56,363 nt of DNA from Octopus bimaculoides (lineage: Eukaryota). Shown here piece by piece: positions 1 to 56,363 of the stretch. Each line of letters starts with the position of its first letter. Position 1 is the stretch's first letter. The notes below the pieces were generated by a model. It saw nothing but the letters and a program-made list of their open reading frames with translations, did not search any database and was not told where the DNA came from. The position numbers and the translations under genes are program-made. The stretch spans positions 102,284,638 through 102,341,000 of the forward strand of contig NC_068983.1 in NCBI RefSeq assembly GCF_001194135.2. The letters are read 5' to 3'.

Positions 1-40
<40 letters not shown>

Positions 41-359
41 GAAGAAAGTTAATGGTTCTACAAGAAAGAGGGGGAGAGAAGAGAAATAGAGGAGAGAAGG
101 CGGAATAATTGGAGAAGAGAATGAGAAACTTGAAAATTCGTTCATTTCCATTTCATTCAATATCAGTGGAATTGAATGCTCATCAACGACGCGCTTTTCA
201 GCGATTTTTTTGGGGCCCAAATCAAGATATGGTGGCCTCTCTGAATTTACGAATATGTGCTGACGAAACATACGTCATGAGTTAAACAATAATACTACTG
301 CTTAAGGCGGTTAGCTTATTTCATTTACTGGCTACTAAGGTCTATTGAGTCATTCAGAG

Positions 360-907
360 CAGGACTCCCCCTAACCATCTGGTTGCGGACTAGTCCTGGA
401 CCGTAGATCATTTGGTACCGGGCCGCACAGAAAGAATAGATTTTAAAAATTTCATTATTAGTTTATTGATTATTGCAGTCTACATATGTAATAATGACGC
501 AAGGCCTAGTGGTTAGGGTGTTGCACTCACGATCATGGTTTCAATTCCTGGTACGTTGTGTTCTTGAGCGAGACACTTCATCTCACCTTCTGCGATCACT
601 TCAACACCTGACGTGTGTTACACTGTGGACCTATTAAGACAACGTCTATCTGATGGAGGGAGTTAGCTAATGTACAGCACAAACATTTGATCATTATAAA
701 CAAACCATATGTGCAGCTTGTTCAACAAGAAATTGCAGAACCATCTTTCTCGGATTGCGGGGAACTACCACCACTATGATATATGTAATTATTAAATTAT
801 ATATTATGCACTTTATTATGCTTTGTCATGCGCCTAATCCCTCAGTCTGTGGGGACATTGTTTTGAATGGAATCGGTCCACGGTGCGAAAATAATTAGGA
901 ACCGCTG
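360..907. mobile_element. Non-autonomous hAT (Charlie/MER30-like) MITE
   Basis: Left end CAGGACTCCCCCTAACC...GGACCGTAGATCATTTGGTACCGGGCCGCACAG; right end GGTCCACGGTGCGAAAATAATTAGGAACCGCTG. The flanking 8-mers ATTCAGAG (352-359) and ATTTAGAA (908-915) match 6/8 and resemble the Charlie NTCTAGAN target. Confidence 0.7.
496..775 (+). mobile_element. tRNA-derived CORE-type SINE nested in the hAT MITE
   Basis: A-box-like GGCCTAGTGGTTAGG, B-box-like GGTTTCAATTCC, then TGTGTTCTTGAGCGAGACACTT (CORE-like). The 3' boundary is approximate. Confidence 0.7.
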
Positions 908-920
908 ATTTAGAACTTAA

Positions 921-1140
921 CCCTTTAGTATTCAGATTAGTCTATCTAATGTAATGCTTATTTATTCATATTGTTTAAAATTAATCATGCATTATCTTGT
1001 AGCTTTGAGATCTCAACGATGTGACTGTATATTTTTAAAATGACATTGTACAGTAGGTATGAGAGATTGGATCTGGCCAGTTTGAATCTAAAACAGGTGA
1101 AATATTTGGGCCTGATACGGCCGGTTAAAAAGTGAAAGGG
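921..1140. mobile_element. piggyBac-like MITE
   Basis: TTAA at 917-920 and 1141-1144; termini CCCTTTAG ... TGAAAGGG. Confidence 0.7.
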
Positions 1141-1463
1141 TTAAATGTTTTGAACAGGGCCAGAGCAAAATGCTTGTCACAAGAAGGGGCATGTTAATAG
1201 CATTGTAGGTCCTCAGGGAAAAGCAATGCACTGAGACAGGCAGTACTTTATTGAGTGAAAACCACAGACTACATACATTACATAGATTAGTATTGGAGTC
1301 CTAGACCCGTGTGATCCCGGGCAACTAGTTCAGTGTGCCCAGGCCTCAAGACGGCACTGGTAATAAGATCACACACCACTGACCATATCTCTACGGTTTT
1401 TTTGTGACATATCCATTTGAGAAAACCTCCTATAGTTCTTGAGAACTGGAAGAAAGACACGAG

Positions 1464-1665
1464 GAGTGTGTGTGTGAGAGAGAGGGGGAGAGAGAGAGAG
1501 AGGGAGATGAAGAGAGAGAGAAAGTGAGAGAGAAAGAGAAAGGGAGCGAAAGAGAAAGAGAAAGGGGGGCGAGAGAGATAGAGAGAGAAGAGAGACAAAG
1601 AGAAAGTGAGACAGAGAGAGAGAAAGAAAGACAAAGAGAAAGAGAGAGAGAGAGAGAGAGGGGTG
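1464..1665. repeat. (GT)/(GA)-rich microsatellite
   Basis: Direct reading; it explains the low-complexity ORFs at 1287-1924. Confidence 0.95.
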
Positions 1666-2894
1666 GGGGAGAAAATAGAAGTAAAATAAAAGTTCCTTTT
1701 CTTTCATATTCATTGCACAACAAGTAAATTATTAGCATCGTGCTCTGTACTAACCAATATATACGTTTGTGTTTGCTTAAGTATGCACACACACTGGCAA
1801 GCACACAAACACATACACTTGCACGTAGACACATACCCACACATATATACATATATACATATATACATACATGCATACGTATATATACATAAAAGCTCAT
1901 TGGATTAAATAAAAGTGCAAACATATTCTTTCTGTACTAGTGGAGCGCAGAAAAAAAGAGAAAGGAAGTCTCCTGACAGACTGTTTTACTGTTTGTTGAA
2001 CGTTCTTCAGAGAAGACGTACTTGGCTTCCTCCTCCCAATCAATCGCATAGACCAGTCGCTTATAAAGCAGTCGTGAATTAGACTAGCACCGCAACGAAC
2101 CTTTCAAGTACATATAAATCCAATTAGGCTATCCACCATAATGCTAACCTAATTCACGACTGCCTTCTTACAAGTAGTAGACTTGTGCTATTGATTAGGG
2201 AAAGAAAGCAGGGCCTCTGTTCTGTGGAGCGGTTAACAAACCATGCAACGGTCTGTTATATATATATATATATATATATATNNNNNNNNNNNNNNNNNNN
2301 NNNNNNNNNNNNNNNNNNNNNNNNNNNNNNNNNNNNNNNNNNNNNNNNNNNNNNNNNNNNNNNNNNNNNNNNNNNNNNNNNNNNNNNNNNNNNNNNNNNN
2401 NNNNNNNNNNNNNNNNNNNNNNNNNNNNNNNNNNNNNNNNNNNNNNNNNNNNNNNNNNNNNNNNNNNNNNNNNNNNNNNNNNNNNNNNNNNNNNNNNNNN
2501 NNNNNNNNNNNNNNNNNNNNNNNNNNNNNNNNNNNNNNNNNNNNNNNNNNNNNNNNNNNNNNNNNNNNNNNNNNNNNNNNNNNNNNNNNNNNNNNNNNNN
2601 NNNNNNNNNNNNNNNNNNNNNNNNNNNNNNNNNNNNNNNNNNNNNNNNNNNNNNNNNNNNNNNNNNNNNNNNNNNNNNNNNNNNNNNNNNNNNNNNNNNN
2701 NNNNNNNNNNNNNNNNNNNNNNNNNNNNNNNNNNNNNNNNNNNNNNNNNNNNNNNNNNNNNNNNNNNNNNNNNNNNNNNNNNNNNNNNNNNNNNNNNNNN
2801 NNNNNNNNNNNNNNNNNNNNNNNNNNNNNNNNNNNNNNNNNNNNNNNNNNNNNNNNNNNNNNNNNNNNNNNNNNNNNNNNNNNNNNNNNNNNNN

Positions 2895-2949
<55 letters not shown>

Positions 2950-3427
2950 ATGTATGTATGTATATGTATATGTATGTATGCATGTATGTATGTATATATG
3001 TATACACGTATAAACAACTAGAGAAAAAATTATATACCCAACACTTCCAAGCATTTTGGAAAGAATCACATTAACAACACAAAAATTGAAATGAGATCTA
3101 TCCAAGAAAACGCCGCTAACATCAACAGCCTTATCACATGTTGAACCACCCCATGTTACGTAAACATCCCATGTTATGTAAACCAGTCCATATTACGTAA
3201 ACGAAAGCAAACTAATTGATAGACCCTCTCCACTGAAAGAACATATCCGTTATTCTCGTAATAAACGTTGTCACCATTGGTGATCAGAAGAAACGTTTTT
3301 GTAGTAGGTGAGGTAAAAGATGCAAATCCTCAGCCGGGATAAAAACAAAAGCCAGTTTCTTTTTGGAGTTCATTAACAAGTTGTAGTCATAGTCATAATC
3401 ATTTTTGAGCCAAACTCCATGATGTAC

Positions 3428-3731
<304 letters not shown>

Positions 3732-4139
3732 ATGCTACTAAATGAGAATTTATGCGTATTTCCACATGGTATCTTGGCTTTTATACTCAGTCTCCTGGGA
3801 ATCTAGCGTCACAAATGGTACATATTTGGAGTTAGGGTAACGCTGGAAATGTTACTATACCACTTTAGTCCTCCATCGTACTGCGCAAATTTAGAACACC
3901 CTATAACATACTGTCTTTCTGTTTGAGTGTGATGTTTAACTGCTGGGGAACAATTTCTCCGGATTCCCTCAATATTTTGTTACTTCTTGGGCGAAATACT
4001 CTTGTATTGAAATATTTCTACGTTAATGTGTCTTCAAAGCGAAGAACTCTCTCTCATACTGATTGGGAGAAATGGAAAGAAGACAGGAAAATGACTGGAA
4101 TAACAAATCGAGAAAATTTAGTGACACCTCCCGTATTGA

Positions 4140-5775
4140 AAATGATGTGTGGTGCGTCGGATTTCACCAGTGCTCCAAAATCAGGGTGTCGTCCCAGCAT
4201 GGCTGGAGCTCCGTCCGAACAAACTGAAGAAACCATATTCCACGAAAGCCCATTGTCTCTGAAGAATTCATCCACGAGTTTCTTCACGCCAGCTGCCTTG
4301 GTTGTTGTTAGAGGCTTACAAAATAAAAAAAAAAATCTTCCTTTATCACGTCGTATTTTACATAGCACCCGAATACAACAAGCGAGCTTAGATTGAAAAC
4401 GTCGGCGGTCTCATCGAGCTGGAGGCTGATTTTTGCTGGGCTTGAAATCAGAACTGCAACTACTTGAGCCAAGATGTCATCGCTCAAGTCGTATATTCTG
4501 CTGCTGATAATGTCATTTGAAAGAGGAATTTGGGATAACTTATCTTCAGCTGCTTTTTCCAGCATGATATTCGCCATCTTCAACGCAGCTGGTTTTACAA
4601 GTGTTTCACCAATGGTATGTAGTTTGCCTTGCTTTGCGATCAGGTACGCAACTTCGTACGATGCCGTGAGGATCAGTTTGTTGATGGGTACAAAATCGAG
4701 AACAGGCAGAGTAGCCTTTTCATCGAATCTGATTCTCTTTACCTTGAATTCAGCGAGCGTTGTCTTCTTGCATTTCTAATCTCCATGGAGCTTTAGGAAG
4801 TGATCCCATAGTTTTACCGGTGCTAGACTAGAATTGCTCAACTTAGCATTGTAAATCATGCACTGAGGACGCTAACTCACATCACGTTCCTTTATACACG
4901 TGAATCCATATTGTACGTATTCGTCGAGCATCTTTCTTTTTTTGATCGACATAGTATTAAGGGCTTGAAATATTACAAGAAAATCACAAATGACGTACAA
5001 TCACAACAGCCACAAGTGGACTACTGAGCGCACCAAGTTCCCTGCAGCACAGATATCAAAGCCAAGCGATGTGGCGTGATCAGCTGCAGCCAATGATGGC
5101 CAAGTGGAGCGTGATGTCACGAATAATACGAGTGGGCTGAACGGGACGAACAAACACACATAAGCTGGGCCGATATCTGCTTTGTTCGAAACGCTTTAAA
5201 ATTTACTTTATTTATTTATAAGTTAATATTTTAAAATCAAATTTTATATTGTTATCGTAATTTATCGTTTAATAAACTAGTTTATCACGGAAATTTATTT
5301 TGTGTAACAAATTTTTACTAAGCAACTAAATATTTGTAATCTAACACGGCGAAGAAAGCGGCGAGCTGGCAAAAAGACGGTGAGCTGGCCGAAACGTTAG
5401 CACGCCGGACGAAAGGCTTAGCGGTATTTCGTCTGTCTATACGTTCTGAGTTTAAATTCCACCGAGGTCGACTTTGCTTTTCATCCTTTCGGGGTCGATA
5501 AATTAAGTACCAGTTGCGTACTGGGGTCGATCTAATCGACCGGCCCCCTCCCCCAAAATTTCGGGCCTTGTTTCTAGTGTAGAAAAGAATCTAACACGGC
5601 GAAGAAAAATTGTGTGTTGCCAAATTGCGGGCAACCGATTTTTTGACGGCTGACAAAAACGACCCGATATTGCTAGTGTGAACTGGACTATACTGTGTGT
5701 CTTAACCCCTGCTGAACCTGTGAGACTGACTAACGAAACCCTGGGGTTCGATCGAACCCAGGTTAAGAACCACTG
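4140..5775 (-). mobile_element. Decayed hAT transposon (Buster/Charlie, FAM200/ZBED8-like transposase), 3'-truncated
   Basis: 5' TIR CAGTGGTTCTTAACC ends at 5775. From the ATG at 4952 the minus strand translates to MSIKKRKMLDEYVQYGFT...RPQCMIYNAKLSN...HTIGETLVKPAALKMANIML...IPLSNDIISSRI...SLQLDETAD...CKPLTTT...VCSDGAPAMLG, with in-frame stops and a frameshift. No 3' TIR found. Confidence 0.9.
5358..5587 (+). mobile_element. tRNA-derived SINE family A, full length with 20-bp TSD, nested in the hAT element
   Basis: Head GCGGCGAGCTGGC..., central GTCGACTTTGCTTTTCATCCTTTCGGGGTCGATAAATTAAGTACCAG. TSD AATCTAACACGGCGAAGAAA at 5338-5357 and 5588-5607. Confidence 0.9.
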
Positions 5776-5842
5776 ATATATTTGATCTGGCTTTTACGTC
5801 GAAATTGTGATATAGTGCGATTTATCATAAAATCATACTTAG

Positions 5843-6052
5843 TTATTGGTTTCAAATTTTGGCACAAAGCCAGCAATTTCTGAGGAGAAGCAAATCAATT
5901 ACATCGACCCCAGTGCTTAGCTGGTACTTACTTTATCGACCCCGAAGGATGAAAGGCAAATGCGACCTCGGCCGAATTTAAACCCAGAACATAAAGACGG
6001 TCGAAATGCAGCTAAGCATTTTGGCCGTCTAATGATTCTGACAGCTCGCCGC
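5843..6052 (-). mobile_element. SINE family A
   Basis: Reverse complement of the family A head and central domain; ends CAGCTCGCCGCC. Confidence 0.85.
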
Positions 6053-6849
6053 CTTATTCCTATTTAGCTATTGCTGTCATTTTTTCAGTTTAAGTCGAGG
6101 TCAGCCACGATTAAACATTCTTATTATCGCAGGTTTCAAGATATGGTGACTCGGATTATTTGTATTCCCAACCACGCAATAGTAAAAAACACAAAGTGTA
6201 TTAATCCTGGGATTAATGGAATAGCTCGAACGTCGGACGGCATGTCTTGCGCAATGTGTTCCGACTCTGTGTATTCTGACTGAAAATCCCTCTCAGCCAT
6301 CAAAAAACGTAACACTTTTGTCAAGAGCTGCAATTGACAAATTATATCAGCAATTTGAGAAACCATTAGAAACAAGATCGACTGACACCACCACGCCATA
6401 TCGATAATTTAATTTCTATTATAATCCTGTTGTTGAAGTGCAACTTACATGTATACATATATTTTAGTTTTAGCAAAATGCTTATAAAGAAGCTTTTTAT
6501 AGCATGATATTGTACGAGAATTCTTTTCAATGCCCATTGCGAGTCATCGAATAACCTGCAGCATAGTAAAGGTATACCTTTGATACTTAGGTCATAGGTT
6601 CACCATAACTGACTTTAGCGGTTGTTCATTGGGTCTTTCATGACTTTCCTCTCGAGCTTTTAAATAAATTTGTAGCTAACTAAATGTCCTCACACCCTAC
6701 TAGAAACTGTAATCAGTTAGATGCCCACAAATCATATCGCTTCTGTCTTAAAAAGTTTAGAAAGAAAGAACACATTCGGTAATCTTCTAGACATACATAA
6801 ATAGGACGGTCACAGCTGGAACGTTTATAGTAGGTTACTTTGCTCACTG

Positions 6850-7231
6850 TGGAGGCGCAATGGCCCAGTGGTTAGGGCAGCGGACTCGCGGTCATAGGAT
6901 CGCCGTTTCGATTCCCAGACCGGGCGTTGTGAGTGTTTATTGAGCGAAAACACCTAAAGCTCCACGTGGCTCCGGCAGGGGATGGTGGCGAACCCTGCTG
7001 TACTCTTCCACCACAACTTTCTCTCACTCTTACTTCCTGTTTCTGTTGTGCCTGTAATTCAAAGGGTCAGCCTTGTCACACTGTGTCACGCTGAATATCC
7101 CCGAGAACTATGTTAAGGGTACACGTGTCTGTGGAGTGCTCAGCCACTTGCACGTTAATTTCACGAGCAAGCTGTTCCGTTGATCGGATCAACTGGAACC
7201 CTCGACGTCGTAAGCGACGGAGTGCCAACAC
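6850..7231 (+). mobile_element. tRNA-derived SINE family B, full length with 13-bp TSD
   Basis: A box TGGCCCAGTGGTTAGG, B box GTTTCGATTCCC. TSD ACTTTGCTCACTG at 6837-6849 and 7232-7244. The tail is shared with the copies at 36180 and 33740. Confidence 0.9.
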
Positions 7232-7279
7232 ACTTTGCTCACTGATGATCTATTACTGAATAACATAATCAAAATACTC

Positions 7280-7294
7280 GTTAGTTAGTCACCC

Positions 7295-7347
<53 letters not shown>

Positions 7348-7357
7348 GCTGCTGCTG

Positions 7358-7418
<61 letters not shown>
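7280..7418. repeat. (CTA)n microsatellite with a (CTG) interruption
   Basis: Direct reading. Confidence 0.95.
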
Positions 7419-7422
<4 letters not shown>

Positions 7423-7839
7423 GGTTCTTGCAGAAGTGTAACCGTGTCTTTGAAGTCAAGTGTATTTTCCATAGATATTTGTGTAACGTCGATGAGACAG
7501 CAGATACAAACTCTTTTAAATGCAAGCAGTCACTGCAACGAAATCAAAGATTTAAATATATCCTCATTACCACTTCTCACTTCCAAATCATCATATTTCA
7601 GCTCAGAAGATAATATTTTCGTTTATATTAAGTGACCACATCACAACTATCTTTATCAAATTTAGTGAAGGCCTGCTATGGTTTTCAACCATTCGTTCAG
7701 CTCACTTGAGTCGAAAATAAATGTATTTTCTTTAGCTTACGAATATTTAAGACTTACATATAGTAAAACACTAGGAACTGTAACAAGAATACATAACGTG
7801 ACAAACATTTATGTTAATTTATTAATTACAAAAATAATT

Positions 7840-8430
7840 TCACCACGTTTTGCGATGGTACTTGGCAAGATGTCTACAAGATGCACACTTTACAACAAAG
7901 ATTGTTTAGAGTGATGAAGCTCTATCTAAATTTCATGGCTCAGTTAACTGCCACAGATGCATCTACTTCGGATTTGAGAATCCGCATATTACGGAAGGAC
8001 ATTACGTTAATTTATCAGGAGTTACAGCATGGTCCGGTTTATCATCAAAGGGAGTAATTGCACTATTCTTTTTTGACAGTCTTGTGGCTGATCCCATTTA
8101 CTCGAACTTGCGACAATCTCTCATGTAAGGCATTCATTAGGACTTTAGCGAGATGGTGCACCCCACACTACCATAGCCATGGTATTAAAAGCAGCCATTG
8201 AACAAGAATGCGCACAAATACCGAATGAAATGCTTCATGATGTTTGCAATATCCCTGCATCACATTATCAGCAGTGCCTGGACCAGAATGGCCATCAGGT
8301 TGAAAAAGGTGTCCTTAAAAGAATTAAATTCTGTCTGCAGATTCTACGAAACTTTCAAAATGGACTATACGTTAATAAACACAAACTTCATAATAATTCA
8401 ATGTGAGTAGACATTCTTGGGGAACTTACA
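7840..8430 (+). mobile_element. Tc1/mariner transposase relic with internal deletion
   Basis: Translates to [70 protein letters not shown] (first catalytic Asp in SDEA, codon 7913-7915). Later LKAAIEQECAQIPNEMLHDVCN...QQCLDQNGHQVE is a typical C-terminus. Confidence 0.8.
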
Positions 8431-8924
8431 CACACACACACACACACACANNNNNNNNNNNNNNNNNNNNNNNNNNNNNNNNNNNNNNNNNNNNNNNNNN
8501 NNNNNNNNNNNNNNNNNNNNNNNNNNNNNNNNNNNNNNNNNNNNNNNNNNNNNNNNNNNNNNNNNNNNNNNNNNNNNNNNNNNNNNNNNNNNNNNNNNNN
8601 NNNNNNNNNNNNNNNNNNNNNNNNNNNNNNNNNNNNNNNNNNNNNNNNNNNNNNNNNNNNNNNNNNNNNNNNNNNNNNNNNNNNNNNNNNNNNNNNNNNN
8701 NNNNNNNNNNNNNNNNNNNNNNNNNNNNNNNNNNNTATATATATATATGCATATAAGAAGGGATGACCGAAAGGTGGACATCTAATATGCTAGAAAGAGG
8801 TCATCAACGACCCAACCACAAAGAAAAATAATGTTCTCCAGAAAAAAAATTCCGCAATGTATATATATATGCATGTATATATATATATATATATATATAT
8901 GCTTGCATATATGTATGTATGTAA

Positions 8925-9170
8925 AAAGGGTAGAAGGGTAAAGGCTCCCTTCGGTCATGAATGACCATGGGGTTGCATCTAGAAAGTTCCCCGCCGAGGC
9001 ACAAATCTGGGCAAGATTGTTTTCTGGAAGACCAGCAATCGCCCATGCATACCAGCCTCTCCTCTCCACGCCATCAAAGTTATCCAAGAGAAGGACACAG
9101 GCCGATACAGCTTGGCACCAGTGACGTAGTAACTCGTTTCTACAGGTGAGTGAAATGGAGTAACAAGAAA
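8925..9170 (-). mobile_element. 3' part of a SINE with an RTE-type tail
   Basis: Minus strand ...GTCACTGGTGCCAAGCTGTATCGGCC...CCCATGGTCATTCATGACCGAAGGGAGCCTTTACCCT. Family assignment is by recognition only. Confidence 0.55.
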
Positions 9171-9329
9171 TAAATCATCCCGAATCCGTCGGGAGGATTG
9201 CCTCACTACCTTTCTTTACTCGAGAGCATACGCTTGGGTGTCTAGACTTAGAGAATGACATTTACTTGATTTCTCAGAATGTTCAAGACATGCAGAGAAA
9301 GATAGACATGCAGAAGTAATAGCGAAGCC

Positions 9330-9700
9330 GAAACTAAGAGTTAACGTCAGGCATAGATCATGAAAATTGGAAGCAATGACTCTGACTCTATAATGGACAA
9401 AAAAATCTTATGTTGGACGAAGTGAAACGTTTTACATATCAAAGAAGAGTATGGTCAACAACTAGAGGTACAGAGGAGATCATCAAACGAGATTTGGAAA
9501 AGCGAGACAAGTGTTTAATATTTTAAAGCTTATGTGGAGAGTAAAGGCTCTGTCCAAACGAATTAAGTCGAGAATTTTCAATATCAGCGTCAAATCCGTT
9601 CTGCTATATGGTGCTAAGTCATGGCAAATGAACACAAATGTTCTTAGCTCCAAACATTCATGAACAGATGCCTGAAACATTAGAGAAATTACGAGCAACA
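9330..9700 (+). mobile_element. RTE-clade LINE ORF relic (C-terminal RT region)
   Basis: LDEVKRFTY...TTRGTEE..., then FGKARQVFNILKLMWRVKALSKRIKSRIFNISVKSVLLYGAKSW, with frameshifts. Confidence 0.8.
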
Positions 9701-9959
9701 AAAATGTTTTTGCCGAAGACAAGTAGGAGCAACAATGGCGAGATATTAAGATTAGAAGGGTGTTTGGACTGTTTCATCGTTCCAAAAAGTCACGACTGTT
9801 TTTTGTTATTTGTCTATGAAATGTCCCTTAAAGCATCACCCTCATGGTAAATAAACAAACGAGTATTATATGATTACGGCGATGACGACGATAACAATGT
9901 TGATGAAAAACATGAGAGCGAAGATAATACTGATGGTAGTGGAAATGATGGTCATTTTG

Positions 9960-10015
9960 CATGGTAATGACGGTGGTGGTGGTGGTGGTGATGATGATGG
10001 TGTTGGTAATGATAT

Positions 10016-10050
<35 letters not shown>

Positions 10051-10223
10051 AGGAGGATAGAAGGATAAGAAGAGAAAGTCAAAGTCGAGTAGCAGAGAGA
10101 GATATTTTGAGGGTGTTACTTTTTTTTTTTTACATTTTTCATTTTCCTTTCTTTACCCCGCATCCCCGGCTCTCAAACAATTTTCACTCACTTTAACTAT
10201 TCTACCTTCTCTGTCTCCAGCTC

Positions 10224-10274
<51 letters not shown>

Positions 10275-10345
10275 CTCTCTCTCTCTCCCTCTCTCTCCCT
10301 CGCACGCACGCACACACACACACACACGCGCGCGCGCTCGCGCGC
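9960..10345. repeat. Cluster of (GGT)/(GAT), (TTTC), (CT), (CA) and (CG) simple repeats
   Basis: Direct reading. Confidence 0.9.
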
Positions 10346-11263
10346 TCTCGCTTTATTGTTCTTTTCAAACATATCTAAAAATACTCTATTTTCATTTAAT
10401 ATAACATTAAACAACGAAGATTAAGTGAGCGTATGTCTCTCTGCACTTTCGTCTCCCTCTTCCCTCTCTTTCTCGCAAATGCACGCATATACTTTCCCTC
10501 CATTTCGTATCTCACACTTAAGCGGATACACCTAAATACATTCACATCACACANNNNNNNNNNNNNNNNNNNNNNNNNNNNNNNNNNNNNNNNNNNNNNN
10601 NNNNNNNNNNNNNNNNNNNNNNNNNNNNNNNNNNNNNNNNNNNNNNNNNNNNNNNNNNNNNNNNNNNNNNNNNNNNNNNNNNNNNNNNNNNNNNNNNNNN
10701 NNNNNNNNNNNNNNNNNNNNNNNNNNNNNNNNNNNNNNNNNNNNNNNNNNNNNNNNNNNNNNNNNNNNNNNNNNNNNNNNNNNNNNNNNNNNNNNNNNNN
10801 NNNNNNNNNNNNNNNNNNNNNNNNNNNNNNNNNNNNNNNNNNNNNNNNNNNNNNNNNNNNNNNNNNNNNNNNNNNNNNNNNNNNNNNNNNNNNNNNNNNN
10901 NNNNNNNNNNNNNNNNNNNNNNNNNNNNNNNNNNNNNNNNNNNNNNNNNNNNNNNNNNNNNNNNNNNNNNNNNNNNNNNNNNNNNNNNNNNNNNNNNNNN
11001 NNNNNNNNNNNNNNNNNNNNNNNNNNNNNNNNNNNNNNNNNNNNNNNNNNNNNNNNNNNNNNNNNNNNNNNNNNNNNNNNNNNNNNNNNNNNNNNNNNNN
11101 NNNNNNNNNNNNNNNNNNNNNNNNNNNNNNNNNNNNNNNNNNNNNNNNNNNNNNNNNNNNNNNNNNNNNNNNNNNNNNNNNNNNNNNNNNNNNNNNNNNN
11201 NNNNNNNNNNNNNNNNNNNNNNNNNNNNNNNNNNNNNNNNNNNNNNNNNNNNNNNNNNNNNNN

Positions 11264-11479
11264 TTCTTTTCTGCTCTAGGTATAAGGCCTGAAATTTTTG
11301 AGGAGGGGGCTGGTCAATTAAATCGACCTCAGTACGCAACTGGTACTTAATTTATCGACCCGGAAAGAATGAAAGGTAAAGTCGACCTCGGTGGAATTTG
11401 AACTCAGAACGTGAAGACAGACGAAATACCGCTAAGCCTTTCGCTCAGCGTGCTCACGTTTCTGCCAGTTCGCCGCCTT
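11264..11479 (-). mobile_element. SINE family A (same subfamily as 5358-5587)
   Basis: Shares the CAGTACGCAACTGG and GCCTTTCG diagnostic segments with the 5358 copy; abuts a gap. Confidence 0.85.
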
Positions 11480-11529
11480 AAGAAAAAAAGAGGATTCAAA
11501 ATAGAAGAAACTATTTATTTCCAATAGAT

Positions 11530-12095
11530 GCATGAATGTAATTTGAGTCTAGGTCTGGAGTTTGCTATGAAGTCATATTGAGGATACTGATGACTTTGAT
11601 TTTGCCTGGGATTGGACAAATGTGTCTGTTTATTGCAGGTTATAACTCTTTTATTGTTCTGGGGTTTTTTTCAACTCAAATTCCTGTGATGTATCATGAT
11701 ACATTTTACGTCACGCAGATCGATCTGGGCAGCAGCTTTCCCAAGAAGTCATATTAAGCTGTAGTTTTCGTGAGTACATCAACTTATCCTTATACCTAAG
11801 GATGGAACTTCTTTAATCGCAGTATCCCTCTGCTGGTTGGCCACACAAAAGAATTTCTGGAAGGCGATAATCTTTCATTCGTACATGTCCTACCCAATTG
11901 CGCTGAACTTTCAATAGCATACTTTTGATACCGGAGATATCACAGTTTTCTAAAATTTTGACATTTGATATATTGCCATTTTATGATGCAGATATTGCGC
12001 AGACAGCACATGTGAAAGGGCTTACGTCTCTTTATGTGTCTGTAGTTGGGAGTCCATACTCCTGCCCCGTACAAAAGTGTGTTCATAATACAAGA
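11530..12095 (-). mobile_element. RTE/BovB-like LINE 3' end relic
   Basis: Minus strand gives VMNTLLYGAGVWTPNYRHIKRRKPFHMCCLRNICIIKWQY / ISNVKILENCDISGIKSMLLKVQRNWVGHVRMKDYRLPEILLCGQ...LRYKDKL...WESCCPDRSA*R, then a degenerate terminal zinc finger (RHICPIPGK). Confidence 0.85.
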
Positions 12096-12235
12096 TTTGT
12101 ATACCCTTATTTTAGTTTTTTAAAAAAATTGATGTATATTTATATATATATATAACTTTATTCAATTGATACATTATTTTATACACATTCACACAAATTC
12201 GAATCAATACATATATATATATATATATATATATC

Positions 12236-12266
<31 letters not shown>

Positions 12267-14269
12267 ATTTACGTACATACACGCTTACATAGACGTGAGG
12301 GTGCGCCTTTAGTTTGTATAATGTTGTTTCTTGTTTCATATGTTTGGTTTTGTTATAATTTGTATGTTCAATGGAACTGGTGTAACTGATACATTTCTTT
12401 CTCATTGCCTTCATAAAGAGGCTAAGTTAATCCCTGGCGAGGTATAAGCTCAGAACGTGGAAGCTTAGATATGAATCCCTTTAATAATGTTTTGCTTACT
12501 TTAGACTAAGGCTAGACGTTTCTTGGTAAACGGTGTAATAATATTCTAGTAGCTCACCCTCGTACGCAACTGTTACTTGTCTTGTGCTGGTTTCTCTTCA
12601 TTAGGTACAAGAACAATTGTTCTAGAGGTCTTTTAGTCGACTACAATGAATCAAAAGAAAAATGTATTTATATAGGCACAAGACCTCAAATTTCGCCGAA
12701 GTGAATAGTTGATCATATCAACCCCAGGACGTGACTCGTAGTTTATTTTATCGGGAGGTGATTTTGAACTCAGAATGCAAGAAGCTGCAACAAAAATTCT
12801 TCGATGCTGTAATGATTCTGCCAAGTCACTGTCCTAACTATAGTTAGGACACTTGATAAGCCAAGCGAGGGGGCGTTCTACGTAGTTGCTTTACCAGTAA
12901 GAAACAGCCAGTAATCAAATGTCCTTCGAATTGTGCCTATAGTCCTCAGAAAGGAAGATGTTGAATGATTATAGTCTTAGCTCTATTTTACCTGGGGATA
13001 AAAACAAAATAAAACTCGCCTGAATGCTTTTGATAATAGATCTGCTCAATCGCTGCAGTGACAACTGATATTTGAAGGAACTTCCTCGTGGTCACTCGAT
13101 CCGCTAGAAATAGCAATGAAGTGTCCCTCAAAGGACACCCTACCATCTGAAAAATAGAAACACTGGAGAATACAGTTCACAGTACTGCATACCTGAAAAC
13201 ATCAGAAATTATCACAAATGAATTGCATTTTATCATAGCTCTTTTCGATCTCAGCTAAACTGGATCTAATAAACTACAACTACAATAACTGGTTTATTAT
13301 TTTTTTTATTAATATACGAAAGGCAAAGTCGACAAAAGACTAGATAAAAGTTTAGAACGTTGAGAACAAAGTCTCTAGATTTTGCTTTACTGTTTTTGCA
13401 TCCAAACTTCTCTTATTTATTTATTTATCTATGTATTTATTTAATCAGTTAGTTATGTACATATTTATTTAGATTAGAGAGATCGATGTAGACTTTGAGG
13501 GAAGTCCTCAGCGGACCAAAAATGCGAATTGGTTTAGATTCTTGACAAATGCAGATTCAGTTACAGCGGTAATACTCTTGAGGAATTTTCAACTGTTTCA
13601 ACTGATTAACGCTAACTCACATATGACACACAGGTAATCGGACGAAAGAACCAGCGAAGGAGCTTTCGCACGCTTGCTCAGCTTAATAAACTTAATAAAA
13701 TCTTCCAAGTTCACTCCACTACCTTACACAAGTGTTGATTTTATACCTTTTATTTAATTCTCGCAAGGAAATTTAAAAACATTACCATTTGTTCATTATA
13801 TGCCACTCGATATTGCAATCAGTGTTGCAATCAGTGCAACATCTTACTGGATCTAATCTTCATTATGTAATTCAGTAGTAGTGAAGAGTGTTCATCATAA
13901 ACACAACATCAGAAATAGAATATAGACTGTTGAAATTCCGGATGGTAAATTAGCTTCTTTTTAATGGTTCGTTATTTGAAACTCTTCAAAGTACCATAAA
14001 AAGAATAAATCACTTACGGCTGGTGATTAAATATATCCGAAAGCTGGTAAATTCTAGAAACTCGGTAACCAATACCTGATACACTGATGAAGCGAATTAA
14101 CTGCCAGCCTCGAAACTAAACCTGAATGATAGCAGATGATTTGCATTCATAACCCACGAACTGCCCTTCAGTATTTTACTCCTTATGCATTTACATTTAT
14201 GTGCACATTTACAGTTTTCCCCTTTTCACCCCCGCCACACACATATAAGCGTGTGTGTATGTGTGAAGG

Positions 14270-14460
14270 CACACAGCCTAATGATTAGGGTGCTGTACAC
14301 ACAGTCACGAGGTCGCAATTTCAATTCCCAGACCGGCTGCGAGTTGTGTTCCTGAGTAAAACACTTCATTTAATGTTGCTCTAGTCCATTCAGCTGCAGT
14401 TTCGTTCAGTGTAAATGTTGGTCTGCCTTTCTAGATAGCCGCCACGGTTTATGCGGGCAG
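14270..14460 (+). mobile_element. CORE-type tRNA SINE (family B-related), degenerate
   Basis: GGCACACAGCCTAATGATTAGGG head, CAATTTCAATTCCC B-box region, TGTGTTCCTGAGTAAAACACTT CORE-like segment. Confidence 0.65.
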
Positions 14461-14553
14461 GCCAACGATGCGAGAAGCTAAAACAATGCGAAGCCCATTG
14501 CGATTAGCAGTGTATAATAACGCCTGGTATTCTTCTCTATACCGTAATACAGT

Positions 14554-14605
<52 letters not shown>

Positions 14606-15324
14606 NNNNNNNNNNNNNNNNNNNNNNNNNNNNNNNNNNNNNNNNNNNNNNNNNNNNNNNNNNNNNNNNNNNNNNNNNNNNNNNNNNNNNNNNNNNNNNN
14701 NNNNNNNNNNNNNNNNNNNNNNNNNNNNNNNNNNNNNNNNNNNNNNNNNNNNNNNNNNNNNNNNNNNNNNNNNNNNNNNNNNNNNNNNNNNNNNNNNNNN
14801 NNNNNNNNNNNNNNNNNNNNNNNNNNNNNNNNNNNNNNNNNNNNNNNNNNNNNNNNNNNNNNNNNNNNNNNNNNNNNNNNNNNNNNNNNNNNNNNNNNNN
14901 NNNNNNNNNNNNNNNNNNNNNNNNNNNNNNNNNNNNNNNNNNNNNNNNNNNNNNNNNNNNNNNNNNNNNNNNNNNNNNNNNNNNNNNNNNNNNNNNNNNN
15001 NNNNNNNNNNNNNNNNNNNNNNNNNNNNNNNNNNNNNNNNNNNNNNNNNNNNNNNNNNNNNNNNNNNNNNNNNNNNNNNNNNNNNNNNNNNNNNNNNNNN
15101 NNNNNNNNNNNNNNNNNNNNNNNNNNNNNNNNNNNNNNNNNNNNNNNNNNNNNNNNNNNNNNNNNNNNNNNNNNNNNNNNNNNNNNNNNNNNNNNNNNNN
15201 NNNNNNNNNNNNNNNNNNNNNNNNNNNNNNNNNNNNNNNNNNNNNNNNNNNNNNNNNNNNNNNNNNNNNNNNNNNNNNNNNNNNNNNNNNNNNNNNNNNN
15301 NNNNNNNNNNNNNNNNNNNNNNNN

Positions 15325-15364
<40 letters not shown>

Positions 15365-15372
<8 letters not shown>

Positions 15373-15671
15373 CCCCAAAAGTGGCTGACGATGCTACTGT
15401 AGGTTATAGCCCCAGGAAGGCATCACCAGCCAGACTTGATACACACGGACATGAATTTCTGGGTATTGACCCGTCATCAGCGTGTGACAACCACCGCCTG
15501 GCCATGGGAAGTGATTCTCAGTGCAAACACATATACTTTTTCCAGTGAAGAAAAGTCACTGATCTCGAAAAAGGAGAAACAAGCAATAATAAATCTCTGA
15601 GATTTCTTCCTGGGGCTATAAGCTGCAGTAGCATCGTCCCTAATGGGTCACCCACTTTTAGGTGACAAATA
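15365..15671. mobile_element. About 300-bp inverted-repeat-bounded unit carrying a hammerhead ribozyme (MITE-like, or Penelope pLTR with an inverted tail)
   Basis: Arms 15387-15419 and 15606-15638 are 31/33 complementary. Outer arms 15365-15389 and 15647-15671 are 20/25. TA at both ends. Confidence 0.75.
15442..15486 (-). ncRNA. Minimal type-I hammerhead ribozyme motif
   Basis: CACACG CUGAUGA C GGGU CAAU ACCC A GAAA U UCAU GUC CGUGUG: 6-bp stem I, intact CUGAUGA, GAAA and GUC, 4-bp stem II. Confidence 0.75.
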
Positions 15672-16218
15672 TGCATCACGATGTCGTGCTGCTGCTGTTT
15701 ATATGTCGCTCAGAGATTTATTATTGCTATACATACATACATACATACATACATACATACATACATACATAATAGTTGTCTGGGCTATTCAGAAATGTCT
15801 ACTCCGAGTTGAGTACCTCTGTAATATCTGATAGCTTCCTAAGAACCTTAACGTGAAGTATAGGTATAATGCATTCTAACAAATGTTTATTAAGTCTCTT
15901 ATGCTGAGGCAGGAATACACACACACACACACACACACATGCACACATTCACTCACACACATTCACACACACACGCACACGTACACACACACATGTATAT
16001 ACATATATATATATACATGCATTATAAATATGTGTGTATATATTCATATGTACATATATATATAAATACGTATATATACGCACACATATAATGTATATCT
16101 ATGAGTAATTAGGTGTTTATAGCGTCTTAAGTAATGCGGAGCCGATGGAACCTGTTACTTGATACAACTAAATGCGTCGAATGCTATTTTCTTTTGTTTG
16201 TTCACATTTTTTGCATAC

Positions 16219-16530
16219 CCATCCATCCAACTATCCATCCATCCAACTATCCATCCATCCAACTATCCACCCATCCAACTATCCATCCATCCAACTATCC
16301 ATCCATCCAACTATCCATCCATCCAACTATCCATCCATCCAACTATCCATCCATCCAACTATCCATCCATCCAACTATCCATCCATCCAACTATCCATCC
16401 ATCCAACTATCCATCCATCCAACTATCCATCCATCCAACTATCCATCCATCCATTCATCCGTCCACCCATCCATCCATCTGTCTACCAATCCAACCACTC
16501 ACCCGTCCATCCATCCGTCTGTCCGTCTAC
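16219..16530. repeat. 16-bp minisatellite (CCATCCATCCAACTAT), about 14 units, decaying into (CCAT)n
   Basis: Direct reading; units are regular from 16219 to 16442. Confidence 0.95.
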
Positions 16531-17085
16531 ACAAGCATTCGCACAGCTATAAACAGCCGTACATCACTTAATTTCCAAGGCCAACATCACTTCCAGCAGT
16601 ATTTGGCGGGTTTTAAATTTAGGAAGCCACATTATATGTGTATTGCTATTATCATATTTGGAGGCAACTATGCTGATAAACAAATTAAATATATTAAATA
16701 TAACAGCTTGAGTATGAAATACAAAATATGTATATATTTTTACATGCAAAACAAGAGAAAGCAAAGAGCGGAGACTTTCAGGAGCTGAATATTTGAGTGT
16801 AAAATATATTTATATTAAAAGATATTTATATTAAAAGATCAAACTTACACAGTGTAAACGACAGAGAAAATTTATGGGGAGGAAGTAAGGTGCTATAAGT
16901 CCAACAGCTGTTTCTGGGGGCTCGGTAGATGTTGTTCATCACAATATACAAGCCATAATGGAAGCAATCGACATTGGATAAAAAGAGCCTCCGACATCAA
17001 GGTAGAAAAGATCTTAGAATTCAGATCATAGTGCAGAGAAGTTCAAAGGTGGAATGATTGAAAACTATCTATTTTGTGTTTATTA

Positions 17086-17131
<46 letters not shown>

Positions 17132-18409
17132 TGTGTAATTTATGTTTCTATCTAAGTCTATATGTGTCTATGTGTGTGTAACTATACATTTAAACTCTTT
17201 CCTGAAAATGGAAACATTTCATGTTAATGCTCTGATGAAGCAGGAAGATCCCTCACTGTCGCGTAACAGTGGATGTACATTTCCTTAAAGTCGTAAAGGC
17301 TGTAAGCTTATGAAAGCGGTTGCGTAACTTCTGTTCTTTTGCCATTAATCTATTAATACATACAAATGAATACAAACATGTGTGAATGTGTGTGCGTGCG
17401 TGCCTGTATGTGTAGCCCCGAAGCGTGTCGAGAAAATGGAGCTAAAATCCATGATTTATAGAATACCCTCTGAATGTATAGTTCGTGTGACTACTTGCTA
17501 AATGCATCTAAAAGCCTAGTTGTGGTATTTCTAACCGGTCGACAAATTAATTCTGCAACCCAAGAACAGGTACAGTAAGGCATAGTCTAGCTGACAGTTA
17601 TACGTATAGTTTCAATTTATGCGATTCTACTCACATGCTTAGCTCATTCTTAGACTATGTTAGAAGATAATTGCCTAGGGTACATGCAGTGAAATAGAAT
17701 CAGGTATTTCGGGATTATAAATCAAACCTCTTAACCACAGGCCTGTGCCTATGCCTATAAACGGCCATATTTGCGACAAATTAGGTCGTAATTTTTCGCT
17801 TAACGGATCATCTCTATTCCTTTTCTGGCTCATATAGTTAATATGTGCCTCCATATGAAGTCTTGGAGCACTAAAGCTCAGTTGTCAATGATAAATTTAG
17901 TACAAAGAAGAGTACGTACTGTCAATCTCAGATCAAAACTCTGAGTACTCATTTCACCTGCTCAATGTAAAGGTCAAAGTCTCATCAATAAGTGTATGCT
18001 TTTAGCAATAAATCTCAAACCGGTTAGCGTTGTAAATTGAATGCTTCGGTCAGTCGGTTATCTTTGCGTCGCAGTTCCACAACAGTGGCTACAACAGCAG
18101 TAACATTGCACTAATGAAGGAACCGCTAAGCCTTTGTTTGACTTACTACGAATATTAGCCAAATCTACTTTGAATCACACCCAACAGACTTAATAGTGGA
18201 AATATATACTGGATAATGAAGTTCCTGATAAACTATGCATTTAAAAAAGACAGGAGGGTCACAACTACAATACTTCTGATCAAAGGTTTGCTCAATTAAG
18301 GCTTACCTGGGGGCTACACAACAATAACAACAGCAACAAATAAGATAAATATATTTTGGATTTCTTTGCGATATCTTACAGTAAATATATTCAAATGTGT
18401 CCCTATATT

Positions 18410-18615
18410 TGTTGCAGCGCATCGTTAGCATGTCGGGCGAAATGCTTAGCGGTATTTCGTGTCTCTATACGTTCTGAGTTCATATTCCACCGACGTCACC
18501 TTTTGCCTTTTATCCTTTCGAGATCGATAAAATAAGTACCAGTTGAACACCGGGGTCAATGTAATCGACGTAACCCCGCCCCCGAAATTGCTGGCCTTGT
18601 GCCAAACTTTGAAGC
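18410..18615 (+). mobile_element. SINE family A
   Basis: CGTTAGCATGTCGGGCGAAATGCTTAGCGG...CATCC-like central domain...GGCCTTGTGCCAAACTTTGAA tail. Confidence 0.8.
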
Positions 18616-19711
18616 CTATATTTCTTGAAGTGACGTAGTTTTATTTTGAAAGGCTAAAACTATAGTTTGTTTTAAACTGTAGTTAGAATATACTTTTATA
18701 TTTAGATATATAAAGCATGTGGTTGGCCGAATCAGTAGAGAGGTGGACAAACAATGTATATATAATATATATTCTTTGTATATTTCATCAAGTGGGAAAG
18801 CATCGGACAAAATACCTTAGATCTTTTTAGCGTCCCTTCTCATGATTACCTTAGAAGGATGATGTAACCAAAAATTAGTAATGGGAATGTTAAAATGGCC
18901 ACTTTTGGCTAAAGTTCGACGGCTTTGATTATATAAAATCTTAGTATACATTAGATCACATAGCTTATAGCTCTTCCCCATCGGTTCTTCCTCTGCTTCT
19001 GGAGAGTCCAAGAACTTTCTGGGATTGATAAAAAAAAGTATCAGTTAGGTACTGGGTTCGATTTAATCGAATGTTCCCTAGTGTTACAAATTATTATATC
19101 TCTATACTCTGAAAAAGAGAGTAAATTTACGAGACTTAAACGATATTTAAACACTTCTAGCTAGGACAATAATAACCCATTAAACCTATATGATATATGA
19201 AGAGTAGAGGTTTATATAAGATTTATTTCTAAGTTTTGAAATATGATGAACCACTCGGAAGAAAGTTATAACATTAATCAGAAAAAGATGCAAGTATATA
19301 CGGATGGCTATACATGCATATTTAGAGGTTTATACTCTGGCTAGGGGTTCACCTACAATTAGTGTACTTACAGTAATTATGAATTTATTTATAAGGATAC
19401 AAGTTGGGTCAAAAAGTTTAGAATTGTAATAATTTAACTTGTAAGCAAAACTGTAAAATTTAGCAGCTCAACCCAAGCATACAAAGTATGACAACTAAAT
19501 TTCTGTCTAAGTTTCAGCGAGACATCACTTGCTTGAAAGTTACTGATGAATAACGAAAGCTATAATGTGTGTAAAGCATGTTCACACATAATGTGTGTAT
19601 AAGTATGTTTAAGCATGTGTGTATAAGTATTTCAAAACCTTCCTCTTCAATTCATTAATTAAGTTCTTCACCTTCATGAAAGGTATCAGTTTCTAAACAA
19701 GGTTTTTATTG

Positions 19712-20060
19712 CTAGTAAGTTGGCAGAATCGTTAGAATGCCGGAAAAATGCTTTCCGTTATTTGTTCCAGATTTTTACGTTCTGAGTTTAAATTTCACTG
19801 AAGTGAACTTTCCTTTCATGTTTCCGGTTTGATAAAATAAAATGCCAGTCAAGTACTGAGAACCGATGTCATCAACTAACCCTGTTCCTTCGAAATTACT
19901 GCCCTCTTGCCTATATTAGAAATCCTTAATTGCGTTACGTTAAGATTGGTTGCTTGGCTGAACATCGAACAAATGCTCCGCAGTATTCTGCTGTGCCTCT
20001 TTGCGTTCTGAGTCTAAACTCACCGGAGTTGATAAAATAAGCAACAAATAAAATATTTGG
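19712..20060 (+). mobile_element. Two adjacent degenerate family A SINEs (the second internally deleted)
   Basis: Heads at about 19715 and 19945 with recognisable central domains. Confidence 0.65.
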
Positions 20061-20067
20061 GTTGAAA

Positions 20068-20290
20068 ACCTTTTTGTTACCATATTTCTAATGAAATTCA
20101 CCACCATTTTCATTGAAAATAATGAAAAATTTTATAAGATAAGTTTGCCATTATTAAGCTGGTGTTTGGAACATAAAATTAACCTGACACTTTGATGGAA
20201 GGTTTTAATTTAGATCTCTTTAAGACAATCTGTTTGTATCATAGAACCAGAGGCACTTTCAGTTGGGTTGGTATCAAAAAATTTTTTTAA
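20068..20290. mobile_element. Degenerate piggyBac-like MITE
   Basis: Terminal TTTTTGTTACCA versus TGGTATCAAAAA (11/12 inverted match); TTAA context is eroded. Confidence 0.55.
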
Positions 20291-20704
20291 ATAACATACC
20301 CGGTTGTTGCTTTCACGCATCGCTTACCTCTGGCCCAGGGAGATTCTGGGCTAGAGAAGTCCCTAAATAAGTGTGAAAACCAAATAAGGGGAATTAAATC
20401 AGTCTTGGCTAGGATTAATATCATTTTATCATTCGCACTGTTGAAAACAGCAATCGCGTGCCATTATTACCATACCTCAAGATGTGTAGGCTTGTATTTA
20501 TGCCAGATATAATAATTATTATACCCAGTACTGGCGTTTCTTAAAACTGGACCTGTATTCCTAGCAGTAACGTCAGTTAATTCCCTTCATCACTACAGAT
20601 AGGCGACATCACAATGAGTGTCACTAGTCACCTCAACTGAATAAAAGACGTATGTCGACATATTATTTCCCGGTTGTGTTGTTAGAACTCCCATCTTATA
20701 TAAT

Positions 20705-20825
20705 CCGTGTTTCAAATTTTGGAAGGCAAAGTTGACCTCAGGGGTATTTGGACTCAGAATATAATGTCGGAAGAAATGCCGCTAAGCATTTTGTCCGGTA
20801 CTATGGCGATTCTGCTAGCTCGTTC
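20705..20825 (-). mobile_element. Internally deleted family A SINE
   Basis: Tail TTTCAAATTTTGG joined directly to GGCAAAGTTGACCTC...GCTAGCTCG head. Confidence 0.65.
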
Positions 20826-21510
20826 AGCGTACTTAGGTTTCTACGCAATACAGCTTTTCAAAAGTAGATATTAATTGAATTAATAGTAATGATAAGATAT
20901 TGACTATAAGATAGTGATGTTAATTTTTAACTTGGTCTAAAGTGTACAATACTTTCATTTGGTCAATGGAGATAAATGAGATAATGAAATCAAATTTATT
21001 TATTCATTTTTGGTTCACTGCTTCGTATTTGTGAGTTGAAGGGCTATCGGAGCGTCTTTAACATTTAAAGTTCAAGCCTGTGAGATTAATGAAGTGTGTT
21101 CTAATATACTGCAATAAATTGAATCAATAGCATCATCTACTCGTTTATCAATAGCATCATTTACTCGTTTATAGCCATAAAACAATAAATCTAGATCCAT
21201 TTATGATTATGTAGATATGTGCACATAGAACTTATTTCCTAGAGCCAAGCCGTCAAAATAAGACAATCTATATTTAATATAGCAATAATTTTATTGATAT
21301 TCACTGCAGAATTATTAATATTTACGGTAGAATCTGTATAACAGTTGGACAATTGTCTAACAGTATTCGCCACGGTCTAATTTGCCTTTCATGTCGCTGG
21401 ATGGATAAGGATGGTTCCTAGTAATGTACTAGGAGTCAGTTCAATCGTCTGTATTCTTCTATTATGAATTTCTAGCCTGGTGTCAGCGTAAAAAAGAAAG
21501 TCATTACTGT

Positions 21511-21780
21511 TGTAGGTATGGCTGTATGGTGAAAGAAGCCCGTTTTGCAATCACGTTTCGCAATCAGCTCAACAGAGCACTTTGTGCAGGTGTCACTTCG
21601 GGAAGGCCAGTGAGTAAATTTGGTGGATGGAAACTGTGTGTAAGACCGTCATATATGTATATGTGTGTGTGTGTATGCGCGCGCGCGTGTGCAAGACTTA
21701 AAAAATAAGTACTGGGATTAACTTGTTCGACATAACCACAGTCCAATGACTGAAATAGGTAAAACAAATTAAATAAATAG
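21511..21780 (+). mobile_element. tRNA SINE family D (carries an internal microsatellite), internally deleted
   Basis: GTAGGTATGGCTGTATGGTGAAAG head, GGAAACTGTGTGTAAGACCGTC plus (TA/TG)n, and CAGTCCAATGACTGAAA tail. Confidence 0.7.
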
Positions 21781-22427
21781 ATGATTCGTAGTGATCTGGG
21801 CGTGGTGAAAACAATTGAGTTTCTCGGACTTGTCAAATTGATAGCTGATGTTAGCACCTTTCAAATCTAGCAATGAGAATAAATGAAAAGTTCTAACTAG
21901 AAAAGATGTCTAAAAGCTTTTAAAATATGAAATAAAAAACAGGAAAAATGTTGCATTCGATGAAACACTTCTGAAATTGGATCGCTCAAATAAAGGCTTC
22001 TGCTTGCACATCTAGAGACAAATATAGGCATTTATATTTAAAAAATACTTTTATGTCTGGTGTTTCACTATGATATATAAAGAAACCTTTCAATATAAAA
22101 TAGAAGAATGTTATCTGAGAAAGATACAAATGTAATAATTTTCTTCGGAACAGTCAAATTACGAAGAAAAGAAATGATTAGAACTTATGAATATAAATAT
22201 ATATAAGATTGCATACGATAAAATTCATCTAACGAAAGATTATTGCAGGAGGATTTAGAGATCAGGAGCAGATACATTCAAGATGGAATCAGACCGAAAT
22301 ATAGCTTATGTTGATGTACATATTCTTAGCTTATATTAATGTCATTTTATGATTATTATTATTTAAATTATGTATTTATATGTAAATTATATATTTCTGT
22401 GTATATATGCTCGCTTTTCTTTTGCAG

Positions 22428-23825
22428 AGAGCTGATGTAATCGTATTTCCTGAATATGGATTGTTCGGAGTATTTGACATTGGTGCAATGCACAGCCATG
22501 ACTCTATTCATCCGTTCTTAGAAACAATACCTGAGGTAGGACATGCCAAGTGGAACCCGTGCGAAGAAAGAGATTTGGATGAAGATGATTATGTTATCCA
22601 GAAGAAGCTCAGTTGTTTAGCAAGAGATAACAGAATACACATTGTGGCTAGCTTAGGCGAGAAAGCAAGATGCAGCCGCCGAACAAATTATAAATGCCCT
22701 AGCCATAGTTATTTCCATTACAGTAGTACGGTTGTGTTTTCGGAGAAAGGAAATCTCGTAGCCAAGTACCGTAGAAAAGCTTTGTTGAATGAACCATATT
22801 TTGACAGCCCGGATGAATTCAGTATTGCCGTTTTCGAGACTACTCAGAACAAATTTGCCGTAGTGAGTTCTTATGACACAATGTTGAAAGAACCAATAAC
22901 GGAATTATTAGATAAGCGGAAAGTGAAGAACATAATTATTCCCAATGTTTGGCGATCGAATTCACCTTTGCTTAGTAGTGTTCAATGGCACTCTAGTTGG
23001 GCAATTGGAAATGAGGTTAACGTACTAGCTGCTACTATACATGACACAAACATTGGGTCACATGGAAGTGGAATTTACTTCCCATATAGTGAAAGTTCCT
23101 ATTATAACAAACCTGATTCTTCAAGAGGCCACTTAATCATTGAACATGTGAAAATGAATCGTTATTCAAGACCAAAGAAACCAGTCATTCCTTATTTATC
23201 AGTTTCCTTTGGCAAATTCTCGTATCACAGTGTCAAAATGCTCGGTGAAGAAATTCGTTTTAAATTTGTAGATTTGACAAAATACACCGATAATGTAAGC
23301 ATATGTAGTGGTTCTTTCTGTTGTAAAGTAGATTACTCTCCCGAATCTTTAGAAACGGAGAAATATAGCCTGGGGATCTACAAGGGCATGATAAATGCTC
23401 TAGACAGACGCATGTACTTTGAGATCTGCACAGTCATGAATTGTAATAGAATATGCGGGAAGGAAATCTTCTCTGCTAATACATACTTTGCAAGATTTGG
23501 TCTTTCTGGTTATAATTTCACGGCTGATCATATTTATCCACAGGTGGTATTTATGAATAAAGGAGATCAAATTCTTGATGATGTGTGGCAGTATGAACAT
23601 GGCAAAATAAACTCAAAACGTATGTTCAACAATCCCTTGCATTCAGCAACAATGATTGGACGGATCTATAACGAGGACAAATATATTACTACATTTAAGT
23701 CAAGCTTCCCTAGTGAGGACAGGAGAACAAGATCTGACAGAAAGAACGGTGCAGTGTCAAGATTTACTCCCACAGTATTTGTTGTAGTCATGGGGACTAT
23801 CCTTTCAGTACTTAGCTTCTCTTGA
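22428..23825 (+). CDS. Terminal coding exon of a vanin/biotinidase (pantetheinase, nitrilase-superfamily) protein with GPI-type C-terminus; catalytic Lys and Cys substituted
   Basis: Polypyrimidine tract plus CAG acceptor at 22411-22427, phase 0, then 465 codons to TGA at 23823-23825. Family motifs: VIVFPEYG, WNPC, LSCLA, C-x8-CP, GSGIY, C-x3-FCC, YSLG, EIC-x4-C, GRIYNED. The ORF-track ATG at 22407 lies in the acceptor tract and is probably not the start. Confidence 0.93.
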   Translation, partial: RADVIVFPEYGLFGVFDIGAMHSHDSIHPFLETIPEVGHAKWNPCEERDLDEDDYVIQKKLSCLARDNRIHIVASLGEKARCSRRTNYKCPSHSYFHYSSTVVFSEKGNLVAKYRRKALLNEPYFDSPDEFSIAVFETTQNKFAVVSSYDTMLKEPITELLDKRKVKNIIIPNVWRSNSPLLSSVQWHSSWAIGNEVNVLAATIHDTNIGSHGSGIYFPYSESSYYNKPDSSRGHLIIEHVKMNRYSRPKKPVIPYLSVSFGKFSYHSVKMLGEEIRFKFVDLTKYTDNVSICSGSFCCKVDYSPESLETEKYSLGIYKGMINALDRRMYFEICTVMNCNRICGKEIFSANTYFARFGLSGYNFTADHIYPQVVFMNKGDQILDDVWQYEHGKINSKRMFNNPLHSATMIGRIYNEDKYITTFKSSFPSEDRRTRSDRKNGAVSRFTPTVFVVVMGTILSVLSFS

Positions 23826-24004
23826 TCGCAGAACTCATCCGTTTAAAATATAATCTATTTACACACATAGATACACAAATGAGTAGACATATAAATGAAA
23901 TATACATACATACCTGCACACATATACGCACACACACAGATATATGCTACATACACACAAATATATAAGTATATATATATATATGCATGCATGCATATTA
24001 TGTA

Positions 24005-24051
<47 letters not shown>

Positions 24052-24830
24052 ATATATGTCTGTCTGTGTGTGTATATGTATTTTATTAACACCGAGTCCA
24101 TTTAAACGCGTTTTGTTTTGTTTAAACAACACGCCAGGGACACCGGTAATCTCACTATTTATACACATGTATATACTGAAATATATATACATACACATGC
24201 ACACAAACATAAACACACACACATATCACTAGATAAAACGGGATATCTTAATCAGAATATACCCATACAACGACTCATTTCTTCACTCAGTAGGCTAGGG
24301 CATTTTCTAAAGATATGTTAAAAAACAAATAACAAAAACGATTCATTAAAATAGTTTTATATTTTAGAAAAAAAAACCAAAACAATATATGAATTTAATC
24401 GCAAACTTTTATAGCTTTTTTTAAAATTTGCTCCTTACATTTGGAAGATGCGATGATGAAAAACTTTAGACTTTAACTTTTAACAATTAATATGACTGCT
24501 TGTTCAATATACGTTTTTTTAATTTTTTATATAATCTCATATCTTAGAATAATTGATTCATGATGGAAAAAAAAACAAGCAAAAAAAACCCGTTTTAATC
24601 TGCTGTTCAAAGAACAGCCGAATTCACCAGTGTATTATTTTATCGTCAGCAAACTATTCTAAAGGAATTTCTGTTTGCCTATTCAAAAGGAAATCATATA
24701 TATATAATGTATTGAATGTATAAAACTGATATGCTGAAATTGCAGTATCCCACCCCTCTTGCAATATTATAACAAACCGATTTATTGCAATGTTTATATG
24801 TTTATTCAACCACATCAATAGATAATTTCG

Positions 24831-24836
24831 AATAAA
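24831..24836 (+). terminator. Candidate polyadenylation signal for the vanin-like gene
   Basis: AATAAA in AT-rich sequence about 1 kb after the stop. Other AATAAA copies lie further downstream, so this one is not unique. Confidence 0.25.
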
Positions 24837-26621
24837 AAACTTTTGAAATAAAATTTTTGTTAAAGCTCAAATATTTCCCCTCTTAATNNNNNNNNNNNNN
24901 NNNNNNNNNNNNNNNNNNNNNNNNNNNNNNNNNNNNNNNNNNNNNNNNNNNNNNNNNNNNNNNNNNNNNNNNNNNNNNNNNNNNNNNNNNNNNNNNNNNN
25001 NNNNNNNNNNNNNNNNNNNNNNNNNNNNNNNNNNNNNNNNNNNNNNNNNNNNNNNNNNNNNNNNNNNNNNNNNNNNNNNNNNNNNNNNNNNNNNNNNNNN
25101 NNNNNNNNNNNNNNNNNNNNNNNNNNNNNNNNNNNNNNNNNNNNNNNNNNNNNNNNNNNNNNNNNNNNNNNNNNNNNNNNNNNNNNNNNNNNNNNNNNNN
25201 NNNNNNNNNNNNNNNNNNNNNNNNNNNNNNNNNNNNNNNNNNNNNNNNNNNNNNNNNNNNNNNNNNNNNNNNNNNNNNNNNNNNNNNNNNNNNNNNNNNN
25301 NATATATATAATTAAATACACAACCGAAAGAGCTGCTACTAGTTTTATGCTATTATGATACTTGAACAAGCATATTTATAAAATACGCCATGTATCTTAA
25401 AGCAATCTTTCAGGCTCAAAACACACACACACACACACAAAAAGACATGCATACACGTTCATAATTTTTGACTGTTCTACTTTTGCTCGCATGCTTGATT
25501 TTCGTTGCAATATGTTTCAATGTAGTTAGTGTTTCTATTTACCAAATACGCGTGTATGCTTTTAACCTAGCGGCAGACGTCATAGTAGCAGTAAGCTCCA
25601 GGTGAGTCGCGTCCACAACCCGCTGTCCGCAAGCCATTGAATGATATTACGAATACCCTGCTCCAACATATTTACTAGACAAAAGAATTATGCATTTCAA
25701 TTTAATAATAAAATGAGAATAAAATTGTTTGTACTATATTTGGATTCTGTACAGCAATTGACCAATTATTAAGGTTTACTTTTGAAAACCTTTTTGCTGT
25801 TTATATACCTGTATATTTTATTATTCTATGTTTCTGCGTATTTCATTGCATGTAAACATTCGCATAATAAACCGATGTTCTTTTGAAGTACTTTTGCATG
25901 AATTGATCGGACTTACTTGATAGTGATTAAGAAAAGAAAAAGACAAAAAAAAAATGAAACATCAACAAAAGTTCTCACTGGGTATTATTATATAATTATT
26001 AATTGCCCTTGTGGCAAAAAATTTGAAATCATTATATAATTATTAATATAATTACATTTTAACCCAATCTTGAATTTTTTGTTGATAATTTTATTAATTG
26101 TTTGTAGGAGATTCAGAAAATATTTCCACAGATGTAAGACATTTTTCTAGTTCTAGCTAGATAACAATAACTACAATTTCTTTGTGAATAAACCTATTGA
26201 CCTTAAAAAAAAAAACAGTAGAAATCTTATTTCAGCATCATCATCATAATTATAAAGTTTTTTTAACGTTACAATAATATAATAATTATTATTATTGTAG
26301 TATTATTATAACATTTTATTAATCGTTATAATATTTATCATAACGTTTTTCTAAATCGCATCTATTATATTTAAACTATATCCATTTTCTTTGAAGTAAA
26401 GCCTTTTGATATAACTATCTATTTATTATGTGTATTTATTTTATATCAAATTTTTGTTATGACTAGTTGTTTATTGTATAACGTCATACAGCTTAACCTA
26501 GTTTTATATAACTTTGTGCTGTCTTTCCACGCGTTTGTAACCCCTTTGCTTGTTTTTTTTTCTTATATGTGTGAACGGCTTCTTGGTGGCAAATAAAGAA
26601 ATTATCATCAACATCATCACA

Positions 26622-26707
<86 letters not shown>

Positions 26708-27256
26708 TATTATTATTGAGTGAGAGAGCAGTGCATGCCATCAAAATGACACTGGGGTAAAATATACGAAGCCCTGTATACCCATCATGACTACCCGTCT
26801 GATAAGGGTACACTAGACACATGCATCACAACCATATGTGCGCGACATGGTGGTCTCATATCAAGATAAACAGCGCATGACCTCGCAGGTGTCACCCAGT
26901 TAGAATTTTCTTCAGGTCGAGTAGCCCATCCTGCTCAAAAGGTCCCTGAATAAGGGTTGTTTAAGGATGATGAACAAAACACCCATGTTTGCAAAGGTAA
27001 GTTTCCAAACTCCAATGAATGTCTCTCAACACATGACTATGATGTGTTCCCCCACTACTGCTAGTGATCATAGATGCACATATCGTTAGTCACTAAGGGA
27101 CATGCTCAACTGGTTAAGGTCAAGCAACTGACAAGCAAATCTGTGGTATTGAGCAGAATATTTGCTGTAGCCCATCTTTTATACCAAGACAAAACAATGT
27201 ACATGAAAACACTTCCAATCGGTTAGGATTAGAAACTATGAGAGCCACTGCCTGGT
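26622..27256 (-). mobile_element. Family C (AAT)n-tailed retro-element (about 540-bp body, no tRNA head seen)
   Basis: Minus strand starts ACCAGGCAGTGGCTCTCATAG and ends GCACTGCTCTCTCACTC plus (AAT)n. Homologous segments at 27290-27390, 28261-28500, 29929-30092 and 48829-48993. Confidence 0.8.
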
Positions 27257-27390
27257 CATCATCATCATCATCATTATTATTATTATTATTGAGTGAGAGA
27301 GCAAAGCATGCCATCAAAGTGACACTGGGGTAAAATATACGAAGCCCATTATACCCATCATGACTACCCGTCTGATAAGGGTACACCAGG
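27257..27390 (-). mobile_element. 3' end of a second, tandem family C copy, cut by the gap
   Basis: Highly similar but not identical to 26718-26820; its tail abuts the 5' end of the first copy. Confidence 0.8.
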
Positions 27391-27952
27391 NNNNNNNNNN
27401 NNNNNNNNNNNNNNNNNNNNNNNNNNNNNNNNNNNNNNNNNNNNNNNNNNNNNNNNNNNNNNNNNNNNNNNNNNNNNNNNNNNNNNNNNNNNNNNNNNNN
27501 NNNNNNNNNNNNNNNNNNNNNNNNNNNNNNNNNNNNNNNNNNNNNNNNNNNNNNNNNNNNNNNNNNNNNNNNNNNNNNNNNNNNNNNNNNNNNNNNNNNN
27601 NNNNNNNNNNNNNNNNNNNNNNNNNNNNNNNNNNNNNNNNNNNNNNNNNNNNNNNNNNNNNNNNNNNNNNNNNNNNNNNNNNNNNNNNNNNNNNNNNNNN
27701 NNNNNNNNNNNNNNNNNNNNNNNNNNNNNNNNNNNNNNNNNNNNNNNNNNNNNNNNNNNNNNNNNNNNNNNNNNNNNNNNNNNNNNNNNNNNNNNNNNNN
27801 NNNNNNNNNNNNNNNNNNNNNNNNNNNNNNNNNNNNNNNNNNNNNNNNNNNNNNNNNNNNNNNNNNNNNNNNNNNNNNNNNNNNNNNNNNNNNNNNNNNN
27901 NNNNNNNNNNNNNNNNNNNNTTCTTCTTCTTCTTCTTCTTCTTCTTCTTCTT

Positions 27953-28017
<65 letters not shown>

Positions 28018-28030
28018 CATCATTATTATT

Positions 28031-28158
28031 AAGGCGGCGAGCTGGCAGAATCGTTAGCACACCACGTGAAATGCTTAGCGATATTTCGTCTGTCGTTACG
28101 TTATGAGTTTAAATTATTATTATTATTATTATTATTATCATCATCATCATCATCATCA

Positions 28159-28236
<78 letters not shown>

Positions 28237-28486
28237 GGTGGTGAGCTGGCAGAATTGTTAGCGGGATGGGCTACTTGACCTGAAGAAAATTCAAACTGTG
28301 CCCCACCTGCAAGATCATGAGCTGTTTATCTTGATCTGAGATCACCATGTCACGCACAAATGGCTGTGATGCATGTGCCTAGTGTACCCTTATCAGTCGA
28401 GTAATCATGATGGGTGTATTGGGCTTCGTATATTTGTAACCCAGTGTCACATTGATGGCATGCGTTGTTCTCTCACTCACTCAATG

Positions 28487-28562
<76 letters not shown>
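28031..28562 (+). mobile_element. Family A head fragment, (ATT)/(CAT) tract, then a family A/family C chimera
   Basis: GGCGGCGAGCTGGCAGAATCG... at 28031; GGTGGTGAGCTGGCAGAATTGTTAGC joined to GGGATGGGCTACTTGACCTGAAG (family C) at about 28261; (AAT)n tail to 28562. Confidence 0.8.
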
Positions 28563-28563
<1 letters not shown>

Positions 28564-29928
28564 TCCTTTTTTTGTGCAGTGAATTTCGAAGTATACACGA
28601 AGCTATAAATAACAGCCCGTAAATATTTGGTTGAAAAATCCTTTTGGATAGAAAACGTCGAAGGCTTCATGTGTACTTTCGAGAGCCACCGTTTGAAAAA
28701 AAAAAACAAGAAGTATTTCACGTTCTCTCGAAAGTTTATAAATTCTCATGACATAACAACAACAACAACAACAACAACGACGACGGCGATAACAACAACC
28801 GATATATTTTGTGGAAAATATGTAAATAATTCATTTATATTTGAAAAGCATTTTTGCAGTAGGCCAGTTTGTTTATCTATGGTTAATTTCATTTCTTTAC
28901 GTAGCTAAAATCTTTACAACTCTATTCTTGATTTGAAGCCCTGAGAATATACTTTTCATTTAGCTGAACGTTATTTCATATGAAGTCTCTTTAAATCAGA
29001 AAAGAATTTTGAAAATAAACACTTATTTCTTTTCAATTTTCTCTTAATTTCGTAATTAATTAAATTTTGCAAAGCTTTTCAGTTAGTTTTGTATCCCAAA
29101 CTTGTATAAAATCTACTTTGAAACAAGCGTGGCTTTAAATTTGATTTCACATTGTCCAACTGTGACGGTATTGTTTCTTACAGAAAGCGTCTAACAATCT
29201 ATTACTGCAGTTGTCTTTTACTAATATAAGAGAGAAAAAAAGAGAATGATAGAGGAAGAGAGAGACAGACTTATAATATGTGCACAAGTGCGCGTGTGTT
29301 CGTATGTTCTTGCACAAATGTTACACAAACTGTATCAGCTAAGCAAATGACCTTCTCTAAATGCGTTAAAAACATTATAACATATTCAGAAAAACTATTT
29401 AAGAAAATTATCCCCGTCCTCTGAGCATATAAAGACAAATTTAGATGGGACAAAATGAGTAACACAAAACGAAGTAGATTTGCCTCTTCATTTCTCTAGA
29501 ATTACATTTGAGAAAAGACTCGTGCACATCAATATCCATCCTTAGACATCAGAAAGACTAGAAAATCAGCAAAAAGTTTTAATATCTTCAAGAAAATCAT
29601 GGGAAAATGACACATGACACAAAATTAACGAAATTCCACTAAATCTAAAAACTCAACATAAAATATTTTCTATAGCTTATTCACGGTCTCCTGGAGTAGC
29701 TCTCTTCCTGATATATTTATTCACCAAGAAGTTAAAGAGAAGAAATTATTGAAATTAGTCATTACTTATTTTGTCCCAATTTAGACATCATTTTCTGAAA
29801 ATTGAAAATCACATTGTGTAACACGATTTTTGTTCTTGGGTTGCGACTGTAATTTCTTATTTGCTTACCCCTAGAAAATTTGAAAGAAGACTAATATTTC
29901 CTTCAGACTTTGCTTTTGTTACATTTAT

Positions 29929-30092
29929 TCAAACCCCAAAGAATCCCCAACAGCGCACGGTTATGATGCTCTCCCCACTACTCATGCTCATGAATTGAGA
30001 TGCGCATGTTGTCAACCACTAAGGGACATGCTCAAGTGGTTTAAGATAAAGCAACTGAGAAAAAAAATCTGTAGGATTGAGCAGAATATTTT
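29929..30092 (-). mobile_element. Internal fragment of family C
   Basis: CCACTAAGGGACATGCTCAAGTGG...GAGCAGAATATTT matches 27090-27162. Confidence 0.75.
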
Positions 30093-31034
30093 AACGATAT
30101 TTCAGCTTCAGTAACTCAGTAACTCAGTACTGAATCTGTCTCAAATGTAATGGAAAATAGGTCAGTTTCAAAACATTGATGTTTAGGTCACAAAAGCAAA
30201 GTTTGAAGAGAATAGTAGTCATTCCTTTTGATTTCTAGATAGAAGCAAATAGGAAATAAAACTTACTGATCAAAGACAATAAATGAATAAAAAATAAAAA
30301 ACTTTGTTACACAATGTTATCAAATTAGACATTTGTGTGAGAAAAAAACTGACGTCCAACAGAAAAAAGAATATTGATCGTTAAACAAAAAATTACCCAT
30401 GTATTTTATTAGCAACCTCAATTACAATCGGGTCAAAATTGAGAAAAAAGTTCTTGAAAAATGTACCTGTCACCTGACTTTGTTTCAAACTCTCTCAACT
30501 TCAACAACAAGAACTATGCTGACTAATTTTTACTCCCAAAGATGACGAAACAGTACAAAATGGTGGTGCAGTACTTGCAATGCAATGGTTTCAAACAAAC
30601 AGAGAGAAAATAACAAGAAATCAGAAATTACTTATTCTGCCTCTGTTTCCAGTTTTGTCCCACTCCTCTATAGTAATTTCAAGTGTTTGACAAAATGTTG
30701 AAAAATATAGGAAAAAGGAGGAAAAAAAGGTTTGATTTAATGAAAAACATTTAAACATATATGCAGTAGCTCTAAAGCCGAAAAAGAAAATGCTTTTAGC
30801 TGCTGAGAGATGTAATTAAAATTTTGGAACATATTCTTTACTTGATCTTTCGTTAAATAAGACCAAAGTTTTCAACATCTCACTGAAATAATGAAACTTA
30901 GAAGTGACAATATAAGTGTGCGTGTGTGTGCCTTTAATTGCAAGTGGTCAAGCCAAGGTCATTGTTTAGTCATGCATTGAAAGAATTGGAACTAGAGACA
31001 ATAACTTATTTCTGTCAATCTCTTTATCTCTATC

Positions 31035-31148
<114 letters not shown>

Positions 31149-31936
31149 AATACATACATACATTTGTAGTTTTCTTTTTCTCTGTCGTTGTCCTCAAAGT
31201 AGCCACAATTTCCTTAGGAATTGTAGCTGCTTTTGGGACTGGGTAGCAAACTGTCTTTTAATTGAATAAATGGGTAACGTGGAGAAATCTATGGTTATTT
31301 ATCATAAAAGAGAATCCATTACATTTTTTAAGACGGCAAGATATGTTTGTATATTGAAAGGGTGTCCCTTCATGCAAGATTGCTGGGAGGTGGGGCTTCC
31401 CTGTTTTGAGTGCTCCATAATCTCATAATCTTCGTAACAGGAATCTCCCGATATCGAAGGTGGTCCATGACAATCCCCGCTTCGCCCTCCACAAATCCGG
31501 CCCTGAGCGAATGCATGCGTATCTGTACGCGCGTGTGTGGGCTCACACGTATGTGTTACTCGGTGTATAAATTGCTGCTTAAATCACATCGTCTCTGTCC
31601 ACCTGACTATAAATAAAGCTCATTTATAGTACGCTTTCCCTACTTAAAGCAGCGGCAACACTATATAAGCAATGTGTGTTTTTTGTTCAAGTATGATACA
31701 AATCATTATAGAAGCATAAATATCATGGAATTATTAAACGATTTCTCCACTCATGCGCTGATTTCAACGTTACGACAGCAATATTACTGAATTAGCTTTG
31801 AGATTATTTCCTATAGAAACTCGACCCCAGATATGCTCCACTAAGCCTGCATATTTTTGGCACTGGTCGTTCGACAGTAACAATTTATTGCGTATTAATT
31901 ATTGGTTTCGTTACCCACCAGAGTATTTATTTATAG

Positions 31937-32103
31937 GGCGTAGGTATGGCTGTGGGGTTAAGAAGCTCACTTTGCAACAACATGGTTTCAGGTTCAATTC
32001 CATCGCGAGACACCTTGAGCAGGTGTCATTTACTATAACCCCAGGCCTAAACATTCTTATGAGTGAATTCTAGTAGACAAAAAACTGTTTGGAAGCCTGT
32101 CCC

Positions 32104-32158
<55 letters not shown>

Positions 32159-32380
32159 TGTATATGCGTGTGTGTATATCTTTGTCTGCCATCAACACGG
32201 AACATTCGGTGTTGGCTTGCTTACGTCGCCGTAATGTAACGGTTCGGCAAAAGTTACTGACAGAAGTAATTTCTTTAAAACATTAATTACTGAGATCGAT
32301 TTGTTCGACTAAACCTTTGAAGGCAATGTCCCAGTATGGTCGCATTCCATTAATTGAAACAAATAAAAGATAAAGAAAAG
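31937..32380 (+). mobile_element. SINE family D with internal (TA)(TATG) microsatellite
   Basis: GGCGTAGGTATGGCTGTGGGGTTAAGAAG head, GGTTCAATTCC B box, CACCTTGAGCAGGTGTC CORE-like segment, GGTTCGGCAAAAG...GAAACAAATAAAAGATAAAG tail. Confidence 0.85.
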
Positions 32381-33536
32381 TAAAGGGATCGTCATTTTGT
32401 GATCTACCATTAGTCTCCAATTATTCCTTAACTTACACTGTACGTTCGAACAAAAAGAGTTAAGATGTCTTCTTTTGTTACATATTTCCTATTTGAGAAA
32501 TTTTCTGAAATCTTACACTTGATTAAGAATAGAATACTTAAAAATGAACTCGCATTTTCTTAAAGTGCCAGCTAGAATCATACATATTTTCTCAATTGAA
32601 AAATTGCTCTTGTTTCATGAATTAGTGGTTTCCGAAACTGTGTTCATTAAGTCATTATTTAAATTCTTGTTTCTACTCAATTGGAAACCTAAACACAGTT
32701 AGCAAGAATTCTTCCTCAGTTAAGAATCTTGTCGCCTTGCAGTCGGTCGATCGGTTTTGATGTCTGACTATTTTTAACTTGTTACAAATGTCAATATACT
32801 TTTCTTTTTTTCAAAATTTACAACTCATTTCCGTCAAAGGAAATCAATATATATTACAACTAGATCTAAACCAGAAATATTATTCGTATCTAGAGGCATA
32901 ACCACTTCAGATATCGAGATATAAGTTATCAAACTATTAGCATATTAGCCGCATTCCATAGAAGATGAGAGAATCCATCACAGGAAATTTCAATTTCTTT
33001 GTGTTGGTCATCTGATATCAATGAAAAGATTGCACCAATCAACATTACGTACAAGTATGATTGGAGTTTGAAAGAATTTCAAATTTTATACTTGGTAGTG
33101 TCTTCGTTCACCGTCTCATGGCCTCGGTTTCAAATCAGTATTACAAGATTAACGTAGCAGTGGTTATAATTTCATGAATATTTTATCAACTATCAGTGGC
33201 TATGATAATCTGCTAATATATTTAATTGGTGAACCAATGATTGGTTATATGTCGAAACTTATTTACATGTAAATCAGTATTTTACTGTACTTACTTGCAT
33301 AGACTGTGCTTAAAAAAAGTAACCTAATTCATTTGATGGATTTCCTGGTTTAAAAGAACAAAATAAATGTATTTTCTTCATCTCTCAAAAAACATATGCT
33401 GTTGTAGTGATGATAATAAGGATAAAAAATAAAGATGATGATAGTGATGATGATCATAATCACAATGACGACCACAACGAGGAGGTGGAAGAAGAGTATA
33501 ATGACAACAATGATACTATTTGAAGTAGTACATAAA

Positions 33537-33955
33537 GGACGCAGCACGGCCGAATGGTTAAGAAATTCGCTTCGCAACCACGAGATCTCGGGTTCTACCG
33601 CACTGTGAGACATCATGGACAAATGTCTGGTCAATCCAAGCTTTGTGAGTGAAAATGGATGAAAGGAAAATGTGTGAAAGCATATCAAGTGGATTGTGCA
33701 TATCAAGTGGATTGTATCTGTAATTTAAAAACTTAGACTTGTTACACTGCGTTACGCTGATTCTGCATGGACATTAAGTTAGTTATAGCGTTGCCGCTAC
33801 TTTAAGTAAGGAAAGAAAACCACAGACGGGCTTTATTTATAGTCAGGTGGACAGGGCCGATGCGTCTGTGGAATGTTCAGTCACTTACATGCTAATTCAA
33901 TGAACAACTTGTTTAGTTCATCAAGATATCTGAAAAATCTTTGACGAAACCGATT
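33537..33955 (+). mobile_element. Composite SINE (family D-like head, family B-like tail) interrupted by a 79-bp insert
   Basis: Head GCACGGCCGAATGGTTAAGAAATTCGC; tail GTTACACTGCGTTACGCTGA...CGTCTGTGGAATGTTCAGTCACTT, split at 33784-33862. Confidence 0.65.
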
Positions 33956-36179
33956 GAGTTCCATTTGCACAATAACAAATTTGTACAGTATTTTAGAACA
34001 ATATTGCTTTAAATAAAAGAGTTAACAATAGCCGTAGCGACAACGACAATGACAAGAGCAGCAACAACTACGATCTTTATTCAATTAAATTTAAAATGAC
34101 TTTTTTTTACTTTGATAAATCGCATTTCCACTTTTACCTTGCTAATTGCTGTTTTGTCGATAGATTTGTCTGGCGTCAAGCGCACATTACGCAACACTTT
34201 ATTTTCATTTGTCTATGAAACTGACAAGTAATTTATCAGTCTGGTTCAGCTTCTAACAACAGTTGCTACAGTATGTTTTTATATAGCTGTCTTCCTATAC
34301 TTATAGAACGATACTGGACCAAAATTTTTCTACTGGCAATAACAATGCTGCCAAGCTCAAAATAACACTAGAATATCTTCTTTATTAAAATCATTTCCAA
34401 AATTGGATGCTCCAGATTAGAATCTTTTCTTCGAAAATATATCCTTGCTGTCAGTTACTCAGAGTTGCCATTGTATTAACAGCATTAATTAAGTTATTAT
34501 AAGCAGAATTCTTATAGGGCGAGATAACACTAGCTCAGTTATTAATATTATTTAAATCATTTCGCCAAGTACGGGACACAACTCAGGATATATTATTAAA
34601 CCTCTTCAGAGAAACATGTACTTTCTACTGTATCTCACCTTTTAGCTCCAAAATATGCCTTTTCCTAGCCTCCTTTTCCAGATGTGTTATCATCTGAAAC
34701 ACCTTGCCCATATTTTTTCTCTGGCTACATATCTAGAACGGTTCAATCATAATATTAGTATTAATCTCTATTTTATAGTCTAAGAGAATTTGAAAAGTCT
34801 ATGCAAACCGTTAATTATCGCTATACTAAAAGGATTCTAAAAAAATAGTCCTCTTGGCGCTGTTCCGTTTTATGATCCAGAAAATTAAACTACTTAAGTC
34901 GACAGAGAGCGTAACGGAAGTGGAAAAATTGTTTTCTTTGAAATGAAATGAAAGTGATACAAACTTAATGTAACTAAATGGCATTTGCAAAATCCAATAT
35001 TTGTAAAATGCTTTGGACTTATTCTATTCTATTATATATATATATATTAAATAATAAACTAAAATATAATAATTAGGCAAGATAATACTGTTAAAGGCAT
35101 AACAGCAGCCCACCAAACAAATATCTCGTGCGACATAATTTCTTTCAGTCAGCTCATTGATTTTAATGATATCGTCTTCAGTTCTCACAGACACTTGTAT
35201 AAATGAGTCAGCCATTTCTTCTACATATAAACAATTTCGATATAAACTTTCAGATTAAAAAAAAGGTCTCTCAGTAACATTTTATTGCGAAATTTAGTGG
35301 AGTACTACTGACCATTATTTTCCTTTCATTTAATTATGCCGATCTCTACTGATGTAAGTTTTTCCACTTTCTGGATCATATAATAAAACATCGCCAATCC
35401 TCTCATATAAATATGTCGATAGAATAGTAAATAAATGCAAGTGTTGGTGGAAATATGACATTAGTGAATAGAAGTAATTAACCTTTATCTTACAGAGGTG
35501 ATGAAACAATGCAGAAGCCATTAAGCTGTCGCTCAATCTGCTAGAAATTGCAGACAAATTGTCAAAGCTGTTGGGTCTTTGACTGTATGTCTGCTAGATC
35601 ACTACTGAGCTGGGTCTAACAACAACAAAAAATTTCTACGGCGATTCAGATGTAATTTTTTTTCTTGCTACAGCTTACATGGAAGAATTTATTTCGTTTA
35701 GAAATACACGTTCTGAGATTTAAATTTCATATCGTCTTTCACCAAATATAGTAAGACAACATTAGATAAAATATCTTATATCACCTTAGGAGTTGAACGA
35801 TATAATTGTTAATGAGAATCTTTTAAATTCAGATTAATGACAACGTTTAAACGTTACTTGTAAAATTACTATTAGAAAGGAAGCTTATTGTTAGTAAAAC
35901 CGAAGCTAATCACACAACATTTATAGACTATACACAAATGTCTAAATGAAGATGTCTGAAATACAACAAAGAAAATCTGTATTTTTTCCCACTACATATC
36001 ACCTTTCACATCTGGATCATTTAGTTATTTTTAGCCAAGAGGTAATAAAATCCTGATCCTTACTGTTTGTTTCTTTTTACTTTTTCTTCTAATCACCCTT
36101 GCAAGTTCGTTCTTGTTTTACAGATTGTGTTGAACAATTTTCAGTTTCAAAATCTCTTTTATAGTATTAGATATCAAGT

Positions 36180-36544
36180 CAGCAACTGGCGTTTCGACTG
36201 TTAATGATGACGAGAGTTCCAGTTAATCCGATCAACGGAACAGTCTGCTCATGAAATTAACATGTAAGTGGCTGAGCATTCTACAGATATGTGTACTCTT
36301 AATGTAGTTCTCGGGGAAATTCAGCGTGGCACAGAATGTGACAAGGCTGGCCCTTCGAATTATAGGTACAACTCATTTTGGCCAGTTGAGTTGACTGGAG
36401 CAACGTGAAATGAAGTGTCTTCCTCAAGGACACAATACATCGTCAGAAATCGAACACACGACTTTACAATCGTGAGCCGAATATCCTAACTGCTATCCTA
36501 ATGATATTTTACAGATAATTATGCCTAAAACGAAGCTACGCGCC
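36180..36544 (-). mobile_element. CORE-type SINE with family B tail; 5' head disrupted by a palindrome
   Basis: Reverse complement of the family B tail, TGTGTCCTTGAGGAAGACACTT CORE-like segment, and head remnant AAGCTACGCGCC at 36533-36544. Confidence 0.8.
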
Positions 36545-36579
36545 TTCGTTTTAGGCATAATTATCTGTAAAATATCATT
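36500..36579. repeat. Perfect 36-bp inverted repeat with 8-nt loop
   Basis: AATGATATTTTACAGATAATTATGCCTAAAACGAAG (36500-36535), loop CTACGCGC, exact reverse complement at 36544-36579. Confidence 0.95.
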
Positions 36580-36729
36580 TCACTCCATGGGCAATACCGA
36601 TTTTATGTCACTAGAAGGATTGTGCGTAAATAACCATGTTAAAGTGATGTGGCCTTCAAACGTGCTTCCACTATAGAAAATTGTTTCACTATCGTTAGTT
36701 ATTTACTAACAATATTAATGATATTAGCG

Positions 36730-36925
36730 AAGGCGGAGAGCTGGCGGAATCGTTAGCACACCGGGCGAAATACTTTGCGGCATTTCGTCCTTCTTCACAT
36801 TTTGAGTTCAAATTCCACCGAGGTTCACTTTCGGGGTCGACAGAATAAGTACAAATTGAGTACTGGGGTCGATGTAATCAACTTATCCCACCTTCGAAAT
36901 TGCCAGCCTTGTGCCAAAAGTTGAA
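36730..36925 (+). mobile_element. SINE family A
   Basis: GGCGGAGAGCTGGCGGAATCGTTAGC head through CCTTGTGCCAAAAGTTGAAA tail. Confidence 0.85.
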
Positions 36926-37014
36926 ATCAATGTTAATGGTATTAAAGATAGCTTTTATGGTGATCATGGCACTTTCGATATTATTCTGCAATTTAAGTTA
37001 CAAAATTTATCTTT

Positions 37015-37372
37015 TAACTGTTTCAGCTATTGGACTACGGTCATGCTGGAGCACCGCCTTGAAATTCGAACGAATCGACCCCAGTTCTTTTTTTTTTAGT
37101 AGGGTTCTTATTCTATCGGTCATTTTGGCCGAACCGCTAGTTGACGGCGACGTTAACAAATCAACAGCGATTGTCAATGAGTTATGGGGGACAAACACAC
37201 ACTCAAATACACACACACATATGATGGGTTTCTGCTACCAAATTTACTCACACGGCATTAGCCAGCCCCTGGGCTGTAGCAGATGATACTTTCCCAAGGT
37301 GCCGCACAGTGGGACTGAACTAGAAACCATTTGATTGTAATGTGATCCTCTTAATCATACAGCCACGCCTAC
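37015..37372 (-). mobile_element. SINE family D
   Basis: Reverse complement, GGTCATGCTGGAGCACCGCC ... CATACAGCCACGCCTAC. Confidence 0.8.
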
Positions 37373-37704
37373 ACAGAAATGTTATTTACCTTCATTACCT
37401 TATTACTACATAATATTTAAAATAATCACAAATTTCTTTCTTACCCCACTTTTGAAGTGACTTCATATATTTACCAATCGCTCATTTGTATGTTTCAGTT
37501 AATTTGCATTAATTTGAATTTAAAGTTCGTTTTTGCTATAATTTGCTTTGTGAAAATATTGAATAATCTGACAGAAATATTCGTATGTTTCTGTATTTCA
37601 TCTATCATATTGACGTCTTTTGTGATATTTCTGATTTCATATATTGAAATTAATAGCTTTTACTGAAATTACTCGCCATTATGTAGTCCTATCATTTTTT
37701 GATG

Positions 37705-37895
37705 CTATGGTGGCAAGCGAGCAGGATTGTTAGCGGCATTCAGTTCTTTAAATTCCGAGTTCAAACACCATTGTGGTTAACTTTGTCTTTAATCATTTCG
37801 GGGTTGATAAAATAAGTACCAGTCAAGTACTGGAGTCGATGTAATCGAATCACCTCCTTTCATTAAAATTGTTGGCCTTGTGCCAAAATCTGAAA
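37705..37895 (+). mobile_element. SINE family A
   Basis: GGTGGCAAGCGAGCAGGATTGTTAGC head, GATAAAATAAGTACCAG, GGCCTTGTGCCAAAATCTGAAA. Confidence 0.8.
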
Positions 37896-38129
37896 TAACT
37901 ATTCGTGAATTGCAGACACAATGCAGTAGCAAACTAAATCTATTACAATATTTGACGTTGTTTCTTGTGTTCAAAGTTCACTTATAATTCCTACACTTTC
38001 AAGCACATCTGCGCTTTTAATTTCAAGCTCTTCAAGTTTTACATTAAATCCCGCCAGTTTCATTCTTCTCATCTTCCTGTGCTGAAAAACCTGACATAAG
38101 TAATGGACATTACTCCATGACCATGATAA

Positions 38130-38410
38130 ATATAACAAGTTGCATACTCTTTCCCTTCCACTTTATCTTCTGCTGTAACAACTTCAGATCCTATTCCACT
38201 GAACTAGCAGTCTACATTCCACCCAGTTCATCTGTCTTTGTTCTCTTCGCAGTTTCTACTGTCTCTCATTTCCAAAGCCACGCAAAAAACAAACAAACAA
38301 AAATCCGTTCAAAGTTTCTCATCAGAACTGTACCCTTTGGAACTTCATACCTGAAGTTTTCTTGATAGACAACAACCCACAGAAATTAATATTGATTATC
38401 TATCAATATG
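38130..38410 (+). mobile_element. CR1/L2-like LINE 3' relic
   Basis: FIFCCNNFRSYSTELAVYIPP... and CATCAGAACTGTACCCTTTGGAACTTCATACCTGAAG resemble the RT..LWNSLP C-terminus. Recognition only. Confidence 0.5.
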
Positions 38411-38460
38411 AGACACCTTGAACAATATATCGACTCTGTCTTTTCACCGCAGGTTAAATG

Positions 38461-39013
38461 TACTGTGTTGATCAAAAGGTTTGCAATATTTTAGAAGAAA
38501 CTTATTTGCTTATTCGTCAAGTAACCACAAAAGCAACCTAGATTTCAAAGTAGAGGTCATCGTGTTGCACCGCCTGAACCACTTTTCTGCCAGTTCTTTG
38601 ATCCCGGATGATACAAGTTCTTGTCCTTCGAGGTGAAGAACTCGTTCACTGAAGCTTCACCTCCTCTTGGTTGATGAAGCGTCGTGAGCGCAAGAAGTGA
38701 GCCATAGATCTGAACAAGTAATAATAGGAGGAAGCTAGGTCCGGACTATATGCTGGGTGTGACATCAGTTCCGTTTCCTCAAGTTCTTCGCGACGCTTCA
38801 TCAACCAAGAGATGGTGAAAGCTTCAGTGAAGGAGTTTTTCGACTCTAAGGACAAGAACTGGTATCAGCGTGTAATCAAAGAACTAGTAGAAAGATGGCT
38901 TCAGACGTTGCAACATGATGGCCTCTACTTTGAATGTTACGCTGCTTTTGTTGCAATTGAATAAAGCAAATAGGTTAGCAAAATATAGTAAAAACACCTC
39001 TCTTAACACTGTA
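38461..39013. mobile_element. Fold-back mariner derivative built from two inverted 3' ends
   Basis: Minus arm encodes HPAYSPDLASSYYYLFRSM...EEVK/ASVNEFFTSKDKNL...ELAEKW...QHDDLYFE; plus arm encodes ASVKEFFDSKDKNWYQRVIKELVERWLQTLQHDGLYFE. TA at 38461-38462 and 39012-39013. Confidence 0.8.
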
Positions 39014-40029
39014 ATGTATAACCGGTCTCTTGCAGGCGGTCGTTAGAATCTATATTTGTCGATAGGAATTACAGTTACAGCGATGTAATTATGGTAACAA
39101 GTTTGAGTTCACAGATTTAAGATTCGGTATCATCTAAGGATGATATATCTACCCTCACCTACCACGACATTATGATGGCTACCAAGTTACCAAACGATAG
39201 CCGAAAGACACCACGTTGGAAATGATCCAACTATTTACAAATGATTGAACGATTTTGACTCTGATCATAAATATGTATTTAGTCGTTCGCATTAAATGGA
39301 AAATATGTATTTATTAATATTATAATTTTATCCAGAGGAAATTCTCAGCATTTCAGTCAGACTTTCTATTGGCCTATATTAACGTCCAACGATCGGATGA
39401 AATAGATGCTTCTTTCTTCCTTTGTTATGCAATACACTAAAGATTTCATGAGATATCAGTGTATTAAACAATAATTTATCCTCTCATGCAGTGCACAAAT
39501 ACAGGATTGAAAACCAGATGGGTCATATTTTGAAAAAAATAACTAAATGAAACGATAATCAGGATTTATAATGAGCACTGTAGACTAAGAGTAAGTTCAT
39601 AACAAGTAAAGACGCGACCCAGTTTCGATTTGTGGTTGAAACTGTTTTTCTTTATTTTGGTTACTAATCCCTTGGCTAAATGATGAATGTCATGAAACCC
39701 TACTTATTCTTTCTATAAAACTAGAGTTTTGTACGTAAAACAAATCAATAGTGATCATTTATGATCATAAATGATCAATATTAATTTGGTTAAATATACG
39801 TGGTTTGAATTATCGGATATTAAATAGAAGCTACGTCTTTTACATTTAATTGATTTTTGTGTTCAGTTTAATTGCTAGTAAGAGAAACTTCTTCAATAAT
39901 AAAGTATAACACTGTTATATCCTATAACACATTATCATACACTACAGACACCTCAATTTATATTTAAAAATGCATCAATAGATGCTCAAGATTACACAGT
40001 AGCATCTACTACACAAAAGTTTTCGTCAC

Positions 40030-40790
40030 AGAAACGAAATAGAGTAAACCTTCGTTATCTTCCCGGTCAAAGGAATGTGATAGTGAGTCGATCTTCAAGA
40101 TGAACTGGGCTGAAAACCAGATCTGTTCAACAAGCAACAACGTCTGTTCATCAAATATTCACAGATCAGTAATGCTTGGACACTGACTGTGTGTATACAG
40201 AGTAGTTCGTTACTTTGCGTGCGTCTCGAACAGACCCAGTTAGTAACATATTTGTGACGATCGACTTTATCTGGACAAGTCAGTGCATCTTTGAGGCACT
40301 GCCAAGCCATGATTAACTAGAAGGTGTATATAGTTCCCGGATTGAAAATACTCTGGGGGAGCCCAACTAGATAATTCTCTTCGATATCCGGAGATTCTTC
40401 GAAAACGTCTTCGTTCTTTCCCACCACTAGACTTCTTAAGAAAACTGAAGGTATTTCTGATGCCTTGCACCCAGTATTGATCTTCACTTAATCTAAGATT
40501 TCAGTGCCGTCAAAAACACAAATTGTGGGAAGATGTATCTGACAAACGGCGGCCACACAAGCTCACGGCCCTGGAAGTTCTGCAGAAGCCGCAGCGTTAA
40601 TGTATGCCTGCAGACCATTCTGCAAGCCCATAAATTTCAGCATTTTTTAAATAACTTCAACAAGGCGATCCCTGAGGAAGTTAATATCATTACTATTACC
40701 AAACCATTCCTAAGGAAAGTAACTGCTTCAAATTTCTTCAGAACAGTGACAACCTCTTTTACCTTCGTGCTGCCTGACACCATTTCGGTG
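40030..40790 (+). mobile_element. Ty3/Gypsy pol relic (RNase H end to integrase zinc-binding region), heavily decayed
   Basis: VNLRYLPGQRNVIVSRSSR (cf. F.I.Y.PG..N.VADALSR), PEILRKRL, DALHP, VCLQTILQAHKFQH, RTVTTSFTFVLPDT, in shifting frames. Confidence 0.5.
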
Positions 40791-40973
40791 ATGCTGTTGT
40801 TCTCGTGTTTTAAATAACTTCAAGAAGGCGATCACCGAAGGCACTAATATTATTACTATTACCGAACTATTCCTAACGAAAGTAAAGAGGTCGAGGAGAA
40901 TACCTTTTGAATGGTTCAGTAATAGTAATAATATTAGTTTCCTTGGTGATCGCCTTGTTGAAATTATTTTAAA
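40646..40973. repeat. Three copies of a 65-77-bp unit (two direct, one inverted)
   Basis: TTTAAATAACTTCAA(C/G)AAGGCGATC...TATTACTATTACC at 40646-40722 and 40809-40885; inverted copy at 40909-40973. Confidence 0.85.
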
Positions 40974-41729
40974 ATGTTGAAATTATTTCACGAACCAATA
41001 AATATCTTTCTTACAATTTATAGTATTTGAATCATAGATTTTCATCTTGACAGTAAACTGTTGCGGCCTCTTCTTTCTTAATTAAACATTGCGCAACATA
41101 CATTGTCATTCATTTTGTTTTCATTTTTCGTTCTGGCCTTTTCCTTTGATTCTTTCCTATTTCATGTTTTTTTCTTTCTTGTTTAAACACAAACAGACAG
41201 TATCTCATTCACTTTTCTTTCTCCGCATTTCTTTTTACCTCTTCGTGTCTACCTTTCTTCACTTTCTTTACTTCTTTCTGTATTTCATTCACTATCATTC
41301 CCATTTCTATAACTCTTTCTATATCCGTTTCTCCGTCTGATGGTTTGCGAACATCCCAGTCTTTTCTTCAGACATATTGTGTTTAAAAAATGAGTTTAGA
41401 GAAATAGTTCAAACATGCTAATGGTATGAAATTAGACAGTTATAAAATTCTTAACTAATTGAACTTTCCCTCTTATCTGGAAATAGAAAGCAAATCTAGC
41501 GGTAACTGTTAGTAACTCTCAAATATAGAGAGATATTTTAAATAAATTGAAAATTAATCTTTTGAAGTTTATTTACTTCCCAAGAGAATCTATGCATGTT
41601 TCTAGGTAGCAGACAACTATGAACATATTTCGATCTTCTAAGCCGCACTAGCATTGAATAATGTACTTAAGCCTGCCAGATCAATTGACAAAGTCTTTCA
41701 CAATCAGAAAAATGGCATCGAATAATATT

Positions 41730-41942
41730 GGTTTCAAATTTTGGCACAAGCCAGCAAGTTGGGGGACGGGGTAAGTCGATTACATCGACCCCAGTGCTCA
41801 ACTGATATTTATTTTATCGACCCCGAAAGGATGAAAGGCAAAGTCGACCTCGTCGTAATTTGAACTCAGAACCTAAAGACAGACGAAATGCCGCTAAGCA
41901 TTTTGCGTGGTGTGCTAGCGATTCTGCTAGCTCCCCGCCTTA
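41730..41942 (-). mobile_element. SINE family A with 11-bp TSD
   Basis: CGAATAATATT at 41719-41729 and 41949-41959. Confidence 0.9.
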
Positions 41943-43953
41943 GGGTAACGAATAATATTAGCCAGTATAGTTTGCATAATTAAGAAAGGTACAAACGGAA
42001 ATAGCTCAAATGGGCCAATGACAGATTTGGAGATTAACACCAAATGGTTTCTGATTCCAACACTTCTTGTNNNNNNNNNNNNNNNNNNNNNNNNNNNNNN
42101 NNNNNNNNNNNNNNNNNNNNNNNNNNNNNNNNNNNNNNNNNNNNNNNNNNNNNNNNNNNNNNNNNNNNNNNNNNNNNNNNNNNNNNNNNNNNNNNNNNNN
42201 NNNNNNNNNNNNNNNNNNNNNNNNNNNNNNNNNNNNNNNNNNNNNNNNNNNNNNNNNNNNNNNNNNNGAGGGCGGTAATTTTTTAACGACTTGCAAAATA
42301 ATATTATTTCCCTCCATAGATTTAAAAACTTCCCAAAATTTTATGTGAAATCTTTTACGCCAAGAGAAATATACCAGAAAAAAAAAATTATTGCTTTGAA
42401 TATTATTATTGTTTTATTCTTTTTACTAATTTAAGACAACACTTTCTAGCTATTCAGGGTGAAATTACATTAAAAAATCAACAAGTTATATAAAAATTAA
42501 AATAAAGTCAAATAAAATTTTGCGTTAATTCCTTGTTCTTTTTTTTTCAGTGAAACTGATGAAAGATTTGAAAATGAATTTAAATATTATCTTCATAGAG
42601 AAGTGATTAGATAAATGCATAGTTTGGTAGCGCAATAAATACAAGTTGTACACATGCTTGTATTTGTAAAAAAAAAAGCATCTATGATTAATAAAAGCAA
42701 GAATAAAATAACGATAACAGTTAATGTATTAATGTAGCCTTTATATGTGAATGGCGTCGTAGTGAATCGGTGAACAAAAATTAGCTCAATTTGCGACTAA
42801 GTTAATGTAGGTTAATTTGTAATGTGATGATTTGAATTAAGAACTTGCTAGATAGTGAGAAAGAGTACATCTGTTAGCCACCACAGTTACCACTACTATT
42901 CTGCTCATACTTGCTAGACTATTCTAAAGTCTACCTTTAAAACAGATGCTGTTGTCTGTAGCAGAAGAATATTTCCAAACGGTTGCCCCTGAAAACGTTA
43001 TCGCTAATTTATAGAATGACACTTCTTTTCACTCGTTTACTATCTACTCAGGATATGGTTGTATACTTAAATACACTTTCACTAAGAAAGCTTTATTCTT
43101 GGGACGAAATACCTTACAGCTGAAAGAGGTTATGTCGATTCCACTCTTAATGCTTGAGCGCATGGCATGATGCATGTATGATTGCCATTAATATAATTTT
43201 ATGAGAAGTTATTTGGAATTCAAACATCTAAGCATAAAATTCAAACATAAAATACTTCCACCACCGCAAAAGCCAAATGGTTGAATTATCGGTAGACTAG
43301 TTGTAATTAATTCACATCTAGACTAAAATTAAGAAAATCAAAATCTAATTTGCGGTTTAGTTTGGCTAATATTTTACTAAATAAACATCATAAATACGTA
43401 TTTAAAGAATGGAAAAACTTGTTAGGTTATGCAAATGTTGTCTTTCTGGTTTTTGAGTGGAGAATTTCAAAGCAATGTTACAGTTTTCAATTCAAATGAA
43501 ATATTAAGATACAAAACAGATTGTTGAAAGTTCACGTTTAACCCCATATCAGCATTCATTGAATAGACTTATAATCGAAGGTTGTGATCATTACGCTTTT
43601 TAAAGGAAGGGTGTATTTTAATACTACATTCGCCATAGCCGGCTTCCCTTTTTATGACGGTAGAGTGAAATTTTAGAGAGGTTTTAGAGATATTGTATAA
43701 TGTTCTAGAGTACTCAAGCTGTCAAAAATGACGGAGTTGTTGCTGAAAAATGTGCATGATGAAAGTTGCTAATAAGTGAAAGATGTAAATAACAGAAAAA
43801 TGCCAAAATAACAGGAAAATAAGAAAATTATATTTATCACTCCCCTAATATACAGATTTGATTACTTTTATTGTATACAATATCTTGTAGTCAATTATTC
43901 ACATCTTATTTTCTACAATAAATGCACTACGTAATTTCACAGAAGTGCATGTA

Positions 43954-45185
43954 CAAGTGTCAGCTGAAACGTTCATAGTCTGACCAAGATGCTCTCGTAG
44001 AATGTGACCAAATGAAATTTATTTTTTCAACATAGTCCCCCTTGCGGTCCATATACTTCTTCCATCGGTGTTGCAGTGCTTGGATCCCATTGGGGAAAAG
44101 CTTTCATTCTATAGATAAAAAAAGTAATCAATAACAGATATGACGTCATCATCACTGCGATACCAGTTCCCAGCCAAGTGTTTTTTTCATGTTGGTGCCA
44201 CATCAGGAGAATAAGGAGGATGATCAACTAGTTCAAAGTCACAGTCACGTACAGCAGCCATTGAAAGCAAGGACCTCTGCGCTGGAGTACTGTCCTAATG
44301 AAACAAGATCCTTTTCGTCAGTTTTCTTCGGTGTTTGCTTTTGATAACCTTTCGTAACTGCCTCAGCATGTTGTTGACATAGAACTCTTCATTGAAGGGA
44401 AATGCCTTTTTCATCACCCAGAATGAAGCCATCACCTTCCCTGCAGATGAAACGGCTTTGGCCTTCTTTGGAGTAGGTGAGGCGGGCTGTTTGCATTGCA
44501 TGGATTGTCTCTTTGTCTATGACTCAAAGTGACGAAGCCAGCGCTCATCCTGGATTAGGAAACGTTTAAGAAAAGCAGCAGGATCTACCTGAAACAACGA
44601 CAGATTTTTCCATGATGTGATCAGCCTGGTGCGCTTTTGATCAGGTTTCAGAAGATGTAACACCCGTGGAACAGAAACCTTCGTCGTACCAAGTTCATTA
44701 TGCAGAATATTCTCAACTCTCTCACATGGTGTGCTAATAGCATTGGCTCTTCGATTTATAGTCAATTGCTTGTCATCCATCACCATGTGGTGAACACAAT
44801 ATTTTTCCTCGGTGGTGGCAGTTGCAGGACGTTTAGAGCTCGAGTCATCTTCACGACTCTGCCTTCCCCTCCAAAATTCAGCTGCCCACTGTTGATAAGC
44901 TGGAGAGTATTCTAATGTAGTAACCATGCCAGCATGAATGTCCTTGGGAGCTAAATCCTTTTTCTGCAGGCAATGGATAACACCACCATGCCAAATTTTG
45001 TCCATTTTCAAGAGACGTCGCCACTAGTTATTTTTGAAGTGTTCTTTGAACAGTCAGATATAAGTTTGCCTGGAAAGAAACAATGCAGTTATTAATAAGA
45101 AAAGTTGAAATTAATGTATGCAAAATTCCATAGTTCTAACATCACTTTTCCATAGTCATCCTATGGACTTTTCAGTCCATCTTCA
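43954..45185 (-). mobile_element. Near full-length decayed mariner (Himar1/irritans-like)
   Basis: TA at 43952-43953 and 45186-45187; imperfect TIRs CAAGTGTCAGCTGAAACGTTCATAG / TGAAGATGGACTGAAAAGTCCATAG. Transposase relic MDKIWH...WAAEFWRGRQSREDD..RP...FLIQDERW...HPPYSPDVAP...GIQALQHRWKKYMDRKGDYVEK with stops and frameshifts. Confidence 0.9.
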
Positions 45186-45884
45186 TATTTAATAACTGCC
45201 AAAATATTTACATATAGAAACTAAGGTACGTGATCTCACAAATAGGTTATATACATTTTCGAAAGATTTTCAAGCGACAGCAGGTTTAGTTTATACAAAA
45301 AGGGTGCATTTACAACATATTTGATACATTCCGTACGGAAGCTACAAATGTACATATTAGCAGCTCAAACATACCTTGACCTGATGAATTTTCAATTTGT
45401 AATTTCAAACTATTTGTGTTTTTCGTTCTGCTTATCGTAAGAAATACATGCGTGCATTGTAAGGAGTAAACAGCGGAATATATGAAGCAGACTAATTAAT
45501 GGAATAAGTGTATATGCAAATATATATATAGTGTATTGAAGATGTATTCATTACACATTGCGTGCTCCATATATTGATTAGAAAAAAAAAGAGAAAATTT
45601 ATTTGATCATCAGAAATTTATGAACATAAAATAATCAGTAGAGCATTCAGAGACAAAGAAACCAGTTGAATGAACTTTCGAATACAATAAATAAATAGAA
45701 AAATAAATAAATAAACAGAATGACTCTAGTTCGTGTCGTATAATTTAGAGCTCGTATCGAATGATTTAGGAATCACAGCATATAAAGGGGGATAAATTCA
45801 ACAGCTTCAAATGATTAAGTGTTGCTAAAAAACAAAGCAAAACAAACTATATATATATAAATACACGTAGCGTTTTATATATAT

Positions 45885-46097
45885 ATTGATTCCAAATTTT
45901 GACACAAGACCAGCAATTCTGGGAGAGAGGCTAAGTCGATTACATCAACCCCAGGGTCCAACTGGTATTTATTTTATCGATCTCCAAAAGAATGAAAGGC
46001 ATAGTCAAACTCGGCGGAATTTGAACCCAAAACGTAAAGTCGGACGAACGCTATCAAGCATTTTACTGGGCTAACGATTCTGCCAGCTCGCCGTCTT
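45885..46097 (-). mobile_element. SINE family A with 14-bp TSD
   Basis: CGTTTTATATATAT at 45871-45884 and 46099-46112. Confidence 0.9.
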
Positions 46098-46113
46098 ACG
46101 TTTTATATATTCT

Positions 46114-46140
46114 AGCAGATATACCCGGCGTTGTTCAGAA
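46114..46140 (-). mobile_element. Helitron-type 3' terminus
   Basis: Minus strand CTGAACAACGCCGGGTATATCTGCTAG: a degenerate subterminal hairpin followed by CTAG. Confidence 0.45.
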
Positions 46141-46789
46141 CTAAAATGACACAGTTTGTACATATAGTACAGTTATTTTGAAACCTGTGATACGGGGAAG
46201 TGCAGCATTGACGACAAAACATCTGTGGAGTAAATGATGGGCTAATTCGACTAAGCGACATGTCATGCGTCCATTTGAAGGATTTCAGTCCCTAACCTGT
46301 CATGGAAAAGTGGGGTTGGGGGCGTATGTGAATTTTGAACGCACCAAAAAGCTCTCAGTGAATATACTTTCAGTTGCGGCTGTCGGCACTGTCGCTACCA
46401 TGCTGAACAATCACAAGACATAGGAATTACATCTATGTGATAAATTAAGCCGGTGGACGTGCTCAACAGCACCACATTAGAAAAATCTACATGAAAGAAA
46501 TGGCGTGGTAAAGGGGTGGGATTGAAATCAATGACATGGTCTCTAACAAACGTGGTTGGGTCATGTAACGTTCGGTTGCTGACGTAGTTGGGAATCAATA
46601 GTCGTGGCTCAACCGTGTAGTCCTTCGCGTAAACAGCGTGCAACCACTGTGAAGACAACTCTGCTCCCAAACGAAAACAATTCTGCATGCAGCGTCTGGG
46701 TACTCAAGGTCACATTAAGGACATGGTCTCTAACTAACGTGGTTGGATCTTAGACACCATAAATTAATAAGTTAATGCACATGCGATAT

Positions 46790-46915
46790 TTCAGTTTGTA
46801 ATCAATAGCTGAAGAATATTTGAAGTTGAAAAATATAACCTTTTAGAATTTGAGATTGCATGGATTTGGAACATGAAATCTGTAAAGATTGAACCTGTGA
46901 TAATTGGCGCATTAG
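46790..46915 (+). mobile_element. R4/Dong-type (RLE) LINE C-terminal fragment
   Basis: KYNLLEFEIAWIWNMKSVKIEPVIIGALGTV. Confidence 0.7.
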
Positions 46916-46984
46916 GGACTGTGATGAGATAGAAAAATTAATAAAGGAAACTGGAATGGAATGTCCAGCAGGGTATTAAAATAG

Positions 46985-48750
46985 GGACGTGTAAGGAAGA
47001 GAAATTTAGCTGTTGGGTGGACTACACGAAGGCTTACGACAATGTCACACACAGTTGGATCTTGGAGTGTCTGAGAACGTTCAGAGTCAATGAGAAGATA
47101 AACAACTTTTTGGAAAAAGCAATGAAAATGAGAGAAGTAAAACTGATTTATGCAAATGAACCGCTAGGAACGTAAAAATACGCTGGGGGCATTTTCCAGT
47201 AAGTCTTACTCTTTCCGATACATTTTATCGTTGCGTTAATTCCTCCGACAAATATACTGAGAAAAACCAAGCCTGCCTACAAGTTTACTAGAACCAAGAT
47301 GAAGATAAATCGCTTACTTAATATGAATGACCTCAAGCTATATGCAAAAAATGAGAAAGATCTAGATTCTTTACTCCAAACAGTGATAGAATTCAGTAAA
47401 GATACTGGAATAGAGTTTGGGGTAAATGAGTGCGTTGTGCTAATTATGAAAAAAGTACCGGAGGATAAAACTCTGATGGCATAAAATTAACACAAGACAA
47501 TATCATTTGATCGCAGTCAAGTAATGAGGGATAAAAATACCTAAAAGTGTTGTAAAACGATAATATAATGGAAAGAGAAACGAGAAAGGCACCAAAGTAT
47601 ACAAGAGAAGAATTAGGAAGATGCTCGAAGCAAAATTAAATTTCAAAAACATCATTAAAGTCGTAGATACACGGGTTGTGTCTGTAATGAGATACTCCGC
47701 TCCTTTTCTGAAATGAACAAAGGCCGAGCTACAGAACATGGATAGAAGAACGAGAAAGCCGCTCACAATGCACAACACACTTTATCCTAAAAGTAATAGC
47801 AATCTACTCCACCTACGGAGAAAGGAAGATAACAGAGGACTGCTAAACAAAGAAGACATTGACAACACTGCGATACTGGGTTTGAAAAATTATGTTGTGC
47901 AGCGTATAGAAAAAAATACTATCGGCAAAAAGTGACTGAAACAGTAGGCGAATTTAAAGAGAGAAGGAAAAACAATAGAACAAGCAAATGGAAAGAAATG
48001 GAACGATGTGGCCAATTCATGCAACAAACTGAGAATGCTAGAAATAAAGATCACTGGCTATGGCGGACGAACGGGAACTTGAAACGTGAGACCAAAACAC
48101 GAAATATAGCTGCTCACAAACAAGCTATTAGAACAAATATGATAACAGCAAACGTCGACAAACTCAGTCAGACAACAAACGCAGAATCAGCAGGAAAGGA
48201 GACGAAAGTAACAATCACTTTTTGAGTGAGTGCAGTATACTAGCAGGAAAGGAGTATAAGCGCAGACATGACAGTGCAGGCAAAAGAGTGTATTGGGATG
48301 TTAGCCAAGTGCGTGGCTTCAAAATAGCAGAAAAGTTATATGAATACGAACCAGAGGCTGTGATAGAAAGTGAGAAATACAAAATCTTGTGGGACTTCCC
48401 CATAATGACTGGCTAGATTGTTGAAGCAAAAAGGCCAGTGTAAGAGCATAGATTTTGAAATTATCTATGATAACAGATTCGATTCCAAAGAAATTGAAAA
48501 AATCGAGGAGTATCAGAATCTAGCTAGAGAGCTGAAGAGACTCCGGAAGACTAAGATGATAGTTATTCTTTTGTAATTGGTGCACTTGGTACAACACCCA
48601 AAATGCTACCTAAAAGACTGGCGGAAATTAGAAATGAAACTCGCATTGCAGATCTGCAGAAATGTACCATTCTATAATCTGCAAGAATCCTTAGGAAGAT
48701 TCTTGAGATTGGAGGAGGCTTGCCCACCAAACCTCTAGATAAAACAGCAG

Positions 48751-48791
<41 letters not shown>

Positions 48792-48812
48792 CAACAACAA
48801 CAACAACAGCAA
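46985..48812 (+). mobile_element. R4/Dong-type LINE relic (RT, CCHC finger, restriction-like endonuclease) with (CAG)n(CAA)n tail
   Basis: WVDYTKAYDNVTHSWILECL, KINRLLNMNDLKLYAK, MDRRTRKPLTMH, LKRET, SECSILAGKEYKRRHD, KILWDFPI, YQNLAREL, VIGALGT; many stops and frameshifts. Confidence 0.88.
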
Positions 48813-48993
48813 GGCGCCCTGCAGTAGTACCAGGCGGTGACTTTCATAGCTTCTGATCTTTACTGATTAGAAGTGTTAACTTGTATATGTTTTGTCTTCG
48901 TGTAAAAGATAGGCTACAGCGAATATTCTGCTCAATACCGCAAATTTGCTAGTCAGTTGCTTGACCTTAACCAGTTAAGCATGTCTTTTAGTA
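48813..48993 (+). mobile_element. 5' portion of family C element
   Basis: ACCAGGCGGTGACTTTCATAG...GACCTTAACCAGTTAAGCATGTC matches the reverse complement of 27095-27256. Confidence 0.8.
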
Positions 48994-48997
48994 ATAC

Positions 48998-49175
48998 AGT
49001 TCTATATTTAAGGGATTAGGAATTATGCACATTATTTACATTATTTACATTTGACGGATATTTGTCCTCATCTTGTTTGTTGTTAACACAACGTTTCGGC
49101 TGATATACCCTCCAGCCGTCACCAAGTGTCTTGGGGAAATTTCGAACTTGGGTTCTCATTCCTAAGGTATTTTTC
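48998..49175 (-). mobile_element. Penelope-type pLTR fragment
   Basis: Contains a minimal type-I hammerhead architecture. Assignment is based on that association, not on an ORF. Confidence 0.6.
49085..49130 (-). ncRNA. Decayed minimal type-I hammerhead motif
   Basis: GACAC UUGGUGA C GGCUG (10-nt loop) CAGCC GAAA C GUU GUGUU. Stems are intact; the core has C3U and A6G. Confidence 0.65.
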
Positions 49176-49179
49176 TTGG

Positions 49180-50790
49180 GGAAATAAAAGCTAGAAAGAA
49201 AATCTAAAATAGCATGGATAGATTATAGGAAAGCCTATGTCATGATCCCACACTCATGGATAAGTATATTCAGTATAGCAGCCAACATAGGAGAATTACT
49301 TAGCGTACCATGAAGAAATGGAAAGTAGATCTCTACTCAGGTGACACGCTGTTAGGGAAAGTTAATATCAAAAGAGGAATTTTCCAGGGGGACTCGTTGT
49401 CGCCTCTAATATTTGTTTTATGTTTGATCCCTCCCACCCCAGTTTAGTATTTAGGAAGGCAAAGCAGGGTATCAGTTCAGAAATAGTAAGGGAAAAGTTA
49501 ACCATTTGCTCTATATGGATGATCTGAAGCTTTTTAGTAGGAATGTTAAAAGAGATAGATTCCTTAATACAGACTGTAAGACTCTTCACCAAAGATATAA
49601 GCATGGAATTTGGCATAGATAAGTATGCAATATTAGTCATGAGAAGGGGACATGTAGTCAACAGCAAAGGCATCCAATTACCAGATGGCCAGACACTAAA
49701 ATCACTGAAAAGAGGAGAGAGTTATAAGTATCTAGGAGTATTAGAATCTGACAGATTACTAACTACCGAAATGAAAACGAAAATTGAGAAGGACTACATC
49801 AGAATGGTAAGGAAGCTAATGAAATCAAAGCTAAATGTTCCAAATCTAGTGAAGGCTGTAAATACTTGGGCAGCTTTTGTAGAAGTTGAAAACCAGAAAT
49901 TACCTGACTGGTAGAAGGCGTTGCATGGTAGATTCCCAAAGATAGTTGCGGTAAATAGTAGTAGTGAGACATGGTTATGGTTGCAGAAAGGAAAGCTGAA
50001 GAGAGAGACAGAAAGTTTGTTAGTAGATGCTTAAGATCAATCTTTAAAGACTAATTGGATAAAAGCCAAGATAGACAAAAACCAAGTAGATTCCCAATGT
50101 AGATTATGCAAATCAAAAGAGGAAAGCGTTATTCACATAGTAAATGAATGTAGCATGCTGGAACAGAAAGACTACAAGCAAAGATATGACAATATAGGGA
50201 GAGTAGTCTTACAGAGAGCTATGTAGAAAGCTAGGATTTGAACATACTGATAAATGGTATGAACATGATAAATGGTATAAATATAATATGAACGTTCAGA
50301 CTGACAGAGTAATAGAAGCTAGAATGTCTGATTTGATAGTAGTAGATAAAGAGAATAGAAAGTGCCAGATAATTGACTTTACAGTCCCAAATGATGAAAA
50401 AATTAATATGAGAAGTATAGAAAAAATATGAAAGTGCCAGGACCTAGATATTGAATTACCGAGACTATGGAAAGTGCGAGTAAAATGTATTCCACTAGTT
50501 AAAGGTGCATTGGGAACTATCCCTAAACATCTGAACAGAAGGATAGAGGAAACAGGCATAAAACCCCAGTTTAATACAGCTCCAGAAAGCAGTGTTATTA
50601 GGGACAGCTAAGATACTTTGAAACGTTCTTGGCATCTAAGGATAGTTGTTGTAGCCCGATAGGAGGGCTCTTGGCATCGAAGATTACTTGTTGTAACCCG
50701 ATGTTAGGATCTTTTTCTTTTCAAACAGACTAATCTGTTTGATTTATACGACAACAACACCACCACCACCAACAACAACAACAATAACTA
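49180..50790 (+). mobile_element. Second R4/Dong-type LINE relic with (CAA)-type tail
   Basis: AWIDYRKAY, IKRGIFQGDSLSPLIFVLCL, YMDDLKL, FTKDISMEFGIDK, YKYLGVLE, LKRETESLL, CRLCKSKEESVIHIVNEC, VPLVKGALGT. Confidence 0.88.
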
Positions 50791-51883
50791 TGAATCCAAT
50801 TTAATGTCTCAACAGTAGCTTAAATTGTTGTTAAAAGGTATTCATAATCCTCCGTATATTTTTTAAGCAAGTAGAGTGTGATTTGAGAGAGATATAGTCA
50901 CTATTTCTAGCAAGTCACTCTGTAACTACATAGAGAGCACTTAGCAAAGGGGAATGAACGAATGGACACTAAAATTTGTGAAATTACATAATTTCCCAAT
51001 ATTTGCATTAATCGATTTATCTTTCTCGTTGTTTTATTGAAATGTTGAAATGTTGACGACTTAATTTTCTGACCATGGTTATTATCGCAGTTATTTTTTT
51101 ATGCCACTATTCTAGAAGTTCTGTTGCTTGTGTTAGTTATTTATATTGTTTTCACTATTATTGTTAATGCAGACAAATTTCGTTCTAAGTGGCAGTTTAA
51201 ATTGGACAACCAACTTTTATGTTAACATTCTAAGATTCAGTTTGAGAACAACGTCGTTTTGTATTAATCAAGAGACAGACTAAACCCATTGATATATGGA
51301 TGAATGTTGCAGCCGACTGCTACGAATTCATTAACACATATGAAAGCAGAATTATATTCACAGACTATCAATTGAAAATTATGGAAAAAAAAAAAAAGTA
51401 CTTGTAAGAAAAGTGACACTCTTTCTTTTCTTTTTTCTTTTCGTTCTTTTGCAGGATCGTATTTTAGTAAAAGGTGCCAATGAATTCTGTACTTCAACCC
51501 CACCTTTCGTCTGCTCAATGTGCTCATTGTGGGTAGTTGTGAATGAATAAGTTAAAGAAAAATTAAATCAAATTGGAAGTATTAGTGTAAGTAGATGGAT
51601 AATGAAAATGTCAATGAGTGGGAGGCAAGGAATGAAGAAAATAACAGTTATACGTGAATTTCTGAACGAAATATATTTGCCCTTCAAAGAAAACACTGTT
51701 TTATGCTGTTGACTTTAAAATAGATTCGTTTTTTTTATATTATTTATTGTCATATTTTTATTTAGCTATTGAATTTGTTATAAGTTTTACTCTCTCTCTC
51801 TCACACACACAAACATACATATATATATGGATACATAAACACATATATATCTGTATATATTTATATATGTGTGTGTGGTGGGG

Positions 51884-51926
<43 letters not shown>

Positions 51927-52688
51927 GTCCATACAAAATACGTGCATACATGCACACATATATGTACATACATGAATACATACACACATACATACATATA
52001 TACATACGTAGTTAAAAAAATATCGTTTTAGGTATAAATATACCATAAACAAGTATTGCAAAATGGAAGAGAAAATTGAATTCAATACATACGCATGTTT
52101 CAAAGGACAATATAAATATGTAAGAAAAAAATTATAATCATAGTAATTATAATTAGATTTATGCATTGTCATTCACATCAGTGCGGCATCAAAAAAGGTT
52201 TAATAACATAAAATAAATTAAAATAAGATACAATAAGGGAGAATGCAAATGAGATAATAGGGAAAAATCGGATATTTACAAACAAGTTGTAAAAGGGAAA
52301 AAATAACAGTAATAATAATAGTGAGAGAGACGAAAGAGGAAAAGGACAGACATATCAATGTGTATGCAAGTCAATTTACAAGTGATAGAAAAACGTATAC
52401 ACTTAACACATAAGGATATACAGTCATACACATATGCATACATACACATATACACACACACACACACAAAAACATGCATATACCCACACATACATATACA
52501 GGGGTGCAAGTGTGAGGGAAGATACAAGTAAAACAAAGGAGTACGTATTCACATGAGACTTATATAAGTATACACCCCCCCCCCACACATATATATATAA
52601 ATATATAGTTTTAGGGAAGAGAACCAAGGTTCATGAACTCATCAATTGATTTTAATTGAGTTTTTACCTGTAATTTTGGATTTTATCC

Positions 52689-52748
<60 letters not shown>

Positions 52749-52977
52749 GCAAACATAGATATAAATATTCATACACATACATACATACATACATAAATAC
52801 ATACATATATATATATGTTTATTAAAAATTACTAAAAATAAAATTATCCGGTTTGACTGACCTTTATTCCAAAATGAAACCTAACATGTACATAGATCTT
52901 CTAGACAGAGTTGTAAGATATTGAACTTAGCAGAAAATCTGAATTATGATGTTTCGAAGAGACAATATTGTGCCTTA

Positions 52978-53119
52978 GGCATGGCTGTGTGGTTAAGAAA
53001 CTCGCTTTACAAACACGTGGTTTCGGGTTCAGTCCCAATGCACGGTGCCTTGGCCTACAGCTGATGCCTTGTGAGTGAATTTTGTAGATGGAAACAGAGC
53101 GAAAGCCCGTCGTGTATAC

Positions 53120-53150
<31 letters not shown>

Positions 53151-53177
53151 TGTATTATGTATTATGTATGTATGTAT

Positions 53178-53232
<55 letters not shown>

Positions 53233-53450
53233 TGTATGTGTGCCTTAATGCCAATGTTTAACTCCCCTGGCAGCCACTGCTTGAGAACTGTTGGTTATTC
53301 TTATGTCCCTGTAACTTAACGGTCCGGCAAAAGGAGCCAACAAAATAAGCACCAGACTCAAATAATAAGCATTGGAGTCGATTTATTCCATTAACACCCT
53401 TCACCCCAGCATGGTCACAGTCCGATGACTGAAACCAATAAAAGATAAAA
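52978..53450 (+). mobile_element. SINE family D with internal microsatellite
   Basis: GGCATGGCTGTGTGGTTAAGAAAC head, GGGTTCAGTCCC B box, CAGCATGGTCACAGTCCGATGACTGAAAC tail. Confidence 0.85.
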
Positions 53451-53859
53451 TATGTCGAATAACAAACGACTTCAATCTGCAGGAAAATTGTTCCCTCCCT
53501 ATTTCAGTATCTCGGGTATCTACTTCATTTTCAACTCGCTCTTTAAACCTTTCATTTTCCCCTCGTCATATGTTCTTAAACCATATCTGTTAATAAAGGT
53601 ATACCCTCTATTCAAGCGTTTTCTAAGCAAGGAAGCCTTAACTGGTAGTGTTCTCCTAACCACTTCTCTGTTTCATCTGAACTTCAAATAAATGCAGATG
53701 TTGTAGCTAAAAGACTTTCTTTCAATTAATCCATGGGCTCCAAAACAAAATAAGAAAAAAATATTAGCTAGGCATACCACCTGCATGAAAAACGTATGGC
53801 AGGGATACAAGTAAAGTCTCTTCCTCGCCTAGTAGTAGCAGTCGTTGCTACTTCTATGG

Positions 53860-54110
53860 AATTTACTCTGAAGATGAGATCTACATCATAAGCATCCGTC
53901 CGAAAATGAGACATGATGTTGTTGTCAAAACGTTATACAATGTAATTCATTGAGAGGATATCTGATTATCGAAGCAAGAAGTTACACTAGTATGGAGTGT
54001 ATTCTTGTGATATGAAAGAATGCCAGTGAAATATTCCAGTCAAAATCCCTGTAAAATATATGGGCAACAAAGTAGACAAAAAGGAAATATATATCATGCC
54101 TGTCATTATA
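53860..54110 (+). mobile_element. RLE-type LINE fragment (zinc finger/endonuclease junction)
   Basis: DEIYIISIRPKM-RHDVVVKTLYNVIH resembles the H(I)ISSCPKM...RHD.VAK motif. Confidence 0.5.
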
Positions 54111-54419
54111 GCTGCTGACCTGTCAGAGTGATATTAACACACACGCACACAGATTGTACGACACACACATACACACACATACACACACATACACACACAT
54201 ACCACACATACCACACACACACACACACACACATACACACACACATACCGACCATCTTCACACTCTCCTGTCCTAGAAAGCACTTTCACTTCATTCCTTC
54301 TACTTCCGGTCACTTCGGAAATGCAACCTCAAATGGACTGTTGGCGATTTTTTTACCCCTTTCTTCCTACTTTCCCTTTGGATTCGTATGTATATATATA
54401 TGGGAGAATGTACGAAAAA

Positions 54420-54600
54420 AAAACAATAACAGACGAGGACAGGTGGTGTAAACAACAAAAGGATGTATTAGTATCACGCTCGGGAATACGGAAAGTCTTT
54501 AACGTTTCGAGCTACGGTCTTCAACAGAAAGAATACGGAGAAAACAAGGAGAAAAACACGGAGAAAAAAAATTGAATGTTGTTGGTCAACGGTCTATCAT
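54420..54600 (-). mobile_element. Penelope-type pLTR fragment (a different family from 48998)
   Basis: Contains a hammerhead architecture at 54496-54532; boundaries are approximate. Confidence 0.5.
54496..54532 (-). ncRNA. Variant minimal type-I hammerhead motif
   Basis: UCUUU CUGUUGA A GACC GUA GCUC GAAA C GUU AAAGA: 5-bp stem I, A6U in the core, one C-C mismatch in stem II. Confidence 0.6.
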
Positions 54601-55063
54601 GACTACTGTATATATATATATATGCACATACACATATAAGTATACACACACATATATACATATCCATGTGTGTGTGTCTCTGTCTGCATTTATCTAAATG
54701 TATGCATGGTGGTGCTCCAGCATCACCACAGATGCATGGCTGAAACGAATGAAAGAATAATATATATATATATATATACCGGAAGAAATCCCTAATTACC
54801 TCCCCCTATCTAGAACTCTTCTTTCTCAGACTGGAACGAACACGACACAATGAAGTAGAGAAATTTGAAAAGACAACACGAAACCGGTTATTTCTCAAAA
54901 TACAATGTTTATATACCAAAAAGATTTTATAACATTTTTATAACATTTTTCTTACATAATTTAAATATATACTTTAACCATGTAACACAAGCCTTCTGTA
55001 GTTTTTTCACTCTTATTATCTTTTATACATCCAACCACGTGCTTTCACATACCAACTTTCTCA

Positions 55064-55099
<36 letters not shown>

Positions 55100-55811
55100 T
55101 GTATGTATGTATGTATGTATGTATGTATGTATGTATGTATGTATGTATCTCTCTCTACCTTTCTCATTCTCTCTCTATCTCTCTGATCGGCCTTTCCTTT
55201 TCTTTTTTTTTCGATCCCTTTTGATCGAACTGCCCCTTTTTCCCTTCCTACGATCCCTTTTGATCGACACCACCAATTTTTTTTTTTTTTTTTCCTTCCT
55301 TCCCCCTCCCAAAAAGAAAAGCTCTACATTGTATTTGTCCCATCTTCGTTGAGCCCTGTGTGGCTAATAAAAGAAATGTATCTCTCTGTATATATTTATA
55401 AACATAGGCATATATGGGTACAGGACGTCACCAACAGTAAACAACATGAAATACGAAAACAAATGAGTTCAATGCGCAAACAACGAGAGAAACAAGTGGA
55501 AAACATGGCAAGTAACATAAAGAACGACGCTTCATCAGTTGTCGGCTGTCTATCTACTCCTCAGTTCGAGCACTGAACGACAATATGAGTCTTCGAAGAC
55601 AGTTGCTCCCATAAGTACCAAAATAAAATTTGGGATTTATGGAGGGTCAAAGTTGGGAAGGAAAACAGGATAGTGGAGACATACAAGGAAACCGAACGAA
55701 AACAAACATAGAGGGTCGTTAGACCAGAATGAGGGTAAAATAGCGAACGCTGGAGAAATATTTTCTATGACAAGAGAAAAGATAGAAGAGAGAGAGAGAT
55801 AGGATACATCC

Positions 55812-56363
55812 AGTCTAAAATACGTACCATTGCATAATTTTGGTTGAGACAAATTATTCAATAGCATAATAGGAATCCCTTTTTGTCAGGTAAAGACAAT
55901 GAGGAGCTGTAGCTGGTGGTTCTAGTGAGTTCAAAAATTCGATAGGATAGTTAACAATATCTTGATCATCAATAACACTGTCAATTGAGTTATGACTGAA
56001 TACTTCTGGACGTTTGTTCAATAGCAATTTATTAATGTTATGTACAGCAACATTTTTGGAGCCAGAATAGCTTGCTCACAGATCCAATCTGTATTGTTGC
56101 AATTATGAAGATTAGGAAAGTCTTCATCCACTAAATCATCGACAGAATCAGTTGAATTACATATTGGATTGAGAGTAAGAAATTAGGCAATAACATAATA
56201 GCTTCCCTTGAAGCAGGTACTTTCATTTTGCTGGAGAAAAGTAGAGACAGAATTTCGATTTTATATATATACATAGAGAGAGAAAGCATAATAGCTTCCC
56301 CTGAACCATTTAGTTTCATTTTGATGGACAAACAAACAGACGGACAGAACCTCACTTATATAT
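55812..56363 (-). mobile_element. Helitron relic: 5' terminal region joined to a PIF1-type helicase fragment
   Basis: 55812-56167 minus gives DFPNLHNCNNTDWICEQAILAPK/NVAVHNIN...SIDSVIDDQDIVNYPIEFLNSLEPPATAPHCL/IPIMLLNNLSQPKLCNGT with two frameshifts. Upstream TCTATGTATATATATAAAA and (TGTC/TGTT)n are Helitron 5'-like. Confidence 0.85.

What the first reader, a model, noticed from the sequence alone, without database searches (positions are those of the whole stretch)
22428..23825. Vanin/biotinidase-family protein with an intact frame but a dismantled catalytic triad (candidate pseudoenzyme)
Established: vanins and biotinidase use the nitrilase Glu-Lys-Cys triad in the motifs FPE, RYHKxxL and FTCFD. 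Seen: Glu is retained (GAA 22452-22454). The Lys position reads Arg (AKYRRKALL, AGA 22773-22775) and the nucleophile Cys reads Ser (FAVVSSYD, TCT 22869-22871). The neighbouring conserved YNT reads YSS and AAN reads AAT. Yet 465 codons have no stop or frameshift amid heavily decayed repeats, and the structural Cys pattern, base domain and GPI-type tail are kept. Inference: selection maintains a non-catalytic cell-surface protein, such as a pantetheine- or biotinyl-ligand binder, a receptor or adhesion partner via the base domain, or a regulator of an active paralogue. Several active-site changes with scaffold retention argue against a single sequencing error or simple pseudogene decay.
Basis: partly seen in the sequence, partly recalled or inferred. 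Interest (0 to 1): 0.82.

Follow-up and report, generated by a model that had tools for sequence, protein, structure and literature searches.

The report
Octopus vanin-like gene with Glu-Arg-Ser site
This is the large last exon of an Octopus bimaculoides vanin/biotinidase-family gene whose catalytic Lys and Cys really are replaced by Arg and Ser, but this very protein and its "E-R-S triad" were already described in a 2017 study of cephalopod symplectin-like proteins, so it is a confirmed but known oddity.

Summary
Window 22428-23825 (+) is a 465-codon terminal exon encoding a CN-hydrolase domain plus a Vanin_C base domain. Aligned to human vanin-1, Glu is kept (GAA 22452), the catalytic Lys reads Arg (AGA 22773) and the nucleophile Cys reads Ser (TCT 22869).

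It is not new. The window is Octopus bimaculoides, and this protein (Ocbimv22003864m.p) is in the dataset of Francis, Christianson & Haddock 2017 (PeerJ 5:e3633). It belongs to their cephalopod "Group 3" symplectin/biotinidase-like proteins. They state that all Group 3 proteins carry Ser, and they mark E-K-S and E-R-S triads in their tree.

What I add:
- **Timing.** Ser (with Phe→Tyr and Asn→Thr) is shared by squids and octopods. Arg arose in Octopodiformes (Vampyroteuthis, Argonauta, Octopus), and Octopoda lost further conserved residues.
- **Selection.** Purifying selection is real but weak (dN/dS about 0.3 at depth, 0.66 against O. sinensis). Indels are rare and in frame.
- **Gene model.** Exon 1 lies in assembly gap 10554-11263, so both public models are N-terminally wrong.
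- **Paralogues.** Octopus keeps a canonical E-K-C Group 2 paralogue.
- **Family.** Loss of the Cys recurs across it (18 of 150 representatives).

The most likely reading is a crippled or non-catalytic, probably GPI-anchored, ligand-binding paralogue. A serine hydrolase remains possible.

The parts
22428..23822 (+). Coding part of the terminal exon (exon 2, phase 0): 465 codons of the O. bimaculoides Group 3 symplectin/biotinidase-like (vanin-like) protein.
   Evidence: Translation. Pfam CN_hydrolase plus Vanin_C. E = 2.4e-62 to human vanin-1. Identical to P0016, P0017 and P0018 (O. bimaculoides). The orthologous exon in O. sinensis starts at the same residue.
23823..23825 (+). Stop codon TGA.
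22410..22427 (+). 3' end of the intron: polypyrimidine tract and AG acceptor (ctcgcttttcttttgcag). It contains the in-frame intronic ATG at 22407-22409 that the NCBI model P0016 wrongly uses as its start.
   Evidence: Sequence. P0016 begins MLAFLLQ|RADV. O. sinensis and O. vulgaris proteins splice ...AERS|RADV here.
10554..11263 (+). Assembly gap (710 N) that by synteny hides exon 1. Exon 1 is about 81 codons: signal peptide and the first strand/helix of the nitrilase domain. If the gap is sized correctly, it should lie near 10720-10965.
   Evidence: O. sinensis L001 9523-9833 matches window 10221-10553, and L001 10636-13568 matches window 11264-14246. O. sinensis exon 1 is L001 10001-10243. 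No exon-1-like sequence is found anywhere in the window.
11264..22427 (+). The sequenced part of the single long intron (about 11-12 kb). It is colinear with the O. sinensis intron at 92.7-93.6% identity.
22452..22454 (+). Catalytic Glu retained (Glu9 of the exon, motif VFPEYG; vanin-1 E79).
   Evidence: Invariant in all Group 3 proteins and 100% in canonical family members.
22773..22775 (+). Arg116 (AGA) at the catalytic Lys position (vanin-1 K178). It is followed by a non-conserved Lys (AAA 22776-22778).
   Evidence: Register. Arg in Octopus species (AGA) and Argonauta (CGA). Arg in Vampyroteuthis and another Octopus transcript. Lys (AAG) in squid Group 3.
22791..22793 (+). Second active-site Glu of the nitrilase superfamily retained (Glu122, NEPYFD).
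   Evidence: Invariant in alignment A1.
22869..22874 (+). Ser148 (TCT) at the nucleophile Cys position (vanin-1 C211), followed by Tyr149 where the family has Phe.
   Evidence: TCT in four octopods and two squids. All Group 3 proteins have Ser followed by Tyr or His. Published in PMC5541922.
23034..23036 (+). Thr203 where 88% of canonical family members have Asn. The change is shared by all Group 3 proteins.
22650..22652 (+). Ser75 where the family has Asn (V-A-N motif). The change is seen in Octopoda only; squids and Vampyroteuthis keep Asn.
22722..22727 (+). Ser99-Ser100 where the family has Asn-Thr (YNT motif). The Asn is lost in Octopodiformes and kept in squids.
23253..23678 (+). Vanin_C base domain (residues 276-417). 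It includes Cys343 (TGC 23454-23456), the equivalent of vanin-1 C411 and symplectin C390.
   Evidence: Pfam. Alignment. Beta-rich segment of the model with pLDDT mostly 80-90. Cysteine equivalences follow PMC5541922.
23745..23822 (+). GPI-signal-like C-terminus: small residues N-G-A (candidate attachment site), spacer VSRFTPT, and hydrophobic end VFVVVMGTILSVLSFS.
   Evidence: Highest hydropathy of the exon lies at residues 447-465. It is modelled as a terminal helix 449-464 after a disordered linker. A comparable tail is present in all Group 3 proteins. No GPI predictor was run.
21526..21609 (+). Not part of the gene. This is the spurious first exon of the 2015 gene model Ocbimv22003864m.p / UniRef A0A0L8HWS2 (MVKEARFAITFRNQLNRALCAGVTSGRP).
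   Evidence: ORF. P0018. It has no counterpart in the O. sinensis, O. vulgaris, Argonauta or Vampyroteuthis proteins.

Best explanation
**Identity (near certain).** This is exon 2, the last of two coding exons, of the Octopus bimaculoides member of cephalopod "Group 3" symplectin/biotinidase-like proteins. These belong to the vanin/biotinidase branch of the nitrilase superfamily. The O. sinensis and O. vulgaris orthologues are annotated as "vascular non-inflammatory molecule 3" and "biotinidase 3".

**History (shown).** After the cephalopod-specific duplications, the Group 3 ancestor changed the nucleophile Cys to Ser, the following Phe to Tyr, and a conserved Asn to Thr. The Octopodiformes stem then changed the catalytic Lys to Arg and lost the Asn of YNT. 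Octopoda lost further family-conserved residues (Asn75, Phe140).

**Mechanism (inferred).** The protein is made with a signal peptide from exon 1, folds like vanin-1 with its disulfide set, and is probably tethered to the outside of the cell by a GPI anchor. Its old active-site pocket is kept but is chemically blunted. With Ser for Cys and Arg for Lys, it most likely can no longer turn over amides such as pantetheine or biocytin at a useful rate. It would then act as a binding protein for a small amide or acyl ligand or for a protein partner, possibly including slow or single-turnover acylation of the Ser. Ordinary hydrolase work is left to the canonical E-K-C Group 2 paralogue that Octopus retains.
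For: **Identity**
- The exon is identical to the O. bimaculoides proteins P0016 and P0018.
- P0018 equals Ocbimv22003864m.p, which sits in the Group 3 clade of the published tree.
- The best named hits are O. sinensis VNN3 (89% identity) and squid "Symplectin/biotinidase-like protein 3".
- Pfam finds both domains.
- The AlphaFold model (pLDDT 75.6, pTM 0.76) matches vanin-1 4CYF with TM 0.78 over 428 columns.

**History**
- I compared 61 positions that are at least 80% conserved in 131 canonical members. All Group 3 proteins changed C148S, F149Y/H and N203T.
- Octopods additionally changed K116R, N75S, N99S/I and F140Q/S. All Cys, Pro and Gly scaffold positions are kept.
- Vampyroteuthis already has YRR and SSYD.

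**Retention under selection**
- dN/dS is 0.27-0.32 between Octopus species at dS of about 0.26 (p about 1e-10 to 1e-12), and 0.30-0.35 against Argonauta.
- The exon has 2 indel events against about 8.7 expected at the intron rate, and both are multiples of 3.
- Arg is kept through an AGA/CGA switch.
- Full-length spliced transcripts exist in an Octopus transcriptome (JR438964.1) and in squid RNA assemblies.

**Blunted chemistry**
- Engineered Cys-to-Ser variants of nitrilase-superfamily enzymes keep ligand binding but lose reactivity. For MtCPA C158S, [quoted passage not shown] (PMC4812014).
- Lnt C387S forms an O-acyl intermediate but cannot pass it on (PMC6828757).
- Group 3 evolves under weaker constraint (omega 0.46-0.66 in shallow pairs) than the canonical Group 2 exon (0.23).

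**Division of labour**
- O. bimaculoides P0195 and O. sinensis P0196 are canonical E-K-C proteins.
Against: - No activity or binding datum exists for any Group 3 protein.
- Glu9, Glu122, Ser148 and Asp150 are invariant from squids to octopods. Arg116 is invariant from Vampyroteuthis to Octopus. The most conserved blocks of the protein are those around the old catalytic residues. That pattern is what a working active site would also show, and the authors who described the group consider Ser a possible nucleophile.
- The GPI anchor and the signal peptide are inferred. Exon 1 is unseen in this genome.
- Weak constraint on the youngest branches (omega 0.66, p = 0.086) leaves room for recent relaxation.
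- The Group 2 control pair has dS of 0.25 against 0.075 here, so those two genes may not be strict orthologues and the comparison of omega values is rough.
Confidence: 0.55

Rival explanations
1. It is a working hydrolase or acyltransferase that uses Ser148 as nucleophile. Glu9 acts as base, and Arg116 and Glu122 stabilise the intermediate. This would be a natural Ser variant of the nitrilase-superfamily site with a changed substrate, perhaps an ester or an activated amide.
For: [quoted passage not shown]
- Glu, the second Glu, Ser and Asp are invariant, and Arg is codon-switched but maintained, over the whole group.
- Ser is always accompanied by the same neighbouring Phe-to-Tyr/His change, including in the independent Group 2 cases (P0194 SYD, P0197 GYD). 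This suggests adaptive retuning rather than decay.
- Lnt C387S shows the fold can acylate a Ser.
Against: - Engineered Cys-to-Ser variants in this superfamily are inactive or stall.
- Octopods additionally lost the catalytic Lys and several family-conserved residues.
- Constraint is weaker than in the canonical paralogue.
- Sister duplicates carry Gly at the same position (P0197, and 6 other family representatives). Gly cannot be a nucleophile, which shows that the family tolerates truly dead sites.
Confidence: 0.27
2. The gene is in early decay in O. bimaculoides, that is a young unitary pseudogene or a gene without its first exon. Its open frame would simply not have been hit yet.
For: - dN/dS against O. 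sinensis is 0.66 and not significantly below 1 (p = 0.086).
- Exon identity (94.7%) is barely above intron identity (92.7-93.6%).
- Exon 1 is not visible in the window, and both public models lack a proper N-terminus.
Against: - The missing exon coincides exactly with a 710-N assembly gap that is flanked by colinear sequence.
- The exon has 465 codons with no stop.
- It has only 2 indels, both in frame, against about 8.7 expected (Poisson P about 0.008).
- A three-taxon split gives omega of about 0.5 on the O. bimaculoides branch (from values).
- The acceptor site is intact.
Confidence: 0.06
3. The Arg and Ser codons are sequencing or assembly errors, or they are corrected at RNA level by cephalopod A-to-I editing.
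For: Each change is a single base away from Lys (AAA) or Cys (TGT). Cephalopods edit mRNA extensively (background).
Against: - The same codons are found in four independent octopod genome or read assemblies, and the same residues in transcripts.
- A-to-I editing reads A as G. It cannot turn AGA into AAA, and TCT contains no A. This follows from the genetic code.
Confidence: 0.01
4. It is a symplectin-type photoprotein or coelenterazine-binding protein that uses the base-domain cysteine.
For: It belongs to the same cephalopod family expansion as symplectin. The equivalent of the dehydrocoelenterazine-binding Cys390 is present (Cys343).
Against: - That cysteine is conserved in essentially the whole family, including human vanin-1 and biotinidase.
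- This protein is in Group 3, and Octopus is listed as non-luminous in that study.
Confidence: 0.03

Closest known systems
Cephalopod Group 3 symplectin/biotinidase-like proteins (Francis, Christianson & Haddock 2017, PeerJ 5:e3633; e.g. UniProt 'Symplectin/biotinidase-like protein 3' of Dosidicus gigas, Octopoteuthis deletron and Chiroteuthis calyx; O. sinensis XP_029634192; O. vulgaris CAI9719979)
   Same: It is a member. The O. bimaculoides model of this locus is in their alignment and tree. It shares the Ser-Tyr nucleophile motif, the domain pair, the cysteine pattern and the hydrophobic tail. The two-exon gene structure is the same in O. sinensis.
   Different: Squid members keep the catalytic Lys (E-K-S), whereas octopodiform members have Arg (E-R-S). 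Octopoda have lost further conserved residues (Asn75, Asn99, Phe140). Octopus and Argonauta are only 53% identical, against 68-85% among oegopsid squids.
Human vanin-1 / pantetheinase (PDB 4CYF) and biotinidase
   Same: It has the same two-domain fold (TM 0.78; 30% identity over 428 aligned columns in the Foldseek match). Both active-site Glu residues and the disulfide cysteines are retained. The tail is GPI-type, as in vanin-1.
   Different: The Lys178 position is Arg and the Cys211 position is Ser. YNT reads YSS and the A-x-N Asn reads Thr. No enzymatic activity has been shown.
Octopus Group 2 paralogues (O. bimaculoides P0195 and P0194; O. sinensis P0196 and P0197)
   Same: They are from the same family and have the same two-exon architecture and similar length and tail. 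P0194 (Ser) and P0197 (Gly) have independently lost the nucleophile Cys, again with Phe changed to Tyr.
   Different: P0195 and P0196 keep the full E-K-C site and all other conserved residues. Identity to the window protein is low (their Argonauta orthologue P0073 is 28% identical). By their contig sizes they lie on other sequence records than the window gene. Constraint is stronger (omega 0.23).
Engineered Cys-to-Ser variants of nitrilase-superfamily enzymes (E. coli Lnt C387S; Medicago CPA C158S, PDB 5H8K/5H8L; Nesterenkonia amidase C145S, PDB 5NZ5)
   Same: They have the same fold with Ser at the nucleophile elbow. They show what such a site does: it binds ligand, reacts poorly, and may trap an O-acyl intermediate.
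   Different: They are laboratory mutants of active enzymes. They are not naturally maintained proteins, and they keep the catalytic Lys.
Symplectin, the photoprotein of Sthenoteuthis oualaniensis
   Same: It comes from the same cephalopod family expansion. The base-domain cysteine that binds dehydrocoelenterazine is conserved.
   Different: It is in a different clade, one that is absent from octopodiforms. Symplectin keeps the E-K-C triad. Nothing links the octopus protein to light production.

Membership tests
Vanin/biotinidase family (nitrilase superfamily) | CN_hydrolase (nitrilase-fold) domain | tested here: met
   PF00795 scores 40.3 bits against a cut-off of 23.2. The domain lacks its first ~65-80 residues here because exon 1 is in a gap. 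The full O. sinensis orthologue scores 54 bits.
Vanin/biotinidase family (nitrilase superfamily) | C-terminal Vanin_C base domain | tested here: met
   PF19018 scores 88 bits against a cut-off of 23.4, over residues 276-417.
Vanin/biotinidase family (nitrilase superfamily) | Overall fold of vanin-1 | tested here: met
   The AlphaFold2 model has pLDDT 75.6. The Foldseek top hit is 4cyf_A with E = 8e-36, TM 0.78 and rmsd 3.0 over 428 columns.
Vanin/biotinidase family (nitrilase superfamily) | Glu-Lys-Cys catalytic triad (vanin-1 E79, K178, C211) | tested here: not met
   The triad reads Glu9-Arg116-Ser148 in the vanin-1 register. It is confirmed in a 167-sequence family alignment. The protein is therefore a sequence and structural member, not a demonstrated catalytic member.
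Vanin/biotinidase family (nitrilase superfamily) | Conserved disulfide cysteines | tested here: met
   All 10 Cys of the exon (45, 63, 82, 90, 293, 298, 299, 334, 339, 343) fall in columns that are 82-99% Cys in canonical members.
Vanin/biotinidase family (nitrilase superfamily) | Secretory signal peptide, and a GPI anchor as in vanin-1 | tested here: inconclusive
   The N-terminus is hidden in gap 10554-11263. Orthologues start with a hydrophobic leader. The C-terminal N-G-A, spacer and 16-residue hydrophobic tail fit a GPI signal by inspection only.
Vanin/biotinidase family (nitrilase superfamily) | Pantetheinase or biotinidase activity | not testable with these tools
   This needs recombinant protein and enzyme assays.
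Cephalopod Group 3 symplectin/biotinidase-like proteins | Placement in the Group 3 clade | tested here: met
   Ocbimv22003864m.p (identical over the exon to the window translation) groups with an Octopus vulgaris transcript and Vampyroteuthis. That clade is sister to the squid Group 3 clade, with support of 100 in the published Newick tree. The closest named hits are Group 3 proteins.
Cephalopod Group 3 symplectin/biotinidase-like proteins | Ser at the nucleophile position, usually followed by Tyr | tested here: met
   The motif is SSYD here and TSYD or TSHD in squids. [quoted passage not shown]
Symplectin (photoprotein) | Membership of the symplectin clade | tested here: not met
   [quoted passage not shown] This protein is in Group 3.
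Symplectin (photoprotein) | Dehydrocoelenterazine-binding cysteine (C390) | tested here: met
   The equivalent Cys343 is present. The residue is conserved in nearly the whole family, so it is not diagnostic.
Pseudogene | Stops, frameshifts or a lost splice site | tested here: not met
   There is no stop in 465 codons. The AG acceptor is intact. The only two indels against O. sinensis are 3 and 15 nt long.
Pseudogene | Neutral evolution (dN/dS about 1) | tested here: inconclusive
   Neutrality is clearly rejected in the deeper comparisons (0.27-0.35, p < 1e-10). It is not rejected for the O. bimaculoides and O. sinensis pair alone (0.66, p = 0.086).

The most novel reading that the evidence does not exclude
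Group 3 proteins, including this octopus E-R-E-S form, are genuine enzymes. They would be the first natural members of the nitrilase superfamily to use a serine nucleophile. In octopodiforms an arginine would replace the catalytic lysine, and the enzymes would act on a substrate class different from pantetheine or biocytin.
Probability: 0.15. Interest if true: 0.6.

Novelty: already known. Interest (0 to 1): 0.25.

Why it matters
It matters little as a discovery. The changed triad of this exact protein was published in 2017.

It has modest value as a case study. The cephalopod Group 3 clade is an old, expressed vanin-family lineage under weak purifying selection. Its active site was altered in two datable steps: Cys to Ser before the squid-octopus split, and Lys to Arg in Octopodiformes. 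A canonical paralogue persists alongside it. That makes it a clean natural system for asking whether a nitrilase-fold site can work with serine, or what a dead ecto-amidase is kept for.

There are also practical points. Both public O. bimaculoides gene models of this locus have false N-termini because exon 1 lies in an assembly gap. In addition, about 12% of vanin-family representatives lack the nucleophile Cys, so automatic "pantetheinase" or "biotinidase" names in invertebrate genomes should not be read as activity.

Tried and rejected
1. **Search for exon 1 in the window.** I used the N-termini of the O. sinensis, Argonauta and Octopoteuthis orthologues with permissive tblastn settings. Only noise came back. 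Synteny placing the exon in gap 10554-11263 explains this.
2. **Idea that Octopus has no Cys-type family member at all.** This came from seeing that the O. bimaculoides Group 2 protein in the paper's supplement is E-K-S. I rejected it because P0195 (O. bimaculoides) and P0196 (O. sinensis) are canonical E-K-C proteins.
3. **Canonical Group 2 gene as a same-species-pair control for dN/dS.** It gives omega of 0.23, but dS is 0.25 against 0.075 at this locus. The pair may therefore be out-paralogues, and I use the comparison only qualitatively.
4. **A Lys one residue downstream (AAA 22776-22778) as a shifted catalytic Lys.** I rejected this because that position is Met, Thr or Ser in other octopods.
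5. **RNA-editing rescue.** This is excluded by codon logic.
6. **Tandem paralogues in the window.** There are none. tblastn with 14 family members hits only this exon.
7. **Mapping the changed residues onto the vanin-1 pocket.** This was not possible. The structure paper (Boersma et al. 2014) is not held, and model coordinates are not exposed.
8. **Literature searches.** A search for 'nitrilase superfamily' plus 'pseudoenzyme' found 0 papers. The gene id found 0 papers. A search on octopus plus vanin found nothing beyond the 2017 paper.
9. **Other features of the window.** Pfam on two other long ORFs found nothing. Rfam and tRNA scans of the window found nothing.
Full report
**1. What is at the coordinates**

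Window 22428-23825 on the + strand translates into 465 codons followed by TGA. The sequence just upstream is a polypyrimidine tract ending in AG at 22427, so this is an exon entered in phase 0. It is the only long genuine open frame in the 56-kb window. It runs 479 codons stop to stop, against 217 for the next longest, which is a minisatellite artefact. The chance of 465 stop-free codons at the local base composition is about 1e-15 to 1e-16.

Pfam finds a CN_hydrolase domain and a Vanin_C domain, both above the curated cut-offs. phmmer against the PDB gives human vanin-1 (4CYF) at E = 2.4e-62 over residues 3-418.

**2.

In the vanin-1 register:
- FPE is kept (Glu9, GAA 22452-22454).
- The YHK Lys aligns with the second Arg of YRRK (Arg116, AGA 22773-22775).
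- The FTCFD Cys aligns with the second Ser of VSSYD (Ser148, TCT 22869-22871).

The codons were read directly. YNT reads YSS, and the conserved Asn of A-x-N reads Thr.

The superfamily's second active-site Glu is retained (Glu122). The residue after Arg116 is Lys, but orthologues have Met, Thr or Ser there, so it is not a conserved shifted Lys.

**3. Source and gene model**

The exon is identical to three database proteins of Octopus bimaculoides. None of them has a proper N-terminus. The 2015 model (Ocbimv22003864m.p = UniRef A0A0L8HWS2) borrows a spurious exon at 21526-21609. The NCBI model starts at an intronic ATG at 22407.

The O. sinensis and O. vulgaris orthologues (552 aa, 89-90% identical) have 81 further N-terminal residues, with a hydrophobic leader. 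In O. sinensis the gene has two coding exons 13.4 kb apart. The O. sinensis locus is colinear with the window, and its exon 1 falls exactly into the 710-N gap at 10554-11263. Exon 1 is therefore unsequenced rather than demonstrably lost.

**4. Already published**

The named squid homologues are "Symplectin/biotinidase-like protein 3". Francis, Christianson & Haddock 2017 (PMC5541922) defined four cephalopod groups of this family.
- They note that the Ser is usually followed by Tyr.
- They mark E-K-S and E-R-S triads in their Figure 1.
- They suggest Ser could still be a nucleophile.

Their supplementary alignment and tree contain this very protein. It sits in the clade (Vampyroteuthis,(Ocbimv22003864m.p, Octopus vulgaris JR438964.1)), which is sister to squid Group 3. 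I found no later paper on it.

**5. What the comparison adds**

I took the 150 best family representatives from an exhaustive HMMER search and aligned them with the earlier hits.

I then compared 61 positions that are at least 80% conserved in 131 canonical E-K-C members:
- Every Group 3 protein changed only three of them: Cys148 to Ser, Phe149 to Tyr or His, and Asn203 to Thr.
- Octopods changed more: Lys116 to Arg, Asn75 to Ser, Asn99 to Ser or Ile, Phe140 to Gln or Ser, and partly Arg24, Thr100, Gly141 and Gly144.
- All Cys, Pro and Gly scaffold positions are retained.

The Vampyroteuthis transcript already has YRR, SSYD and YST but keeps Asn75 and Phe140. The order of events is therefore Cys to Ser before the squid-octopus split (about 270 My), then Lys to Arg in stem Octopodiformes, then further erosion in Octopoda.

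The Ser codon is TCT in four octopods and two squids. The Arg codon is AGA in Octopus and CGA in Argonauta, so Arg is maintained through a synonymous change.

**6. Selection**

Pairwise Nei-Gojobori estimates on exon 2:

| Comparison | dN/dS | dS | Test against neutrality |
|---|---|---|---|
| O. bimaculoides vs O. sinensis | 0.66 | 0.075 | p = 0.086 |
| Each of those two vs a third Octopus (SRR11869384) | 0.27-0.32 | about 0.26 | p about 1e-10 to 1e-12 |
| The three Octopus sequences vs Argonauta | 0.30-0.35 | above 1 (saturated) | p about 2e-17 (tested for O. bimaculoides only) |

Between O. bimaculoides and O. sinensis the exon is 94.7% identical, against 92.7-93.6% for the intron. However, it has 2 indel events where about 8.7 are expected at the intron rate, and both are multiples of three.

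Two squid Group 3 transcripts give 0.46-0.50. The canonical Group 2 exon gives 0.23, with the caveat that its dS is three times higher, so the pair may not be orthologous.

Taken together, purifying selection is long-term but weak, and the reading frame is protected. This is not a pseudogene.

Expression is documented by a full-length spliced Octopus transcript in the paper's supplement. It is also documented by contiguous full-length squid coding sequences in RNA-sized contigs. I have no expression evidence for O. bimaculoides itself.

**7. Structure**

The AlphaFold2 model, built with a 15-sequence alignment, has pLDDT 75.6 and pTM 0.76. The low-confidence segments are the interdomain linker (227-251) and the pre-tail linker (423-449). 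A terminal helix spans 449-464.

Foldseek finds vanin-1 first, with TM 0.78 over 428 columns, followed by ordinary nitrilase-fold amidases.

The tail (N-G-A, a 7-residue spacer, then 16 hydrophobic residues) looks like a GPI signal. This is by inspection only.

**8. Context in the family**

Octopus keeps canonical E-K-C Group 2 paralogues (P0195 in O. bimaculoides, P0196 in O. sinensis). Their young duplicates have again lost the Cys: P0194 has Ser and P0197 has Gly, both followed by Tyr.

Outside Group 3, 18 of 150 family representatives lack the Cys (9 Ser, 6 Gly, and one each of Asn, Thr and Ala). The ten of these (nine Ser, one Asn) whose names I looked up include scallop, clam, vent snail, scorpion, spider and bryozoan proteins. 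Nucleophile loss after duplication is thus a recurring theme in this family, not a singular event.

**9. Mechanism**

Two engineered precedents in the same superfamily show what Ser at the nucleophile elbow does:
- Medicago CPA C158S keeps binding but has strongly diminished reactivity (PMC4812014).
- E. coli Lnt C387S becomes O-acylated but cannot transfer the acyl group (PMC6828757).

The octopod protein also has the extra Lys-to-Arg change, has lost other conserved residues, evolves under relaxed constraint, and coexists with an intact paralogue. I therefore rate a crippled or non-catalytic, extracellular and probably GPI-anchored binding protein as most likely (about 0.55).

The main rival is a real serine-based enzyme (about 0.27). 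It is kept alive by the strict conservation of Glu, the second Glu, Ser, Asp and Arg, and by the repeated Phe-to-Tyr co-change.

Recent decay (0.06), a symplectin-like photoprotein role (0.03) and sequencing error or RNA-editing rescue (0.01) are unlikely. A-to-I editing cannot convert AGA to AAA, and TCT contains no A.

**10. Verdict**

The finding is already known for this exact protein. The added value lies in four things:
- the dated two-step erosion of the site;
- the selection estimates;
- the corrected gene model;
- the family-wide frequency of Cys loss.

Noticed in passing
window 10554-11263 (also 2282-2894, 8451-8735, 14606-15324, 24888-25301, 27391-27920, 42071-42267): The window contains seven runs of N, which are assembly gaps. 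By synteny with O. sinensis, the one at 10554-11263 swallows exon 1 of the vanin-like gene.
   Followed up: yes
window 21526-21609 and 22407-22427: Both public O. bimaculoides models of this gene have false N-termini. The 2015 model uses a spurious exon (MVKEARFAITFRNQLNRALCAGVTSGRP). The NCBI model uses an intronic ATG that gives MLAFLLQ.
   Followed up: yes
window about 5371-5591, 5844-6056, 11264-11487, 18421-18620, 36730-36931, 41722-41942, 45883-46098: An interspersed repeat of about 200 bp occurs in both orientations. It is also present several times in the O. sinensis locus, at 70-89% identity between copies. One copy abuts the exon-1 gap, which may be why the assembly broke there. The window gave no tRNA or Rfam match.
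   Followed up: partly
window 16219-16530: A minisatellite of a 16-nt unit (CCATCCATCCAACTAT, 16.6 copies, 94% matches) lies inside the intron. It creates the fake ORFs at 16134-16788.
   Followed up: partly
proteins P0194-P0197 (other chromosomes of O. bimaculoides and O. sinensis); loci L004, L005: Octopus Group 2 paralogues come in pairs. One member is canonical E-K-C (P0195, P0196). The other has independently lost the Cys: Ser in O. bimaculoides P0194 and Gly in O. sinensis P0197. Both are followed by Tyr instead of Phe. L004 and L005 show the same two-exon architecture as Group 3.
   Followed up: partly
family representatives P0020-P0166: 18 of 150 non-Group-3 vanin-family representatives lack the nucleophile Cys (9 Ser, 6 Gly, and one each of Asn, Thr and Ala). 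P0057, from an unnamed ENA organism, is another E-R-x-S protein outside cephalopods.
   Followed up: partly
L003 (Logan SRR11869384 contig, 2335 nt): This contig comes from a third Octopus-like species, and its exon 2 is 85-90% identical at protein level. It carries intron sequence upstream of the exon, so it is genomic or unspliced. It also reads 11 codons past the usual stop position, so the tail end differs.
   Followed up: no
window 44517-45011 (-): A 164-aa ORF that looked transposase-like by eye had no Pfam match. Its nature is unresolved.
   Followed up: partly
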